From: Escherichia phage vB_EcoM_G17
DNA length: 64,000 nucleotides
Sequence record: MK327931.1
Reading direction: 5' to 3' (one strand)
Positions 1 to 64,000 of the stretch are shown here, one piece after another. The notes under the pieces were generated by a model, which was given only the letters and a program-made list of their open reading frames with translations, was not told the DNA's origin and ran no database searches. Every line of letters starts with the position of its first letter. Position 1 is the stretch's first letter. The position numbers and the translations under genes are program-made.

Positions 1-269
1 AATTCCAGTAAATTTACACCAATCCAATCAACATCACTATCAGTACTTAATTCCAATCGTAGCTTACCGCTATGACTAACAATATCGCGGAATTTGTATA
101 TTTTATTATCACGAACTATACACAAATCATGGTAATATTCATGTAATTCATCCAAAAACTTTATCCATACCGAACGATAGATTTCACTGTAGAGATATTC
201 TCCAGCATCAACCGTAGCGTATTGGATATACAAAAATTTGTATGTGAATTGTATATCATTTAATAACAT
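1..269 (-). CDS. family C small paralog, 3' end cut by window edge; function unknown
   Basis: ATG at 269 after AGAGG; N-term MLLNDIQFTYKFLY parallels neighbours. Confidence 0.6.
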   Translation of the reverse strand, partial: MLLNDIQFTYKFLYIQYATVDAGEYLYSEIYRSVWIKFLDELHEYYHDLCIVRDNKIYKFRDIVSHSGKLRLELSTDSDVDWIGVNLLE

Positions 270-279
270 ATGTAACCTC

Positions 280-591
280 TTATAAATTCACCAACTTCAC
301 AACTTTAATCTCGATAAATCCCCTATCGGTTATTTCCTGAAATTGAACATGGATTATACCATTATATGATTGCACACCATAGAAATCGAATTTATCATTT
401 CCATCGATAAAAGTACTGTAATTCTTTTTTATATATTCACCTACTGAATCTAAGTACTCAATATATAAATCAATAAATGGTTGTTCTTTGGATCGGTTAT
501 GTGAACCTATGTTGTTACTAACAAGGTATACATCATACAAATCATATAGGATCTTATAAGTGAATTGTATATCATTTAAATTTAATCCCAA
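280..591 (-). CDS. family C small paralog; function unknown
   Basis: N-term LNDIQFTYKILYDLYD; tandem with 582..848 and 845..1120. Confidence 0.7.
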   Translation of the reverse strand: MGLNLNDIQFTYKILYDLYDVYLVSNNIGSHNRSKEQPFIDLYIEYLDSVGEYIKKNYSTFIDGNDKFDFYGVQSYNGIIHVQFQEITDRGFIEIKVVKLVNL

Positions 592-848
592 GGGAATATC
601 TCCAACGGAATACTGGTAAATCCAAAATCAGTGTAGTACTGAACCTCAACTTTACCATCACGTCTAATGATTATATCAGAAAATTCTGCATGGTCATCAC
701 CAATAATAACAGTACTGAATTTTTTTTTAATCTTACCACGAATCGTATGAATCATTTCAGTGCATGTGTCTTCTAGACTAGGGCTATCATTGTCGTGTGC
801 TAAATCTCGAATAATCTTGTATGTTAGTAGGAAATCTTTATAATTCAT
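582..848 (-). CDS. family C small paralog; function unknown
   Basis: N-term MNYKDFLLTYKIIRDL; overlaps neighbours by 4-10 nt. Confidence 0.7.
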   Translation of the reverse strand: MNYKDFLLTYKIIRDLAHDNDSPSLEDTCTEMIHTIRGKIKKKFSTVIIGDDHAEFSDIIIRRDGKVEVQYYTDFGFTSIPLEIFPWD

Positions 849-1120
849 ATGTCCACCAAATCTATACTATATCTTTCATTAGTATTACTATCTATAAATG
901 ATAGTACTAATTTACCACCAAAACTATTAACTTGTTCTATCTTCTGTTTTTTACCACGAATGATTATCTCACTATTAACAAAATATTCACGTATCATTAT
1001 TAAGTGATTAATCCAGATAGTATGAGTGAATGTGTTTTCTCGTATTGTATTGAGATATCTTCCATTGTGATGTAAATCAAACAAAACACTGTATGTATAT
1101 TGTAGAACTTTATAATTCAT
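845..1120 (-). CDS. family C small paralog; function unknown
   Basis: N-term MNYKVLQYTYSVLFDL; ATGA overlap with next gene. Confidence 0.7.
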   Translation of the reverse strand: MNYKVLQYTYSVLFDLHHNGRYLNTIRENTFTHTIWINHLIMIREYFVNSEIIIRGKKQKIEQVNSFGGKLVLSFIDSNTNERYSIDLVDI

Positions 1121-1132
1121 ATATCCCCTTAC

Positions 1133-1160
1133 AAAAATAGCCCGAACTTATGTCGGGCTA
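1133..1160 (-). terminator. rho-independent terminator
   Basis: TAGCCCGA-7nt-TCGGGCTA followed by T5 on minus strand, just after stop of 1167..1853. Confidence 0.75.
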
Positions 1161-1166
1161 TGTACA

Positions 1167-1853
1167 TTATTCATCGTCGTCATCGTCATCTAGATCGATA
1201 TAGATACTATCATCACCATCATCAAAGTACTCCACAATAACTCCTGGAATATTAAGGGCAGTAAACATTGCATCATATTTCTCATCAGATGGAATCAAAA
1301 CAAATTCGTCAATGTTTTGAACTTCTGGCATTTTATCTTCGGGGATACCCATATCAACAAGTGACTGAATAATCTTTTCTTTGAATTCTAAAAACTTCTC
1401 TTCAGATTCAAAATCCATAATAAGCTGTGCAACATATCCTTCATCGTTACCGAATGAAATTGACATTTGTGCATCAGTACCGACATAGCACCAAACACGT
1501 TTACCTGTGTGCTGCTCAATAAAGTTTTGAATCTGTAACACAATGTCATGGCGAGAACTGTTAGCAATGTTGTTAAGATTTTCTACACCAGCATTAATTC
1601 CAGTACTGTCATTTGTTTCTTCAAATTCACCATAATCACCCAATACATACTGTACACCTTCATGATGTAATGCATATGCATAGTCAAGGTCAGCGAGTGA
1701 ATCGCACTTTCCACGGATCGGACGTAGGGAAAGACCTAAGCGAAGATAACGGAAGTATGTATTAGTATTTGTATTTGTCAACGTAATGCTCCTTAACAAT
1801 ATAAAAGTAGTTGCTGTTATTGTCAAAAAAGATAACCATCCCTTTATAGACAT
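1167..1853 (-). CDS. acidic protein with poly-Asp C-terminus; function unknown
   Basis: ORF; C-term DDGDDSIYIDLDDDDDDE; likelier start is TTG at 1781 after AAGGAG, since the upstream part overlaps 1762..2061. Confidence 0.7.
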   Translation of the reverse strand: MSIKGWLSFLTITATTFILLRSITLTNTNTNTYFRYLRLGLSLRPIRGKCDSLADLDYAYALHHEGVQYVLGDYGEFEETNDSTGINAGVENLNNIANSSRHDIVLQIQNFIEQHTGKRVWCYVGTDAQMSISFGNDEGYVAQLIMDFESEEKFLEFKEKIIQSLVDMGIPEDKMPEVQNIDEFVLIPSDEKYDAMFTALNIPGVIVEYFDDGDDSIYIDLDDDDDDE

Positions 1854-2061
1854 TTACACCAATTTTGATTTCACATATGTTATTTGATTTACTCGCTTCA
1901 GTCAATAACATTTTGTGCTCTTTACTGAAAGTGTGGAACAGTGGTTTGACATGCCACATTTCGATACCATCCAGTACTGAAAATTTTTCACTAAATTTAA
2001 TCATTGATTCTTGTAAAAAATATCCTGTAAGATTTATTTCATCACACATGCAAGTTTCCAA
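1762..2061 (-). CDS. hypothetical protein
   Basis: ORF in minus-strand gene train. Confidence 0.6.
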   Translation of the reverse strand: METCMCDEINLTGYFLQESMIKFSEKFSVLDGIEMWHVKPLFHTFSKEHKMLLTEASKSNNICEIKIGVNVYKGMVIFFDNNSNYFYIVKEHYVDKYKY

Positions 2062-2335
2062 GAAAATTAATCACATCTGCATGTGATAATGTATCATTAC
2101 CTTCTAGTACATTAATGATAAACGGCACTTGACGATATAGTTCAGCCAGGAATTGTACCTCATCAGATGTGTAAGAATATCCCATAGGAACAACCTGTGC
2201 AGTCCAGTTTCCTAGAGTTTTGTTAGCAATAATTGCAACTACAGTATTACCTTTGTATTCAACATGGATGGAACGAAATCCTGATTGCTCATTTTGATCC
2301 CAAAGTACTGGATTGGTTTTGAACAGTACTGACAT
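2042..2335 (-). CDS. hypothetical protein
   Basis: ORF in minus-strand gene train. Confidence 0.65.
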   Translation of the reverse strand: MSVLFKTNPVLWDQNEQSGFRSIHVEYKGNTVVAIIANKTLGNWTAQVVPMGYSYTSDEVQFLAELYRQVPFIINVLEGNDTLSHADVINFLGNLHV

Positions 2336-2337
2336 AA

Positions 2338-2871
2338 TTATTTCCTCATGTATTTTATAACGTCTTCAAATAATTGTATTTTTAAGTCCTCGTCATTTCC
2401 AGGTAAAAACTCACGAAAACTATCAAAATCTTCATTTTTTGCGAAGTTACGCATTTGTGTTGAGCTATATTGACTTACATTACGGTCAATACCTGCCTGA
2501 ATTGCTTTTATACTACAAAAATTATACAACTTACCATTGTACATGTCAAGAGTTTTTTGAAAAGAATCAATACGGTCAGAACCACAAATGAAAAGAACAT
2601 CTAAGTACTTTCCATCCAGTTCTCTCATTATATCAAATAGATTGTCTTCTGTGTAGATGTTCTCTTGCACTGAAGGATAGAATCCCTCTGTATAATACAT
2701 TTTTAGTTCAGGTGGGAGTGGGTTTTTTATATTGTCAGTACTGGTGCTTAGATATATTTTTAAATCAGCATTGTACTGTTCTTGTAATGTTTTGGCCTTT
2801 TCAAAAACTAAACCATGTCCACGATGTACAGGATTAATACGACCAAACGTTAATACACATGTTTCTTTCAT
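2338..2871 (-). CDS. HxGH-type nucleotidyltransferase (NMNAT/PPAT/cytidylyltransferase-like fold)
   Basis: N-term FGRINPVHRGH (HxGH motif) and C-terminal SSTQMRN (SxTxxR motif); ~177 aa like archaeal-type NMNAT. Confidence 0.7.
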   Translation of the reverse strand: MKETCVLTFGRINPVHRGHGLVFEKAKTLQEQYNADLKIYLSTSTDNIKNPLPPELKMYYTEGFYPSVQENIYTEDNLFDIMRELDGKYLDVLFICGSDRIDSFQKTLDMYNGKLYNFCSIKAIQAGIDRNVSQYSSTQMRNFAKNEDFDSFREFLPGNDEDLKIQLFEDVIKYMRK

Positions 2872-3389
2872 AAATTCTTCATCACCAATCCGAGAGATTT
2901 AAGATAATTAATTTTAGCAGTGGTTAAGTACTTATCCAGTACTATCAGACACGAAGGAAATGGTGCTGAATCTGTTTTCTTATCGGGTTCTTCTGGTATA
3001 CCAAATCGTAATCTTCCCTTAATAAAACAAATACAATCACATATTTTAGCAGCATAATCCTGAAAAGCAATTGTGTCGGTTCTTGAGGGTACAAGAATAA
3101 CTACAGTTGCCCCGTTATTATATGCATCTACTGCTTTAGATAACCAAGTTTTCAAATCACTGTATGGTGGATTCAACCAAACTATATTATTTCCCCAATC
3201 CTGTGATAGTGAATCATCTTCTGGAGTGAAAAAATTATCACACAATGCAGTCTCATCAACACAAGCAGCATCAAGTGTAAATCCCCATAACTCATCCAAA
3301 TCTTCAAAGAAATCTTTGGGAGTTGTCCAGTTATCTTTTCCAGTACTGAAATGTACTGAATGTTTTTTCGAAGCATCCTTCTTCGACAT
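2868..3389 (-). CDS. dam: phage-type DNA N6-adenine methyltransferase (Dam family)
   Basis: DNWTTPKDFFEDLDELWGFTLDAAC ... VWLNPPYS catalytic NPPY; 4-nt overlap with downstream nucleotidyltransferase. Confidence 0.8.
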   Translation of the reverse strand: MSKKDASKKHSVHFSTGKDNWTTPKDFFEDLDELWGFTLDAACVDETALCDNFFTPEDDSLSQDWGNNIVWLNPPYSDLKTWLSKAVDAYNNGATVVILVPSRTDTIAFQDYAAKICDCICFIKGRLRFGIPEEPDKKTDSAPFPSCLIVLDKYLTTAKINYLKSLGLVMKNL

Positions 3390-3405
3390 TATATAATTCC
3401 TTTTG

Positions 3406-3951
3406 TTAGAGACAGTTGTGTACTATCTTATCAAAAGTACTACTGTCAATGTTATATTCATATAAAAATTTAAAATGTGAACCGTAACGCATCATCAGAT
3501 TAAACTCTTCTTCAGTATTGAACTTGTAATCATGAATAGTCTCAGGGGTACATTTTAAACCCAAGAACTCTATAATTTCAGATGTTACATCATATCCTGA
3601 ATTGAAGTATTTAACCCAAACACATTTTCCTTGTGGGTTGTATTTTCTATATTCTCCTTCTAGTTCTCCTTTAATAATATGAGCCTTAACACTTATTGAA
3701 TTATTACTATATCTTTCTTCAAAATAATTACCATACTGGGCTTTTGATATTGTTGGTTTTTGAGTAGGAAGTAATTTAACTGAAGTTACTTCAATTCCAT
3801 TTTGTAATTCCTTTATATAAGAAATGCATCCTTTTTCTTTAATAACCACATATCCAGTAAAGATATCTTCGTCTTGTGATTGATTAATGCAATCATCAAA
3901 ATTCAAAGTTTTATAAGTAACAGTTTTTTCTTTTCTAATAAATGCCATCAT
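3406..3951 (-). CDS. hypothetical protein (weak MORN/YwqK-like repeat resemblance)
   Basis: ORF trimmed to MMAFIRKEK; GEYRKYNPQGKCVWVKYFNSG-type repeat. Confidence 0.6.
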   Translation of the reverse strand: MMAFIRKEKTVTYKTLNFDDCINQSQDEDIFTGYVVIKEKGCISYIKELQNGIEVTSVKLLPTQKPTISKAQYGNYFEERYSNNSISVKAHIIKGELEGEYRKYNPQGKCVWVKYFNSGYDVTSEIIEFLGLKCTPETIHDYKFNTEEEFNLMMRYGSHFKFLYEYNIDSSTFDKIVHNCL

Positions 3952-4039
3952 TATTCCTATGGAAACATCAATGAATATACGTGACGTTGATTGCATCAAC
4001 ATCAGTAGAATTATCATGCTACGCATGTCTAATTCTACA

Positions 4040-4568
4040 CAAGTACTATTTTCTTTTAATTAATATTGACGGGGTTTGCTTGAGCATATTTCATCCCCCC
4101 GCAGGGGAAAGAACAAAAAAATTTGACGCTGGTGGCCTTCACATAGTTCATATCACGAATTCTCTTACGAGACGAAAGCGGGTTGCTCTGTTTCTCTCTA
4201 TCGCGGTTCTTGTAGCAACGGTCGTCGGTCTTAAACATCCCGACACATAATACAAATACCATATGACCAGTACTTGTATTTGATTTCACAAAATTTGGAC
4301 GCAACTATATTGTATAATTCCGACCGCATATTTCTTATGAAATCTCCCTTAGATAATTGGTAAGGTGCGATCCTTATATGTCTATCGAGGAACTCTCTTT
4401 ATCCTATTGGAGTTCTTTATACAGCCGCATTGCCGTGAGTGGTTCAAACTATGCCATCATCTAACGGGTTTCATCTGCTGTTCGTACTGAAAGGACTACT
4501 CATCTACCCTCTACATTTTCGAGTGGATTAGGCTTTTAATCATTTCCTTATGGGAACCTTTCAGGATT
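4040..4568. other. ORF-poor, GC-richer island; candidate structured RNA
   Basis: ~0.5 kb with no convincing ORF in a dense genome; local hairpins such as TCCCC-CCGCA-GGGGA and GTTGCT..AGCAAC; contains a plus-strand Chi. Confidence 0.25.
4128..4135 (+). other. Chi octamer GCTGGTGG (plus strand)
   Basis: exact match read in gacGCTGGTGGcc. Confidence 0.8.
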
Positions 4569-4601
4569 AAAAAAAGGTGACTAACATATTATGTTGTCAC
4601 C
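4569..4601 (-). terminator. rho-independent terminator
   Basis: GGTGACTAACAT-att-ATGTTgTCACC stem followed by T7 on minus strand, 30 nt after stop of 4632..5486. Confidence 0.8.
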
Positions 4602-4631
4602 TTATATTATATCATTAACTTATCATTTGTC

Positions 4632-5486
4632 TCAGTTATATTCGGTTTTTTCTGTGAAATTTGTTAGTATATCAACACTAAAACTTCGAATAACCTCAAT
4701 CCTGCTTGGCATGAAACGATGTTTATTTTTAATATACAACTCATCATCTTCAATAAAAGACGTAAAAATAAATGTCATATCTTCACGTGGAATTTGTAAA
4801 ATATCACACATTTCATTTGCCGATGCTACTGGTGAATCGTTGTAGTACTGAGAGTATGCACTAGATTGGCGACCGATTATAATAGAATTTCTGATTAGAA
4901 AATTACTACAGTACTGAAAATCTTTGTAGTACTTTTCAATAATGTAAGGCATAAGTGCTTCTTTCACGTCTTCATAACCATTAGTACTATCAATTGCTAT
5001 ACAGTAATCTTCACGTTCTTTTTTCTCATGATGGTAATCATAAACATACTCAAAGAATGAATTTTTATTTAATGAATCATTTAAACCAACTGACCCACTA
5101 TAGTATGATTTTCTATCATTCATTCGATCATCTGGGCATGATGCATACATAGAAGTGTCATGTGATGATGTACCAATATAAATTTTCTTAGTAATATGAT
5201 TATACGCTATGTAATCATAATCTTGAACTCCAGTCAGCATTAACTGGAACATTAAATCATCAGGAACATCAATTAACGGGTACTCAAACTTCGAATATCT
5301 ACTGCGGCAGAAGTTCTTTTCAAATGCTCGGTATGCGATAAAATCTTTTAGATTTTTACAAGATTCATGTTCATGAGCACTACTGCTACGTACATTGACA
5401 TTAGTCGATGTGCAATATCCATCCGAATCTTCGGTGAAGTTACCAGCATAATCCTTATTGTAGTCAACGATTAGATAAAGTTTCAT
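4632..5486 (-). CDS. hypothetical protein
   Basis: 284-aa ORF, own terminator. Confidence 0.75.
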   Translation of the reverse strand: MKLYLIVDYNKDYAGNFTEDSDGYCTSTNVNVRSSSAHEHESCKNLKDFIAYRAFEKNFCRSRYSKFEYPLIDVPDDLMFQLMLTGVQDYDYIAYNHITKKIYIGTSSHDTSMYASCPDDRMNDRKSYYSGSVGLNDSLNKNSFFEYVYDYHHEKKEREDYCIAIDSTNGYEDVKEALMPYIIEKYYKDFQYCSNFLIRNSIIIGRQSSAYSQYYNDSPVASANEMCDILQIPREDMTFIFTSFIEDDELYIKNKHRFMPSRIEVIRSFSVDILTNFTEKTEYN

Positions 5487-5498
5487 ACATCTCCAGAC

Positions 5499-5530
5499 AA
5501 AAAAAAGGACGAGATAACAAATCCCGTCCT
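5499..5530 (-). terminator. rho-independent terminator
   Basis: AGGACG..CGTCCT stem followed by T8 on minus strand after stop of 5539..5844. Confidence 0.75.
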
Positions 5531-5538
5531 TTGGTTTA

Positions 5539-5844
5539 TTAGTGACTTGCCCAGCAGTAAACAGGACGTAGATTTTCCATTGGATTTACTTCAGGCTTCA
5601 GTACTGTTACACGTACTTCATATGGAGTTCCATCTGCGTGATGGAATGTTTCATAATGAATACTTTCAATAAATGTTTCGTATTCTTCTTGTGAACGTGA
5701 ACGTACTGATGATGAATATTTCTTTTTAGAATCTGCTTTAAGTGTAACACTAACTAGTTCTGATTCCTCACCTTCTTCAAGTTTGTTGAAATCGAACTCT
5801 GGTACACCTTCAAACATATCAAATTTCATTCCATTGTCTTCCAT
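5539..5844 (-). CDS. hypothetical protein
   Basis: ORF; the start may be the internal MKFDMF. Confidence 0.7.
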   Translation of the reverse strand: MEDNGMKFDMFEGVPEFDFNKLEEGEESELVSVTLKADSKKKYSSSVRSRSQEEYETFIESIHYETFHHADGTPYEVRVTVLKPEVNPMENLRPVYCWASH

Positions 5845-5893
5845 TTTTAAATTCCTTTTATATAATGTTAATTAGATATTTTTAATAAGCAGA

Positions 5894-6280
5894 TTAGATT
5901 GTGTCATACTGTAGTGTTCCGTGACGGAATTTTTCAAGTCGTGCTAGAACTTCTTTTCGTTCAACAATTTCTGGAACATCTTCTTGTAGTTGATCACAAA
6001 CTTCAACAATGAAGTCCCAATCACTCTCACAACTTTGTCGTACCGCCTCAATTGTTTTCCAATCAGTACTGATATCACCATCAGCATTTTGATATACAGG
6101 CCAAACTTTTCCATAATCAGCAATGGATTTGTCATTTAGAATACGAATGGCATTGAAAATCTGACCAGTACTGAAGTGTTTTGTATTCTTCATATCTTCT
6201 AAACAGCATAGCTTTGGCTCACCTTTTACTTCAATGAGTAAAACACCACCAATTGCTTTTAGGACTGAACTTGTATTCAT
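5894..6280 (-). CDS. hypothetical protein
   Basis: 128-aa ORF. Confidence 0.7.
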   Translation of the reverse strand: MNTSSVLKAIGGVLLIEVKGEPKLCCLEDMKNTKHFSTGQIFNAIRILNDKSIADYGKVWPVYQNADGDISTDWKTIEAVRQSCESDWDFIVEVCDQLQEDVPEIVERKEVLARLEKFRHGTLQYDTI

Positions 6281-6295
6281 CTATATCTCCGTTAT

Positions 6296-6344
6296 CAAAA
6301 AAAAGATGTGAACATTATATCACAAGAATCTAATATGTTCACAT
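6296..6344 (-). terminator. rho-independent terminator
   Basis: 10-bp stem ATGTGAACAT..ATGTTCACAT followed by T8 on minus strand after stop of 6353..6646. Confidence 0.8.
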
Positions 6345-6352
6345 TATTTTCA

Positions 6353-6646
6353 TTAGATTTTAATAATATTGTACCAGTTATCAAAATCCTCAATTGCTAG
6401 AATGAACATATTTTCATCATTGAAATCTAAAATATGTTCATTGTATAGGTAACTAATGTACTTGTTTTTGCATAGTCTAGCATTCATTAGTAACATTTCT
6501 ACTGCACGTTCATAAGAACAAGGAACAAGGTATAACTTAGTACCATCTTGGTGAATAATTTCCTCAGCACCATGTGGTATAAAACGTTCTGCTGTATGTG
6601 GAATATACGGCTTAGTTTTAAAAATAATTTTGAATTTAGTATCCAT
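6353..6646 (-). CDS. hypothetical protein
   Basis: 97-aa ORF. Confidence 0.7.
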   Translation of the reverse strand: MDTKFKIIFKTKPYIPHTAERFIPHGAEEIIHQDGTKLYLVPCSYERAVEMLLMNARLCKNKYISYLYNEHILDFNDENMFILAIEDFDNWYNIIKI

Positions 6647-6662
6647 ACCAAATCCTCCAGAT

Positions 6663-7511
6663 TTATAATGTTTCTTTTATGTTATGTAACATAGTATTAA
6701 CTATGCACATCTTACCACCTAACTTGTAGTAATATTCTAACTTATTAATAATATTACTTTTTAATATATCAAATATTTGATATTCATTTGGATCGAAACT
6801 AAGTTCGAATTGGAATGTATATAAATTGTTAAAGAGGTGAACTAATGATGCATCTGGTGATTCCATTGTAACTGTATATTTTTCACGATAACCAGTACTA
6901 ATCACTACTTCGGATATATCACCTTTCATGTATATGTCAATATTGTACATCATTGGTCTGCCTGTGGCAATATCTTTCATGCGAAAGAATGCAGTACTAC
7001 GATATACAATGCCTTCTGAAACCTGTTCTTGTATAGTGATATTTGAAACTTCACTCTCTTGGAATTTGGACTCGAATGAATGAGTGTAATTTGTTTTTTC
7101 ATTATCCGTGTGCATAGTACATGTGTATTTTCCAAAATCATCTCTAGATGTATATGATTTATCACTGCTAGTTTTATAGAACGAAACACCATTAATATGT
7201 TGTTCTTTATACATCATCGTGTCATGGGATTTGTAGTATGAACAATTAGGTGTTGAAAGAGATTCAAACTTGTTCACGTCATGACAGTAAGAAATAGAAG
7301 AATCGCTATACATTACTACATCACGAATTGCAACTTCTTTTGTAAAACCTTTTTTGACGGAAATTTGAAAGTCATTGTATGGGAAGATTGTATATCCATC
7401 GTATGCATCTGATGTACTGATACCAAATGGTGTAGTAGAATTCAGAAATTCGTTGATATGTTCAAGTACTGAATACTTTTTAAAATTAAGAAAATCTGAA
7501 ATATCTAACAT
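6663..7511 (-). CDS. hypothetical protein
   Basis: ORF trimmed to ATG 7511 after GAGGA (the track start 7517 is TTG). Confidence 0.75.
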   Translation of the reverse strand: MLDISDFLNFKKYSVLEHINEFLNSTTPFGISTSDAYDGYTIFPYNDFQISVKKGFTKEVAIRDVVMYSDSSISYCHDVNKFESLSTPNCSYYKSHDTMMYKEQHINGVSFYKTSSDKSYTSRDDFGKYTCTMHTDNEKTNYTHSFESKFQESEVSNITIQEQVSEGIVYRSTAFFRMKDIATGRPMMYNIDIYMKGDISEVVISTGYREKYTVTMESPDASLVHLFNNLYTFQFELSFDPNEYQIFDILKSNIINKLEYYYKLGGKMCIVNTMLHNIKETL

Positions 7512-7534
7512 ATACAATCCTCATAAATTTAGAC

Positions 7535-7562
7535 AAAAAATTAGTCGAGAATAAATCTCGAC
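7535..7562 (-). terminator. rho-independent terminator
   Basis: GTCGAGA-5nt-TCTCGAC followed by T-run on minus strand, spanning the stop of 7541..7672. Confidence 0.65.
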
Positions 7563-7672
7563 TTGTGTTTTACTTTACCATTTTTCATTTCTTTTTTACG
7601 ATCCACATGTGTCTGAGGCTTGTTAAACTCATTCATGTGTTTCTGTACGAAATTGTTTACTTTCTTAGCCAT
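7541..7672 (-). CDS. small basic protein (43 aa); function unknown
   Basis: below track cutoff; GGAG 6 nt upstream of ATG; MAKKVNNFVQKHMNEFNKPQTHVDRKKEMKNGKVKHKSRFILD. Confidence 0.5.
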   Translation of the reverse strand: MAKKVNNFVQKHMNEFNKPQTHVDRKKEMKNGKVKHKSRFILD

Positions 7673-7674
7673 AC

Positions 7675-8148
7675 TTACTCCAAACTGGGATCTTTAACTG
7701 TTAGACTTTCTATGTCACTCGCATAAAGAACTACATTGGATTGATTTTCAGACACTTTAAAGTCGTGATAACTGTCTTTGACGATAAAATTATCTAATAT
7801 AAACCCTTTACTACAGCACATCATAATTTTATCATCTTTGATTGTGTAGGTGTTTTTCTTTTTACGTACTTCAGATTGTGGCGTAATACTATCGTTATTA
7901 CGAATAACACAATCAATATATTGTTCATTTGTACTCATAGGCATACCCATGATAAACGAGTTTTCAGTACTGATTGTTAGTATAAAAACGTTAGTATTTG
8001 GGTTGTGAAAAAAATCATGCATTGTCTTGCTACACAAAAATAGACATTGAATAATGTCCTTCACATTAAACATTATATCATGAACTTTGAATGCGTCCAA
8101 CTCTAAAATGTCATCAATTTTCCCATTTTCAACAGTTTTAATCTCCAT
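7675..8148 (-). CDS. hypothetical protein
   Basis: 157-aa ORF. Confidence 0.7.
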   Translation of the reverse strand: MEIKTVENGKIDDILELDAFKVHDIMFNVKDIIQCLFLCSKTMHDFFHNPNTNVFILTISTENSFIMGMPMSTNEQYIDCVIRNNDSITPQSEVRKKKNTYTIKDDKIMMCCSKGFILDNFIVKDSYHDFKVSENQSNVVLYASDIESLTVKDPSLE

Positions 8149-8190
8149 GATCTATCCTTGATCTTCTAATGCACTCCATGTGCGTTTTTA

Positions 8191-8688
8191 TTAAGTCACT
8201 GCATTATACTTCTCTATAGCATTAGTAATATTTAATATAGCTTCAGGAACCATTTCTTTATTGTATTCACGTTTTAAATTTTCCATTTTCTTAATAATTT
8301 CCAAGAAAAATGGCAAAATACATGAAGTATCTGTAAAATTACATGAGTACAAAGTACTCATTTGAAATAATTCACCTGAATCAATATTAAGAGATTTGTA
8401 TTCCTTAACAATGTTTTCGTTTGTATTGAAAATATGAAATACTGTTCCCATGTGATGAAGATATACACCATTCTCATTTTGAATATGGCATGGTGTGATT
8501 ACAATAGCAGTGTTGTCAATATTATTTACTATTGATAAACGTAGACTATGTAAACCTAAAATAACAGTACAATCACTTGAACTGCTTTGAATTTGGTCAG
8601 CAGTTTGTGTAACACTTGTAATATTTTCCCCATCAAGACAACTCTTGATTTTATCAAATGAATTTTTCATTGATTTAGTTAGATACAT
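8191..8688 (-). CDS. family A paralog; function unknown
   Basis: core SGELFQMSTLY. Confidence 0.75.
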   Translation of the reverse strand: MYLTKSMKNSFDKIKSCLDGENITSVTQTADQIQSSSSDCTVILGLHSLRLSIVNNIDNTAIVITPCHIQNENGVYLHHMGTVFHIFNTNENIVKEYKSLNIDSGELFQMSTLYSCNFTDTSCILPFFLEIIKKMENLKREYNKEMVPEAILNITNAIEKYNAVT

Positions 8689-9092
8689 TTATGAACACCT
8701 TCGAAATATTTGATTAATGATTTTATCATATCGCTACTAATGCCATGTAAGTCAACACCTAAACACTCGTATTGAAAAAAATCAATATCCTCCAGTGTGT
8801 TTAGATCAATTTCCACCTTATCATGACCCAACGAATTCATAATAACGTTTTTATCATTAATTGTCAAGAAAGTTTTTTTATCTGAACCTAAAAAGATTTT
8901 TACATGTTTTTTTGGCATTACATCATAAGATAAAGATTGTGAACCATAAATGTATATGCCTTCCATTGAACCAATATCTATAAAATATAGACGAATCCCT
9001 TTGTGGTATTTTGACTCCTTAGTGATCGCCTCTATTAGTTCATCTGTGGTTGTTAACCTTGTTTCTTTCTTCTCTAAATTGCTCAAATGCAT
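8679..9092 (-). CDS. family A paralog; function unknown
   Basis: core EDIDFFQYECLG. Confidence 0.7.
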   Translation of the reverse strand: MHLSNLEKKETRLTTTDELIEAITKESKYHKGIRLYFIDIGSMEGIYIYGSQSLSYDVMPKKHVKIFLGSDKKTFLTINDKNVIMNSLGHDKVEIDLNTLEDIDFFQYECLGVDLHGISSDMIKSLIKYFEGVHKCI

Positions 9093-9513
9093 AAAATAAT
9101 ACCTTGATCATTTGTAATGTTTCTGACATTACATCAGCAGAAAATTGAACATCAGTGTATTTTACCATAGTACTTTGAGTAAAGAAAGTAGCTTCAATAT
9201 CTTCAAGGTCAAATGGTTCATCAAATAAATTAGTACTGAACATATCAGTTTTTTTCTTATAAGTCAACATAAACTTAGCACTGTATCTCAATACAATTTC
9301 ATCTTTACTTACTAAAATTCGTGCAATGTTCTGTCTACCCAGTGTTGTAATGTTAACATTAAACGTATTCTTTCGTGCCTCAACAATATCAACGAAATAA
9401 CCATCACCTTGGTAAACGTTATGACGAACTTCTAATCCTTGTTGAACTGTATTGAACAGTGCGTCCTGGATAAAATAATTTGCAGTATCGATGTTTCCTA
9501 AAATATCTAACAT
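9040..9513 (-). CDS. family A paralog (degenerate core); function unknown
   Basis: core EATFFTQSTMV; array position. Confidence 0.6.
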   Translation of the reverse strand: MLDILGNIDTANYFIQDALFNTVQQGLEVRHNVYQGDGYFVDIVEARKNTFNVNITTLGRQNIARILVSKDEIVLRYSAKFMLTYKKKTDMFSTNLFDEPFDLEDIEATFFTQSTMVKYTDVQFSADVMSETLQMIKVLFYAFEQFREERNKVNNHR

Positions 9514-10043
9514 AACTTCTCCTTTATAGCTGTCATATTTAGAAGAAATTCAGTAAGCAATTCCTCCGTAACATGCTCTGTATACCAGAATATCACAATA
9601 TCTTTTGAAAGTCGTGTATTCATAAAAATATCTACTAACTCTTTGTAGAACTCTAGTGTTTCGAGATTTGTGAGAATTAACGAGTACTGAAAGAGTAATT
9701 CTTCCGTTAGATTAAATTCTGGATAAAGTAAATCATTGAACTCATGTGATGCAGTTTGAACTTTAATTTCTTTGAAGTTATTGGTTATACAACCGGAATA
9801 AATATTTCGGTGCAACTCTCTGTACAACGCAGCATAATCTATGAATTTTGCTTTAGGGTTAAAATCAAGAACACTTTCACCTTTATATGACAATCGGTGG
9901 AACGCCGAGAACATAGTCACTTCCCACGGTTGCTTAATATCTAGCTCAGTAATATCAATATTATTGGACAGAAGAACCGTAAAAATCTCACCAATCTTTA
10001 ATAGTAACTTAGTACGTGCCAGTGCTACCATCGGGTCAGTCAT
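9507..10043 (-). CDS. family A paralog; function unknown
   Basis: core TEELLFQYSLIL. Confidence 0.75.
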   Translation of the reverse strand: MTDPMVALARTKLLLKIGEIFTVLLSNNIDITELDIKQPWEVTMFSAFHRLSYKGESVLDFNPKAKFIDYAALYRELHRNIYSGCITNNFKEIKVQTASHEFNDLLYPEFNLTEELLFQYSLILTNLETLEFYKELVDIFMNTRLSKDIVIFWYTEHVTEELLTEFLLNMTAIKEKLC

Positions 10044-10456
10044 TATACACCTTCATATTCATCAAGAAAATCTTCGATAATCATTTCAGCTTCATCCATA
10101 TGCATAGCATCAACTTCAATGATGCGAACTTTAGATGCATCCCAAATCATAAAGCTAGGAACATTATCAGGCTCGTAGTCATTTTTGTACTGAACAGCAT
10201 CATAACCTTGAGCAGTGCAATTCTCAATAAGTGAACGCCACTCATCATCACTGCCTAAATCTTCACACAGAAGCACGTTATCAACATCAACTTCTAAGGT
10301 ATGCAAGTATACTGTACATGCGTCTACTACGTTCAGTGGGCTTCTCAGCTTGCGTAATGCAGCTTCCAAAGCACTGTGTTTACCTCCCATATGAAGACCA
10401 CCATACGGGATATAAAAGTTATCAATTTTTACAGTACTCGCATGATACAGTTTCAT
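10043..10456 (-). CDS. hypothetical protein (not family A)
   Basis: 137-aa ORF, N-term MKLYHASTVKIDNFYIPYGGLHMGG; no FQ core. Confidence 0.7.
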   Translation of the reverse strand: MKLYHASTVKIDNFYIPYGGLHMGGKHSALEAALRKLRSPLNVVDACTVYLHTLEVDVDNVLLCEDLGSDDEWRSLIENCTAQGYDAVQYKNDYEPDNVPSFMIWDASKVRIIEVDAMHMDEAEMIIEDFLDEYEGV

Positions 10457-10465
10457 ATTTCATTC

Positions 10466-11050
10466 CTATTTCAGTACTTTAGTCAATGCTTTCACAGCGG
10501 TTTCGAGTTGAGCATAGTCGTTAATTGTAAGGTAATGAATACCATGTGCCTTCATTTCAGCATCTATTTTACTATATAAATCAAACATGTCAAGGATATG
10601 ATTGTATGCATATGAAGTATTTGAAACACACAATTCTTGGAACAAACGTTCTTCCAAGTCATTCACAACTTCTCCATGAATGTCAAGTACTACACCATCT
10701 TTGTAAGTGTAGTACTCTTCACTCCACTCTTCAGAAAGTCGGAACAGTAACGGATTCCCGCCGAACACTTCCATGTCATAGGAATTTATCTCACTAAGTA
10801 GTGTTTCACCTGGTTCTGGTGTGAAGTCAAAATATGCGAGTGTTGTACCATCATAGTCCTTGAGTGATATACCAGTATGATTTAAGGTTACTTCACCATA
10901 ATTATTATTCTTGAACTTGATTTTGATATTAATCTCAATGTATTTTATTGTCTCATCATCACTGAAATTGTAATCAACTTTATACTTTTTCCAAAGAAGT
11001 TTGATATCTTTGAAGTACTTTAATTTACTTTCAATTTCTTTAAAGTCCAT
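10466..11050 (-). CDS. family A paralog; function unknown
   Basis: core LEERLFQELCVS. Confidence 0.7.
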   Translation of the reverse strand: MDFKEIESKLKYFKDIKLLWKKYKVDYNFSDDETIKYIEINIKIKFKNNNYGEVTLNHTGISLKDYDGTTLAYFDFTPEPGETLLSEINSYDMEVFGGNPLLFRLSEEWSEEYYTYKDGVVLDIHGEVVNDLEERLFQELCVSNTSYAYNHILDMFDLYSKIDAEMKAHGIHYLTINDYAQLETAVKALTKVLK

Positions 11051-11642
11051 CTGGAACCACCATTTCTTGAATGTGCTTACATTTTATATTTGCCATATTG
11101 GTATGTAATATAATGCTGTGTTTACGCAATGATTTTACTTTGTAGCACTCATTGAGTACTGAAATAATTCCCCATAACTCTTCTACACTAATAGTGATAG
11201 GTTCACTTGTACTCAGTTGCATCAGTGCTGCTTGAACATCATCTTTGTTATTAATAGTGAACTGGATTCCTCTTTTGAGAATTTTAGTTTTTGGATTGTA
11301 CTCAGCTAATACATCACCTTCTGGATAACCCTCATGAAGTAATAATGTTGTTTCAAAATCACCGCAGTTGAAGTTAATTTCATCATAATCAGGTACACAA
11401 ATGTTCCCTTCCCCGTACTCATTAGGTTCAGATTCTAGTGTTAAAATACGCTGAGTCTCATTGCTCAGGATGATAGAATCATTCCAGTACTGGGTAGTGA
11501 ATGCTCTACGTTTCTTTTGAAAGCACATACTCGACATTGAACCATACTTCTTGTATATGGACTTCTTGAACTCAATAGCAGCAGGAGCCACCTTGATAAC
11601 TTCACGAATTAAGTCAATAGCTTCTTGATAACTTTTTCTCAT
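11040..11642 (-). CDS. family A paralog (degenerate core); function unknown
   Basis: core-equivalent SVEELWGIISVL; array position. Confidence 0.55.
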   Translation of the reverse strand: MRKSYQEAIDLIREVIKVAPAAIEFKKSIYKKYGSMSSMCFQKKRRAFTTQYWNDSIILSNETQRILTLESEPNEYGEGNICVPDYDEINFNCGDFETTLLLHEGYPEGDVLAEYNPKTKILKRGIQFTINNKDDVQAALMQLSTSEPITISVEELWGIISVLNECYKVKSLRKHSIILHTNMANIKCKHIQEMVVPDGL

Positions 11643-12190
11643 TTATCGTATCCATATAAAATATGATCTAGTGTACTTTGTACTTCTTCATGAAAGAATG
11701 AAGGGTAAACTTGTATCAATTTATCTTTAAGTTCAAGGGAATGGCATAGTTCTAATGTTTTGTAACAATCCTCGTACTGTGCCAGATCATGTAATGTACT
11801 TAACTGAAAATGTTGTTCTTCGGAGTACAATAAATCATAAACCATATTATCGGATAAAAGATTAGATTTGATTGAAGGATCAAGTACTGTCTGGTGGTGA
11901 CCAACCCAAAAGATAGCTTTTGAGTTAATGTTATTACAACCCCATCCTTTCCCCATCTTTTGGTGAATAGCAAATACACAGGAATCATACAAATTAATGC
12001 TCAGACGTTCTTCGTCTGCATGGATAGTTACACCATCAATAGATAGTGTATATTTGAAATCCATAGCCCCCTCACTTCGTGCACGAGAACTAAAGACCAG
12101 ATATCGATGAATTATGGTATTGATTTTATCTGTCCATCCATCAACACATTTGGATGCACATAATGTAAAAAGATCATGATTGTAGTTCAT
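11639..12190 (-). CDS. family A paralog; function unknown
   Basis: core SEEQHFQLSTLHD. Confidence 0.75.
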   Translation of the reverse strand: MNYNHDLFTLCASKCVDGWTDKINTIIHRYLVFSSRARSEGAMDFKYTLSIDGVTIHADEERLSINLYDSCVFAIHQKMGKGWGCNNINSKAIFWVGHHQTVLDPSIKSNLLSDNMVYDLLYSEEQHFQLSTLHDLAQYEDCYKTLELCHSLELKDKLIQVYPSFFHEEVQSTLDHILYGYDK

Positions 12191-12220
12191 AAAATTCTCC
12201 TTTAGGACAATGTATCATAC

Positions 12221-12246
12221 AAAAATACCAGAGTCAACCCCTGGTA
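12221..12246 (-). terminator. rho-independent terminator overlapping a possible promoter
   Basis: TACCAG-9nt-CTGGTA followed by T5 on minus strand; loop carries TTGACT, 17 nt from TACATT. Confidence 0.55.
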
Positions 12247-12251
12247 CGAAT

Positions 12252-12833
12252 TTAATCCATCATAAGTGGGATAATTGCCCATATCTTTTTCATAATCATA
12301 TCTTCAGTAAAAACAAATGTTTTAGGAGCAGTATATGATATTGACACACCAAATGGAAGTTTGATTGCATCATCAATTATATTATGAATATCAAACCATG
12401 TTTTAACATAATCATACGGTGGAAGTTCATGAATTGTACTTAACTGAAAGTAATTCTCTTCACCAAAATCACTATATTCAATTTCACAAATTTTAGTGAA
12501 TTGATGATTCCATTTAGATATAATACTATTTTTATTATTGTACATAGTAGTTCTATGCATAAAACCATTTTTGCTAGTATGATTTGATATTACGTTTTCT
12601 TCAATGTCAGTATCTATTTTAAAATTCATATCAAAGTTGTAGTACGGACTTGACGATTCTTTGAATTTTAAATGTAAATTGCGATTGTTATTAATTTCAA
12701 TTTCAATACAAAACACATCTGAATCAAAACGATTAAACTTGTAATCGTTATCTTCCGGTAGATTCTGTATTTTTTTCATAATACTAAGCATAGGGTGTAC
12801 TACACTTTTAATAAAATCATTTGTTATTTTCAT
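12252..12833 (-). CDS. family A paralog; function unknown
   Basis: core GEENYFQLSTIHE. Confidence 0.75.
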   Translation of the reverse strand: MKITNDFIKSVVHPMLSIMKKIQNLPEDNDYKFNRFDSDVFCIEIEINNNRNLHLKFKESSSPYYNFDMNFKIDTDIEENVISNHTSKNGFMHRTTMYNNKNSIISKWNHQFTKICEIEYSDFGEENYFQLSTIHELPPYDYVKTWFDIHNIIDDAIKLPFGVSISYTAPKTFVFTEDMIMKKIWAIIPLMMD

Positions 12834-13326
12834 AGTATTCCTTTAGAACTTTATATGATTCAACAATACTATCTTGTGTATAATTTGAACTATATACAAC
12901 AGCACTTGTTTTAGTTGACCATAGATATGACATAAAGGTTATAACACTACTACATGGACTTAATGTATTGTTTTGAAATTCAATTTCTTCAATGTTATCA
13001 GTACTGGTATAGATGAATTGGAAAGTACCCATTGATTTATTGGACAGCGATACTATAGTAGAATCCGTACCAGGACTATACATGAATGTCTCATTACTAA
13101 TTGAACTATCATTAGTATATGATGGTTTGGGAATATAAATCAAACGCATGATATCGCGTTCAAGACCTGACTTATTACTTTCCACCAAAGAAATCATATC
13201 TATATTTGATATATGTTCAACACTGACATGGAACTTTTTGTCGAGAATCACATCTCCATGAGAATTTTTATATGAAGACAAAATCTCATACATCTCAACT
13301 AATTCGCGTGCATTTAATAAACTCAT
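12817..13326 (-). CDS. family A paralog; function unknown
   Basis: core IEEIEFQNNTLS. Confidence 0.7.
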   Translation of the reverse strand: MSLLNARELVEMYEILSSYKNSHGDVILDKKFHVSVEHISNIDMISLVESNKSGLERDIMRLIYIPKPSYTNDSSISNETFMYSPGTDSTIVSLSNKSMGTFQFIYTSTDNIEEIEFQNNTLSPCSSVITFMSYLWSTKTSAVVYSSNYTQDSIVESYKVLKEYYENNK

Positions 13327-13751
13327 GTTTTGTCTCTTAATGAAAGAATATCCTTAGTATAAACTGAAACAGAAATATGATTATATTTCATCATTAATTT
13401 ATACACATAAGAAGCTAGTACTAAATCGTAAATTAATTTAGTATTATACAGTACTTGGTATTGTAACGCAAGTGAATCAATATCATCTTTACTTTCAATA
13501 TCCAGAAATGTACCGAAAAATGTAGTACCGTAGAGATGAAAAGTGGAATTAATGCAATCAATGCATTCATTGTCCAATAGAGTAGATGCTGATGCCCTCG
13601 GTGAATCCCAAATAGTCACTGCGTGTATGCCCTCAACGAACAAATCTATCCATATTTTGTGTCGTTGTCTTTTTTTTGTTTTATAATTTTCTGGATTTGA
13701 AAGTGTAGTTTCAATTATATCCCATATGTACAAACAATCATCTCTTGTCAT
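13323..13751 (-). CDS. family A paralog (degenerate core); function unknown
   Basis: core-equivalent DSLALQYQVLYN. Confidence 0.55.
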   Translation of the reverse strand: MTRDDCLYIWDIIETTLSNPENYKTKKRQRHKIWIDLFVEGIHAVTIWDSPRASASTLLDNECIDCINSTFHLYGTTFFGTFLDIESKDDIDSLALQYQVLYNTKLIYDLVLASYVYKLMMKYNHISVSVYTKDILSLRDKT

Positions 13752-14329
13752 TATATAACCTTATCCATTGCTGCATTTAATGCTTTTAAACGATCTACAT
13801 TCAAATTATTGAAGATGTACGTTCCTAACATGTGGAAATCGAACTGGTTCTTTTTGTATTCATGATAAATTAAACTACAAAAAATAATAGTACTAAGAAC
13901 CTCTTCAGGTATAACAGTGCTCATCTGGAACAGTTCTTCTTCAACTGTACTTGAATCTGGATTGATAGATTTTAACACATACTCTTCATCACCGAATAGT
14001 ACTTTAATATTATATAAAACACCAACAGTACTAATATGGAATGGGTGGTGTGAAAAACTTCCATCATCCTTAATTTGTATATCGGTTCTAATCTCACACT
14101 CTTCATTACTTTTACTTTTATTTTTTACAATACAAATATTTCTGGCCCCAGAAATAGTAAGAATACCGTGGTCGTAATATTCATTTGACCAACATTTGGA
14201 TGAAATTGATACATCACGGATGAGATATTGTTTTTCAATTTCTTTCGCACTACCAACAATTGATAGCATTTTTTTACTGATATCATATAATAACTGATGG
14301 CGTTCTGTCATATAACTATAAGCGTTCAT
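13751..14329 (-). CDS. family A paralog; function unknown
   Basis: core EEELFQMSTVIP. Confidence 0.75.
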   Translation of the reverse strand: MNAYSYMTERHQLLYDISKKMLSIVGSAKEIEKQYLIRDVSISSKCWSNEYYDHGILTISGARNICIVKNKSKSNEECEIRTDIQIKDDGSFSHHPFHISTVGVLYNIKVLFGDEEYVLKSINPDSSTVEEELFQMSTVIPEEVLSTIIFCSLIYHEYKKNQFDFHMLGTYIFNNLNVDRLKALNAAMDKVI

Positions 14330-14900
14330 ATTTTTCCTTAACAGATTCTATATTTTGAAGTAGTGTATTCAGAACATCAGTCTTGCAATTGATAAAATCA
14401 TTGTACATAACTAGTTCACCACAATCAAGAATTTTTGCAGTATCGTAACAAAGCATTAAGTACTCGAATTCTTTGTAATTGTCCAACAAGGATTTCTGGA
14501 AAATGAATGCATCTCGAATATCTTCACTTTGGTCTAATTCTGGTGGAACATCCAACCCAATAAATCCATCATCTTCACTGAAATTAGATTCTACAATTTT
14601 ATTCATTTTTTCATGTAATGCATTCGCAAATACCATATTAGAAGAAATAGAACCAATACGTTCACGATTTCTGGATGTGCGAATGTACATAGTAATCGTA
14701 TCCCATGAACTTTTAATTTTTTTAGAAAATTCATAAGTTTTATATACATCCAACTGAACTGATCCAAAACGATGTTTGGATTTGTTTTCAATTTTCAGTC
14801 GATAATCATCAAATTCAACAATTTCTGTAATGTCATGAATCTCTGAAAGTTCTGCAATGTCATGCATGAGTCTCAAAATTTTAGTTCTGATATGGTTCAT
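14316..14900 (-). CDS. family A paralog; function unknown
   Basis: core RDAFIFQKSLLD. Confidence 0.7.
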   Translation of the reverse strand: MNHIRTKILRLMHDIAELSEIHDITEIVEFDDYRLKIENKSKHRFGSVQLDVYKTYEFSKKIKSSWDTITMYIRTSRNRERIGSISSNMVFANALHEKMNKIVESNFSEDDGFIGLDVPPELDQSEDIRDAFIFQKSLLDNYKEFEYLMLCYDTAKILDCGELVMYNDFINCKTDVLNTLLQNIESVKEKYERL

Positions 14901-15463
14901 TGTGCATCCTCGAATTTAACAGGTACATGTTCATTAATGAAATTCTTAAGAGCCTGTACTAAATCCTCTAATTCTTTTGTACTGTATTTTAAAATAGTTT
15001 TAAAGTGAATCAAATCTTTTCTTTCCATGATCTTTGGAATTTTATATGCTAACTCTAAACAGCGTACAGTACTGGCATCATACAAAAGGTTTGCGTTGAA
15101 CATTAGAACATTGTATTCATCAGATGAAATTTTATAATTATATGTATCAATCACTTCATGTGTGTATAAATTCTTATACACAATTTTATTCTCACTGAAG
15201 TTTGAGCAAACACACAGATGATCGTTGTAAAATGAAGAACGATAATCTTGTTTACGTTGTACATCTGCTATGATTTGTAATACTGTATATTTTTCTTCAG
15301 AATCCAACTCAATGTTTGCATAACTGCTCGCAGTTTCAGATACAAGGATATTGATGTTATATTTCTCATTAACTTTAATGTACTGGCGTGAGCCAGTATC
15401 AGGAATGAACTTAAAACAATGCTTCAGAAGTAATGTGACTTCTTTAATTAATTCAGTACTCAT
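14897..15463 (-). CDS. family A paralog (degenerate core); function unknown
   Basis: trimmed to ATG 15463 after GGAGGAA; core-equivalent EYNVLMFNANLLYD. Confidence 0.6.
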   Translation of the reverse strand: MSTELIKEVTLLLKHCFKFIPDTGSRQYIKVNEKYNINILVSETASSYANIELDSEEKYTVLQIIADVQRKQDYRSSFYNDHLCVCSNFSENKIVYKNLYTHEVIDTYNYKISSDEYNVLMFNANLLYDASTVRCLELAYKIPKIMERKDLIHFKTILKYSTKELEDLVQALKNFINEHVPVKFEDAQ

Positions 15464-15490
15464 AGATTCCTCCAACTCTAGTTAAAATCA

Positions 15491-15519
15491 AGTATAACAC
15501 ACCTGAATGCTCTTGTAAA
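15491..15519 (-). promoter_or_regulatory. sigma70-like promoter inside the family A array
   Basis: -35 TTTACA (15514-19), 17-nt spacer, -10 TATACT (15491-96). Confidence 0.6.
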
Positions 15520-15530
15520 GCCATAAACAC

Positions 15531-15550
15531 AAAAAGACCCATACGGGTCT
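15531..15550 (-). terminator. rho-independent terminator
   Basis: AGACCC-4nt-GGGTCT followed by T5 on minus strand directly after stop of 15551..16117. Confidence 0.7.
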
Positions 15551-16117
15551 TTATTTTGGTAAAACACTGTCGATGTACGCTAGAACCTCATCTCGAAGGT
15601 ACGTTCCATCTATAGTTAGGTAATAGTTCATGGGAATATCACTCCCAACCTTCTCATAAATTTTCATACATGATATCACATCTTCATCACAAATGGTACT
15701 CAATTGAAAAATAACTTCATCGGTTAACGGTACGATATCATGTTTAGATAGGGGATTTGTATTTTCATTCAACACAATATTAATCAAGTTAGGAGTATTC
15801 TTTGACGAAATATAACGATGCTTACTACGAATTACCATTCTCGATAGTGAAATACTGGAACTCCATCTTGGATCAACATCTTCATATGATAACGATATTA
15901 ACATCTCGTGAAAATCTTGAAATTTCATTGACGCATAATATGTTTTATCCTCACCGTACATACCAAATGATTTAAATTCAATATCCCCCACTTTGTATGT
16001 ATCGACATCATTATTTGAGAACTTTATTAAACTATTAATTAGTCTAATTAGAATATCATCTTTATCCATTCTTAAATAACTCCAAGTGCATGTCGTATAA
16101 ATCTCTGAAGTCTTCAT
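15551..16117 (-). CDS. family A paralog; function unknown
   Basis: core TDEVIFQLSTICD; start possibly the internal MDKDDIL. Confidence 0.75.
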   Translation of the reverse strand: MKTSEIYTTCTWSYLRMDKDDILIRLINSLIKFSNNDVDTYKVGDIEFKSFGMYGEDKTYYASMKFQDFHEMLISLSYEDVDPRWSSSISLSRMVIRSKHRYISSKNTPNLINIVLNENTNPLSKHDIVPLTDEVIFQLSTICDEDVISCMKIYEKVGSDIPMNYYLTIDGTYLRDEVLAYIDSVLPK

Positions 16118-16625
16118 AGAAATCTTTTTCTTCGAGAATATTCTTTAAACTGGGAATCTCTTCCATAATTTCATCTATATCTGATTCTATGAAAAATCCT
16201 GATGGATTATCGTAGTTTTGTAACAGATAACTGAAAGTAATAATGTAAAGAAGTTCATTAGGATTGTGAATTAAACTTAGCTGGAACATAGCTGATTCTA
16301 AATCTGATTCAGTACTAAGATCAACCCAACGTGAATTTCTATAATCAATTCGTACTTGACTTGTATTTGGATTCCATGTGAAGCAATGTGTACCAATATG
16401 ACCTATACAACCAACCCTTGTACTGTCTCCGGTATCAACACTGATATCAACAAATAGTTCAATACCGATATCGGTTGATGTTACACGACCTTTTTTCAGA
16501 AATAAATCATTATCCTTACGAAATTGTTTGGATGAAAGAGTGTCAATGATGCACATCAATGTTTTTGCAAATGCAACACAATGACGAAATTCAAGCCTAT
16601 GAAATTGGTAATCATTGATATTCAT
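16062..16625 (-). CDS. family A paralog; function unknown
   Basis: core LESAMFQLSLIHN. Confidence 0.75.
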   Translation of the reverse strand: MNINDYQFHRLEFRHCVAFAKTLMCIIDTLSSKQFRKDNDLFLKKGRVTSTDIGIELFVDISVDTGDSTRVGCIGHIGTHCFTWNPNTSQVRIDYRNSRWVDLSTESDLESAMFQLSLIHNPNELLYIITFSYLLQNYDNPSGFFIESDIDEIMEEIPSLKNILEEKDFYEDFRDLYDMHLELFKNG

Positions 16626-17164
16626 AATTCAACCCTCAATATTTTATCAGCAATAGATATAACCTTATCATTGAATACATTACCAATCTCAATCCTTATA
16701 TACATAGCAGGTGGAATCTTTCCTTGTAGTGAATAATATGTTTGTATACCTAAGTACTCATTATCTGATAATGAAAATTTGATTCTCTCCATATCAATGT
16801 CTGTTACTGGTAAATCTATCATTTCATAATGGTAGTCAACGTTTTCATTGTATATTTTATCGAAGTAATTTGAATAATCACTACTAATGTAGATGCTATC
16901 ATCACGAATAATTACTTTATAATCAGAAGGTTCAAATTTATCTTTACAGGAAAAGAATGCATCATCTATTTTCTCTTCTCTTATGCCAAATAACATTCTA
17001 CCATCATATTTTACATCAAGAATACTACCTAGTATATTAATGGTACAATGCTCATCAATATTATGATGTAATGAACGTTTTTTGTATTTTGGGTTAATGA
17101 AAATTTTCATTAATTTTATACAAATTTCAGTAATGCATTTTACATTCTCATTTTCTATGTACAT
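16622..17164 (-). CDS. family A paralog (degenerate core); function unknown
   Basis: core-equivalent MERIKFSLSDNE. Confidence 0.55.
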   Translation of the reverse strand: MYIENENVKCITEICIKLMKIFINPKYKKRSLHHNIDEHCTINILGSILDVKYDGRMLFGIREEKIDDAFFSCKDKFEPSDYKVIIRDDSIYISSDYSNYFDKIYNENVDYHYEMIDLPVTDIDMERIKFSLSDNEYLGIQTYYSLQGKIPPAMYIRIEIGNVFNDKVISIADKILRVEL

Positions 17165-17651
17165 TAAAAGCCCTCTTTAATTCTTTTACATTTTTAATGA
17201 ATACTTTCATTGCAGAAATCTCAAAAGATAATGTATTAAATTTGCAGTACTTTTTAAAGTACGACATAATATATAACATTTTGAGTTCTTTTTCTGTATA
17301 AATTAAACTGTTTTGAAAGTAACTTTCTTCGGAAATGTCCGTAAGAAAAGAATAAAATGTATTTTGCTTGTGCACAATTTTAATACTATCAGACCAAGAT
17401 TTGTATGAAACGTAATCAGTACGTGCAAAATCATATAGTGAATTAGATGTATCTGTGTATGTTTCCGAGAACACAATCTTATATATCTTATCTTGAATTC
17501 GAGAACATATGTACCTATGGTCATCTGTCTCACTGATTGCAATGTATCTATGGAGTAAATCTTTATGAGCATTGATGAACTCAAACACTTCTAAACACTC
17601 CCTAGCGAACTTCATAGTTTCTCTGTACTTTCGGTTCATTAGTCTCTCCAA
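17148..17651 (-). CDS. family A paralog; function unknown
   Basis: core SEESYFQNSLIYT. Confidence 0.75.
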   Translation of the reverse strand: MERLMNRKYRETMKFARECLEVFEFINAHKDLLHRYIAISETDDHRYICSRIQDKIYKIVFSETYTDTSNSLYDFARTDYVSYKSWSDSIKIVHKQNTFYSFLTDISEESYFQNSLIYTEKELKMLYIMSYFKKYCKFNTLSFEISAMKVFIKNVKELKRAFNVHRK

Positions 17652-18052
17652 ACTTTACCAGGGAAGTGTTTCTCGTAGTACTCATCATCACTTAACATAT
17701 AATCAGGAGTTTCTACTTCTATGGTTTTGAAGATTGTTTCTGGAATGTGTGTGACTTTATTGGGTTGTACTTTATGTTCGCGTAAAACCTTCTGTATCGC
17801 TCCTAGACGTTGTAAATCGATACATGTAGGAAAGACTAAGCTGTACTGAAATAACTCATCAGGGGTCATTATAGACACATCTTTAGCTTGTTTGATTTGA
17901 TAATTAGTACTAATGAATATATCAAATCCTTGTACAGCATTATAGCTTACATAGGTTGTTTTATTTTTGTCAATAGGAGCACTTAAACGATATCCATATA
18001 TCCCGTGTTGGTCAACAACACAACGTTGCATAATTTTAATCATTTCTAACAT
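17639..18052 (-). CDS. family A paralog; function unknown
   Basis: core TPDELFQYSLVFP. Confidence 0.75.
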   Translation of the reverse strand: MLEMIKIMQRCVVDQHGIYGYRLSAPIDKNKTTYVSYNAVQGFDIFISTNYQIKQAKDVSIMTPDELFQYSLVFPTCIDLQRLGAIQKVLREHKVQPNKVTHIPETIFKTIEVETPDYMLSDDEYYEKHFPGKVWRD

Positions 18053-18398
18053 AATTTACCTCATATGTATTGTAACACCACGGTTTAACAATATCGATTT
18101 GTATATCATTTGCTTCATGAAAATGTTTAAGTACCTTCTGGTATTCCATTATTTCGTACACATCTTCAGTACTGATAGTGCTCTGCTGAAACAATTCCTC
18201 TTCTGATAAAGTACTATAATCAGGGATTTTTATTTCTGAATATATATCATTTATCTTTCCATTATATTGATAAATCTGGATATAAAATTGATTGTATTCT
18301 GGAATATAGGTCACATAATGGTTGTGGTTGATTACATATCTTGAAACAAAGTATTCAGTACCATCAGTCATGTACTGAATTGTTGTCGTATTTTTCAT
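18036..18398 (-). CDS. family A paralog (short form); function unknown
   Basis: core SEEELFQQSTIST. Confidence 0.75.
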   Translation of the reverse strand: MKNTTTIQYMTDGTEYFVSRYVINHNHYVTYIPEYNQFYIQIYQYNGKINDIYSEIKIPDYSTLSEEELFQQSTISTEDVYEIMEYQKVLKHFHEANDIQIDIVKPWCYNTYEVNYVRND

Positions 18399-18858
18399 TC
18401 AAATAATCCACGCATTTATAGTATACTACTAAATCTAAAAAGAATCGTTGTTTGTATTTGTAATGATGAAGTAGTGCACCATAAAATAACATAGCATTAA
18501 GTACTTTTACATCATGAATACAAGAACCCTGAAAGTACATTTCCTCTGACATGAACACTAAATCATCATACTTAACAAATACTGCTTCTCTATAATTGTC
18601 AATATTAATCTTCAAATCAGACCCAGGGCAATATGAAATGTATCCGGCTTTGTAATGAAAGTCATTGTCATCAAAGTACTCGGCATAGATTTGATTACCT
18701 CTTTCATTAGTAAACGCAAGTCTTCCTTTGGATGAACTAAACTCATCGTATTCGAACATACCACCAAATGGGTCAGGACTTCTGAACTCCTTTGCAATGC
18801 GATAGATATTTTCTGCAAATTCTAAAACACCATCGTAATCATATTCTGTAGTAATCAT
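18364..18858 (-). CDS. family A paralog; function unknown
   Basis: core SEEMYFQGSCIHD. Confidence 0.75.
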   Translation of the reverse strand: MITTEYDYDGVLEFAENIYRIAKEFRSPDPFGGMFEYDEFSSSKGRLAFTNERGNQIYAEYFDDNDFHYKAGYISYCPGSDLKINIDNYREAVFVKYDDLVFMSEEMYFQGSCIHDVKVLNAMLFYGALLHHYKYKQRFFLDLVVYYKCVDYLNEKYDNNSVHD

Positions 18859-19331
18859 AAACCATTTTTCTCCAGGTACTCAATAATACAATCGAGATTG
18901 TTCAGGTCCAAGTAGAAATGATCACTATCTGAATTTAGTTCATTTTTAAGGGCAGTGTAAATCACTGAACTGAAAACAATCCTCTCTGGATACACAGTAC
19001 TGTACTGGAAGAACTCTTCTTCAGTGTTAATTTCAGCCGTATCAAATCCTTCATTTATAAGATGATGATTGTAGTATTTGAAATTATCTGAACTTGGGAA
19101 ATGGTATGAAATAAAATCACCACTTGGTACTTCATCAAGCACTCTAATACTACAAGTTGATTCATCTGAACTATAGAGTAACCCATCCATAAAGGAAAGG
19201 TATCCATTTCGTTTTTTGACTGTATGTTTGCCTACGGAAAAATCTTCAGTAACATTTGTAAGGAATTTATAAACCCTGATAATGTCTTTTGCTATTTTTT
19301 GTGCATTGCTAAATGATAGGTCTTTGGACAT
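18855..19331 (-). CDS. family A paralog; function unknown
   Basis: core TEEEFFQYSTVYP. Confidence 0.75.
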   Translation of the reverse strand: MSKDLSFSNAQKIAKDIIRVYKFLTNVTEDFSVGKHTVKKRNGYLSFMDGLLYSSDESTCSIRVLDEVPSGDFISYHFPSSDNFKYYNHHLINEGFDTAEINTEEEFFQYSTVYPERIVFSSVIYTALKNELNSDSDHFYLDLNNLDCIIEYLEKNGL

Positions 19332-19364
19332 TGTGATATAACCCTTTACAATTAATATAAAGAG

Positions 19365-19394
19365 ATTATATCACAAAGAATCGGAGGGTGTCAA
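19365..19394 (-). promoter_or_regulatory. sigma70-like promoter inside the family A array
   Basis: -35 TTGACA (19389-94, overlapping the stop of the upstream gene), 18-nt spacer, -10 TATAAT (19365-70). Confidence 0.6.
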
Positions 19395-19927
19395 GATGGG
19401 TTGCGAAGTTCTACCATTTCTTTCCAAACTAATTGGTAATCTTCTAAGTCCAGATAGAAGTCTTCATTCCAGTGCTCATGAAAGTACTTATACATGAATA
19501 GAACTCCTAAATCGTATGCAGGAAACAATAATGATAGTTGAAAGTAGTATTCCTGATTTAAAACTATATCAATAAACTCTAATGTACGTATGCCACCTTT
19601 CGATGAACGTATCTCAATGTGTGAGGTATCCTTCATACTGTAACACATGAAACCACCTCTAAATTCTGGATCATATTCACATTCGAACTGCTCACTGTTG
19701 TTATAGAAATCTCTCCCACTTTCTTGATCTTTCGGTCTACGTACTGATACATGAATATTTTTATCACGGTACATTGAACGATTTAGTATTTTCAAACATT
19801 TGAACTTATCTTCTTTAATGAACTTGATAATATCAATTATATCTTGTGCTGTACTGATAGCTGATTCGAATGTATCCAACTTAAGATGATTATATTGGGT
19901 TCCAGAGTTCATTTTTTTATCTAACAT
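19391..19927 (-). CDS. family A paralog; function unknown
   Basis: trimmed to MLDKKMN after GAGG; core NQEYYFQLSLLFP. Confidence 0.7.
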   Translation of the reverse strand: MLDKKMNSGTQYNHLKLDTFESAISTAQDIIDIIKFIKEDKFKCLKILNRSMYRDKNIHVSVRRPKDQESGRDFYNNSEQFECEYDPEFRGGFMCYSMKDTSHIEIRSSKGGIRTLEFIDIVLNQEYYFQLSLLFPAYDLGVLFMYKYFHEHWNEDFYLDLEDYQLVWKEMVELRNPS

Positions 19928-19934
19928 ATAAACC

Positions 19935-20276
19935 TCATAATTCATACATTTTTGATTTGAACTGCATATGACCACCTATTTCACATGGATAACAATTCAT
20001 AATTTTGTTCAATAGAATCTGGTATTTTTTAATAACTTCTATATCAATTTTTATATTACTATTAAAAACTAATGATTCTTGAAATAATTCCCCCTCGTCA
20101 AGTGAAGTAAAATCATTTATCTTCAAGGGTATATTGTTGCATCGCAAGGAGAATGTATTTTCATCACGAATTAAAGTATAGAAATCATTATGTTTTTTAT
20201 TATAATCAAATTTAACAAGTAGTAGTTTAATATGAGTAGCGTACATTACTTTAACTAATTCAGATTCACGTCGCAT
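19935..20276 (-). CDS. family A paralog (short form); function unknown
   Basis: core DEGELFQESLVFN. Confidence 0.75.
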   Translation of the reverse strand: MRRESELVKVMYATHIKLLLVKFDYNKKHNDFYTLIRDENTFSLRCNNIPLKINDFTSLDEGELFQESLVFNSNIKIDIEVIKKYQILLNKIMNCYPCEIGGHMQFKSKMYEL

Positions 20277-20632
20277 ACAATACCTCTCTTATGATGCAAA
20301 CATTCTTGCATAATGTGTTGTATTTTTCGTAACAGAAACACATCCAGTTCATTAAAAACAGTACTGTACTGGAACATCTCTTCTTCCCCGTACTCAGTTA
20401 AATCATCAATTTCATCTCTAGAAACAGCTACAATATTAAAACCACGTGTACTACAATAACCCTTAGTAAGATAATATATGTACTTGTACTCTCCGTTGAT
20501 ATCTAAGAGATCTTGTGTGATACAGAAGCTTTTGGGTGACAGTTTATCATCAGGAACCATATGCCTTGCTTGTACATAGCAACGGATACCATCACCTATA
20601 CTATATGTAATAACTTCAAATTCAATCTTCAT
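20255..20632 (-). CDS. family A paralog; function unknown
   Basis: core GEEEMFQYSTVFN; trimmed to MKIEFEV (the track start 20698 overlaps the upstream gene by 77 nt). Confidence 0.65.
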   Translation of the reverse strand: MKIEFEVITYSIGDGIRCYVQARHMVPDDKLSPKSFCITQDLLDINGEYKYIYYLTKGYCSTRGFNIVAVSRDEIDDLTEYGEEEMFQYSTVFNELDVFLLRKIQHIMQECLHHKRGIVCDVNLN

Positions 20633-20984
20633 AGGTGAATATAATCCTTTTATATTGCTCAGGTGCAGTACTGAAACGTTTGATTGGATAATTATCAAAG
20701 ATTCTTTTCATTTCTTTCTGGATTAAACATAAGAAATCAAAGTTACAATCGTACTTATTATCCCATACTAAACTTTCTTGGAATAACTCATCCTCTTGCA
20801 TTAGTGTAGTGTCAATTACATCTTCACGGACATAGCTATATACTTCATAGCTCTTGAAGCCATCTTCTGATAATTCTAATTCATATGCAGCCATATCAAA
20901 CATATCATCATGGTTTGTCTTCAAAGATATTAAACAAGTAACTAATTTTTTAGTTGTATAGTATGTAATACTTAATGTGTTCAT
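20622..20984 (-). CDS. family A paralog (short form); function unknown
   Basis: core QEDELFQESLVWD. Confidence 0.75.
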   Translation of the reverse strand: MNTLSITYYTTKKLVTCLISLKTNHDDMFDMAAYELELSEDGFKSYEVYSYVREDVIDTTLMQEDELFQESLVWDNKYDCNFDFLCLIQKEMKRIFDNYPIKRFSTAPEQYKRIIFTYED

Positions 20985-20989
20985 TTGTT

Positions 20990-21592
20990 TTATACCTCAG
21001 TATATAGCTTACAATAGCTTTCATCGAAATTACAAACACTTCTCAAGTACTGACACAGGTCATTGAAAATATTTACATTTGATATATATACATTATCAAA
21101 TTCTGTTCGTTGAAAGAATGTATACATAGAATTTGTAATATATCGCATTGCATCTTCACGTCCCATAGTTATATCATTTGTGAACATTGCATCTTCATCA
21201 GTACTGATGTGTTCTATTTTAAATGATTTCATAAATGGAATACTCTTTCCTAGGGCATAACCATCACCATATGATGCTTCTACTGCACCTTTAGAATAAA
21301 GGAATTGATATAAGTCCGAATCACGATTATAAAAAGTACGACATACGGAGGAACATAATTTATTATCTATATGAAATAAAAATCTTTTAGCATTTTTGTC
21401 TAATACTATTCGCAATGCATCACTCTCTAGAAATATATCACCATCAAGCATAAATGAGAACTGTACTAATGCTTTTTCTAAATCCGCTCGTTTGTGATAA
21501 ATCATTTCCTGCATATATATAATATCATTTGCTAATTTCTTAAAAAACAAATGCACATCTGCACTACAACATTTATTTGCATTTATTGACAT
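20990..21592 (-). CDS. family A paralog (degenerate core); function unknown
   Basis: core-equivalent TDEDAMFTNDIT. Confidence 0.55.
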   Translation of the reverse strand: MSINANKCCSADVHLFFKKLANDIIYMQEMIYHKRADLEKALVQFSFMLDGDIFLESDALRIVLDKNAKRFLFHIDNKLCSSVCRTFYNRDSDLYQFLYSKGAVEASYGDGYALGKSIPFMKSFKIEHISTDEDAMFTNDITMGREDAMRYITNSMYTFFQRTEFDNVYISNVNIFNDLCQYLRSVCNFDESYCKLYTEV

Positions 21593-22143
21593 AATAGTTC
21601 CTTATACATATGATGTACTTTACAAATCTCATTATAGTATTTCATATCAATGTCATTTGTATTAAAAACGGAAACAGACAATACTGCTAACTTATCAATT
21701 AAGTAATTATTATCGGCGTACTGTTTTAACTTATTGAACATATAGATGCATTTTATACTTAATTCATCATGCAACACACTGTTCTGAAAAATATTCTCTT
21801 CAGTATTAGGAGATAAGTAATCTTCAATTATATACGATAAACTACTATCGCAATCTTTATAGATTGAAATTGATGGATGTAATGTGTCATACATTACACT
21901 AAACAGATCACCGTCATATGTGGATATTAAACTATTATTGGAAACAGTAGGATGATAATATTTCAGTACTGAAAACTTTGAACAATCAGTGCAGTAAAAA
22001 TGATCCATCCCTCGACGACTTTCGTATGAGAATAGTTTACTTGTATATTCAATCCCTTTGGTGCGACGGATTGTTTCATGCATTTCTGCACATTGCATTA
22101 AAATTACCATACGTTCAAACGCAAGATCTAAATCATCGTACAT
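21583..22143 (-). CDS. family A paralog; function unknown
   Basis: core TEENIFQNSVLHD. Confidence 0.75.
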   Translation of the reverse strand: MYDDLDLAFERMVILMQCAEMHETIRRTKGIEYTSKLFSYESRRGMDHFYCTDCSKFSVLKYYHPTVSNNSLISTYDGDLFSVMYDTLHPSISIYKDCDSSLSYIIEDYLSPNTEENIFQNSVLHDELSIKCIYMFNKLKQYADNNYLIDKLAVLSVSVFNTNDIDMKYYNEICKVHHMYKELLCQ

Positions 22144-22324
22144 AACGGATATCCTTCTTCAACGAATTAATATATTCCAAAATAACTTGTTCCTGATATT
22201 GGGTTCCCAAGTACATCAGTACTTTCAACTCTTTGAATTCAGTACTATATGAGTCTGTTTGCATCATTCTAGTAGAATATATATTGAATAGTTTAGCAAT
22301 ATCATCTTGGTCTATTATTTTCAT
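22133..22324 (-). CDS. family B small paralog embedded in the family A array
   Basis: core YLGTQYQEQVILEYINSL. Confidence 0.7.
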   Translation of the reverse strand: MKIIDQDDIAKLFNIYSTRMMQTDSYSTEFKELKVLMYLGTQYQEQVILEYINSLKKDIRYVR

Positions 22325-22520
22325 TAACCCTCTTCTGTATTAGTTCCTGTAAGTGCTGAATATAACCCTTCATTGCAACATCCTGTTTGTTAGAGCCAAC
22401 GAAGAACAAGAGCTTAAAGTCATGGTAATCCATTTTTGGTTTAGTAGTGAACCATATGTCCCACACTGCACTCACAGTTCTCATGTATTCAATTCGATTA
22501 AATGTTTTTGAATACTTCAT
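22302..22520 (-). CDS. family B small paralog embedded in the family A array
   Basis: core FVGSNKQDVAMKGYIQHL. Confidence 0.65.
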   Translation of the reverse strand: MKYSKTFNRIEYMRTVSAVWDIWFTTKPKMDYHDFKLLFFVGSNKQDVAMKGYIQHLQELIQKRVNENNRPR

Positions 22521-23034
22521 CGATGTTCATTGCCAATAAGTTAATATACAAATTACTGTTAAATGCTATCTGCAATTCCATATAGAACTGAATGATTGCA
22601 TAGTCAGGGTCAGTACACGATAGTTGAAAACACTGTTCGTCGAATGCATTGTAATTGTACTTAGGGATGTGAATTTCACGCTTCAAATCAGGTTGCCCCC
22701 ACTTCATCGCGTACACACCAATGTTATTGTTCTTTTTCCTTTTCTTAAATGTTAATTGTTGAATATTTCCTGCGTTATCCAGGAAAATAGAATTATTCGA
22801 CACAGGTGCACCAATAGAAAACAATGATGTATCAATTACGTGTTTCTCACGTACATCACACTTCTGAAATGCACCTGTACCCTGTAATACACGATGAAAA
22901 TTGTACTTCTCATTAACAACAGTACTAGGATCAATTAAACCAGTACTGCATTTTTTGAGTACTGGTACGATGATACGAATCTTTTTTGATAAATCTTGTA
23001 ATGCATCAAAGTCATTGATGTTAACTTTCATCAC
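22498..23034 (-). CDS. family A paralog; function unknown
   Basis: core FDEQCFQLSCTDP. Confidence 0.7.
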   Translation of the reverse strand: MMKVNINDFDALQDLSKKIRIIVPVLKKCSTGLIDPSTVVNEKYNFHRVLQGTGAFQKCDVREKHVIDTSLFSIGAPVSNNSIFLDNAGNIQQLTFKKRKKNNNIGVYAMKWGQPDLKREIHIPKYNYNAFDEQCFQLSCTDPDYAIIQFYMELQIAFNSNLYINLLAMNIDEVFKNI

Positions 23035-23480
23035 TCAAATGTGGCCTCTTCAGTAGTAACAAAATTGATTAGTGTATCCAGTTCAGCAGTGTCAAGATAA
23101 AATACATCCAGTACTGATTTCTGATATATTACACTGAATGTGCATAGATTGTCAAGCGTTCCTTGTTCATAAACAGTACTACCCTGGAAGTACCCTTCTT
23201 CAGTACTCAGGGATAAAATGTCTGAAATTTTAAAAGATTCTTCAGTCGCATGTCTTTCTATATTAACTAAATGTCCGTTTCGGTTCAATGAAATATAATC
23301 GTATGCTAACTCAATTAGACTATAATTATCCGCATTAGTGTCAAATAAAGCGACAATTTTTCGTCTCAATCTCTCATCGTGATCATGGTTTTCATCAGCT
23401 AAGTATTCAGGATTTTCTTTGAAGAACTGAACAACTTTTAGAATATCATTTGCTTTCTTGATTGCACTTTCGTAACTCAT
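23031..23480 (-). CDS. family A paralog; function unknown
   Basis: core STEEGYFQGSTVYE. Confidence 0.75.
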   Translation of the reverse strand: MSYESAIKKANDILKVVQFFKENPEYLADENHDHDERLRRKIVALFDTNADNYSLIELAYDYISLNRNGHLVNIERHATEESFKISDILSLSTEEGYFQGSTVYEQGTLDNLCTFSVIYQKSVLDVFYLDTAELDTLINFVTTEEATFE

Positions 23481-23785
23481 AATAATTCAACCACTCCATC
23501 TCTAAAGTACATATAACTACCACCATTGGATACCTTGAATTCTATTGTCCCCAATAATATATTATATTTTTTTATTTCACATGTAGTACTGGTAGTGTAA
23601 GGCTCACCATCTCCTAAGTACATTGACATATGACATAGAACTTTTCTACCTGCATATTTCTCTTCAAACGATTGTTCAAAACTATGCATAATTTGATTTA
23701 AAGCTGAAATGTAATTAATAAAGTCAGGTATTTCTGTCAATGAATTATAAACCGTACAAAGTGAATCAAATTCATTTTTAGTCAT
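23477..23785 (-). CDS. hypothetical protein (no FQ core)
   Basis: 102-aa ORF, 4-nt overlap with the upstream gene. Confidence 0.65.
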   Translation of the reverse strand: MTKNEFDSLCTVYNSLTEIPDFINYISALNQIMHSFEQSFEEKYAGRKVLCHMSMYLGDGEPYTTSTTCEIKKYNILLGTIEFKVSNGGSYMYFRDGVVELL

Positions 23786-24099
23786 TATATTTCTATCTCA
23801 ATGTAATCCTGTGTGATTAAGTAATCCCAATGATACTTCACCTGCTTTTGTAATTCAATTAACGTAAAGAAGTTGATCGATTTATCCCATACGAGCGATT
23901 CCTGGAAAATAAATGATTCATGTTCATCGTAATAATCACACTCTAAAAAATCAGGTATATATTCACTATCGTGAATGTATTCAACAAACGAACTAGCTTG
24001 GCATTTCTTTACTACTAGTAATAATGAATTATCATGATCAAACAGATACAATAAACTAATTTCACCAGGGACGTACTGAACACTGAATAAGTTTTTCAT
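23785..24099 (-). CDS. family A paralog (short form); function unknown
   Basis: core HESFIFQESLVWD. Confidence 0.75.
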   Translation of the reverse strand: MKNLFSVQYVPGEISLLYLFDHDNSLLLVVKKCQASSFVEYIHDSEYIPDFLECDYYDEHESFIFQESLVWDKSINFFTLIELQKQVKYHWDYLITQDYIEIEI

Positions 24100-24548
24100 T
24101 CTATACCTTCTGGATCTTTACGAAGTTCTTCGAAATCCAAATAAAATCGAGGACAGTTAACACTCTTTAAGTACCACATAATAACTAATGCTTCAAGTAC
24201 TTCATCATCGTAAACAGTACTGTTTTGGAAGTAATACTCTTCACTATCCCACGGACCATCCAGTACTTCATAATTCAAAATTAATGGTTTTTTGCGATTA
24301 ATAAAACGAATGCTACCATTTTCAACATAACTAATAAATTCTGCATCTCTATTGTATTCAGAAAACGATATAGGACTATTGGAATTCAACCCAAGAATAA
24401 CCCTTACACCCACGGAGTTATTATACATTTCATCTTTGTAGTAGTTGCCGTTCTCGGCTTTGTACACTTCTTTGAACTTTCCTGCCTTTATATCGTCAAA
24501 GTATCCATGTAGTTCTTTTGCTTTTTCAAGAGCACTTTGTAATGACAT
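24096..24548 (-). CDS. family A paralog, MSLQSAL subgroup
   Basis: N-term MSLQSALEKAKELH; core VLDGPWDSEEYYFQNSTVYD. Confidence 0.8.
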   Translation of the reverse strand: MSLQSALEKAKELHGYFDDIKAGKFKEVYKAENGNYYKDEMYNNSVGVRVILGLNSNSPISFSEYNRDAEFISYVENGSIRFINRKKPLILNYEVLDGPWDSEEYYFQNSTVYDDEVLEALVIMWYLKSVNCPRFYLDFEELRKDPEGIE

Positions 24549-25014
24549 TACCTTCTCCTACAGTATTCTCTACATATTCATAATCAAAATAGAAACTACT
24601 GGAGTCAATACTTTTGAAATACCACATAATTACAATAACATCTAATTCTTCTTCATTGTACAACGTACTATTCTGGAAGTAATATTCTTCACTATCCCAC
24701 GGTCCTTCCAGTACTGAATAAGGAATGATAGTGTCATCAGCATCACTATCTGTGTTGTAGATGGTAATATCTTCATTACGGCAATAACTAATGTACTGAT
24801 TGTACATATGATATTCACAGTTATCACTGTCACCAGTATCAGTGTGCAGTACTAATGTTTCTGCACATATCTCGGACTCGTCATAATCGTCACGGTCTTT
24901 TACAAAAAATTCAGTATCAGATGTTTTATATACACCTGGTACTGAACCTTCCTGTACCATAATCATGTACTCATGAATCTTCTTTGCTTCTTTCAATGCA
25001 CTTTGTAATGACAT
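24526..25014 (-). CDS. family A paralog, MSLQSAL subgroup
   Basis: N-term MSLQSALKEAKKIH; core VLEGPWDSEEYYFQNSTLYN. Confidence 0.8.
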   Translation of the reverse strand: MSLQSALKEAKKIHEYMIMVQEGSVPGVYKTSDTEFFVKDRDDYDESEICAETLVLHTDTGDSDNCEYHMYNQYISYCRNEDITIYNTDSDADDTIIPYSVLEGPWDSEEYYFQNSTLYNEEELDVIVIMWYFKSIDSSSFYFDYEYVENTVGEGNVITKCS

Positions 25015-25457
25015 TACAAATCCCCTGTACTTAAATATTCACATGCTCCCCAGTCAAGAAAGAATGGTTCAAAATTCAATTCCTTAAAGTACCACAACAC
25101 AACCAAGGAATCAAGAATTTCTTGGTTAAAAATGAGACTCTGTTGGAAGTAATACTCTTCAGTACCCCACGGGCCATCAAGTACCCCGAAGTCAACAGGT
25201 GTATTTGTTGTGTCAAAAGTAATCTTAGTACCTGGAATATATACAAAAAAATTAGTATATTGACTACATGAAGAGTACTGTATAGTATTGTCTTTATCCT
25301 GTCCCATAAGTAAAATATCATCAGAGTATGTCTTTATACCTGATAGATAATACTCATCACCAAATGCACTTACTTTATCACCATAGAACCCACTTTTTAT
25401 GTTATCGTGGAAGTGATGTATTCTGTGTGCTAGTTCAAGTGCACTTGCTAAACTCAT
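25014..25457 (-). CDS. family A paralog, MSLQSAL subgroup
   Basis: N-term MSLASALELAHRIH; core VLDGPWGTEEYYFQQSLIFN. Confidence 0.8.
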   Translation of the reverse strand: MSLASALELAHRIHHFHDNIKSGFYGDKVSAFGDEYYLSGIKTYSDDILLMGQDKDNTIQYSSCSQYTNFFVYIPGTKITFDTTNTPVDFGVLDGPWGTEEYYFQQSLIFNQEILDSLVVLWYFKELNFEPFFLDWGACEYLSTGDL

Positions 25458-25924
25458 ATATCCTCTTTAATAACTCGTAGTAGATCCAAGTCCAAATAGA
25501 AGCTAGGACAATCTGTATTATTAAAGTACCACAGAATGACAAGCTTGTCAAGTACATCTTCCTCGTAGATAGTATTCTGCTGGAAGTAGTACTCTTCACT
25601 TCCCCAGTCATTATCCAGTACTGAATACGGAAGATGTTTCTCTGCTGCACCAGATATAATGTCAGAATCTTGTATTAAAATATCAGCATCACGACAGAAG
25701 TACATGTAATTATCTTCCAAATTAACATCACACCCATTGAGTGTTGTTTCAGAAGAATCTAAGTTTTCTTCATACATGTGAATGTACTCACTACTGTCAT
25801 CGTATCTCATTCGACAATATGATTTACCTTCCTTGAATAGATATCCATTAAGACAATTTGCTACAATTTCTTTGCTGCATAAATCAATTAACTTCGCAAT
25901 CTCTAATGCTCTTTCTAAACTCAT
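25454..25924 (-). CDS. family A paralog, MSLQSAL subgroup
   Basis: N-term MSLERALEIAKLID; core VLDNDWGSEEYYFQQNTIYE. Confidence 0.8.
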   Translation of the reverse strand: MSLERALEIAKLIDLCSKEIVANCLNGYLFKEGKSYCRMRYDDSSEYIHMYEENLDSSETTLNGCDVNLEDNYMYFCRDADILIQDSDIISGAAEKHLPYSVLDNDWGSEEYYFQQNTIYEEDVLDKLVILWYFNNTDCPSFYLDLDLLRVIKEDI

Positions 25925-25925
25925 T

Positions 25926-26417
25926 TCAACCCCTGTTAATACCGTTATCTACAGTTTTCTTTACGTATTTGTAATCGAAATAGAAGTTCCCAGAACCAAT
26001 ACTTTTAAAGTACCACATAATTATAATAACATCAAGTACTTCATTATCATATACAGTACTTTGTTGGAAGTAATACTCTTCACTATCCCACGGACCTTCC
26101 AGTACTTCACTCGGAATTATAATGTCATTGGAATCGCTGTCAGTACTGTTGATGGTATCTGTATCATTAATATAGACCATGTACTCATTATGCATATTAA
26201 TGAAGCATTCATAATCATTAGGGTCGGTATCTAGTATGCACGTTTCTGTATCCAGTACGCACGTTTCTGTATCTGAGCAGTCATTATAAAGGAGGTTATC
26301 CGGTACATAATATTGAGTACTTGTGTCTTTGAAAACACCGTAAACTGAACCTTCTTTTGCCATATTCATGTACTCATGAATCTTCTTTGCTTTTTCCAAT
26401 GAACTCTGTAATGTCAT
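25926..26417 (-). CDS. family A paralog, MSLQSAL subgroup
   Basis: N-term MTLQSSLEKAKKIH; core VLEGPWDSEEYYFQQSTVYD. Confidence 0.8.
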   Translation of the reverse strand: MTLQSSLEKAKKIHEYMNMAKEGSVYGVFKDTSTQYYVPDNLLYNDCSDTETCVLDTETCILDTDPNDYECFINMHNEYMVYINDTDTINSTDSDSNDIIIPSEVLEGPWDSEEYYFQQSTVYDNEVLDVIIIMWYFKSIGSGNFYFDYKYVKKTVDNGINRG

Positions 26418-26426
26418 TTTATAATC

Positions 26427-26786
26427 TCATATATTGAAATAATAATTATTCGTTCTTGATGGGGATGGATTAAATACGTTTTCTTTTTCAAATCTCTTCA
26501 TTTCATTTTGCAAAGAAACCATTTCTTCAAATGTACAGGAGTACTTATTCTTATCAAACACTAATGCAGCCTGAAATAGTTCCCCATCGTCCAGTACTGT
26601 ATAATCTATAAGACTCTCAGATTCATAGTCATAGTCGTCATGTGATACATGAATAAATTTAAAACAAGAATCTTTGTAATGCATATATAAACTCAACTCA
26701 TGTTCCGAGTCGCCCTTAATAAGATTACAGCACAAGTCCCATCCTTTAGGTAACTTATAATAGTACATAGAATAATCATATGTCAT
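26427..26786 (-). CDS. family A paralog (short form)
   Basis: core DYTVLDDGELFQAALVFDK. Confidence 0.75.
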   Translation of the reverse strand: MTYDYSMYYYKLPKGWDLCCNLIKGDSEHELSLYMHYKDSCFKFIHVSHDDYDYESESLIDYTVLDDGELFQAALVFDKNKYSCTFEEMVSLQNEMKRFEKENVFNPSPSRTNNYYFNI

Positions 26787-27139
26787 TCTTGAATTCCTAA
26801 ATTGAATTTGTATTCTTGATTAATACTTGCATTGGGTTTATGCAAAGCAGCATACTCTTTCATTTCATTTTGTATTGCAATAACTTCTTCAAATGTACAC
26901 AAGTACTTCTTATCAAATACTAATGATTCTTGGAATAGTTCTGCGGTATCCATTAATGTATAGTCCGGCATATCTTGGTGTGGATACTGTAATGAACTGT
27001 AATCAATGAATGTAAATTTACCCTGAGTGTAATGAATATACTCATTTGCACTGTGCATTAAATCACCTTTGTTTAAATTACAAAAGTACTGATAACTGTG
27101 CTTGAAAGTATGTACTGATATTAAAAAATCAAATTCCAT
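26783..27139 (-). CDS. family A paralog (short form)
   Basis: core DYTLMDTAELFQESLVFDKKY. Confidence 0.75.
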   Translation of the reverse strand: MEFDFLISVHTFKHSYQYFCNLNKGDLMHSANEYIHYTQGKFTFIDYSSLQYPHQDMPDYTLMDTAELFQESLVFDKKYLCTFEEVIAIQNEMKEYAALHKPNASINQEYKFNLGIQE

Positions 27140-27510
27140 CAGTACTCAACCTCTACATAAATAGATTCAGGAAACTTAGTCATATAATCTTCTGGATAGT
27201 TCTGCATTACTTTGATCATTTCTGCCTGTGTAGCACGGACGTATTCAATTGGTGCTCCTGGTAAATTCCAGACAGTACTTTCCTGAAAGAATTCCTCTTC
27301 TGACAGTACTGTCAGATTTACAAAATCATTACGGTAATTTTTTGAATCATCATATGTGAAGATTTTAAAAGACCCATTTTCATATAGTACAAGAACAAAA
27401 TGGGAGAATTTTTGTAATGCACCACCAAGGCTTTCCACGACCGCATGATTCAGTGTACAGATGACCTCTTTTTTCCTCATACCGAATTGAATTCTAATTT
27501 CTTTTTTCAT
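27139..27510 (-). CDS. family A paralog (short form)
   Basis: core NLTVLSEEEFFQESTVWN. Confidence 0.75.
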   Translation of the reverse strand: MKKEIRIQFGMRKKEVICTLNHAVVESLGGALQKFSHFVLVLYENGSFKIFTYDDSKNYRNDFVNLTVLSEEEFFQESTVWNLPGAPIEYVRATQAEMIKVMQNYPEDYMTKFPESIYVEVEY

Positions 27511-27668
27511 AAAATCTCCTTCAGATTAGTACTGAATTTGTACAGAATATTAGAACTGTATACAGCCTCTGTATCTGTATCCATAATCAAATCACCTTTG
27601 TTTAAATTACAAAAGTACTGATAACTGTGCTTAAAAGAATGTACTGATATTAAAAAATCAAATTCCAT
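27507..27668 (-). pseudogene. truncated family A copy (N-terminal fragment, 53-codon ORF)
   Basis: first ~80 nt almost identical to the 5' end of 26783..27139 (MEFDFLISVH.FKHSYQYFCNLNKGDL), then diverges; lacks the FQ core; ATGA junctions on both sides. Confidence 0.6.
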
Positions 27669-28045
27669 CACACTTCCCCTAGATTGAAATGATTACAAAA
27701 ATCATCTTCACCAGTACTGCACCAGATATCTATACATTCCCTGTGAATACATTTAATTCTACGCTGTAATTCAATCATCTCTTCTAATGTACAGATGTAC
27801 TTCTTATCAAATACTAATGCCGCCTGAAACAGTGCAGCATCATCAAGTACTGTATAGTCCAACATCTCGGTTGCTTTACCCCTAAACCCAGTACTAAAAT
27901 CCATCAAATAAAAGTCAGCATTCCAGTACTTTAAAATCTTGTCCCTAGCGTAGTTTAAATCACCCTTGTATAAGTTAGAGTGCGTAACTAACTCACCAGT
28001 GTACATCCATGTCCTTGCACAAAATTCATTATATTTTATTTCCAT
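27668..28045 (-). CDS. family A paralog (short form)
   Basis: trimmed to MEIKYNEF; core DYTVLDDAALFQAALVFDKKY. Confidence 0.7.
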   Translation of the reverse strand: MEIKYNEFCARTWMYTGELVTHSNLYKGDLNYARDKILKYWNADFYLMDFSTGFRGKATEMLDYTVLDDAALFQAALVFDKKYICTLEEMIELQRRIKCIHRECIDIWCSTGEDDFCNHFNLGEV

Positions 28046-28243
28046 CTTAATCTCTACTATAATTAATAAGGTAAACTCCAATATAAGGAGAACGTTCGGC
28101 GGCGGGGTATTTTTTGTTTCAAGAAACATGAACTGTACTCTGAAAAACACAATATAAAACTTTATATTAAACATATACCTTAGCATGTTTTTCAGCGGAA
28201 ATTTTTTTGACCCCCCCCTGCGGCCTGTCAAAATGAAACGTCT

Positions 28244-28468
28244 CTATTTATTCAGCCTAGAAACCTTGATTTCTTCAATCCTTTTCATTGCACAAAGCCT
28301 TCGACTCGTCCTCTCGTATATATTCAATACTCGCTGTAATGCATTATCTGTATTATCTGCAACTGCAATCTGAACCAAATATGTATCCTTCAAAATAGAA
28401 TCCATCATGAATTCAAAACCTTTCACACTAAAGCAATATGCCACTTCCGGCTCTTCAAACGTAATCAT
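28244..28468 (-). CDS. hypothetical small protein
   Basis: 74-aa ORF. Confidence 0.55.
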   Translation of the reverse strand: MITFEEPEVAYCFSVKGFEFMMDSILKDTYLVQIAVADNTDNALQRVLNIYERTSRRLCAMKRIEEIKVSRLNK

Positions 28469-28685
28469 AATTCCAATCCCCTATTCCCTCTAACCTTCTA
28501 AGATATCTTGCGTAAATTATTTCGAAATATCTGTGCAACGAAATTACGGATTGCTCATAATCATCATTCCTGTACATTGTGCATGTCAGAAAATCATTTA
28601 ACCCAAAATCTAAACTGCACTTGAACTTCTCCTTTGCAATATCACTATTACTTGCACTTTTCATAATAAACCCTTTGTACCGCAT
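28455..28685 (-). CDS. hypothetical small protein
   Basis: ORF; the start may be the internal MKSASNS at 28664. Confidence 0.55.
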   Translation of the reverse strand: MRYKGFIMKSASNSDIAKEKFKCSLDFGLNDFLTCTMYRNDDYEQSVISLHRYFEIIYARYLRRLEGIGDWNYDYV

Positions 28686-28824
28686 TGGTGTACTGTGAAC
28701 TCAGCACCACTAATAGGTAATCTATATTGTAAGCACGATTTCCTCGTTGACTAGCACGGCTGGAATAAAGAATATTATCCACATATGTATTGAACTGATC
28801 TTCAAATAACTCTTTCATCAGCAT
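28648..28824 (-). CDS. possible small protein (58 aa)
   Basis: below track cutoff; fills a gap; no clear SD. Confidence 0.3.
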   Translation of the reverse strand: MLMKELFEDQFNTYVDNILYSSRASQRGNRAYNIDYLLVVLSSQYTNAVQRVYYEKCK

Positions 28825-28846
28825 TATACCATCACATAATCATACA

Positions 28847-29398
28847 TCATACATTAACAACTTTATCGATGTAATCTTCTAACATATCAATATATCTGGT
28901 ATTGGTTCTAACTAAAAGGTATGCAAATCCAGAAAACTCCTGTGTATAATGCTTTACAGCGTACATACAACGAAGCTTATCATTGTCATACATTGTACTG
29001 TACTGAAACAAACTCTCGTCTGATAGCTCTAATAACGCTTGGGCTTCACTTCTCGTGAACTTCATAGGGTCATGTACTGCATCACAAAAACAAACCTGTG
29101 TCTCGCTATTGAAACCCTGTGATAGATATATACCTTCACACTCTGAACGCACCGATACTGCATTATAACTATGTGTTGCCCCCATCATATCTGAACTCAA
29201 AACTAAAATCAACCCATTTTTATTTTTAATCAACAAATCTGACTTAAGGGATTTGATCTCCGTATGGGAAATATCACCAAATCTTCCTGGGACTTCAAAC
29301 TTATCAACGTTGTATACAATCTTTTGTACTTGCTCTTTTAAACGCTTAATTGCACTTCTGTCTTTTTCTAATGTATCTAATAAACTCATTGAACTCAT
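28847..29398 (-). CDS. family A paralog; function unknown
   Basis: trimmed to MSSMSLLD after AAGGAAAG; core SDESLFQYSTMYD. Confidence 0.75.
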   Translation of the reverse strand: MSSMSLLDTLEKDRSAIKRLKEQVQKIVYNVDKFEVPGRFGDISHTEIKSLKSDLLIKNKNGLILVLSSDMMGATHSYNAVSVRSECEGIYLSQGFNSETQVCFCDAVHDPMKFTRSEAQALLELSDESLFQYSTMYDNDKLRCMYAVKHYTQEFSGFAYLLVRTNTRYIDMLEDYIDKVVNV

Positions 29399-29408
29399 TG
29401 TACTTTCC

Positions 29409-38192: not shown

Positions 38193-38400
38193 AATCTCTT
38201 TTTGCTTTCCTCGCCAAAAGGTACATATACGATTCTTCGTATTGTGCTTGGTAGTTTGTGTTTAAGAGTCGAAACAACTTCTGTTCTGCTAGAACTAGTT
38301 GCTTATCTTCATAACAACGGTAGCGTATCAACTTTTTGTATTCGATGTTGATTACATCCATTACTATAAGCCCATGTTCATCATCTGTCAAGTGTTTCAT
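38170..38400 (-). CDS. family B small paralog
   Basis: core LLNTNYQAQYEESYMYLL. Confidence 0.7.
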   Translation of the reverse strand: MKHLTDDEHGLIVMDVINIEYKKLIRYRCYEDKQLVLAEQKLFRLLNTNYQAQYEESYMYLLARKAKRDYENFKQR

Positions 38401-38639
38401 GCATTTTTTCTTTTTCTTATATGTTTAGTTAAAAGGTATATTAGTTTTCTGATGTATTCTTCTTGATAGTTTGTTCCTAAGAGTGCAAGAAGTTTTGCTT
38501 CAACTAAAGCTAGTTGTCGTTCTTCGAATGTGTGTTCCAGTATGTACTTGGGGTTTGATTTTTTAGCGTAAGCACTATTAGTCTTCATTACAATCTTATG
38601 ATATTCATTAGCTGTTAGGATTTTTAAATACTTGATCAT
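38397..38639 (-). CDS. family B small paralog
   Basis: core LLGTNYQEEYIRKLIYLL. Confidence 0.75.
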   Translation of the reverse strand: MIKYLKILTANEYHKIVMKTNSAYAKKSNPKYILEHTFEERQLALVEAKLLALLGTNYQEEYIRKLIYLLTKHIRKRKNA

Positions 38640-38859
38640 GTATCTTTTCCTTTATAGAGAATTTAAGATATCGAAGCATACTTTCAATGTAATACTCTTG
38701 TCTGTCAGTGCCAAGAAAGTACATGAGTTGAATGTATAAAACTTCTGCACTCCTTTCCGCTGGAGACTTGTTTGTGTCGTTTGGAAGTTGATTTGTATGT
38801 TTTCTTGATTTAATTAGTCGTTCTTTTAACTCATCGTCTGTTAAGTATTTCATTTTCAT
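38608..38859 (-). CDS. family B small paralog
   Basis: core FLGTDRQEYYIESMLRYL. Confidence 0.75.
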   Translation of the reverse strand: MKMKYLTDDELKERLIKSRKHTNQLPNDTNKSPAERSAEVLYIQLMYFLGTDRQEYYIESMLRYLKFSIKEKIHDQVFKNPNS

Positions 38860-39085
38860 TTACTTTTTCCTTAATAGTGATTTTAAGATATCTAATCATA
38901 CGTGCAACATATTCCTCTTGTCTATCAGTTCCCAGAAGATATGGTAGTGATTGGAATAATACTTCTGCACTCCTTTCTGCTGGGGTTTGGTTTAGGTCAA
39001 TTGGACGTTTATTGGTATATCTCTTGGCACGAACTAATCTCTCGACGTATTCATTATAGGTTAAGTATATCATTTCATTTTGCAT
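38831..39085 (-). CDS. family B small paralog
   Basis: core LLGTDRQEEYVARMIRYL. Confidence 0.75.
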   Translation of the reverse strand: MQNEMIYLTYNEYVERLVRAKRYTNKRPIDLNQTPAERSAEVLFQSLPYLLGTDRQEEYVARMIRYLKITIKEKVNENEILNRR

Positions 39086-39305
39086 TTACTTTTTCCTTAA
39101 TACTCATTATAAGATGTTCAATCATATTTTGAACCATAAATTCTTGTTTATCAGTTCCAAGAACGTATGGTAGCTTCTGAAACAATACATTTGCAGATAC
39201 TTCAGATATTGATTGATTTGGAACGAACTTAAGAGTAATGTTTTTGGTTTTTAACATCTTCTCTTGAAATTCTTCATTCGTTAAGTATATCATTTCATTT
39301 TGCAT
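39075..39305 (-). CDS. family B small paralog
   Basis: core VLGTDKQEFMVQNMIEHL; N-term MQNEMIYLT shared with 38831..39085. Confidence 0.75.
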   Translation of the reverse strand: MQNEMIYLTNEEFQEKMLKTKNITLKFVPNQSISEVSANVLFQKLPYVLGTDKQEFMVQNMIEHLIMSIKEKVNAK

Positions 39306-39521
39306 TTACATTCTCTCATATATATTTTGGGTTAAAAGGTCAATCCAGATTTCCACATATCGTTGTTGGTGTTGCGTCCCTAACAGTACACCCAACTTAG
39401 CTTCACACTCTAATAACAATCTGGTTTTGTATGGTAGACTTTGGAATCCTATAGTAGCATCTAATTTGGTAATTGCATAGTTGATTCGGATGAATCTTTC
39501 TTGCAATGTGATGTTGTTCAT
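39306..39521 (-). CDS. family B small paralog
   Basis: core LLGTQHQQRYVEIWIDLL. Confidence 0.75.
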   Translation of the reverse strand: MNNITLQERFIRINYAITKLDATIGFQSLPYKTRLLLECEAKLGVLLGTQHQQRYVEIWIDLLTQNIYERM

Positions 39522-39808
39522 TTCTTAGTACACCTCAGTGGTTGGGTCATTTGATAAAAGTACAGCTTACCTTTGATTTCCAGTAGTAACTCCGCGATTA
39601 AGCGATTTACTTCTGTATCTTGATAGTTTGTTCCTAAGAATACACCCATCTTTAACTCACGCATCATAATCATTTTCTTACTGTGTTGAATTTCTGGGTT
39701 GTGATAGATTGTATTACGTTTGTGCGTAATTTTTGTCATACGCTCGGTATATTCATCTTTACTTAAATTGATCATTTGCATGTTCATCAACCTCACATTT
39801 ATTTTCAA
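39518..39808 (-). CDS. family B small paralog
   Basis: core FLGTNYQDTEVNRLIAEL. Confidence 0.75.
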   Translation of the reverse strand: MKINVRLMNMQMINLSKDEYTERMTKITHKRNTIYHNPEIQHSKKMIMMRELKMGVFLGTNYQDTEVNRLIAELLLEIKGKLYFYQMTQPLRCTKK

Positions 39809-39810
39809 TA

Positions 39811-40077
39811 CTATTCTTTAGTTTGTAGATATAGTTTTCTTCCAATGTATCTCTTAAGTGCGATTATGTATTCATCTACATAATACTCCTGATAGTTTGT
39901 TCCTATGAATGCACCCACCTTTAACTCAAGTTTCATAATCATCTTATTTCCGTGTTTAATGACTTCTCCGTGATGGATTTCATTAAGTCCAGGTGCAATT
40001 TTCACCAGGCGTTCTTTATATTTTGCTTGAGATAATTTAATCATTTTCATGTTAATTACCCTTACATTTATTTTCAA
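39811..40077 (-). CDS. family B small paralog
   Basis: core FIGTNYQEYYVDEYIIAL. Confidence 0.75.
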   Translation of the reverse strand: MKINVRVINMKMIKLSQAKYKERLVKIAPGLNEIHHGEVIKHGNKMIMKLELKVGAFIGTNYQEYYVDEYIIALKRYIGRKLYLQTKE

Positions 40078-40282
40078 TACTATTCATGAGTTCTATAAGA
40101 TAGTTTTCTACCTTACCTTCCTGATAGTTAGTCCCTAGGAAGTTGCACAACACGGCTTCTATGATTTTGATTTTCCTGATATCAGGCTTCAATCTTTTGT
40201 TATTGAATATTTGAATCCTTATATCTCTGGATGCATTTAAACGTTTTTGATATTCATGGTAAGTTAAATGAATCATTTTCAT
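40052..40282 (-). CDS. family B small paralog
   Basis: core FLGTNYQEGKVENYLIEL. Confidence 0.75.
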   Translation of the reverse strand: MKMIHLTYHEYQKRLNASRDIRIQIFNNKRLKPDIRKIKIIEAVLCNFLGTNYQEGKVENYLIELMNSIENKCKGN

Positions 40283-40497
40283 TTACGTTTAACCTCTCGC
40301 TGGAGGGCATCAATTAACATCAGTACAGCATTCTCTTGATAGTTTGTTCCTAAGACTGAAAGCATCTTTATCTCATTTACTAAAATCAACTTCTTTGAGG
40401 GTTCAATAATGTGACTATCATAAACGGCCTTACGTGCTGGATAAGTTTTCGCCAGTATAACATAAAATTCGTCTTTACTTAAATTAATCATTTGCAT
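40279..40497 (-). CDS. family B small paralog
   Basis: core VLGTNYQENAVLMLIDAL. Confidence 0.75.
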   Translation of the reverse strand: MQMINLSKDEFYVILAKTYPARKAVYDSHIIEPSKKLILVNEIKMLSVLGTNYQENAVLMLIDALQREVKRK

Positions 40498-40706
40498 TTA
40501 CTTTTAACCTCTTTCTGTAGAGCGTCAATCCATAGATCTACATACATTTGTTGATAGTTTGTGCCTAAGAGTGCACCTACATAGAGTTCAGTTACTAGTG
40601 CGTGCTTAAGGTTAGCTTGGATGCTCTTATCGCTTGATATCATTCTCCTTCTGCTTCCACATGTTTTCAGGAGTCTGATGTATTCAAAGCCTTGTAAATT
40701 TCTCAT
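40488..40706 (-). CDS. family B small paralog
   Basis: core LLGTNYQQMYVDLWIDAL. Confidence 0.75.
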   Translation of the reverse strand: MRNLQGFEYIRLLKTCGSRRRMISSDKSIQANLKHALVTELYVGALLGTNYQQMYVDLWIDALQKEVKSKCK

Positions 40707-40918
40707 ATTTTGGATACCACCTTGTTACGTAAGGAACTTAATAATACGTCAGTGTAGATGTTTTGATAGTTTGTCCCTACGAATACACCCAACTTCATTT
40801 CAGCTATTATAACACATTTGTCCTCTTGTGCAATAGATTTGTTTAACACAATACTATACACTTTTGATTTGATAGTTTGTAACCTCCAATGATACTGATA
40901 CTCATTAAGGATTATCAT
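40703..40918 (-). CDS. family B small paralog
   Basis: core FVGTNYQNIYTDVLLSSL. Confidence 0.75.
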   Translation of the reverse strand: MIILNEYQYHWRLQTIKSKVYSIVLNKSIAQEDKCVIIAEMKLGVFVGTNYQNIYTDVLLSSLRNKVVSKI

Positions 40919-41165
40919 TCTCTTTCCTCCAGATTTCGGTTCTCATGTGTTGGCAGTGTGCATCAATATATTGCTCTATCGATCTGGCGATTGCTGTTTT
41001 ATCAGTGCCTGTCATCAGTACAAGCATCTCGGCCTCACAGTGAAGTAAACGCATGATATCATAGGGTAATATTTCAGATACCGTGTCATAGTGTTTCTGT
41101 GCCAGTGTCTGCAATAGTTTACAATACATTTTGTGATTTAGTCTTTGTCGCATTGTTTCTTCCAT
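40905..41165 (-). CDS. family B small paralog (divergent core)
   Basis: core-equivalent LMTGTDKTAIARSIEQYIDA. Confidence 0.6.
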   Translation of the reverse strand: MEETMRQRLNHKMYCKLLQTLAQKHYDTVSEILPYDIMRLLHCEAEMLVLMTGTDKTAIARSIEQYIDAHCQHMRTEIWRKENDNP

Positions 41166-41410
41166 TCTCTTCTGGCTTGGCGGGTTTTATCTGATATTTC
41201 GTTTCTCAATGCAGAGATATATCGTAGAGTGAACAGTTCTTGATAGTTAGTCCCTATGAATTTATTAAGATATACATCAGCGTTGACGATATCAGCTTCA
41301 CGGGAATTATAAAGTTTATTGTTAGTGCGAAGGGTGTTTAGAAGAGAGAAGAGGGCAGTCTGATACTCAGTGCTTGATAAAGTTTTCATATTTTTCCACA
41401 ATTCGTTCAT
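41138..41410 (-). CDS. family B small paralog
   Basis: core FIGTNYQELFTLRYISAL. Confidence 0.75.
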   Translation of the reverse strand: MNELWKNMKTLSSTEYQTALFSLLNTLRTNNKLYNSREADIVNADVYLNKFIGTNYQELFTLRYISALRNEISDKTRQARREWKKQCDKD

Positions 41411-41624
41411 TTAGTTTTATCTGTATAAGATCCATTAGTTGTTCAAGATAATCGGTACAATATTTCTCTTGATATTGGGTTCCCACAAAGTACAGCAACC
41501 ATAGCTCATGAACTTTAACTTTCATCTCGTTCCATGAAAGTGCATCGTCATCGTAGATTACTCTTGCTTCTGGGGTGAGCTTTCGAATTCTAAGTGAATA
41601 TTCATCGTCCGTCAAGTGTTTCAT
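41367..41624 (-). CDS. family B small paralog
   Basis: core FVGTQYQEKYCTDYLEQL. Confidence 0.75.
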   Translation of the reverse strand: MKHLTDDEYSLRIRKLTPEARVIYDDDALSWNEMKVKVHELWLLYFVGTQYQEKYCTDYLEQLMDLIQIKLNERIVEKYENFIKH

Positions 41625-41779
41625 TTACATTTATCCCTTATTAGATTTGTGAGTGCAACTATGTGTTCATGGATATAAAAATTTTGATGAGAAGTTCCAA
41701 GAAAGTACAGCATCCATCCCTCACTCTGCTCGACTTCTAGTTTAGTATCGAGTTGGTCAGATATGTTAATGAAAACCAT
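41621..41779 (-). CDS. family B small paralog (52 aa, N-terminally short)
   Basis: below track cutoff; core FLGTSHQNFYIHEHIVAL; TAATG and ATGA junctions. Confidence 0.6.
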   Translation of the reverse strand: MVFINISDQLDTKLEVEQSEGWMLYFLGTSHQNFYIHEHIVALTNLIRDKCK

Positions 41780-42036
41780 TAGTTCTTTTCCTTTCTTTCT
41801 ATTTGTTTCATAAGAACATCGATATACTCACCCGCAAACCTATTCTGATACTGCGTCCCCATGAATTCCAACATCCATACTTCAGCAACCTTTTCTTCAA
41901 TTTCAGTCCATTGTAAGTACATCATAGTGAAGTAAATGGTGTTCTCTTTTTTTCTGGCACTCTTAGCACGGGCCTCGTATTCAAAGTTATTAATGATGTT
42001 CATTACATTTGTCCATAATGTAATTCTTGAGTGCAA
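41779..42036 (-). CDS. family B small paralog
   Basis: core FMGTQYQNRFAGEYIDVL. Confidence 0.75.
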   Translation of the reverse strand: MHSRITLWTNVMNIINNFEYEARAKSARKKENTIYFTMMYLQWTEIEEKVAEVWMLEFMGTQYQNRFAGEYIDVLMKQIERKEKN

Positions 42037-42217
42037 CTATGTGTGCAATAACATACTCTTCCTGGAAGTTCGTCCCCAGTACAGCCAACATGCGTACATC
42101 GGTGGTGTTTATCTTGTGTTCCAATCGAGTTAAACCTTTTATTTGTAAAAGGGTATCGTATTTGTTTAATGCATCAATGATAATTCTCATCTTCTCAATA
42201 TTACTTAAATGTTTCAT
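41990..42217 (-). CDS. family B small paralog
   Basis: core VLGTNFQEEYVIAHIVAL. Confidence 0.75.
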   Translation of the reverse strand: MKHLSNIEKMRIIIDALNKYDTLLQIKGLTRLEHKINTTDVRMLAVLGTNFQEEYVIAHIVALKNYIMDKCNEHH

Positions 42218-42426
42218 AGTTTACTCTTAATGTAGTTCTGAAGTTCAATTAAGTATTTCCCTACATAATACTCCTGAAAGTCTGTATCCAAAAATGCACC
42301 CAAAAGTAAATCCTTCTCCATTGCCCTTGATAAGTTAAGGTCTGCATTTGAAAGGTATATAAGTAATATTTCAGTCTGGACAGAATTAAAACGTTTCTTA
42401 TATTCTTCAGGTGTTAATATAATCAT
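42214..42426 (-). CDS. family B small paralog
   Basis: core FLDTDFQEYYVGKYLIEL. Confidence 0.75.
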   Translation of the reverse strand: MIILTPEEYKKRFNSVQTEILLIYLSNADLNLSRAMEKDLLLGAFLDTDFQEYYVGKYLIELQNYIKSKL

Positions 42427-42638
42427 AATTTGCTCCTGATGTATTTCTCAAGAGATGACAAATACTTTTCCTCATAATACTCCTGATAGTCTGTTCCCAA
42501 GAATGCACCCATAAGTATTTCATTTTCCAATACCTCGGCTAAGTTTAAATCAGACGTCTCTTCGTATATTATGAGGATTTCAAGTTGTCTGGCAGCGATG
42601 CGTTCAGTATATTGATATGAGTTTTCTATAATAATCAT
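42423..42638 (-). CDS. family B small paralog
   Basis: core FLGTDYQEYYEEKYLSSL. Confidence 0.75.
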   Translation of the reverse strand: MIIIENSYQYTERIAARQLEILIIYEETSDLNLAEVLENEILMGAFLGTDYQEYYEEKYLSSLEKYIRSKL

Positions 42639-42844
42639 ATTTTACTCTTAATATCTTCTATTAAAAATCGAATCCATTCTTCAACATAATCTTCCTGATG
42701 GTTTGTGTTCAGTACAGCCAACATGCGGATCTCTGCTCTTGCAACTTCAATTTCAGTTTTAGGCAGGTCTTTGCTGATATCCACCATTAAGTCCATGTAT
42801 TTCAAGATAAGACCGTATGATTGGGTTCGTGTTATAGTTTTCAT
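42635..42844 (-). CDS. family B small paralog
   Basis: core VLNTNHQEDYVEEWIRFL. Confidence 0.75.
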   Translation of the reverse strand: MKTITRTQSYGLILKYMDLMVDISKDLPKTEIEVARAEIRMLAVLNTNHQEDYVEEWIRFLIEDIKSKI

Positions 42845-43041
42845 TGTTTCCTCGTGGACAATATTTTATTTTTCAATGTATCCATATATTGCCACACCCA
42901 TCTACCCTGATAGTTTGTTCCCAATGTAATCAAAAGGTATAACTCCATTCGTTCTACGTGTGTGTCTGTGTTGTAAATCTTTACGTAGTTTTTACGTAAC
43001 AGTGATTGATATTCTTCTTTATTTAAAATACGCATTTTCAT
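42841..43041 (-). CDS. family B small paralog
   Basis: core TLGTNYQGRWVWQYMDTL. Confidence 0.75.
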   Translation of the reverse strand: MKMRILNKEEYQSLLRKNYVKIYNTDTHVERMELYLLITLGTNYQGRWVWQYMDTLKNKILSTRKQ

Positions 43042-43235
43042 AGTTTACTCGTTATATCTTCAATTAAATACCAAATCCAATCGTTGACATACCTTTCCTG
43101 AAAGTTAGTTCCAATGAATAGTGCCATAATTAATTCACGCTTATAGGCAATACCACGGTCATGGGACTTATACATTATCATAGCCATGTTATTGATAAGT
43201 CTTTCGTGGTGCTGTTCTTTAGTTAAAATACGCAT
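43038..43235 (-). CDS. family B small paralog (first gene of the array)
   Basis: trimmed to MRILTKEQ after AAGGGAG; core FIGTNFQERYVNDWIWYL. Confidence 0.75.
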   Translation of the reverse strand: MRILTKEQHHERLINNMAMIMYKSHDRGIAYKRELIMALFIGTNFQERYVNDWIWYLIEDITSKL

Positions 43236-43265
43236 AGGGACTCCCTTAAAATTAATATCAATCAT

Positions 43266-43293
43266 ATTTTATACGATTCATATAAAAAGTCAA
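43266..43293 (-). promoter_or_regulatory. sigma70-like promoter at the head of the family B array
   Basis: -35 TTGACT (43288-93), 16-nt spacer, -10 TAAAAT (43266-71). Confidence 0.5.
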
Positions 43294-43390
43294 TAACATT
43301 TTATTCGTAATACCCCTTTATCGAAGTCGCTAAGGTTACCCGCCCTTTAGCCCCCTACGCATTTTGCCATAGTCCAATCCCTTTTATTTC

Positions 43391-43456
43391 AAAAAAGTCA
43401 AGGGATTACCTATGCATTTTTTTAACGCATAATTTTAAAAACGCCTTGACTTTTTT
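43391..43456 (-). terminator. large inverted repeat, terminator-like module boundary
   Basis: 13-bp arms AAAAAAGTCAAGG / CCTTGACTTTTTT with a ~40-nt loop; U-run after the stem on both strands. Confidence 0.5.
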
Positions 43457-43484
43457 CTGAATCAGTACTAGATCCCTTTACGCA

Positions 43485-43694
43485 TTAATCCTTCGTTACG
43501 CTAACGATTATCTGTGTATCCCCGTAGTCCTGCCATACTTCCACGCCATCGGTCGCCCTGGTTAGTCGTGCTGTCATCTGCTTAATGGTCTTAGGCTTTA
43601 GTGGAACCTGTTGCAGTACTGTACGCATAGCATCATTGACGTTATCATGTACGCCTGCAATAGTACCTAGAACGCTGTATACTGTATAGAACAT
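43485..43694 (-). CDS. hypothetical small protein
   Basis: 69-aa ORF, AGGAGGG SD. Confidence 0.7.
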   Translation of the reverse strand: MFYTVYSVLGTIAGVHDNVNDAMRTVLQQVPLKPKTIKQMTARLTRATDGVEVWQDYGDTQIIVSVTKD

Positions 43695-43762
43695 ATGTAT
43701 GCCCTCCTGATATAGTTAAGGCCGCTACAAGGCGGCCTATGATGTTTGGTGATGTGTAACGC

Positions 43763-44164
43763 TTACAGTCCTAAGATAGTGCGTGCTTCGTTACGTTCCG
43801 TACACAGCTGCATGATGTGAGCAAGTAAGTCCTTGCTAATGTATCCGGTGTTCATAGCTTCACGAATAGATACATCATACGCACCGAACCCCGTGCGAAC
43901 GATACGCACATCATTCAGGTTAGTATTATAGATACCGCCGAGATCAACGGCTTCGAATACTACATCAACAGAATATTCATTGTTGCCATCGTGGAAGTTT
44001 TCCAGTGCAATAGTATTGGATACCGCCCAACGTTTGCAGTTTCCAATGATGCGGCACTGTTCCGGTTGGATAGTACCATTACTTACAGCGTACTCCAGTG
44101 CATCTTTACCAAAAGTCCGAGCCAGTACTAAAACGTCAGCGAAGGAATTGATTGAGAAGGTCAT
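43763..44164 (-). CDS. hypothetical protein
   Basis: trimmed to MTFSINSF after AAGGAG (the track N-term runs through the leader hairpin). Confidence 0.75.
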   Translation of the reverse strand: MTFSINSFADVLVLARTFGKDALEYAVSNGTIQPEQCRIIGNCKRWAVSNTIALENFHDGNNEYSVDVVFEAVDLGGIYNTNLNDVRIVRTGFGAYDVSIREAMNTGYISKDLLAHIMQLCTERNEARTILGL

Positions 44165-44184
44165 GATAAAACTCCTTAATTTAG

Positions 44185-44246
44185 GAGGGAGAACCATTTC
44201 CCCCTCTCTATGTAAAACATTATACTTGATTCTAAGTACTATGCAA
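44185..44246 (-). promoter_or_regulatory. promoter + 5' leader hairpin cassette
   Basis: -35 TTGCAT 44241-46, 16-nt spacer, -10 TATAAT 44219-24; hairpin GAGGGGGAA/UUCUCCCUC 44185-44206. Confidence 0.75.
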
Positions 44247-44253
44247 GTACTTT

Positions 44254-44586
44254 TTACATTTTAATACCTGGATTCAGGTAGCGGTGAGATCCATATTCTG
44301 GATCGGTTTCGGTCCAGTACTGTAAATCGATAGTACCTTTCGCGTTAATCTTGTCTACCAGCTTATTCATCTTAGTGTATACTACGTCAGCATCGATGCG
44401 TTTAAAGCCAGTAGCTTTAGTGAAGTAGTAGTGATTTGCTTCACTATCATTAAGGATATACCGAGCACCGTTTGCAGTCTGTGCGATAATGATTGAGTAT
44501 TCTACTTCCCGATCCAGACCGTCGATGAATACAGATGAAACATTGGTACGGATGAAAGCTTTAACGATAGCGATTGAAGTACTCAT
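44254..44586 (-). CDS. hypothetical protein
   Basis: 110-aa ORF, AGGAG SD. Confidence 0.75.
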   Translation of the reverse strand: MSTSIAIVKAFIRTNVSSVFIDGLDREVEYSIIIAQTANGARYILNDSEANHYYFTKATGFKRIDADVVYTKMNKLVDKINAKGTIDLQYWTETDPEYGSHRYLNPGIKM

Positions 44587-44639
44587 TTTGAATCTCCTAA
44601 CTTTGTGGGCCGTCGCACCATTGCCGCCCTACGAGATAC

Positions 44640-44668
44640 ATTATTGCAGTACTGATATACTTTGTCAA
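44640..44668 (-). promoter_or_regulatory. sigma70-like promoter
   Basis: -35 TTGACA 44663-68, 17-nt spacer, -10 AATAAT 44640-45. Confidence 0.65.
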
Positions 44669-44694
44669 TACTTTTTTTATTAATAGTTTTCACC

Positions 44695-44702
44695 CCACCA
44701 GC
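44695..44702 (-). other. Chi octamer GCTGGTGG on minus strand (intergenic)
   Basis: plus strand reads CCACCAGC. Confidence 0.85.
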
Positions 44703-44737
44703 AGATAGTTACTCACCGTTATTAACTATATATTTTA

Positions 44738-44814
44738 GATACACTCCTGCACCCAGTGGGCTAGTTTTTGTCTATGCGTATATAATAGCAAAGGGACTGA
44801 CCGGAGTCAATCCC
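44738..44814 (-). repeat. terminator/promoter/box module, copy 1
   Basis: hairpin GGGACTGAC..GTCAATCCC 44793-814 carrying -35 TTGACT 44805-10; 17-nt spacer; -10 TATTAT 44782-87; box AGCCCACTGGGTGCAGGAGTGTATC 44738-62. Confidence 0.65.
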
Positions 44815-44832
44815 TTTTTTTATTCTTTTTTG

Positions 44833-45033
44833 TTAGATGATTCTCCAATCTTCTACGATCATGGTAAGATAACGGACCATCGATTCAAGTGATTCGAATT
44901 CCCGATAGTCTGCCGCTCCACCAGCGGTACAAGTACAGCCGATTAAACCATTTTGTAATTCCTTAATCTGTACATCGATAAGGTTGGCTTTAGCTTCTTT
45001 CAGTACTTCAACCAGGGCGATAGCGATAGACAT
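44833..45033 (-). CDS. hypothetical small protein
   Basis: 66-aa ORF; contains a coding Chi at 44918-25. Confidence 0.7.
   Translation of the reverse strand: MSIAIALVEVLKEAKANLIDVQIKELQNGLIGCTCTAGGAADYREFESLESMVRYLTMIVEDWRII
44918..44925 (-). other. Chi octamer on minus strand (coding, A-G-G codons)
   Basis: plus strand reads CCACCAGC. Confidence 0.85.
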
Positions 45034-45056
45034 AATGTTTTACTCCAAACTATTGA

Positions 45057-45116
45057 CGGGAGAACTATTCCCCCGCTCTATGTAAAACATTATACATTAC
45101 TGGTTAGTACTGTCAA
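45057..45116 (-). promoter_or_regulatory. promoter + 5' leader hairpin cassette
   Basis: -35 TTGACA 45111-16, 16-nt spacer, -10 TATAAT 45089-94; hairpin CGGGAGAAC..TTCCCCCG 45057-75. Confidence 0.75.
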
Positions 45117-45122
45117 ATAGTT

Positions 45123-45380
45123 TTATGAAATATCTTCGATGTAGTCGGCCCATTTCATTTTTTCAGTACTGTCAATGGCTACCGGATTATTTGGATCAAA
45201 CCATTCACCATTCCCGCAATACATACCCACGGCAACGGTTTTATATCCATCCTGTGCAGTACTCCACGACATAGCACGATAGATATGGCCTTTAACTGGT
45301 TGCAATACTGGTAATGTTTTATGGTCTTCTACGTAGGCCATAGCTTGAGGATTTACCCGATATTGTGTGAACTGTTCCAT
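45123..45380 (-). CDS. hypothetical small protein
   Basis: 85-aa ORF. Confidence 0.7.
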   Translation of the reverse strand: MEQFTQYRVNPQAMAYVEDHKTLPVLQPVKGHIYRAMSWSTAQDGYKTVAVGMYCGNGEWFDPNNPVAIDSTEKMKWADYIEDIS

Positions 45381-45408
45381 TATGTTTCCCCTTGTAGTTA
45401 GTAAAGTT

Positions 45409-45437
45409 ATTACATCAGTACTATCAAGCTATGTCAA
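45409..45437 (-). promoter_or_regulatory. sigma70-like promoter
   Basis: -35 TTGACA 45432-37, 17-nt spacer, -10 TGTAAT 45409-14. Confidence 0.6.
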
Positions 45438-45456
45438 TAGTACTGAAATAAAACTT

Positions 45457-45681
45457 TTAGATTAGATTATTGATGCCGTTGATGGTAGACTCGCTTTCTT
45501 CTTTCTCCCATTGGCGGTAGTACTTCCATGCTTCATGATATGTGGCGATTAGTTCATCTTTTTGATCCTGAGTACATGCCAGTACTGAATCACGGTGAGC
45601 GGTTTTATAGATAGAATCGAATGATTTCTTCTCTTCTGCCAGGTTAGCTACTTCCCGCATCAGTTCATCAAAGTTAGCCAT
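45457..45681 (-). CDS. hypothetical small protein
   Basis: 74-aa ORF, AGGAG SD. Confidence 0.7.
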   Translation of the reverse strand: MANFDELMREVANLAEEKKSFDSIYKTAHRDSVLACTQDQKDELIATYHEAWKYYRQWEKEESESTINGINNLI

Positions 45682-45699
45682 TTTATTACTCCTTTTAGT

Positions 45700-45756
45700 G
45701 GGGGAGGATATCTCCCCCTATGCAAAACATTATACTTTGTTTTAGTTATTATGCAA
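45700..45756 (-). promoter_or_regulatory. promoter + 5' leader hairpin cassette
   Basis: -35 TTGCAT 45751-56, 16-nt spacer, -10 TATAAT 45729-34; hairpin GGGGGAG-gatat-CTCCCCC 45700-17. Confidence 0.75.
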
Positions 45757-46012
45757 GTACTTTTTTCATATAAAGATTATATTCTACACCGCCGTAACCT
45801 TCTACGATGATATGTTTTGCGTTATCACGTTTGCACATAGTGAAACCGTTGTTGATGTGTTCTGCATTTTCCAGGGCGACATCACCGATAGCGGCACATA
45901 CGGCACTAATAACAGTATTCCGCAAAGTACTGGTATCATTAGCGGTCATAGTAGTTTGCAGTACTACGTTGTCGTATACGTGTGCATTGATAGTGATTTC
46001 GATAGTGTTCAT
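45749..46012 (-). CDS. hypothetical small protein
   Basis: 87-aa ORF. Confidence 0.7.
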   Translation of the reverse strand: MNTIEITINAHVYDNVVLQTTMTANDTSTLRNTVISAVCAAIGDVALENAEHINNGFTMCKRDNAKHIIVEGYGGVEYNLYMKKVLA

Positions 46013-46030
46013 GGTGTATCTCCTGGACTG

Positions 46031-46091
46031 GCGGGAGAACTATTCCCCCGCTCTATGTAAAACATTATACGTTAATCTAACTACAATGCAA
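46031..46091 (-). promoter_or_regulatory. promoter + 5' leader hairpin cassette
   Basis: -35 TTGCAT 46086-91, 16-nt spacer, -10 TATAAT 46064-69; hairpin 46031-51. Confidence 0.75.
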
Positions 46092-46098
46092 GTACTTT

Positions 46099-46290
46099 TT
46101 AAATTTTATTTCCGATATAGTCCGGTCTATTCTTTTCGGTCATACGCTTTGCTAATGTTTGCATATGGCTTATTGCGTTTAATGTGTCTTCCTCCAGGGA
46201 TGAATCAACATAATCAGGATCATTCTTCACCTTGCAATGATTATGATAGCGTAGTACTGCCAGTACTTTTTTAACTTCTTCTACTGTCAT
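46099..46290 (-). CDS. hypothetical small protein
   Basis: 63-aa ORF, ATGA-coupled to 46287..46559. Confidence 0.65.
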   Translation of the reverse strand: MTVEEVKKVLAVLRYHNHCKVKNDPDYVDSSLEEDTLNAISHMQTLAKRMTEKNRPDYIGNKI

Positions 46291-46559
46291 AATAAGTACC
46301 CCACTTCGTTAGCTTTCAGGTTAGTATCAATCATCAGTGGATTTTTGTAGTTCACAAAACGATTAGTTTTCTCGATAGCGAATCCCATATAATCCAGCTT
46401 ACTAACAGTACATTCATTCTTAAAAACTTCTTTCGCTGCATCGATGGCTGATTGCATGGATAACCGACCATCTAAATTAATGTTTCCAAATGATCCACCA
46501 GCAGAAGTAGGATTACCGTTCATATCTTTAATGATCATAGTAGCGGAGTAGCTGGACAT
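46287..46559 (-). CDS. hypothetical small protein
   Basis: 90-aa ORF; contains a coding Chi at 46495-502. Confidence 0.7.
   Translation of the reverse strand: MSSYSATMIIKDMNGNPTSAGGSFGNINLDGRLSMQSAIDAAKEVFKNECTVSKLDYMGFAIEKTNRFVNYKNPLMIDTNLKANEVGYLL
46495..46502 (-). other. Chi octamer on minus strand (coding, A-G-G codons)
   Basis: plus strand reads CCACCAGC. Confidence 0.85.
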
Positions 46560-46581
46560 AATTTTGTTTCCTTTTAGTATC

Positions 46582-46640
46582 GGGGAGAACTATTCTCCCC
46601 TTGATGTAAACTATTATACAGTACTGATATACTTTGTCAA
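46582..46640 (-). promoter_or_regulatory. promoter + 5' leader hairpin cassette
   Basis: -35 TTGACA 46635-40, 16-nt spacer, TGnTATAAT -10 at 46613-18; perfect hairpin GGGGAGAA-cta-TTCTCCCC 46582-600. Confidence 0.8.
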
Positions 46641-46646
46641 ATACTT

Positions 46647-47054
46647 TTATTCGCCCATATAGATTAAGTTATCATCGCCTACATAGGGATCGCAAACGTT
46701 GATTTCTTCGCAGTACTTCGTGAATACATCGCCATAGTGACCTAAACCACGATCCCAAAAACCAGTTCCGTGACCTTCGCGGGTAAGGAACAGATCATGA
46801 CCAGCTTGCTCATAACCGTAATCAATAAACATACCGCGAACTACTTCCAGATCATTACCGTGTTTCTCAATGAAGCGAGAACATGCAATCACCGCCGCTT
46901 GACGTGCTTCATCAGATAACTCATAATCTTCCAGGTAATCGCCGTTATCATTATGTACAGTACTGAATTGCATAGCTTCAATGTAAGCTACAACCATTGC
47001 AGCATGATTTTTATCGTTAGTGATGTTCCGAGCGAGATTAGTAGTAGTAGACAT
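46647..47054 (-). CDS. hypothetical protein
   Basis: 135-aa ORF; motif AGHDLFLTREGHGTGFWDRG, family not identified. Confidence 0.75.
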   Translation of the reverse strand: MSTTTNLARNITNDKNHAAMVVAYIEAMQFSTVHNDNGDYLEDYELSDEARQAAVIACSRFIEKHGNDLEVVRGMFIDYGYEQAGHDLFLTREGHGTGFWDRGLGHYGDVFTKYCEEINVCDPYVGDDNLIYMGE

Positions 47055-47075
47055 GATTTTATTCCTTATTGTATT

Positions 47076-47134
47076 GGGGAGAACTATTCTCCCCTTGATG
47101 TAAACTATTATACAGTACTGATATACTTTGTCAA
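47076..47134 (-). promoter_or_regulatory. promoter + 5' leader hairpin cassette
   Basis: near-identical copy of 46582-46640: -35 TTGACA 47129-34, -10 TATAAT 47107-12, hairpin 47076-94. Confidence 0.8.
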
Positions 47135-47137
47135 TAC

Positions 47138-47359
47138 TTAATTACGTTTAAAATGATATGTGCCTTTATCATCCTGTACGCCCCACACTGATTTACCATC
47201 AACACCAGTGAAACCGGATTGTAATTCAATATGGAAACCATTATTATCAACTACAAAAACTTTTTTATTTTCATCCCGATAACATTGATATTCTGAATCA
47301 ACATTAAAGGCCGCATCATTCAGAAGATTGGAAGCGTAAATGCAAGTCATTGTAGTCAT
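47138..47359 (-). CDS. hypothetical small protein
   Basis: trimmed to MTTMTCIY (the track N-term crosses hairpin and promoter). Confidence 0.7.
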   Translation of the reverse strand: MTTMTCIYASNLLNDAAFNVDSEYQCYRDENKKVFVVDNNGFHIELQSGFTGVDGKSVWGVQDDKGTYHFKRN

Positions 47360-47379
47360 GATTTTATTCCTTATTACCA

Positions 47380-47439
47380 GGGAGAACCATTTCCCCCTCT
47401 CTATGTAAAACATTATACTTGATTCTAAGTACAATGCAA
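47380..47439 (-). promoter_or_regulatory. promoter + 5' leader hairpin cassette
   Basis: -35 TTGCAT 47434-39, 16-nt spacer, -10 TATAAT 47412-17; hairpin 47380-97; near-identical to 44185-44246. Confidence 0.75.
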
Positions 47440-47484
47440 GTACTTTTTATCAAATAGTTTTCAGTACTGAATACTTATATAATA

Positions 47485-47566
47485 GATACACTTCCGCACC
47501 CTATGGGTCAGTGAGTTATCTCTCAATGAATATATAATAGCAAAGGGACTGACCGGAGTCAATCCC
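47485..47566 (-). repeat. terminator/promoter/box module, copy 2
   Basis: hairpin 47545-66 with -35 TTGACT 47557-62; 17-nt spacer; -10 TATTAT 47534-39; box GACCCATAGGGTGCGGAAGTGTATC 47485-509. Confidence 0.65.
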
Positions 47567-47580
47567 TTTTTTAATCTTTT

Positions 47581-48165
47581 TTATCGTGTTACCTTACTTG
47601 CTTCTACATCACGCTTTTTATAGTACTGATTCCAGATATTGCGGGTTAAACCGTAATCAAGTACTTTAATAAGGCCATTACGATCCTGGCCGATATTCTG
47701 TTTTCTGATATCTCTTATCGTTAGTGTTGATAATGTATCATCAACGTGTTGTAGTGCATCAGCAAAGCGGTGCTGGCGTTCAATGGCATTACGTTTAATA
47801 TTGTACTTTAATTCATTGCACGCGTTTACGTGCTTTACACTGCCTTTACTTGCAGTACTCAACCGATCCATAACGATAAACATATTATCAGGATCGCATA
47901 AATGCATATGCACCTTTGCAAAGTACTGTTTCAATTGAGGGCGGTCATAATCTAAAAAATTCCATACCTTACATTCAGTTTCATTTTGTTCTACACCCGC
48001 ATCACAATTCGCGACCTTGATCACTAACCGATCATTTAAAGCGAATACAATACGGGAAGAACCCGCACCGATGATCTCCAGACCAGCTAACCGACAAGCT
48101 GAAAGGATCTCTTTGTTGGTTTCCATTTCTGACAGGGTACGGATGAATTTAGTATAATTACGCAT
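47581..48165 (-). CDS. protein kinase-like protein (eukaryotic-like kinase fold)
   Basis: trimmed to MRNYTKF after AAGGAGAA; GAGSSRIVF (Gly loop), VIKV (Lys), RDIRKQNIG (D-x4-N catalytic loop), LDYG (DFG-like). Confidence 0.6.
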   Translation of the reverse strand: MRNYTKFIRTLSEMETNKEILSACRLAGLEIIGAGSSRIVFALNDRLVIKVANCDAGVEQNETECKVWNFLDYDRPQLKQYFAKVHMHLCDPDNMFIVMDRLSTASKGSVKHVNACNELKYNIKRNAIERQHRFADALQHVDDTLSTLTIRDIRKQNIGQDRNGLIKVLDYGLTRNIWNQYYKKRDVEASKVTR

Positions 48166-48196
48166 TGCATGTTCTCCTTGAGTTAATGAAACTATC

Positions 48197-48439
48197 TTAC
48201 AGTACTTTACTATCAATGGCAACTACTTTTTTAACATTAACGGCGTGGATCACCTCCTTAGTGTTTTTAGTACTGAATACTTTCGCCGCCCCATTCACGA
48301 CCGTGATACGATAGCGACCATTAACATCAACCATATTAATAAAGTCCGGCGTGCTGAATGGTGTTGTTTTACATTTGAGTACTGTTAACAATTCCACCAG
48401 CGATGTAGTTTCTTTGATACGTTTTTCTAAAGTAATCAT
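48197..48439 (-). CDS. hypothetical small protein
   Basis: 80-aa ORF; contains a coding Chi at 48394-401. Confidence 0.7.
   Translation of the reverse strand: MITLEKRIKETTSLVELLTVLKCKTTPFSTPDFINMVDVNGRYRITVVNGAAKVFSTKNTKEVIHAVNVKKVVAIDSKVL
48394..48401 (-). other. Chi octamer on minus strand (coding)
   Basis: plus strand reads CCACCAGC. Confidence 0.85.
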
Positions 48440-48468
48440 TTTGTTTTTCCCCGTGTTGGTATGTACAT

Positions 48469-48497
48469 ATAGTACTAAAACATTTGAGTACTGTCAA
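48469..48497 (-). promoter_or_regulatory. sigma70-like promoter
   Basis: -35 TTGACA 48492-97, 17-nt spacer, -10 TACTAT 48469-74. Confidence 0.65.
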
Positions 48498-48716
48498 TTA
48501 GATAATATTATATTTCTTAAAATAAAATGCGTCCTGTGTTGGTTGATACTCAATGCCATTGCCGTTATTGACTTCAACTAATAAACCTTTGTCAATAAGT
48601 TTTTTAATAGTACGATACCCTTGTTGAAAATTGGTAAAATGTGAATCATTACGAAAGGTATAACCGTGCTTAACTGCTTCATCAATAGTTTTCTTTTCGA
48701 TTTTAGATAATTTCAT
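48498..48716 (-). CDS. hypothetical small protein (possible winged-helix-like)
   Basis: trimmed to MKLSKIEKK; YRTIKKLIDKGLLVEV helix-like segment, weak. Confidence 0.65.
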   Translation of the reverse strand: MKLSKIEKKTIDEAVKHGYTFRNDSHFTNFQQGYRTIKKLIDKGLLVEVNNGNGIEYQPTQDAFYFKKYNII

Positions 48717-48744
48717 TTTGTTTCTCCCGTGTTGGTATATGTAC

Positions 48745-48773
48745 ATAGTACTAAAACATTTGAGTACTGTCAA
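48745..48773 (-). promoter_or_regulatory. sigma70-like promoter (paralog of 48469-48497)
   Basis: -35 TTGACA 48768-73, 17-nt spacer, -10 TACTAT 48745-50. Confidence 0.65.
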
Positions 48774-49024
48774 CGTGATATTAGTTTTATTTTCTTATTA
48801 TATTGTTGGTGTTCATATAGGTTTATCTTTCCTGTGTTCTCAATTACTATTCTGTTGTTAGTGTCCACATCGATTACACGCAGTTTCCCGTTGCTTAACT
48901 TCCTTGGTAATAGGTTACCATTAATAAACTCATTAGCAAGCTGTACGGCCTTTGTGATGATTCTCTTCGGTGCTTTATAGTGTACCCGTAAGATGTTATC
49001 TTTATATAGTTGAACCTTAATCAT
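48770..49024 (-). CDS. hypothetical small protein
   Basis: 84-aa ORF. Confidence 0.65.
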   Translation of the reverse strand: MIKVQLYKDNILRVHYKAPKRIITKAVQLANEFINGNLLPRKLSNGKLRVIDVDTNNRIVIENTGKINLYEHQQYNKKIKLISR

Positions 49025-49038
49025 TTTGTTTGTCCTAT

Positions 49039-49063
49039 AAAAAAGGCGGGAACTGATCCCGCC
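49039..49063 (-). terminator. rho-independent terminator
   Basis: GGCGGGA-5nt-TCCCGCC followed by T6 on minus strand after 49086..49490. Confidence 0.8.
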
Positions 49064-49085
49064 GTGTTGTTAGTACTGCAAGTTA

Positions 49086-49490
49086 TTAGATAACCTGGCG
49101 GCGTTTACTGAATACTGTTACACGATTACCCTTACGGTCGTGTCGGATCTCTTTCTGGTTGCGAATCAGTTCACTTGGACGCTTAAGGTTTGCCAGGTGA
49201 TCCGCGTGAGTCCATGCGGTGTGGTTTACCTGTACTTTGATATCAGAATCAGCGATAAACTCATCTTGTGCGTCAAGTATTGCCGCCAGCATATCCGCTC
49301 GTTTTAGTTCTGCTGCTGTCAGTACTGGCTCAGGTGAATTCACAATATCAGAGATTTCTTTGAACTGTACGGCCCAGCGTTGACCTTTCGGTGCATCTTT
49401 GCCCATGTCTTTAAATGCTGCTCCTTCCTCGCGTGCAACAATACGGGCAGCTTCACGGGTAGCGTAGAATTTAGTAATCATGGTATACAT
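49086..49490 (-). CDS. hypothetical protein, paralog of 61268..61534
   Basis: shared FYATREAARI..GA.FKDMG..G.RWA and C-term DRKGNRVTV. Confidence 0.75.
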   Translation of the reverse strand: MYTMITKFYATREAARIVAREEGAAFKDMGKDAPKGQRWAVQFKEISDIVNSPEPVLTAAELKRADMLAAILDAQDEFIADSDIKVQVNHTAWTHADHLANLKRPSELIRNQKEIRHDRKGNRVTVFSKRRQVI

Positions 49491-49525
49491 CCTATTAGTT
49501 GAGATAGTACTACAAGTTAGAGTCT

Positions 49526-49554
49526 ATTATAAAGTACTATCTGGGCAATGTCAA
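49526..49554 (-). promoter_or_regulatory. sigma70 consensus promoter
   Basis: -35 TTGACA 49549-54, 17-nt spacer, -10 TATAAT 49526-31. Confidence 0.75.
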
Positions 49555-49576
49555 ATAGTACTTTAAATGGATTCTA

Positions 49577-49900
49577 TTACATGTCTTTCTTACGTTTTAC
49601 ATCGTAGTATCGAACTGTAATTTCTTTGTTGATCTCTTCCTCGATGCGGTGAATAACTTTTTCTTTCGGGTTGAAACCTATAACGGTTTCTTTAATGATC
49701 TCCAAGCCCGTGTATTCGCCTTGTGTACCGTAACCGTATGTAAAGGTTTCGTGTCCCAGGTCTTCCCAGCGGTCGCCAATTAACGCTGACACGTAGCAAG
49801 AGTGGTAAGTATTGCCGTTCCGATCAGTCCAGCGATTAACTTTAATGTCAAAGGAGGTTACAATTTTCAGTTCTACTTTCTGGGTAAGGATCATAGCCAT
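49577..49900 (-). CDS. hypothetical protein, paralog of 55695..56018
   Basis: shared RWTD..GNTYHSC.VS...FTYGY...VKRKKD. Confidence 0.75.
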   Translation of the reverse strand: MAMILTQKVELKIVTSFDIKVNRWTDRNGNTYHSCYVSALIGDRWEDLGHETFTYGYGTQGEYTGLEIIKETVIGFNPKEKVIHRIEEEINKEITVRYYDVKRKKDM

Positions 49901-49923
49901 TTTTATTTCTCTCTCTTTGTTAG

Positions 49924-49984
49924 GAGGGGAACCATTCCCCTCGCTTGATGTAAACTATTATACAGTACTAAGATACTTTGTCAA
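49924..49984 (-). promoter_or_regulatory. promoter + 5' leader hairpin cassette
   Basis: -35 TTGACA 49979-84, 16-nt spacer, -10 TATAAT 49957-62; hairpin GAGGGGAA..TTCCCCTC 49924-42. Confidence 0.8.
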
Positions 49985-49987
49985 TAC

Positions 49988-50170
49988 TTATTTTTTGGAA
50001 AGTTTACGCATTAATTCTACGCTTTCTTGTGAACGTTTTGCTACCTGGCAAGCTGTATGGGCAGTAAACATTTTTGTATAGTCTGACGCTTTGCCACCAA
50101 ACCGAGCGGCACGTTCACGGGCACTTGGAACTAATACTATTTCTTTCTTGCAGATAGTGCACTTAGCCAT
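49988..50170 (-). CDS. small Cys-containing protein (possible zinc ribbon)
   Basis: trimmed to MAKCTICKKE; C-x2-C ... H-x2-C. Confidence 0.65.
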   Translation of the reverse strand: MAKCTICKKEIVLVPSARERAARFGGKASDYTKMFTAHTACQVAKRSQESVELMRKLSKK

Positions 50171-50193
50171 TTTTATTTCTCTCTCTTTGTTAG

Positions 50194-50255
50194 GAGGGGA
50201 ACCGTTTCCCCTCACTTGATGTAAACTATTATACAGTACTAAGATACTTTATCAA
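50194..50255 (-). promoter_or_regulatory. promoter + 5' leader hairpin cassette (~85-bp duplicate of 49903-49985)
   Basis: -35 TTGATA 50250-55, 16-nt spacer, -10 TATAAT 50228-33; hairpin 50194-213. Confidence 0.75.
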
Positions 50256-50258
50256 TAC

Positions 50259-50534
50259 TTAAGTATTGTAAATGTCGTGAATAGTGATAAAGTTTTTACG
50301 ACCGTAAACCTGCAAATCAATATCAATGTAGTGCTTATCTAGTACATCCTCGACGCTTAACGCGGTGTCGTGGATATCTTCGTAGAATTGAGGATCTACA
50401 ATCTTGCTTAAGTCATCCGGCGTTAACTTATCGTTAAGCCATTGAACCGCCTGGATATCTGCTTCACGTTTCCAGTCTTCCAGGTTAGTAGTCAGTACTT
50501 GTTCGATTTCGTTAGCTGTCAGTAGAATCCGCAT
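50259..50534 (-). CDS. hypothetical small protein
   Basis: 91-aa ORF. Confidence 0.7.
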   Translation of the reverse strand: MRILLTANEIEQVLTTNLEDWKREADIQAVQWLNDKLTPDDLSKIVDPQFYEDIHDTALSVEDVLDKHYIDIDLQVYGRKNFITIHDIYNT

Positions 50535-50567
50535 TTTTATGTTTCCTTATCAGTGGTTGATGTAAGT

Positions 50568-50595
50568 ATTATACTCGTTTACTTTCTATTGTCAA
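50568..50595 (-). promoter_or_regulatory. sigma70-like promoter (proximal of a tandem pair)
   Basis: -35 TTGACA 50590-95, 16-nt spacer, -10 TATAAT 50568-73. Confidence 0.7.
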
Positions 50596-50605
50596 ACTAT
50601 TTTAT

Positions 50606-50674
50606 CAGGGGAGTTTTTCGTATGTCTTACTCCTGGACTACTTAACAGGGTTACTTATTTCGTTCCCCGTCCTG
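50606..50674 (-). promoter_or_regulatory. conserved ~70-nt leader element, copy 1
   Basis: CAGGGGAGTTTTTCG..CTTACTCCTGG.CTACTTAAC..CGTTCCCCGTCCTG; complementary ends; copies at 60594-60664 and (diverged) 57590-57647. Confidence 0.45.
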
Positions 50675-50683
50675 ATGTAAAAC

Positions 50684-50711
50684 ATTATACTTGATTCTAA
50701 GTACAATGCAA
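50684..50711 (-). promoter_or_regulatory. sigma70-like promoter (distal of a tandem pair)
   Basis: -35 TTGCAT 50706-11, 16-nt spacer, -10 TATAAT 50684-89. Confidence 0.7.
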
Positions 50712-50742
50712 GTACTTTTTTAAAAATAGTTTTCAGTACTAG

Positions 50743-50750
50743 CCACCAGC
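50743..50750 (-). other. Chi octamer on minus strand (intergenic)
   Basis: plus strand reads CCACCAGC. Confidence 0.85.
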
Positions 50751-50758
50751 AAACAATA

Positions 50759-50835
50759 GATACATTTATGCACCCTGTGGGCTGATTTGTTTCTATGCGT
50801 ATATAATAGCAAAGGGACTGACCGGAGTCAATCCC
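50759..50835 (-). repeat. terminator/promoter/box module, copy 3
   Basis: hairpin 50814-35 with -35 TTGACT 50826-31; 17-nt spacer; -10 TATTAT 50803-08; box AGCCCACAGGGTGCATAAATGTATC 50759-83. Confidence 0.65.
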
Positions 50836-50849
50836 TTTTTCAAATATTT

Positions 50850-50999
50850 TTAAACTTCTTTCGGGTTGCGATAGGTGATAGCGTTCGGGTACATTTGTTT
50901 AATGTTATTCCATGCCTGGTTAACATTATAACCACTTGAGCGAATCAGTTGGTTACTACCGACACCTTGAAACACTACTTCGAATAAGAATTCTTTCAT
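50850..50999 (-). CDS. small protein (49 aa)
   Basis: below track cutoff; ATGA-coupled to the upstream ORF; MKEFLFEVVFQGVGSNQLIRSSG... Confidence 0.5.
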   Translation of the reverse strand: MKEFLFEVVFQGVGSNQLIRSSGYNVNQAWNNIKQMYPNAITYRNPKEV

Positions 51000-51169
51000 G
51001 CTTTCACCTCGCTATCTGCTTTACCTTTACGCCAGGACATTACTAATTGTTCGCGTTGCCATAAGTCGAGTGATACAAAAAGTTTTGCGGTATCACTTTT
51101 AGGATACTCGCCAGTAGTACCTAACCGATAAAACAGATCTTTCAGTACTGATAATTCTACTTGAATCAT
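50996..51169 (-). CDS. small protein (57 aa)
   Basis: below track cutoff; ATGA-coupled on both sides. Confidence 0.5.
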   Translation of the reverse strand: MIQVELSVLKDLFYRLGTTGEYPKSDTAKLFVSLDLWQREQLVMSWRKGKADSEVKA

Positions 51170-51258
51170 TTTATTACTCCTGATTGCGTTAATACTTCTA
51201 CTATTGCATGAATGATCATAAGTACAGCTAACACAATAATCATCGGATTCATTTGCAT
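51166..51258 (-). CDS. hydrophobic micro-protein (30 aa)
   Basis: MQMNPMIIVLAVLMIIHAIVEVLTQSGVIK; ATGA-coupled to the next ORF. Confidence 0.4.
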   Translation of the reverse strand: MQMNPMIIVLAVLMIIHAIVEVLTQSGVIK

Positions 51259-51275
51259 AAGCTGTACTCCTTATA

Positions 51276-51488
51276 TTAATCTTTCAGCCAATGATCTTGA
51301 ATGAATTTTTCACCGTATCCCTGTTTCATGGATTCTAACAGGCGTTCGCGGTGAGCGGCGGCATATTGCTCAGTACTATGCGTTACGCCAGGCTGATAAC
51401 GTGATACCCCATCCGGTCCGATGTATTGTACATCCCACGGTTTTTCGTTAGTATCAGACCATTTACGAACGATTAGTTGACCTTGCAT
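51276..51488 (-). CDS. hypothetical small protein
   Basis: 70-aa ORF, first gene of a 4-gene mini-operon. Confidence 0.7.
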   Translation of the reverse strand: MQGQLIVRKWSDTNEKPWDVQYIGPDGVSRYQPGVTHSTEQYAAAHRERLLESMKQGYGEKFIQDHWLKD

Positions 51489-51505
51489 TTTTCTTTCCTC
51501 TCAGT

Positions 51506-51565
51506 GGGGAGAATCATTTCTCCCCTTCATGTAACTTATTATACAGTACTAGATTATCTTGTCAA
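51506..51565 (-). promoter_or_regulatory. promoter + 5' leader hairpin cassette
   Basis: -35 TTGACA 51560-65, 16-nt spacer, -10 TATAAT 51538-43; hairpin GGGGAGAA-tcat-TTCTCCCC 51506-25. Confidence 0.8.
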
Positions 51566-51571
51566 TAGTTT

Positions 51572-51895
51572 TTATTCACCTTGTTTGAATTTAGTTTTCT
51601 CCATTGATTCCATGATTGCAACCAATACGCTGTGGATCTCGCTTAACGCGGAATCACTGAAAGCATTAATGAATAGTCGATCATTCTCGCGAATATTTTT
51701 AATGTACTTTTCAGCAGTAGTTGCGAATTCATTCAACGGTAGATCAAATGCTTTATCCCATGATGGATGGCGTAATTGTAACAGTACTGGATTATCACGA
51801 TCACCAGGGGAAAACGTACCAGTGATGAAACATACGCCCGGAATACTTTCGAACTGGCAACGGACTTCCTTTGTGATAGTAGTATGAATGTACAT
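51572..51895 (-). CDS. hypothetical protein
   Basis: 107-aa ORF. Confidence 0.7.
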   Translation of the reverse strand: MYIHTTITKEVRCQFESIPGVCFITGTFSPGDRDNPVLLQLRHPSWDKAFDLPLNEFATTAEKYIKNIRENDRLFINAFSDSALSEIHSVLVAIMESMEKTKFKQGE

Positions 51896-51922
51896 TTATT
51901 GTTATCCTCTATTAAATTAATA

Positions 51923-52117
51923 TTACAGTTTATGAATCAATTCTTTATCTAAGCGATAGCGTACATTATTAATAGTAACGGCATTGTTTTTAATGCTACG
52001 CTGTACAGGTCCACCAGCAATAACAAATGTTGCTTTATTACCCCGAACAATGATAGCACTTCCAGGATTACCGAAATCATCTTGTACTAAAATACTTGAT
52101 AAGTTTTCCATTTTCAT
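51923..52117 (-). CDS. hypothetical small protein
   Basis: 64-aa ORF; contains a coding Chi at 52011-18. Confidence 0.7.
   Translation of the reverse strand: MKMENLSSILVQDDFGNPGSAIIVRGNKATFVIAGGPVQRSIKNNAVTINNVRYRLDKELIHKL
52011..52018 (-). other. Chi octamer on minus strand (coding, A-G-G codons)
   Basis: plus strand reads CCACCAGC. Confidence 0.85.
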
Positions 52118-52129
52118 TTCCTCTTAGTA

Positions 52130-52186
52130 GGGGAAGATGTTTCCCCTTGATGTAAGTACTATAACACTACTGGATAGTACTGTCAA
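52130..52186 (-). promoter_or_regulatory. promoter + 5' leader hairpin cassette
   Basis: -35 TTGACA 52181-86, 17-nt spacer, -10 TATAGT 52158-63; hairpin GGGGAA..TTCCCC 52130-46. Confidence 0.75.
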
Positions 52187-52192
52187 TACTTT

Positions 52193-52450
52193 TTATCTCA
52201 TAGATCTATGCCAACAATTACGCGGGGGACGTTTAAAAGTACTATCATGATCCTCCTGGCAAGTTATGCAGTACTTACATCCCTTAACAGCCTGGCGGCG
52301 ATTCTCAGGGATTTTATCGCCACAGTCGAGGCAATGTATCAGTGATTCTATTTGTGCGTTAATTTGCTTTCTAGCGTGGTTTACGGCGGCCTGAATCACT
52401 GCGTTAATCTCGTCTTGTTCGGCCCCGTCTTTCGCGAATCCTACAGCCAT
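52193..52450 (-). CDS. TraR/DksA-family C4 zinc-finger protein
   Basis: CLDCGDKIPENRRQAVKGCKYCITCQ matches the C-x2-C-x17-C-x2-C TraR/DksA signature with IP..RR. Confidence 0.75.
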   Translation of the reverse strand: MAVGFAKDGAEQDEINAVIQAAVNHARKQINAQIESLIHCLDCGDKIPENRRQAVKGCKYCITCQEDHDSTFKRPPRNCWHRSMR

Positions 52451-52647
52451 TATTTTAACCTTTTTCTATCATTAATTAATGCTTTCAGTACTATACTAAT
52501 AACTTGCAATGATTCATCAATGACTATAAAATTATTTTCTTTCATTAGATGATAGTTACCATTGATATTATATTCTAACGAGTACTGTTTACGTTTAATT
52601 TTTGATAATGTTTCTATTTGTTTTTGTACTGATTTCATGCTAATCAT
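52450..52647 (-). CDS. hypothetical small protein
   Basis: 65-aa ORF, 1-nt overlap with the TraR-like gene. Confidence 0.65.
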   Translation of the reverse strand: MISMKSVQKQIETLSKIKRKQYSLEYNINGNYHLMKENNFIVIDESLQVISIVLKALINDRKRLK

Positions 52648-52723
52648 TGTTAAACGTCCTGTAACGCATTCTAACGAGATAAACGGTTTAGTACTGGCAT
52701 TGTATAGGGTAATGAATTAAAGC

Positions 52724-52731
52724 CCACCAGC
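52724..52731 (-). other. Chi octamer on minus strand (intergenic, inside hairpin AGCCCAC..GTGGGCT)
   Basis: plus strand reads CCACCAGC. Confidence 0.85.
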
Positions 52732-52752
52732 GTTAACCAGTGGGCTATAATC

Positions 52753-52896
52753 TTACATCTTGCGGATAATCTTAACAGTATCTTTCACCGATTTACCGTC
52801 TTGCTGGCATTGCTCGATCATTGCGTATTGTTCTGCGGTCAGATCCTCGCCAGTTTTTGCCAGTACTGCGTCGATGAATGAATCCAGTGCGATCAT
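52753..52896 (-). CDS. small protein (47 aa), paralog of 56635..56787
   Basis: below track cutoff; own promoter; C-term CQQDGKSVKDTVKIIRKM vs CAKHGKTINETASIIDKL. Confidence 0.55.
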   Translation of the reverse strand: MIALDSFIDAVLAKTGEDLTAEQYAMIEQCQQDGKSVKDTVKIIRKM

Positions 52897-52940
52897 TTTA
52901 TTTCTCTCTTAGGTTAAGTTAACTACTGTTTATAAAACTT

Positions 52941-52968
52941 ATTATACAGTACTATCAAACGTTGTCAA
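52941..52968 (-). promoter_or_regulatory. sigma70 consensus promoter
   Basis: -35 TTGACA 52963-68, 16-nt spacer, -10 TATAAT 52941-46. Confidence 0.7.
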
Positions 52969-52995
52969 TATATTTAATAGTACTGGTAATATATT

Positions 52996-53175
52996 TTAGC
53001 GGTAATCGTCGTATGCTTTATTCACCTGGCGAATGTAACTTTCAAAGGCTTCGTCTACCGTTTCATACTCCCGAACATAATCACCATAGGAAACTACATA
53101 CATACCTTTTTGATCTTCAAACGTCATGATGATAGAATCCAGACCAACGATTTCAGTTTTTGCGATGATAGCCAT
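52996..53175 (-). CDS. small protein (59 aa)
   Basis: below track cutoff; AAGGAAT SD region; own promoter. Confidence 0.55.
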   Translation of the reverse strand: MAIIAKTEIVGLDSIIMTFEDQKGMYVVSYGDYVREYETVDEAFESYIRQVNKAYDDYR

Positions 53176-53211
53176 TTTTTTAATTCCTTAGTAGTGTAGT
53201 TGATAAAACTT

Positions 53212-53240
53212 ATTATGCCAGTACTATCAATCATTGTCAA
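53212..53240 (-). promoter_or_regulatory. sigma70-like promoter (duplicate of 56060-56088)
   Basis: -35 TTGACA 53235-40, 17-nt spacer, -10 CATAAT 53212-17. Confidence 0.7.
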
Positions 53241-53268
53241 TAGCTTTGATAGTACTGTGATAATATTT

Positions 53269-53481
53269 TTAGTTAATGATAGTCAGTGTAAAATTGTAAT
53301 CACCACAGCGATATAGCACGTTATTCCCAAATGTTCCAACTAATCGCACATCACACAAAACGCCGGTTTTTTCTTTTACTTCCTTGATACTTGTAACTCC
53401 TGTAATATCTTTATTAAAGTATTCATGATCTGAAAATAAAACTTGTTTTGCATTTTTTAATTTCGACCGGATATTAGCCAT
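53269..53481 (-). CDS. hypothetical small protein
   Basis: 70-aa ORF. Confidence 0.7.
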   Translation of the reverse strand: MANIRSKLKNAKQVLFSDHEYFNKDITGVTSIKEVKEKTGVLCDVRLVGTFGNNVLYRCGDYNFTLTIIN

Positions 53482-53501
53482 TTTGTTTTCTCTCTGTTAG
53501 T

Positions 53502-53561
53502 GGGGAGAAGTTTTTCTCCCCTTGATGTAAACTATTATACAGTACTATAATCTATTGTCAA
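53502..53561 (-). promoter_or_regulatory. promoter + 5' leader hairpin cassette
   Basis: -35 TTGACA 53556-61, 16-nt spacer, -10 TATAAT 53534-39; hairpin GGGGAGAA-gttt-TTCTCCCC 53502-21. Confidence 0.8.
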
Positions 53562-53576
53562 ACTATTTTTTTTATA

Positions 53577-53918
53577 TTATTCGAAATCTTCTGGACCGGA
53601 CTGATAATCATCTTCACCGTATGCACTTTCTAACTTCTCGCCAGTGTGGTCATCAGTTAGTGAGTCATCCTCATAGTTCACGTCTACGCCAGTGATGTAA
53701 AACTGGCTATCGTCTGGATCATTGAAATTAATTTTCTGTATGTTTACAATAACTGTATTGATGCCCAGGACACCGCCATCAGCCGTTACAAAGTACTGAT
53801 ATTTTTCACAACCGCCTGAATTGAAACCGTAATTAATTTCGGCCCGACCATCATTTAAACGCAGTGCCTGAGCGATGATTTCATTTTCAAAGTTAGATTG
53901 AGCAATTGAGATAGTCAT
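53577..53918 (-). CDS. hypothetical acidic protein
   Basis: 113-aa ORF. Confidence 0.7.
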   Translation of the reverse strand: MTISIAQSNFENEIIAQALRLNDGRAEINYGFNSGGCEKYQYFVTADGGVLGINTVIVNIQKINFNDPDDSQFYITGVDVNYEDDSLTDDHTGEKLESAYGEDDYQSGPEDFE

Positions 53919-53938
53919 GATTTGTTTCCTTATTACCA

Positions 53939-53997
53939 GGGGAAACCGTTTCCCCTTTCGATGTAAAACATTATACGCTTATTGAGATAGTTTGCAA
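53939..53997 (-). promoter_or_regulatory. promoter + 5' leader hairpin cassette
   Basis: -35 TTGCAA 53992-97, 16-nt spacer, -10 TATAAT 53970-75; hairpin GGGGAAAC-cg-TTTCCCC 53939-55. Confidence 0.75.
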
Positions 53998-54041
53998 GTA
54001 CTTTTTAAAAATAGTTTTCAGTACTCAAACATTATACAATA

Positions 54042-54122
54042 GATACACTCCTGCACCCTGTGGGCTAGTGAGCTATCTCTCAATGAATATATAATAGCAA
54101 AATGGCTGACCGAAGTCAACCA
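54042..54122 (-). repeat. terminator/promoter/box module, copy 4
   Basis: hairpin TGGCTGAC..GTCAACCA 54103-22 (compensatory changes vs other copies), -35 TTGACT 54114-19; 17-nt spacer; -10 TATTAT 54091-96; box 54042-66. Confidence 0.65.
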
Positions 54123-54128
54123 CTTTTT

Positions 54129-54266
54129 TCATTTATTTTTAGCTTTTAGAATCGCCGCCTTTCGTGTCATTCCTTGTTTGATGTACTCCTTTACTTTCGC
54201 TTTTTTAGCGTTTACCTTGTCTGCTTTCGTTTTAGGAGTACTGTAAATTATACCGTTAGGATTCAT
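54129..54266 (-). CDS. small basic protein (45 aa)
   Basis: below track cutoff; directly follows the stop of the upstream micro-ORF. Confidence 0.45.
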   Translation of the reverse strand: MNPNGIIYSTPKTKADKVNAKKAKVKEYIKQGMTRKAAILKAKNK

Positions 54267-54356
54267 TTAAATCACCATAAAGAATAGATAGGTTACTAAC
54301 AACGCCGCGATCAATGCACCGACCAGGGCCGAACTATAGTAAGCTAATGTTTTCAT
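54267..54356 (-). CDS. hydrophobic micro-protein (29 aa)
   Basis: MKTLAYYSSALVGALIAALLVTYLFFMVI; ATGA-coupled upstream. Confidence 0.4.
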   Translation of the reverse strand: MKTLAYYSSALVGALIAALLVTYLFFMVI

Positions 54357-54505
54357 TTTTTAGCCTGAAAATAATGTTTAATTTGTGCGGCGGTCAATGC
54401 ACAATTACGCAGGAAGTTTTCTGTATAACTGCGGCGAGTACTGAAAGAGAATTGACCTTTGCCGTTGCCGATAGTAACATCAAACCGAGCGTTGTATTGT
54501 TTCAT
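54353..54505 (-). CDS. small protein (50 aa)
   Basis: below track cutoff; AAGGAGAA SD; cassette upstream. Confidence 0.55.
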   Translation of the reverse strand: MKQYNARFDVTIGNGKGQFSFSTRRSYTENFLRNCALTAAQIKHYFQAKK

Positions 54506-54524
54506 TTTGATTCTCCTTGTATCA

Positions 54525-54586
54525 GGGGAGAACCATTTCCCCCCCCTCTATGTAAACAATTATACAGTACTGGAAACTAATTGCAA
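54525..54586 (-). promoter_or_regulatory. promoter + 5' leader hairpin cassette
   Basis: -35 TTGCAA 54581-86, 16-nt spacer, -10 TATAAT 54559-64; hairpin from 54525. Confidence 0.75.
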
Positions 54587-54589
54587 GTA

Positions 54590-54736
54590 CTATTTTTTAG
54601 ATTTACGCAAACTTTCTACCATCTCAGGAGTAAGGCCCGGCGGGTAGGAAACCACTTCATCCACAAAACGCAAAGGGAATACCCCAGCGAAAGGTGAACG
54701 TGCTTTCTTGTTAGTACTCTTTTTTGATGCTTTCAT
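54590..54736 (-). CDS. small protein (48 aa)
   Basis: below track cutoff; cassette upstream; MKASKKSTNKKARSPFAG... Confidence 0.5.
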   Translation of the reverse strand: MKASKKSTNKKARSPFAGVFPLRFVDEVVSYPPGLTPEMVESLRKSKK

Positions 54737-54755
54737 TTCATATTCCTTAATTAGT

Positions 54756-54815
54756 GGGGAGAATCATTTCTCCCCTTCATGTAAAACATTATACAGTACT
54801 GAAAACTAATTGCAA
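54756..54815 (-). promoter_or_regulatory. promoter + 5' leader hairpin cassette
   Basis: -35 TTGCAA 54810-15, 16-nt spacer, -10 TATAAT 54788-93; hairpin GGGGAGAA-tcat-TTCTCCCC 54756-75. Confidence 0.8.
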
Positions 54816-55015
54816 GTACTATTTGAAAGTAAATGCTCATACGCTGCATTAACTACGTTTTCAATAACCGACTGTACAGAAAGATCCCCCACGTCCCGGC
54901 TATAGTAGAAATCGCTTACAGTGGTGTCATCGTATGCAAATACTTTACCAGGTACGGCATCAATCACATACATATTAACCTTTAAGATGTCGATCTTATC
55001 CTGTACAGTAAGCAT
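54806..55015 (-). CDS. hypothetical small protein
   Basis: 69-aa ORF. Confidence 0.65.
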   Translation of the reverse strand: MLTVQDKIDILKVNMYVIDAVPGKVFAYDDTTVSDFYYSRDVGDLSVQSVIENVVNAAYEHLLSNSTCN

Positions 55016-55020
55016 ATTAA

Positions 55021-55293
55021 TTAACCTTTTAAGTACTGGCTTAAGTAGTCTTGTTGATCTTCGGTGATTGCAGCCATCTTCCCTAGTACTGGATTGATGA
55101 TATAATCCCCTGTAACGTCCTGTAACGCATTCTCAGGCGGTTTAACGGCTGGGGTAGCCATAGCCATTGCCTGGACTTGTTCGACGCTGTAACGCTCATA
55201 AAGGCGGCATTCTTCCGGTGTTAACATAGCATCAGTACGCTTCATCGGTTTAATGATGCTTTCGATCTCATTCAGTACTTGATTAACGTTCAT
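55021..55293 (-). CDS. hypothetical small protein
   Basis: 90-aa ORF. Confidence 0.7.
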   Translation of the reverse strand: MNVNQVLNEIESIIKPMKRTDAMLTPEECRLYERYSVEQVQAMAMATPAVKPPENALQDVTGDYIINPVLGKMAAITEDQQDYLSQYLKG

Positions 55294-55344
55294 GGTATAA
55301 TCCCCAATATAAGCGGCCTGAATCGACCGCTAACGATGTTTTGA

Positions 55345-55614
55345 TTAATAGGTGTATGGTTGACGTTCAAACAATGATTGCACGTTGTACGCCCCACTAA
55401 TGGGCTTTGCTGGTAAATCAATTTTATATTGTTCACGCTTAAAGATAATAAAACGGCAATTGTTTTTTACATCAAAATTGATTGAACGTTCCAGGAGTTT
55501 TCCATCGTGTACAAATACAAGATAACCGCTTGCTACTTGTTTTGTAGTACTGGTTGCAACCATAGACCGACGAACATGCGTACCTGCATCGATTAAAGTA
55601 CTGATATTTTTCAT
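55345..55614 (-). CDS. hypothetical small protein
   Basis: 89-aa ORF. Confidence 0.7.
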   Translation of the reverse strand: MKNISTLIDAGTHVRRSMVATSTTKQVASGYLVFVHDGKLLERSINFDVKNNCRFIIFKREQYKIDLPAKPISGAYNVQSLFERQPYTY

Positions 55615-55652
55615 TATACGATCCTCTTAAGTTAATTTAATTTCTTTCCCCT

Positions 55653-55689
55653 ATGCAGACACTATATCAAAGTATCTGCATAAAGTAAA
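55653..55689 (-). promoter_or_regulatory. promoter bracketed by a palindromic operator-like repeat
   Basis: -35 TTTACT 55684-89, 17-nt spacer, -10 TATAGT 55661-66; 7-bp arms ATGCAGA (55653-59) / TCTGCAT (55675-81) flank the -10. Confidence 0.55.
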
Positions 55690-55694
55690 GCTAA

Positions 55695-56018
55695 TTAAAG
55701 ATCTTTTTTGCGTTTAACATTCTGTACAGTACAATGCAACGGGATATTAAGATCATTGCACACACGAGTAAGGGAGGTTTCATCAGTATTAAGCCCGTCT
55801 ACTGATTCCTTTAAGAGAGATAACGCCGTTTGTTGATATGCATCTTCATAGCCATAAGTAAATGATTCAACCGCCAGATCATTCAAACCGTTATCCAGTT
55901 CAACGCTTACATGACAAGAATGATAAGTATTGCCATATGAATCAGTCCAACGTTTACCGTCAACATTGATTGCACGGATTGCAGCCAGGGAAACGGTGTT
56001 AATGATAGTTTTAGCCAT
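55695..56018 (-). CDS. hypothetical protein, paralog of 49577..49900
   Basis: shared RWTDSYGNTYHSCHVS...FTYGY...VKRKKDL. Confidence 0.75.
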   Translation of the reverse strand: MAKTIINTVSLAAIRAINVDGKRWTDSYGNTYHSCHVSVELDNGLNDLAVESFTYGYEDAYQQTALSLLKESVDGLNTDETSLTRVCNDLNIPLHCTVQNVKRKKDL

Positions 56019-56059
56019 TTTTGTATTCCTTAAATTAATATGTTGTCTTGATAAAATCT

Positions 56060-56088
56060 ATTATGCCAGTACTATCAAACTATGTCAA
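56060..56088 (-). promoter_or_regulatory. sigma70-like promoter
   Basis: -35 TTGACA 56083-88, 17-nt spacer, -10 CATAAT 56060-65. Confidence 0.7.
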
Positions 56089-56107
56089 TAGTACTGTGAT
56101 AATATTT

Positions 56108-56251
56108 TTACTTACTTTTTGCTTTCTTTGCTGCTTCCACCTGGTCGGCCCATTCTTTACCCCATACTTGTAAATTATAATGGTACTGGCAAAGAGCAAC
56201 GCCCCGCTTTAAACCCGTAATAGATTTCTGACCACATTGACAAGTTTTCAT
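56108..56251 (-). CDS. small Cys-rich protein (47 aa)
   Basis: below track cutoff; MKTCQCGQKS...CQYH; cassette upstream. Confidence 0.55.
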   Translation of the reverse strand: MKTCQCGQKSITGLKRGVALCQYHYNLQVWGKEWADQVEAAKKAKSK

Positions 56252-56268
56252 TTTAGTTTCCTTGTAGT

Positions 56269-56328
56269 GGGGAGAACCATTTCTCCCCTTGATGTAATGT
56301 ATTATACTTTATTCGATTTACTTTGCAA
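56269..56328 (-). promoter_or_regulatory. promoter + 5' leader hairpin cassette
   Basis: -35 TTGCAA 56323-28, 16-nt spacer, -10 TATAAT 56301-06; hairpin GGGGAGAA-ccat-TTCTCCCC 56269-88. Confidence 0.8.
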
Positions 56329-56337
56329 GTACTTTTT

Positions 56338-56565
56338 TTAATTTAATTCATCCAGGCAAAGGATACGCTCAACGCCCAAATCAGTTAAACTAATCGACGG
56401 CACTTGATAGGTTTCAATGTATGCTACACTTGCCCACTGACCGAACTCATTAACGGCCCAGGTATTCATTGCATTTTGCAATTCCGCACCTTCCTTGTTG
56501 GTAATTACAGCAACAGTAGAAGAATTACCAGTAGTACCAGATACGCGAGTGATTACGATAGCCAT
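56338..56565 (-). CDS. hypothetical small protein
   Basis: 75-aa ORF. Confidence 0.7.
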   Translation of the reverse strand: MAIVITRVSGTTGNSSTVAVITNKEGAELQNAMNTWAVNEFGQWASVAYIETYQVPSISLTDLGVERILCLDELN

Positions 56566-56597
56566 TTTTTAATTCCTATTCAGTAGTTGATGTATGT

Positions 56598-56626
56598 ATT
56601 ATGTCAGTACTTAAAACTATTGTCAA
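56598..56626 (-). promoter_or_regulatory. sigma70-like promoter
   Basis: -35 TTGACA 56621-26, 17-nt spacer, -10 CATAAT 56598-603. Confidence 0.7.
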
Positions 56627-56634
56627 ACTATTTT

Positions 56635-56787
56635 TTAAAGTTTATCAATGATTGATGCCGTTTCATTGATAGTCTTGCCGTGTTTTGCACACGCGATAAC
56701 TGCTTTAAATTCCTTTGATGACCAATCTTTCTTGCTGCATACTGACATTACTTGTAAAGTAAAACAATCCAGTTCATAAGTATTCAT
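56635..56787 (-). CDS. small protein (50 aa), paralog of 52753..52896
   Basis: below track cutoff; own promoter. Confidence 0.55.
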   Translation of the reverse strand: MNTYELDCFTLQVMSVCSKKDWSSKEFKAVIACAKHGKTINETASIIDKL

Positions 56788-56832
56788 CTTTAAATCCTCA
56801 GTTAGTTAAGGTGTCTCGCCTTGATGTAATTA

Positions 56833-56860
56833 ATTATACGCTAATCTCTTAATCGTGCAA
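56833..56860 (-). promoter_or_regulatory. sigma70-like promoter
   Basis: -35 TTGCAC 56855-60, 16-nt spacer, -10 TATAAT 56833-38. Confidence 0.65.
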
Positions 56861-56925
56861 GTACTTTTTATTACTTTTTGCAAAATACTTTAAACGCTCT
56901 CAATCGCATTCTAACGACCTTAACT

Positions 56926-56933
56926 CCACCAGC
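56926..56933 (-). other. Chi octamer on minus strand (intergenic)
   Basis: plus strand reads CCACCAGC. Confidence 0.85.
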
Positions 56934-57002
56934 TAGGGCGATGTATCAGATAATCAGTTTAATGCGTTAGGCGGTGCTAGTGGACTGGAATACTATAGAC
57001 AC

Positions 57003-57029
57003 AAAAAAGCCCACTGTTTAAGGTGGGCT
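57003..57029 (-). terminator. rho-independent terminator (copy 1 of an identical ~40-bp repeat)
   Basis: AGCCCAC-8nt-GTGGGCT followed by T6 on minus strand after 57051..57533. Confidence 0.85.
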
Positions 57030-57050
57030 AGTGATTCAGTACTTTAATTT

Positions 57051-57533
57051 TTATGCTTCAACTTTGCGATGAGCTTCGATCCATTCCTCGCGAGTCATAC
57101 CGCTTTCTTTGATAGCGTCCAGTACTACCGCAATGCAGTTACCGCGTACAGGAATCAAATGTTCTTCCCCGTTATCAAGTACTACCGCTACACGTTCCTG
57201 AATCCATTTTTTAGGCTTAGATTCCGGCTTATCTTCACCATACTTAACCGCCAGGGCTTTATGTGCCATTTCCACAACCACTTCCAGATCCAATCCAGAC
57301 ACTGCCGCCTGAATACTTTCAATTGTTGCTTGTAGTTCTGCTTCACGGGCTTTTTTCTGTTCTTCCAGTTCTGCTACCTTTTTGGCTTGCAGTTCTTTCG
57401 CAGTACTGTACGCAATGTTAAAATTGTTGCGTACCGCTTTCATGGTATCGCTATCCAGTTCAGCCAGGATTTCTGCCGCTACGTTAGTTTCATTTGCTAC
57501 CAGTGCTTTGATGAATGATTTTACATTAGCCAT
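57051..57533 (-). CDS. hypothetical protein with a central coiled-coil-like segment
   Basis: trimmed to MANVKSF; KELQAKKVAELEEQKKAREAELQATIESIQ. Confidence 0.75.
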   Translation of the reverse strand: MANVKSFIKALVANETNVAAEILAELDSDTMKAVRNNFNIAYSTAKELQAKKVAELEEQKKAREAELQATIESIQAAVSGLDLEVVVEMAHKALAVKYGEDKPESKPKKWIQERVAVVLDNGEEHLIPVRGNCIAVVLDAIKESGMTREEWIEAHRKVEA

Positions 57534-57589
57534 TTTATAAATCCTCAATTAAAGTTTAGTTTACGTTAGATAGTGTATCAAAGTTTTCT

Positions 57590-57647
57590 CGACGTGTCCA
57601 GTTTTTCGTTCGACTTACTGGCGGTCTACTTAGTGCTCCCCGTCTTG
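57590..57647 (-). promoter_or_regulatory. conserved leader element, diverged copy 3
   Basis: shares GTTTTTCG, CTTACT, CTACTTA and CCCCGTCTTGATG blocks with 50606-50674 and 60594-60664. Confidence 0.35.
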
Positions 57648-57656
57648 ATGTAATAC

Positions 57657-57684
57657 ATTCTACGCTTTTCTGTGGTAATGTCAA
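57657..57684 (-). promoter_or_regulatory. sigma70-like promoter
   Basis: -35 TTGACA 57679-84, 16-nt spacer, -10 TAGAAT 57657-62. Confidence 0.65.
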
Positions 57685-57738
57685 CTACTTTTTTAAAACT
57701 ATTTTTAAAGTATCTCAGTACTACGATACTACAAAAAC

Positions 57739-57765
57739 AAAAAAGCCCACTGTTTAAGGTGGGCT
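57739..57765 (-). terminator. rho-independent terminator (copy 2 of an identical repeat)
   Basis: same AGCCCAC..GTGGGCT stem followed by T6 after 57783..58082. Confidence 0.85.
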
Positions 57766-57782
57766 AGTGATTCAGTACTAGA

Positions 57783-58082
57783 TTATAAACAGTTAATTAC
57801 TCCGGTGTGCGTTACTTTCTCAGTATCCATAACCGTGACCGATCCACGCTTAGTACTGGCATCATAATAAATTGTGGTGCTACCGTTTTCGTCTTCTTCA
57901 TGGAACGGGCCGTTTTTAAATGCTTCCGGCTGGATCTCTAAATCCTTTAATACAATCTCGCCAGTTCTTTCATCGGTCATTGCAACAGTGCACTGAATGA
58001 ATTTTTCATTACTTACATCTAATGACGCATTAACAGCGAAAGAGGAAACAGATAAAGCCAGGGCGATGATTGCAATTTTCAT
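57783..58082 (-). CDS. secreted/periplasmic small protein
   Basis: N-term signal peptide MKIAIIALALSVSSFAVNA. Confidence 0.75.
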   Translation of the reverse strand: MKIAIIALALSVSSFAVNASLDVSNEKFIQCTVAMTDERTGEIVLKDLEIQPEAFKNGPFHEEDENGSTTIYYDASTKRGSVTVMDTEKVTHTGVINCL

Positions 58083-58102
58083 TTGATTATCCTTAGTTAC
58101 CA

Positions 58103-58161
58103 GGGGGAACCGCTCCCCCTTGCTATGTAAAATATTATACAGTACTAAAAACTAATTGCAA
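58103..58161 (-). promoter_or_regulatory. promoter + 5' leader hairpin cassette
   Basis: -35 TTGCAA 58156-61, 16-nt spacer, -10 TATAAT 58134-39; hairpin GGGGGAA-ccg-CTCCCCC 58103-19. Confidence 0.75.
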
Positions 58162-58166
58162 GTACT

Positions 58167-58403
58167 TTATGATTTTTTATAAAACATTTCGGCAGTGATA
58201 TTTTTACCCGTTGGCTGTACTTTATCCAGAATTTTTTGATGCCCTGGCCGTCCAAATGAATATGATCCGTAAACCGTAAACCAGTAGTTACCCTCAGTGT
58301 TTACATGTACAGCACAATAGGGAACGCCCCGCGATTCATCACTAGTAAAGTGTGCTACCGTTCCCGTTACATTCGAAGTCGTTGATTTGATTTGTTCAAG
58401 CAT
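58167..58403 (-). CDS. hypothetical small protein
   Basis: 78-aa ORF. Confidence 0.7.
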   Translation of the reverse strand: MLEQIKSTTSNVTGTVAHFTSDESRGVPYCAVHVNTEGNYWFTVYGSYSFGRPGHQKILDKVQPTGKNITAEMFYKKS

Positions 58404-58424
58404 TTTCTTATTCCTTAGTTACCA

Positions 58425-58477
58425 GGGGAACCGCTCCCCTATGCAAAACATTATACGCGTTTAAAAACTAATAGCAA
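58425..58477 (-). promoter_or_regulatory. promoter + 5' leader hairpin cassette
   Basis: -35 TTGCTA 58472-77, 16-nt spacer, -10 TATAAT 58450-55; hairpin 58425-39. Confidence 0.7.
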
Positions 58478-58510
58478 GTATTTTAATAAAAAGTATTTGG
58501 AAAATAATTG

Positions 58511-58539
58511 TTGACAAGTGCATCCAGTACTGGCATAAT
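58511..58539 (+). promoter_or_regulatory. plus-strand sigma70 promoter, divergent from 58450-58477
   Basis: -35 TTGACA 58511-16, 17-nt spacer, -10 CATAAT 58534-39. Confidence 0.65.
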
Positions 58540-58545
58540 TACTAC

Positions 58546-58654
58546 ATCAAGACGAAACAGTCACTAACCCACCGGGTGCATAGATCCGTCTATTAAATGA
58601 TTCAGTACTGAAAAAGTAACGGGGAGTTATTATCTCCCCGCGTTGTTATTTTGT
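58546..58654 (+). ncRNA. candidate ~110-nt plus-strand small RNA
   Basis: own promoter; hairpin GAC-gaaaca-GTC; box AACCCACCGGGTGCATAG 58566-83; ATAGA-tccg-TCTAT; terminal hairpin CGGGGAG-7nt-CTCCCCG 58620-40 followed by a U-rich tail; no ORF. Confidence 0.4.
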
Positions 58655-58867
58655 AAGGTATAAACAGAAGTCACCTTTATTTGCTACGCCGCCAGTGTAA
58701 CGCGATGAATAGTTAGAAATATCTTGTACTTCTGCTATTACCAGTGTATCATCATTCATTTCGTCGCAGAAGCAAACGGCTGGATCTTTTACGCCGATAT
58801 TGTCGGCATGTTCCCGCATAGATTTAACCAGTGCTTCCAGTTGAGAAAGAGTAGTGATATTAGCCAT
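58646..58867 (-). CDS. hypothetical small protein
   Basis: trimmed to MANITTLSQ. Confidence 0.7.
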   Translation of the reverse strand: MANITTLSQLEALVKSMREHADNIGVKDPAVCFCDEMNDDTLVIAEVQDISNYSSRYTGGVANKGDFCLYLTK

Positions 58868-58886
58868 TGTATTTTCCTCATTACCA

Positions 58887-58945
58887 GGGAGAACCATTTC
58901 TCCCCTCTATGTAAACTATTATACAGTACTGAAAACTAATTGCAA
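58887..58945 (-). promoter_or_regulatory. promoter + 5' leader hairpin cassette
   Basis: -35 TTGCAA 58940-45, 16-nt spacer, -10 TATAAT 58918-23; hairpin 58887-904. Confidence 0.75.
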
Positions 58946-58953
58946 GTACTTTT

Positions 58954-59157
58954 TTAATTTAATTGCTTTAAAACATACTCAAAGACACCACGCACATCAT
59001 TGATCATCGCCTGGCGGTTAGCAGGTAACGCATCAGGATCGCCACTATCCCAGGCATTGATAAAACTCCCCAAATCATGATAGATTTTATTCTGTAAGCC
59101 GATTAACTGTAATTCTTTTTCTTCAAGCTCTTTGATGCGGTCGATTAAATCACTCAT
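58954..59157 (-). CDS. hypothetical small protein
   Basis: trimmed to MSDLIDRIKE after GAGGA. Confidence 0.65.
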   Translation of the reverse strand: MSDLIDRIKELEEKELQLIGLQNKIYHDLGSFINAWDSGDPDALPANRQAMINDVRGVFEYVLKQLN

Positions 59158-59174
59158 TAGATAATCCTCAGTAC

Positions 59175-59459
59175 TTAACTGTAAGATCCGCAACGGTCGC
59201 AGTAGTGCCCGTCCTCGTCATCGTCAACGAATTGACCGACGAAATGATCTACTTTCGCTTTCAGGTTATTATAATCGTTTTCTACTTCATTTAAACGCTT
59301 CTGGTAGTATTCCAGTGCTTTAAGATATGCCGCATCAGCAGTTTTCTCCTGCATAGCTAAATTCATGCCACGCGTTTCATCGTACAGCCAAAAACCATCG
59401 GTGCACTGGCTAATAGATAATGACTTGCTTAGTACTGTATAGTTAATTACTTTACCCAT
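59175..59459 (-). CDS. hypothetical small protein
   Basis: 94-aa ORF; C-term HYCDRCGSYS. Confidence 0.7.
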   Translation of the reverse strand: MGKVINYTVLSKSLSISQCTDGFWLYDETRGMNLAMQEKTADAAYLKALEYYQKRLNEVENDYNNLKAKVDHFVGQFVDDDEDGHYCDRCGSYS

Positions 59460-59477
59460 TAGATAATCCTCAGTAAA

Positions 59478-59537
59478 GGCGGGAACTATTCCCCGCCTCG
59501 ATATAAAGTATTATACGTTAATCTAACTACAATGCAA
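59478..59537 (-). promoter_or_regulatory. promoter + 5' leader hairpin cassette
   Basis: -35 TTGCAT 59532-37, 16-nt spacer, -10 TATAAT 59510-15; hairpin GGCGGGAA-cta-TTCCCCGCC 59478-97. Confidence 0.75.
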
Positions 59538-59551
59538 GTACTTTTTAAATT

Positions 59552-59818
59552 TTATAATCCTTTTACTGCATCAGGTGCGACTACTCCATCAATGTATTGA
59601 ACATCGTTTTCAACTTCACGGGCGGCATCATTCAGCAGATCAAAATTAAATTCCATTTCTTCCAGATCATCGAAATCAGGCTCATAACCATTAATTGTTG
59701 AATAAGTCCAAGTACCTTTTTCATAAGTTACGACACTTACATCAGGGAAGAAATCTTGCACATGATCCATCGCATCCCGAACCAATTGATGTGCAGTTGT
59801 GATATTTAAAGTTTTCAT
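59552..59818 (-). CDS. hypothetical small protein
   Basis: 88-aa ORF. Confidence 0.7.
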   Translation of the reverse strand: MKTLNITTAHQLVRDAMDHVQDFFPDVSVVTYEKGTWTYSTINGYEPDFDDLEEMEFNFDLLNDAAREVENDVQYIDGVVAPDAVKGL

Positions 59819-59839
59819 TTTGTTGCCCTTTTAGTGTGA

Positions 59840-59899
59840 GCGGGGAACCACTCCCCGCCTCGATGTAAAGTATTATACGCTTTTAAACTTAGTTTGCAA
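59840..59899 (-). promoter_or_regulatory. promoter + 5' leader hairpin cassette
   Basis: -35 TTGCAA 59894-99, 16-nt spacer, -10 TATAAT 59872-77; hairpin GCGGGGAA-cca-CTCCCCGC 59840-58. Confidence 0.75.
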
Positions 59900-59911
59900 G
59901 TACTTTTTAAA

Positions 59912-60523
59912 TTAATATGCGATTGATTCTACTACGTCATCAATAACATTGAATTGATATTCGTTACCCTCAATCAGTGCCGTAATGTTTTCAGTAGTGA
60001 ATTGATCCTCATATGCATTCTCTAAATCACGGTACAACTTGCGGGATAATTCACGAATAGTTTCAGTGAGTAGTTCCTCAAGCTCATTAACTAACGTTTC
60101 TTGTTTTGCGGTTAAATCAGTGTAAGCCGATTCAATGTACCCGCTTACAGTATTCTCATGCGAGTAGTGGGAGTGAGAACGCTTTACACTCATCGCCAAA
60201 TCATCTTCATTCAGCAGGTGACGGATTGAGCGATACTTAGTTAATGCTCTTACCTTGCGTAAAAACTTCACTGCGTCAACGTGGTCAGTACTGATTGATG
60301 CACCGTCACCCTGGGACCAAAAACCACTGAATTGTATTTCAGCTTCATTAATGCCATATTCCGGTAGTACTGTTTCTTTATAGTATTCAATTTCACTTTC
60401 AGAAAAATAATTGTCGTTTGAGTTTTTTTCACGTTCCCGAACCAGTTCGATAGCTGACGTTTTTTGTTCTGCGTTCAATTCAGAAAAATCCATAACGAAA
60501 GTAGTAGTAGTGATAGTTTTCAT
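59912..60523 (-). CDS. hypothetical protein
   Basis: 203-aa ORF; motif FSGFWSQGDGASIS, family not identified. Confidence 0.75.
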   Translation of the reverse strand: MKTITTTTFVMDFSELNAEQKTSAIELVREREKNSNDNYFSESEIEYYKETVLPEYGINEAEIQFSGFWSQGDGASISTDHVDAVKFLRKVRALTKYRSIRHLLNEDDLAMSVKRSHSHYSHENTVSGYIESAYTDLTAKQETLVNELEELLTETIRELSRKLYRDLENAYEDQFTTENITALIEGNEYQFNVIDDVVESIAY

Positions 60524-60555
60524 TTTGTAACCCTCATTCAGTAGTTGATGTAAGT

Positions 60556-60583
60556 ATTATACGCTTTTAAAAACATTTGTCAA
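60556..60583 (-). promoter_or_regulatory. sigma70-like promoter (proximal of a tandem pair)
   Basis: -35 TTGACA 60578-83, 16-nt spacer, -10 TATAAT 60556-61. Confidence 0.7.
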
Positions 60584-60593
60584 ACTATTTTAT

Positions 60594-60664
60594 CAGGGGA
60601 GTTTTTCGTGTGCCTTACTCCTGGGCTACTTAACGGGAAGTTACTTATTTCGTTCCCCGTCCTG
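60594..60664 (-). promoter_or_regulatory. conserved ~70-nt leader element, copy 2
   Basis: near-copy of 50606-50674. Confidence 0.45.
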
Positions 60665-60673
60665 ATGTAAAAC

Positions 60674-60701
60674 ATTATACGCCTTTAAACATAGTTTGCA
60701 A
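60674..60701 (-). promoter_or_regulatory. sigma70-like promoter (distal of a tandem pair)
   Basis: -35 TTGCAA 60696-701, 16-nt spacer, -10 TATAAT 60674-79. Confidence 0.7.
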
Positions 60702-60746
60702 GTACTTTTTAAAAATAGTTTTCAGTACTGAATATTTAAAAAAGTA

Positions 60747-60810
60747 TTGACAGCATTATCAAGTACTGGCATAATATACCCCATGACAACAGCTAACCCA
60801 CCGGGTGCAC
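60747..60810 (+). promoter_or_regulatory. plus-strand promoter followed by a box (plus sense)
   Basis: -35 TTGACA 60747-52, 17-nt spacer, -10 CATAAT 60770-75; box AACCCACCGGGTGCAC 60795-810. Confidence 0.6.
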
Positions 60811-60842
60811 AATTGTAACTATACTAAACTACTTTTTCTATA

Positions 60843-60919
60843 GATACACTCCCGCACCCTATGGGCTACGGCTTATCTGCCAATGAATACATTATGCCAG
60901 TACTGACAAAATAAGTCAA
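60843..60919 (-). promoter_or_regulatory. minus-strand promoter followed by a box, convergent with 60747-60810
   Basis: -35 TTGACT 60914-19, 17-nt spacer, -10 CATAAT 60891-96; box AGCCCATAGGGTGCGGGAGTGTATC 60843-67. Confidence 0.6.
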
Positions 60920-60949
60920 TACCGGCAATTGTAAAGATTTGTAAACTGC

Positions 60950-61180
60950 TTATACTGCAATCGCGTCCAGGCTATAATAATAATAAGTGCCGTATTGGTG
61001 TACTTTATTACCTTTTATTTCAGTACTGAATGAATCCGAACGGTTTGCATATGATGTTAATTTAAAGTACTTTGATTTGCTGATACGTTGCCATACACCG
61101 CAGATCCGCTGTAAGTAAGTAGTTTTATTCGTGGTAGTATCTTTTACAGTTTTAACTTCAGTCATATACATATTAGTCAT
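60950..61180 (-). CDS. hypothetical small protein
   Basis: 76-aa ORF. Confidence 0.7.
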   Translation of the reverse strand: MTNMYMTEVKTVKDTTTNKTTYLQRICGVWQRISKSKYFKLTSYANRSDSFSTEIKGNKVHQYGTYYYYSLDAIAV

Positions 61181-61201
61181 TTTTATTACTCCAGGTTATA
61201 G

Positions 61202-61260
61202 GCGGGAAGAGTTCCCGCTCTCGATGTAAAACATTATACGCCATTAAACATAGTTTGCAA
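61202..61260 (-). promoter_or_regulatory. promoter + 5' leader hairpin cassette
   Basis: -35 TTGCAA 61255-60, 16-nt spacer, -10 TATAAT 61233-38; hairpin GCGGGAA-gag-TTCCCGC 61202-18. Confidence 0.75.
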
Positions 61261-61267
61261 GTACTTT

Positions 61268-61534
61268 TTATTCAAGTACTGCAATCTTTTTAGTACGGTA
61301 CACGGTCACGCGGTTGCCCTTTCGGTCGAGCTTTATTTCTACCACTCGACGCGATACACTATCAGGACTTTTCAACGCCGCTAACCAGTACTGTAATGAT
61401 CTGGCGGTACTACGCTTTATAATGGCCCAACGTTTACCACGTTCCGATTGTACGCCCATATCTTTAAACGTTGCCCCGTCCTGGCGTGCGGCGATCCGAG
61501 CTTGTTCACGCGTCGCAAAATACTTAATATTCAT
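61268..61534 (-). CDS. hypothetical protein, paralog of 49086..49490
   Basis: trimmed to MNIKYFATREQARIAARQDGATFKDMG; C-term DRKGNRVTVYRTKK. Confidence 0.75.
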   Translation of the reverse strand: MNIKYFATREQARIAARQDGATFKDMGVQSERGKRWAIIKRSTARSLQYWLAALKSPDSVSRRVVEIKLDRKGNRVTVYRTKKIAVLE

Positions 61535-61619
61535 GCTGTTGCCCTTATCGTTGGTGTATGAATAAAACACTATTATAAAGTACTATCGCAAAAAATGATA
61601 GTACTTTAAATAAATTCTA

Positions 61620-61859
61620 TTACATTCCAACCATTGCAGCACGGATCGCAGTAGTGCTATATTTGAATCCGTCCGGCGTTTTATCTTGTCCAGTCTGTTC
61701 TAAAAATAACATCATATGACGGGCCGCATCATTACGATTAGTATTGGCGGCAATAAAGTCCTGGGCCAACCGGTATAATGATTCATCGTTATTAATCCAA
61801 AGGCTTACATTCCAATGAGTTTTGTTTTTGTGACCTAAGAACATTTTTGATTTAGCCAT
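61620..61859 (-). CDS. hypothetical small protein
   Basis: trimmed to MAKSKMFLGHK. Confidence 0.7.
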   Translation of the reverse strand: MAKSKMFLGHKNKTHWNVSLWINNDESLYRLAQDFIAANTNRNDAARHMMLFLEQTGQDKTPDGFKYSTTAIRAAMVGM

Positions 61860-61879
61860 TTTTTTAATCCTCTTATATA

Positions 61880-61938
61880 GTGGGGAACTATTCCCCACCT
61901 GATGTAAAACATTATACGCTTTTAAACATAGTTTGCAA
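61880..61938 (-). promoter_or_regulatory. promoter + 5' leader hairpin cassette
   Basis: -35 TTGCAA 61933-38, 16-nt spacer, -10 TATAAT 61911-16; hairpin GTGGGGAA-cta-TTCCCCAC 61880-97. Confidence 0.75.
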
Positions 61939-61952
61939 GTACTTTATTAAAC

Positions 61953-62315
61953 TTATTCGTAAATTTTGCCACTGTCAGCCCATACCAGGAAACGAGGCAT
62001 ATTATCCCATGCATCTTGTTTTAAATTTAAACCGTGTAATACTTCTGTACTTTCCATTCCTGGTACTGGTTTACTATACACCGCGAAATTTTCGCCCATA
62101 TACTGATAAACCATCGTCAAATCACTGGCGATCATCTTATGGATCATCGCATCAAGCATCACGGTAGCGGCGTATTGTTCACGCTTAAGCGGCAACATTG
62201 TAATAAGTTCCCGATAAGCTGAAATGTGAATTTTTACCGTTTCAGCCGGAAGACCTTTCATCTCTTCACGGAAGTTGACCAGGTTAGAAATAATTTTATT
62301 GATTTGGGTCGCCAT
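61953..62315 (-). CDS. hypothetical protein
   Basis: trimmed to MATQINKII. Confidence 0.7.
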   Translation of the reverse strand: MATQINKIISNLVNFREEMKGLPAETVKIHISAYRELITMLPLKREQYAATVMLDAMIHKMIASDLTMVYQYMGENFAVYSKPVPGMESTEVLHGLNLKQDAWDNMPRFLVWADSGKIYE

Positions 62316-62339
62316 CGTATTAATCTCTTTTAAAGTGTA

Positions 62340-62398
62340 GCGGGAAGTGTTCCCGCTCTCGATGTAAAACATTATACGCCTTTAAACATAGTTTGCAA
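62340..62398 (-). promoter_or_regulatory. promoter + 5' leader hairpin cassette (rightmost protein-coding unit)
   Basis: -35 TTGCAA 62393-98, 16-nt spacer, -10 TATAAT 62371-76; hairpin GCGGGAA-gtg-TTCCCGC 62340-56. Confidence 0.75.
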
Positions 62399-62634
62399 GT
62401 ACTTTCTACATGTACTTTTAAAATAGTTTTCTTTCTATATAGGGGAACTATCATTCAGTACTATTATTCAGTACTGAATCAACCAAATCACTACTACACC
62501 CCATAAAACGGCCTCAGACGCATTCTAACGCATTAATACACCTAAGCTATACATTTGCACCATTCCAATCATTCCAGGGCTTTACGGGCCGTTTAAACGC
62601 GTTAAATTATTTTCAATTATTTTGTTTTTAGCTA

Positions 62635-62720
62635 TTGACTCAGTACAGAAAAAGCGTATAATTACTACATAGACGCGAGAAAGCGGAAACCCCAGAGGGT
62701 GCGGAATTACGCCCAAAATT
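62635..62720 (+). promoter_or_regulatory. plus-strand promoter followed by a box
   Basis: -35 TTGACT 62635-40, 16-nt spacer, -10 TATAAT 62657-62; hairpin CGC-gagaaa-GCG; box ACCCCAGAGGGTGCGGAATTACGCCCAAAATTC. Confidence 0.55.
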
Positions 62721-62736
62721 CAAGATATAAAAAAAG

Positions 62737-62816
62737 GATACACTCCCGCACCCTAGCAGGTAAACGCACTTTCTCAGTACTGAAATATAGTACCATAGTC
62801 CGGCCCAGGATAGCAA
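62737..62816 (-). promoter_or_regulatory. minus-strand promoter followed by a box, convergent with 62635-62720
   Basis: -35 TTGCTA 62811-16, 18-nt spacer, -10 TACTAT 62787-92; box CCTGCTAGGGTGCGGGAGTGTATCC 62737-60. Confidence 0.5.
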
Positions 62817-62850
62817 GCAAATTAATTAAAACTTTTTTGCTTCCAGGGTA

Positions 62851-62936
62851 TTGCTTTATTTTTTCAGTACTGTATAATAGTTCCATCAAGTCGAGAAAGA
62901 CTCAAGCCCACCGGGTGCATAGTTACGCCCAAAATT
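62851..62936 (+). promoter_or_regulatory. plus-strand promoter followed by a box
   Basis: -35 TTGCTT 62851-56, 16-nt spacer, TGnTATAAT 62873-78; hairpin GTC-gagaaa-GAC; box AGCCCACCGGGTGCATAGTTACGCCCAAAATTC 62905-36. Confidence 0.55.
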
Positions 62937-62974
62937 CAGTACTGAAAAAATTTTTAAAAATATCCGTCCAGGCC

Positions 62975-63003
62975 GTTGACATTGCCCCCAGTTTATAAGA
63001 TAA
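62975..63003 (+). promoter_or_regulatory. plus-strand sigma70-like promoter
   Basis: -35 TTGACA, 17-nt spacer, -10 GATAAT; followed by GGGGAAACTATCCCC hairpin near 63041-55. Confidence 0.45.
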
Positions 63004-63101
63004 TGATTCCAGATTCAGAAAAATCTAACTCCAGATACTGCGGGGAAACTATCCCCACGCGGTAGGGGAACTATTGGAAAAAACAAAATAAAATTTTGAT
63101 T

Positions 63102-63215
63102 TAGCCGTCTATACTTCCAGACGTGTAACCATCTAGCCGTTTAGCCGTCCAAACGTCTAGCCATCCAGAAATCTAGCCGTCTAGATGGATAGCCATCTTT
63201 ACTTCCAGACTTCTG
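63102..63215. repeat. iteron-like short direct repeats plus small palindromes
   Basis: (C)TAGCC(G/A)T(C/T) at ~63102, 63133, 63142, 63157, 63173, 63190; ACTTCCAGAC twice; palindromes AGATGG-atag-CCATCT and CCAGA-ct-TCTGG. Confidence 0.6.
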
Positions 63216-63395
63216 GAGGGCTAGACATATCTACGCCCAAAATCCATCCAGGGTAACTACACCCAAAATCCGTCAGTACTATACCATAGATCTATCTTTT
63301 GAAAGGGAGTATTCAGTACTGCCATCATAGCCCTCACTATGTTACCCTAGGAGGATGAAGACCATCATGTAGTACTGAATACTGTTAGAGGGAAT

Positions 63396-63415
63396 CCACC
63401 AGCACAAGCTGGTGG
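63396..63415. other. palindromic Chi pair (one Chi on each strand)
   Basis: CCACCAGC-acaa-GCTGGTGG, exact. Confidence 0.85.
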
Positions 63416-63607
63416 TATAATGCTTTAGATTAAAATCAGTACTGACACCATTCTGTTAATATCAGTACTGTTATTACGATTTTCATATGAGGTTCAAAAA
63501 GATGTACCACCACAGGAGGAACTATCTTTTCTGTACTGTCTCACGACAGGAGGTAGAGTAAATGAATTGTTCGCAGCAACTCATCACCCCTTGAAGCTAT
63601 GTAGAAC

Positions 63608-63635
63608 ATTATACAGTACTGAATCATAATGTCAA
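63608..63635 (-). promoter_or_regulatory. sigma70 consensus promoter with no ORF downstream
   Basis: -35 TTGACA 63630-35, 16-nt spacer, TGnTATAAT 63608-13; leftward transcript has no ORF above ~20 aa. Confidence 0.6.
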
Positions 63636-64000
63636 TAGCTTTCTTTCATTATTCAGTACTGATATTCTTGAGAACTACCCGACTACAAACATCATTATAT
63701 CCCACAAATCATAAACGTCCCAACGTAAATTTCAACTTTCGAAGATCCAACTTTTATTTCATAGGTACTCCAAAATTTTTAGGATCGAGATTTAGGATGG
63801 AGTACTAACCAACTTTTTGCTGGAGCCTCAAGGGGTAATTGAATTTTACCCCGAAGGGTAAAAGGGTAATTGTAATTAAGGTGAAAGTAATAATTCAGTA
63901 CTAATCATTGCGTGATTACTTTTGATTACATTTGATGTAATTTGCAAAATGGAAAAGGAGCTTGGAAACTACAAAGTACGGCAGACTTCCTCTGCCTACT

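Follow-up and report, generated by a model that had tools for sequence, protein, structure and literature searches.

A putative genome-end control region with a MetJ-like box array in the direct terminal repeat of Escherichia phage vB_EcoM_G17

The stretch of Escherichia phage vB_EcoM_G17 DNA analysed here (MK327931.1; 64,000 nucleotides, hereafter the window) closes with 1.6 kb of gene-free DNA at 62400-64000. We propose, with a probability of roughly 0.55, that this segment is the non-coding left-terminal leader of a ~20.7-kb direct terminal repeat (DTR) and serves in cis as a genome-end control region of three layers. An earlier note on this DNA had read the segment as a candidate origin, terminus or regulatory hub. 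The hub reading draws support from promoters, from a leader RNA that covaries and from arrays resembling operators, all of them conserved across genera. Every element that the note had listed for 62400-64000 was recovered where it had been placed, including plus- and minus-strand promoters, four copies of TACRCCCAAAAT, a palindromic Chi pair, a CA(C/G)(C/G)ACAGGAGG repeat pair, TGATTAC repeats and a very high density of CAGTACTG.

Physical terminus, terminal repeat and gene-free leader

Reverse-complemented, the window corresponds to the first 64 kb of an Asteriusvirus genome, and vB_EcoM_G17 is a 121Q/PBECO4-like jumbo coliphage with 99.9-100% identity to Sharanji. Base 64000 of the window is base 1 of two DTR-resolved relatives, fEgEco12 and vB_Ec-M-J, and the sequence is identical from base 1 onward; the termini of fEgEco12 were mapped and verified with PhageTerm and restriction digests (PMC13070987). 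At the other side, the right DTR boundary falls between ...GGGTAACCT and TAGCGACTTC, where window position 43333 coincides to the base with the PhageTerm boundary of fEgEco12 at 20,993. The DTR of Sharanji is 20,668 bp long (PMC11895373), and the GC content of the window rises from ~0.32 to ~0.39 at ~43 kb.

43333-64000, no strand: direct terminal repeat, 20,668 bp, placed by the boundary match to fEgEco12, the Sharanji DTR length and the GC step
63981-64000, no strand: physical left genome terminus, placed by identity to base 1 of fEgEco12 and vB_Ec-M-J; the DNA begins AGTAGGCAGAGGAAGTCTGCC in genome orientation

The window thus abuts a terminus that was experimentally defined in the relative fEgEco12, and its end lies inside a DTR with a defined second boundary. 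With the DTR at 43333-64000, 62400-64000 is therefore its non-coding leader. Judged by this identity to mapped relatives, the segment is the terminal 1.6 kb of the DTR and the window ends on the first packaged base, which confirms the terminus reading of the earlier note. The terminal sequence includes an imperfect palindrome (GGCAGA..TCTGCC), and a GACTTC motif lies 11 nt from the genome end, as it does in Serratia BF and XbC2. The termini of the Rak2-like phages stand in register in a MAFFT alignment. Comparison of the two DTR boundaries for a common cut-site motif gave a weak resemblance (CTA/AGTAG versus CCT/TAGC, slash at the boundary), with GAAGTC near both.

The description of the segment as ORF-free also stands, because its mechanical ORFs are not conserved in relatives. 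Specifically, of the four ORFs of 99, 60, 59 and 58 aa, none is intact throughout six Asteriusvirus relatives, stops or frameshifts interrupting each in two of them or more, and Pfam gave no match to the 99-aa ORF; hidden genes were rejected on these grounds. ARAGORN found no tRNA or tmRNA. Nor is the segment poorly conserved, as the mean identity of 62400-64000 to six Asteriusvirus relatives is 0.89. Collinear conserved blocks extend across Asteriusvirus, Alcyoneusvirus, Eneladusvirus, Mimasvirus and the Kae01/Munch group. The collinear parts in these Rak2-like genera are near-terminal repeats, an inward sigma-70 promoter, the Chi pair, three outward promoters and a covarying leader RNA.

Promoters, structured elements and end-processing sites

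The elements other than the repeat array are as follows.

62635-62662, plus strand: P1, outward sigma-70 promoter, TTGACT-16-TATAAT, 11/12 consensus, conserved across genera
62659-62760, plus strand: Island A, a promoter-proximal quasi-palindrome GGGTGCGG...CCGCACCC with a small hairpin CGC/GCG
62846-62950, plus strand: P2, extended -10 CAGTACTGTATAAT, followed by a second, diverged Island A copy
62976-63004, plus strand: P3, outward sigma-70 promoter, TTGACA-17-GATAAT, 11/12 consensus, in every Rak2-like genus examined
63011-63064, plus strand: structured leader RNA of the P3 transcript, from covariation
63011-63013 with 63024-63026, plus strand: leader helix 1
63036-63045 with 63053-63064, plus strand: leader helix 2
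63074-63091, plus strand: mini-ORF TTG GAA AAA ACA AAA TAA behind an SD-like AAGGGGA, putatively translated
63232-63269, plus strand: two of the four TACRCCCAAAAT boxes
63396-63415, no strand: palindromic Chi pair, also an 8-bp hairpin, with CCACCAGC at 63396 and GCTGGTGG at 63408
63503-63519 and 63537-63553: CA(C/G)(C/G)ACAGGAGG repeat pair
63608-63635, minus strand: inward sigma-70 promoter, TTGACA-16-TATAAT, 12/12 consensus, ~370-390 nt from the terminus
63759-63825, no strand: Island C, an inverted repeat GGTACTCC/GGAGTACT around two TTTAGGAT repeats, from cross-genus alignment
63910-63945, no strand: TGATTAC heptamer repeats, 55-90 nt inside the cut, with period 10 over 63913-63936

In the alignment of relatives, the P3 leader shows strong covariation. 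Its paired positions are filled by pairs in 99.4% of cells, 9 of 13 pairs changed on both sides, and the covariation score is 0.542 versus 0.161 in shuffles (0/500 reached it) and at most 0.105 in slid controls. Helix 2 is 100% paired in 13 sequences, six of its pairs having changed on both sides, and a U.G/G.U wobble pair indicates the plus strand. The start codon of the mini-ORF is ATG or TTG in 13/13 relatives, and its length ranges from 3 to 14 codons. Island A is 94.2% paired over its cells, with a covariation of 0.264 versus 0.123 in shuffles (0/500 reached it), and its G.U pairs point to the plus strand as well. Its sequence is 94% identical to Kae01 across 52 nt and 88% identical to XbC2 across 77 nt; its loop contains TACGCCCAAAAT in vB_EcoM_G17 and a Fur box in other genera. 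The copy behind P2 belongs to repeat family D2 (71% identity over 79 nt). A scan of IMG/VR for Island A returned four already-known isolates and nothing further. We regard Island A as a candidate for either a structured RNA or paired protein sites. Rfam covariance models gave no match at an E-value of 1 or below in 58000-64000, the P3 leader and Island A included.

On the proposed reading, these elements would form the layer for entry of host RNA polymerase, with the consensus promoter directed inward toward the early genes and the three conserved promoters outward. P3 would yield the structured leader RNA with its tiny ORF, and P1 and P2 would yield the Island A element. Kae01 and BF have inward promoters at similar distances from the terminus. 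The TACRCCCAAAAT box occurs at 62708, 62924, 63232 and 63258 versus 0.05 copies expected, none of 100 shuffles reached four, and the (A)GTACACCCAAAAT copy among these boxes is conserved across genera. The motif CAGTACTG, with 63 copies in the window versus 0.79 expected and 9 in the last 1.6 kb (~6.5-fold denser than the rest), is part of the phage promoter spacers; SlmA, weighed for TCAGTACTGA on its AGTACT core, was set aside.

Toward the genome end lie the elements of the putative end-processing layer. Island C is kept in all Rak2-like genera at 54-240 nt from the terminus in the alignment, with 93% identity over 43 nt to fENko-Kae01 and 82% over 67 nt to XbC2, and is a candidate pac or cleavage-positioning site. 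The TGATTAC heptamers, of which vB_Ec-M-J has one additional copy, are joined in the concatemer by three further GTAATCA/GTAGTCA copies ~130-170 nt outside the cut, and may be genus-specific recognition repeats for the terminase small subunit. P1 pac consists of methylation-sensitive TGATCA/G hexamers and directs headful packaging. The two systems may be alike in having short repeated oligomers on both sides of the terminase cut, and differ in that P1 packages by headful whereas ends of the vB_EcoM_G17 type are fixed. The Chi pair, expected ~0.009 times in 1.6 kb, is shared with Kae01 and Munch, where it scores as terminator-like, and its plus-strand GCTGGTGG at 63408 is oriented toward RecBCD entering from the left genome end. 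In the proposed scheme, the cut site, Island C and the heptamers on both sides of the concatemer junction would guide the terminase, and the correctly oriented Chi would engage RecBCD.

A sixteen-unit array resembling MetJ operators

Between the P3 leader and the Chi pair lies the repeat array.

63103-63230, no strand: 16 tandem 8-bp met-box-like units (AGCCGTCT, AGACGTGT, AAACGTCT, ...), from the MetJ matrix

The earlier note had reported an iteron-like cluster of about six repeats at 63102-63215. The cluster is real but larger, with ~16 strictly 8-nt periodic units over 63103-63230, and the iteron reading was not borne out: the units are phased 8-bp boxes rather than 17-22-bp iterons, they fit the met-box matrix of MetJ, and Fur boxes occupy this position in other genera. 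We scored the array with the published MetJ matrix and thresholds, which require one quarter of the consensus score per box and 12.58 bits in total (PMC3228920). It reaches 106.5 bits with 14 of 16 boxes above the per-box threshold, compared with 31.2 bits for the E. coli metJ/metB operator, 24.9 for metF, 14.3 for the next best site in the 64 kb and at most 18.6 in shuffled 1.6-kb sequences; applied to 20 kb of control sequence, the matrix ranked the known E. coli operators first. The position frequencies of the array and of natural met boxes are correlated in register (r = 0.916), and the seven remaining registers give no more than 0.02; neither T in the third position nor A in the sixth is seen, as in natural boxes. 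A caveat to this agreement in degeneracy is an excess of C at position 3, confined to one side (AGCC) and present in half of the phage boxes versus 10% of natural ones. E. coli, the host, encodes metJ. These results predict the array to be a binding site for MetJ-SAM.

Natural met operators contain 2-5 boxes. The array shares with the MetJ operators of E. coli the tandem phased 8-bp boxes, CTAG at the box junctions and the position-wise degeneracy, and has 16 boxes versus four detected in each of the two scored E. coli operators. It further departs from them in its one-sided AGCC bias, its location at the end of a virulent phage genome, the absence of a met gene behind it, and its position relative to promoters: the downstream distances to it are ~90 nt from the P3 start and ~370 nt from the inward promoter, and it overlaps neither. 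The array comprises 16 boxes in four genera and differs in length by +8, +16 and +24 nt among Asteriusvirus relatives. Its units are heterogeneous and their order is partly shared by BF and XbC2, which argues for substitution under constraint rather than slippage. TrpR, which uses tandem CTAG sites, was also considered as a binder and set aside, since its flanks do not fit the array. In the proposed control region, the 16 phased boxes directly after the P3 leader would constitute the third layer, a landing pad for a host repressor, through which leader transcription and transcription-coupled events at the DNA end could be gated by the SAM status of the host.

The array could instead be the target of some protein of the phage itself, be it of the ribbon-helix-helix class, the small subunit of the terminase or an end-binding factor, or act as RNA through C-rich phased YC dimers and Rho loading, its likeness to met boxes being coincidental. 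This is an unlikely explanation in our judgment. The asymmetric AGCC bias fits it, as does the predicted transcription of the array from P3, and plasmid ribbon-helix-helix proteins (omega, ParG), which bind 7-8-bp tandem arrays, provide a precedent. Similar 8-mer repeats also occur in bacteria without MetJ: a three-box scan of bacterial genomes returned many dispersed, low-diversity 8-mer microsatellites with the same units in Gemmatimonadaceae, Schleiferiaceae, Anaerolineae and other taxa lacking MetJ, so resemblance of the units alone is weak evidence; as a single scan with a poorly suited pattern, it has value as a caution only. On the other hand, the degeneracy agrees with the MetJ matrix at each position, a protein of identical specificity would be required separately in three unrelated phage groups, and Fur-box arrays in the same slot would be a second coincidence. 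No shared candidate protein was found among 19 DTR ORFs by Pfam or in homologue searches of the window. The Pfam screen, covering 19 of ~50 DTR ORFs in a window outside which the other 290 kb of the genome lie, detected no ribbon-helix-helix or other DNA-binding domain; its matches were DUF7247 and DUF7249, with a sub-threshold protein kinase (E = 0.003) and weak DUF1033 and HVO_A0114. Searches of the 64-kb window with MetJ, T5 A1, T5 A2 and A2 homologues gave nothing better than E = 0.27. A MetJ encoded by phages was likewise rejected, as tblastn of E. coli MetJ against 50,697 phage records matched host-contaminated entries only.

A replication origin, the first of the earlier suggestions, appears very unlikely. 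Under that model the early promoter, a structured purine-rich transcript and the A/T-rich 63075-63100 would form an R-loop primer of the T4/ColE1 type, and the array would bind an initiator or accessory protein. From the promoter through the structured RNA, the GGTAGGGGAA purine run and the A/T-rich tract to the repeat array, the layout is indeed conserved, and Rak2-like phages have T4-type replication proteins (PMC5259590). However, the repeats are 8 bp and not of iteron size, and Fur boxes replace them in sister genera that have the same replication proteins. Among the hallmarks of an iteron origin (17-22-bp iterons, an initiator gene, DnaA boxes and an A/T-rich element), A/T-rich tracts alone are present: the leader has no DnaA box with at most one mismatch, there is no adjacent initiator gene, Pfam gave no initiator-like domain in neighbouring ORFs, and the cumulative GC skew has no inflection.

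Array distribution, Fur boxes and likeness to known systems

Met-box arrays occur in three phage groups, namely Rak2-like phages, T5-like Demerecviridae and Ermolevavirus, and in many entries numbered from a genome end they are found in or close to the first or last part of the record. The 9 boxes of the T7-like Ermolevavirus PGT2 lie 38-109 nt from its end, and in the T5-like phages AhSzq-1, Pontus and Providencia PR1 the arrays stand in large untranslated regions that adjoin the pre-early genes A1/A2. Scanning IMG/VR for runs of three boxes brought in a few more contigs, all uncultivated, that carry 10-37 boxes. No comparable array was found in 5,426 complete E. coli genomes. MetJ occurs in five gammaproteobacterial orders only (PMC3228920), and the hosts of array-bearing phages all belong to MetJ-bearing orders bar one record, labelled Xanthomonas phage; this restriction rests on about three independent phage lineages. 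In Kae01, Munch, Muenster and RaK2 the array slot holds clusters matching the Fur consensus at 14-17/19 (8-10 matches versus ~1 expected), and the leader of the window has no Fur boxes. By analogy with the SAM read-out, Fur boxes in the slot would report iron status in the sister genera. We found no published description of these arrays or of the contents of terminal non-coding DNA in Rak2-like phages, although genome ends in this group have been mapped.

Could the arrays simply titrate the repressors? As a transcription-factor sponge, two replicated arrays per genome would sequester MetJ (Fur elsewhere) and derepress the methionine/SAM (iron) regulons, the end position being incidental. The MetJ and Fur site evidence applies equally to this explanation; 16 to 37 boxes per array are far beyond the need of any operator, and the array does not lie over a promoter. 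We nevertheless hold it to be quite unlikely, as it leaves unexplained both the terminal or near-end location in three unrelated phage groups and the constant position after the same conserved promoter and leader RNA. Additionally, T5-like phages degrade host DNA within minutes through pre-early functions, so derepression of host genes would be pointless in them.

The T5 comparison also raises a T5-type injection stop, in which the DTR would be the first-step-transfer segment and the repeat-dense leader, occupied by host proteins, would pause or anchor the DNA until early proteins encoded in the DTR are made. The arrays beside A1/A2 agree with this analogy. In Pontus the array stands beside DnaA and LexA-like boxes, and the T5 injection-stop region (iss) has Fur-like boxes in our scan as well as DnaA boxes (bioRxiv 10.1101/866236). 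The DTR also has eight Chi sites oriented toward the right genome end, which fits entry of the right copy first with the leader at the inner edge. Like the untranslated regions of the T5 left terminal repeat, including the iss, the leader is gene-free, dense in repeats and palindromes, and located inside the long DTR of a virulent phage; both it and the iss region are more conserved than the neighbouring ORFs and contain boxes for host DNA-binding proteins, predicted ones in the leader, and T5-like relatives have the same met-box arrays in terminal untranslated regions. The T5 region, however, borders the repeat on its inner side, with 9-10 kb between it and the end that enters, and has paired DnaA boxes; the leader occupies the extreme 1.6 kb of the left repeat and contains none. 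For Rak2-like phages there is no report of transfer in two steps, and no homologue of the transfer proteins A1 or A2 is detectable in the 64-kb window. We hold an injection stop to be quite unlikely here, with the analogy itself a live one.

The genome-end control region that we prefer has further parallels. The T7 left end is a non-coding leader that enters first, with strong host promoters A0-A3, one of them toward the end, and SRL short repeats. It resembles the vB_EcoM_G17 leader in being non-coding and in combining host promoters with short-repeat arrays; its repeats are of the CCTAAAG type with irregular spacing, and its terminal repeat is 160 bp versus 20.7 kb here. Sites for host regulators are found in other virulent phages, such as Spo0A boxes and parS in phi29 and LexA or Fur boxes elsewhere. 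In such cases, as proposed here, the phage senses the host state via existing repressors and needs no protein of its own; the present sites differ in involving MetJ and Fur, in forming long homotypic arrays and in lying in terminal repeats, for which we found no report in the literature. The conserved promoters, the folded leader RNA and the MetJ-like array of this terminal DNA suggest that host repressors are sensed or put to use by the phage where its DNA ends. A broader generalization is possible and we advance it tentatively: virulent phages that package a DTR may carry interchangeable operator cassettes for host repressors (MetJ; Fur, LexA-like and DnaA in relatives) in terminal untranslated DNA, with resident repressors gating entry, early transcription or replication by the nutritional state of the host.

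If true, this would amount to a protein-free host-sensing layer common to jumbo, T5-like and T7-like phages. The MetJ-type array and the swap to Fur offer a testable handle on the role of repeat-dense terminal untranslated regions, including the T5 injection stop signal, and on whether strictly lytic phages sense host metabolic state via host repressors. For phage engineering, the leader would be a cis element that needs to be retained. It also bears on annotation: several GenBank records annotate spurious genes across the leader region, and in fEgEco12 the 99-aa ORF is called in one DTR copy and not in the second, identical copy.

The genome terminus and its gene-free leader

The leader (62400-64000) was compared with related phage genomes. 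A megablast search with 62300-64000 matched 45 phage records (34 over the full length), all of them Asteriusvirus-type jumbo coliphages of ~350 kb, with Sharanji as the nearest relative (99.9-100% identity). Position 64000 is the exact record start in six phage records. The reverse complement of fEgEco12 bases 1-120 reproduces the final 120 nt of the window exactly, and bases 1-120 of vB_Ec-M-J likewise match the window end, save for one added heptamer. The DTR of fEgEco12, whose termini were determined by PhageTerm and confirmed by restriction digests, is 20,993 bp (PMC13070987), and that of Sharanji is 20,668 bp (PMC11895373). Counting 20,668 bp back from 64000 places the inner DTR edge at 43333, where the sequence (...GGGTAACCT before and TAGCGACTTC... 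after the edge) is identical to the DTR boundary of fEgEco12 itself; the boundary sequence CCT/TAGC is common to fEgEco12 and the distant fENko-Kae01. At this boundary (43333; window 43000-44000) the GC fraction steps from ~0.30-0.34 to ~0.38-0.41. By the relatives' termini, the boundary identity and the GC step, the window is therefore the first 64 kb of a virion DNA in reverse complement, with the DTR at 43333-64000. The leader forms the outer 1.6 kb of this DTR, 5' of the first gene, and we regard its reading as a genome-end leader as firm. The earlier note had offered origin, terminus or regulatory hub as candidates; the terminus is borne out, since 64000 is base 1 of a phage with mapped ends.

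The sequence elements listed in that note were all found and are all non-random, and its description of the region as ORF-free stands. Mechanical ORFs reach 99 aa, yet every one of them is interrupted, by a stop or a shift of frame, in two or more of the six Asteriusvirus relatives compared. The 99-aa ORF gave no match in a Pfam search, and the fEgEco12 record annotates it in just one of two identical DTR copies (g614, in the right copy only; L004 8760-9059 vs fEgEco12). In several Salmonella SD-series and WPEC records, 5-11 'hypothetical proteins' are called across the leader. Rfam and tRNA searches of the leader returned no match. The comparison with related genomes that the note had proposed revealed a leader conserved in the genus, with pieces conserved in other Rak2-like genera; identity within Asteriusvirus is ~89%, so the leader is under constraint.

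Chi octamers are concentrated in the DTR, which holds 10 of the 11 in the window (expected, ~0.1-0.2 per strand per 64 kb). Eight of these, on the minus strand at 44695-56926, face the right genome end (RecBCD entry from the right), and a plus-strand Chi at 63408, 593 nt from the left end, is oriented toward that end. RecBCD from either end would therefore meet a Chi quickly.

Anatomy of the leader and structure of its RNA

A sensitive DNA-level search detected conserved leader pieces in Alcyoneusvirus (RaK2, Muenster), Eneladusvirus (Serratia BF, Erwinia pEa_SNUABM, Yersinia fHe-Yen9), Mimasvirus (GAP32, CBB, XbC2) and the Kae01/Munch group, within ~1.4 kb of the genome end in records starting at such an end. 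An alignment of six leaders together with motif-anchored extractions yielded a collinear plan.

Leader features in order from the terminus inward
64000 (window end), cut site; the window, BF and XbC2 all have GACTTC 11 nt from the end
63910-63945, TGATTAC heptamers, Asteriusvirus-specific
63759-63825, Island C, a conserved non-coding block with an inverted repeat around two TTTAGGAT repeats, found in all genera
63635-63608, minus strand, inward consensus promoter with counterparts in Kae01 and BF
63396-63415, palindromic Chi pair
between the Chi pair and the array, GTACACCCAAAAT box
63103-63230, repeat array
62976-63004, outward promoter P3, driving the conserved leader
further inward, promoters P2 and P1, both outward and each with a copy of Island A, another conserved non-coding block, behind it
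61953-62372, minus strand, first gene inward, with the leader upstream of it

Location and conservation make the cut site, Island C and the heptamers flanking the cut the natural candidates for recognition by terminase. Three further heptamer copies lie ~130-170 nt past the cut, in the concatemer.

For 13 sequences from all the genera, the fold predicted by RNAalifold has two hairpins within the initial 55 nt of the P3 transcript. Their 13 pairs keep standard pairing in 99.4% of cells, with both sides changed in nine, and the covariation score of 0.542 was reached by none of 500 shuffles (0.161 in shuffles; slid registers, at most 0.105). One pair, U.G in 11 sequences, is G.U in the other two; it would mismatch on the opposite strand, so the structured molecule is the outward (+) transcript. 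A conserved AAGGGGA lies 3' of the helix; next comes an ATG or TTG, present in each of the 13 sequences, and the ORF that it opens has only 3-14 codons. Support for an RNA structure in Island A, 3' of P1, is weaker than for the P3 leader: its pairs are 94% intact, covariation is 0.264 against 0.123, and both sides changed in three pairs. The arms are inverted copies of one motif, so Island A could instead comprise paired protein-binding sites. The arm AGGGTGCGGGAGTGTATC recurs at three DTR places on the minus strand (62753, 60859 and 47501), and its partner motif TGCACCCGGTGGGTTAG also recurs in early intergenic regions.

Each small early DTR gene (58000-62400, e.g. 62340-62398 and 61880-61940) has its own cassette, consisting of a TTGCAA-16-TATAAT promoter, a GGGGAACTATTCCCC-type 5' hairpin, a Shine-Dalgarno site and an ATG. 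The P3 unit resembles such a cassette with the ORF replaced by the array.

An 8-nt repeat array resembling met boxes

The earlier note had called the cluster iteron-like. The repeats are real, but the iteron reading is not supported: they are strictly 8-nt periodic, and the register AGCCGTCT / AGACGTGT / AAACGTCT resembles the met box of the host methionine repressor MetJ. The leader as a whole does not pass as an iteron-type origin either. MetJ homodimers bind 8-bp boxes, need at least two adjacent boxes and use S-adenosylmethionine (SAM) as co-repressor (PMC3228920, PMC2775130).

We scored the window with the published symmetrised MetJ matrix and its thresholds (PMC3228920). As a positive control, the two best runs in 20 kb around E. 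coli metJ were the known operators, metJ/metB (31.2 bits, 4 boxes) and metF (24.9 bits, 4 boxes). The best run in the 64-kb window is 63103-63230, with 106.5 bits and 14 of 16 boxes above threshold; the second-best reaches 14.3 bits, and the maximum in shuffled 1.6-kb sequences is 18.6 bits. Position-specific base frequencies of 83 pooled phage boxes correlate with those of 832 natural half-boxes (r = 0.916; at most 0.02 in the other seven registers), and neither set has T at position 3 or A at position 6. The array has 16 boxes in the window, as it does in BF, XbC2 and Kaldavass; fEgEco12 has 19, and length differences inside the genus are +8, +16 and +24 nt. Its units are heterogeneous and their order is partly kept between BF and XbC2, a pattern suggestive of constrained substitution and not of slippage.

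Several observations call for caution. In half of the phage boxes, C occupies position 3 of a single half, an arrangement seldom seen among natural boxes, and no promoter lies under the array. Resemblance of the unit by itself proves little, since a bacterial-genome scan for three consecutive AGMCNTCT units returned mainly low-diversity 8-mer microsatellites in taxa without MetJ. These dispersed repeats, such as (AGCCGTCY)n and (AGCCATCY)n, often lie at contig ends (Gemmatimonadaceae, Schleiferiaceae, a Flavobacteriales MAG, Anaerolineae). The case for MetJ is a joint one, built on matrix-like degeneracy, fixed array length, host distribution and substitution by sites for Fur, the host iron-responsive repressor. 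On this basis we put the odds that MetJ really binds the predicted array slightly above even (about 0.55).

Putative host-repressor sites in other phages and recurrent motifs

In Kae01, Munch, Muenster and RaK2, the array slot follows the same leader RNA and is devoid of met boxes. In their place stand repeats such as GAGAATCATTATCATTCTC and GATAATCATTATT, with 14-17 matches to the 19-bp Fur consensus, and the terminal 1.4 kb of these phages has 8-10 Fur hits at 13/19 or better, against ~1 in shuffles. A consensus scan placed further Fur-like boxes in the loop of Island A (Kae01, BF and Muenster), where Yen9 and Hallingskeid show similar sequences. This MetJ-to-Fur swap between genera having common replication proteins fits poorly with an R-loop origin, one of the main rival explanations.

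Two further phage groups, T5-like Demerecviridae and Ermolevavirus, also carry met-box arrays, with 9-28 boxes.

Met-box arrays in the further phage groups
Aeromonas AhSzq-1 (T5-like), 28 boxes, 221 bits, in an untranslated stretch near the A1/A2 pre-early transfer genes
Vibrio Pontus (T5-like), 17 boxes within 468-900, with three perfect TTATCCACA DnaA boxes and two LexA-like CTGTATATTTATACAG boxes
Providencia PR1 (T5-like), 9 near-consensus boxes, in both DTR copies
PGT2 (Ermolevavirus), 9 boxes, 38-109 nt from the end

In Pontus, many GGATTTGCACC repeats resembling the GTGCAAATCCGAC repeats of T5 precede the array, and the LexA-like and DnaA boxes follow it. An uncultivated-virus contig (IMG/VR 3300031658_004036, 17,025 bp) carries 37 consecutive AGATGTCY boxes at 7257-7560, near the end of the retrieved stretch (360 bits on the MetJ matrix).

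Apart from XbC2, labelled a Xanthomonas phage, every array-bearing phage found in two independent searches (50,697 phage records) infects Enterobacterales, Vibrionales or Aeromonadales; these are three of the five orders to which MetJ is restricted (PMC3228920). Among the phage records searched none encodes a MetJ homologue, and 5,426 complete E. coli genomes contain no comparable array. Homologues of MetJ, A1 or A2 were absent from the 64-kb window, as was any DNA-binding domain from the 19 DTR ORFs screened. The phage-group context points to host repressors. A sponge role, another main rival, fits poorly with the end-proximal position of the array and with the destruction of host DNA by T5-like phages.

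We speculate that holo-repressors already in the cell (MetJ-SAM here, Fur-Fe in relatives) could coat the array upon its entry. They might then act as a state-dependent gate on anything passing through it, namely outward P3 transcripts, inward transcripts of the consensus promoter 370 nt away, and processes coupled to either.

The closest known object to the leader is the terminal untranslated repeat region of the T5 family, which carries the injection stop signal (iss), and the closest known motif to the array is the met operator. A T5-like injection pause is likewise among the main rivals. The annotated iss of T5 contains two Fur-box-like repeats at 9653-9712, with 15-16/19 consensus matches, and DnaA boxes are known in the injection-stop region (bioRxiv 10.1101/866236). 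The literature searched on MetJ or met boxes with phage, or on Fur, MetJ or DnaA boxes with terminal repeats, yielded no description of such arrays, and the leader is undiscussed in the Asteriusvirus papers (PMC13070987, PMC11895373) and the CBB paper. We take the leader to be a terminal control region of a DTR phage with hitherto undescribed content, in which a conserved leader RNA precedes putative operator arrays for host repressors, exchangeable between genera.

Additionally, CAGTACTG occurs 63 times in the window against 0.79 expected (e.g. 46619, 47113, 54794, 58924, 63614). In early promoters it fills the spacer just 5' of the -10 (TTGACA-N8-CAGTACTG-TATAAT), and AGTACT adjoins the -35 (AGTACTTGCAA). 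Seven isolated copies lie in the leader and many more within coding DNA, where a run of paralogous repeats at 18000-28000 (...CAGTACTGGA(A/T)GG.CCGTGGGATAGTGAAGA.TA.TACTTCCAG, reading roughly SVLDGPWDSEEYYFQ) explains part of the excess. A 213-aa DTR ORF (47581-48222, minus strand) has a weak, sub-threshold Pkinase match (E = 0.003), and neighbouring ORFs match DUF7247 (51572-51895) and DUF7249 (61620-61898).
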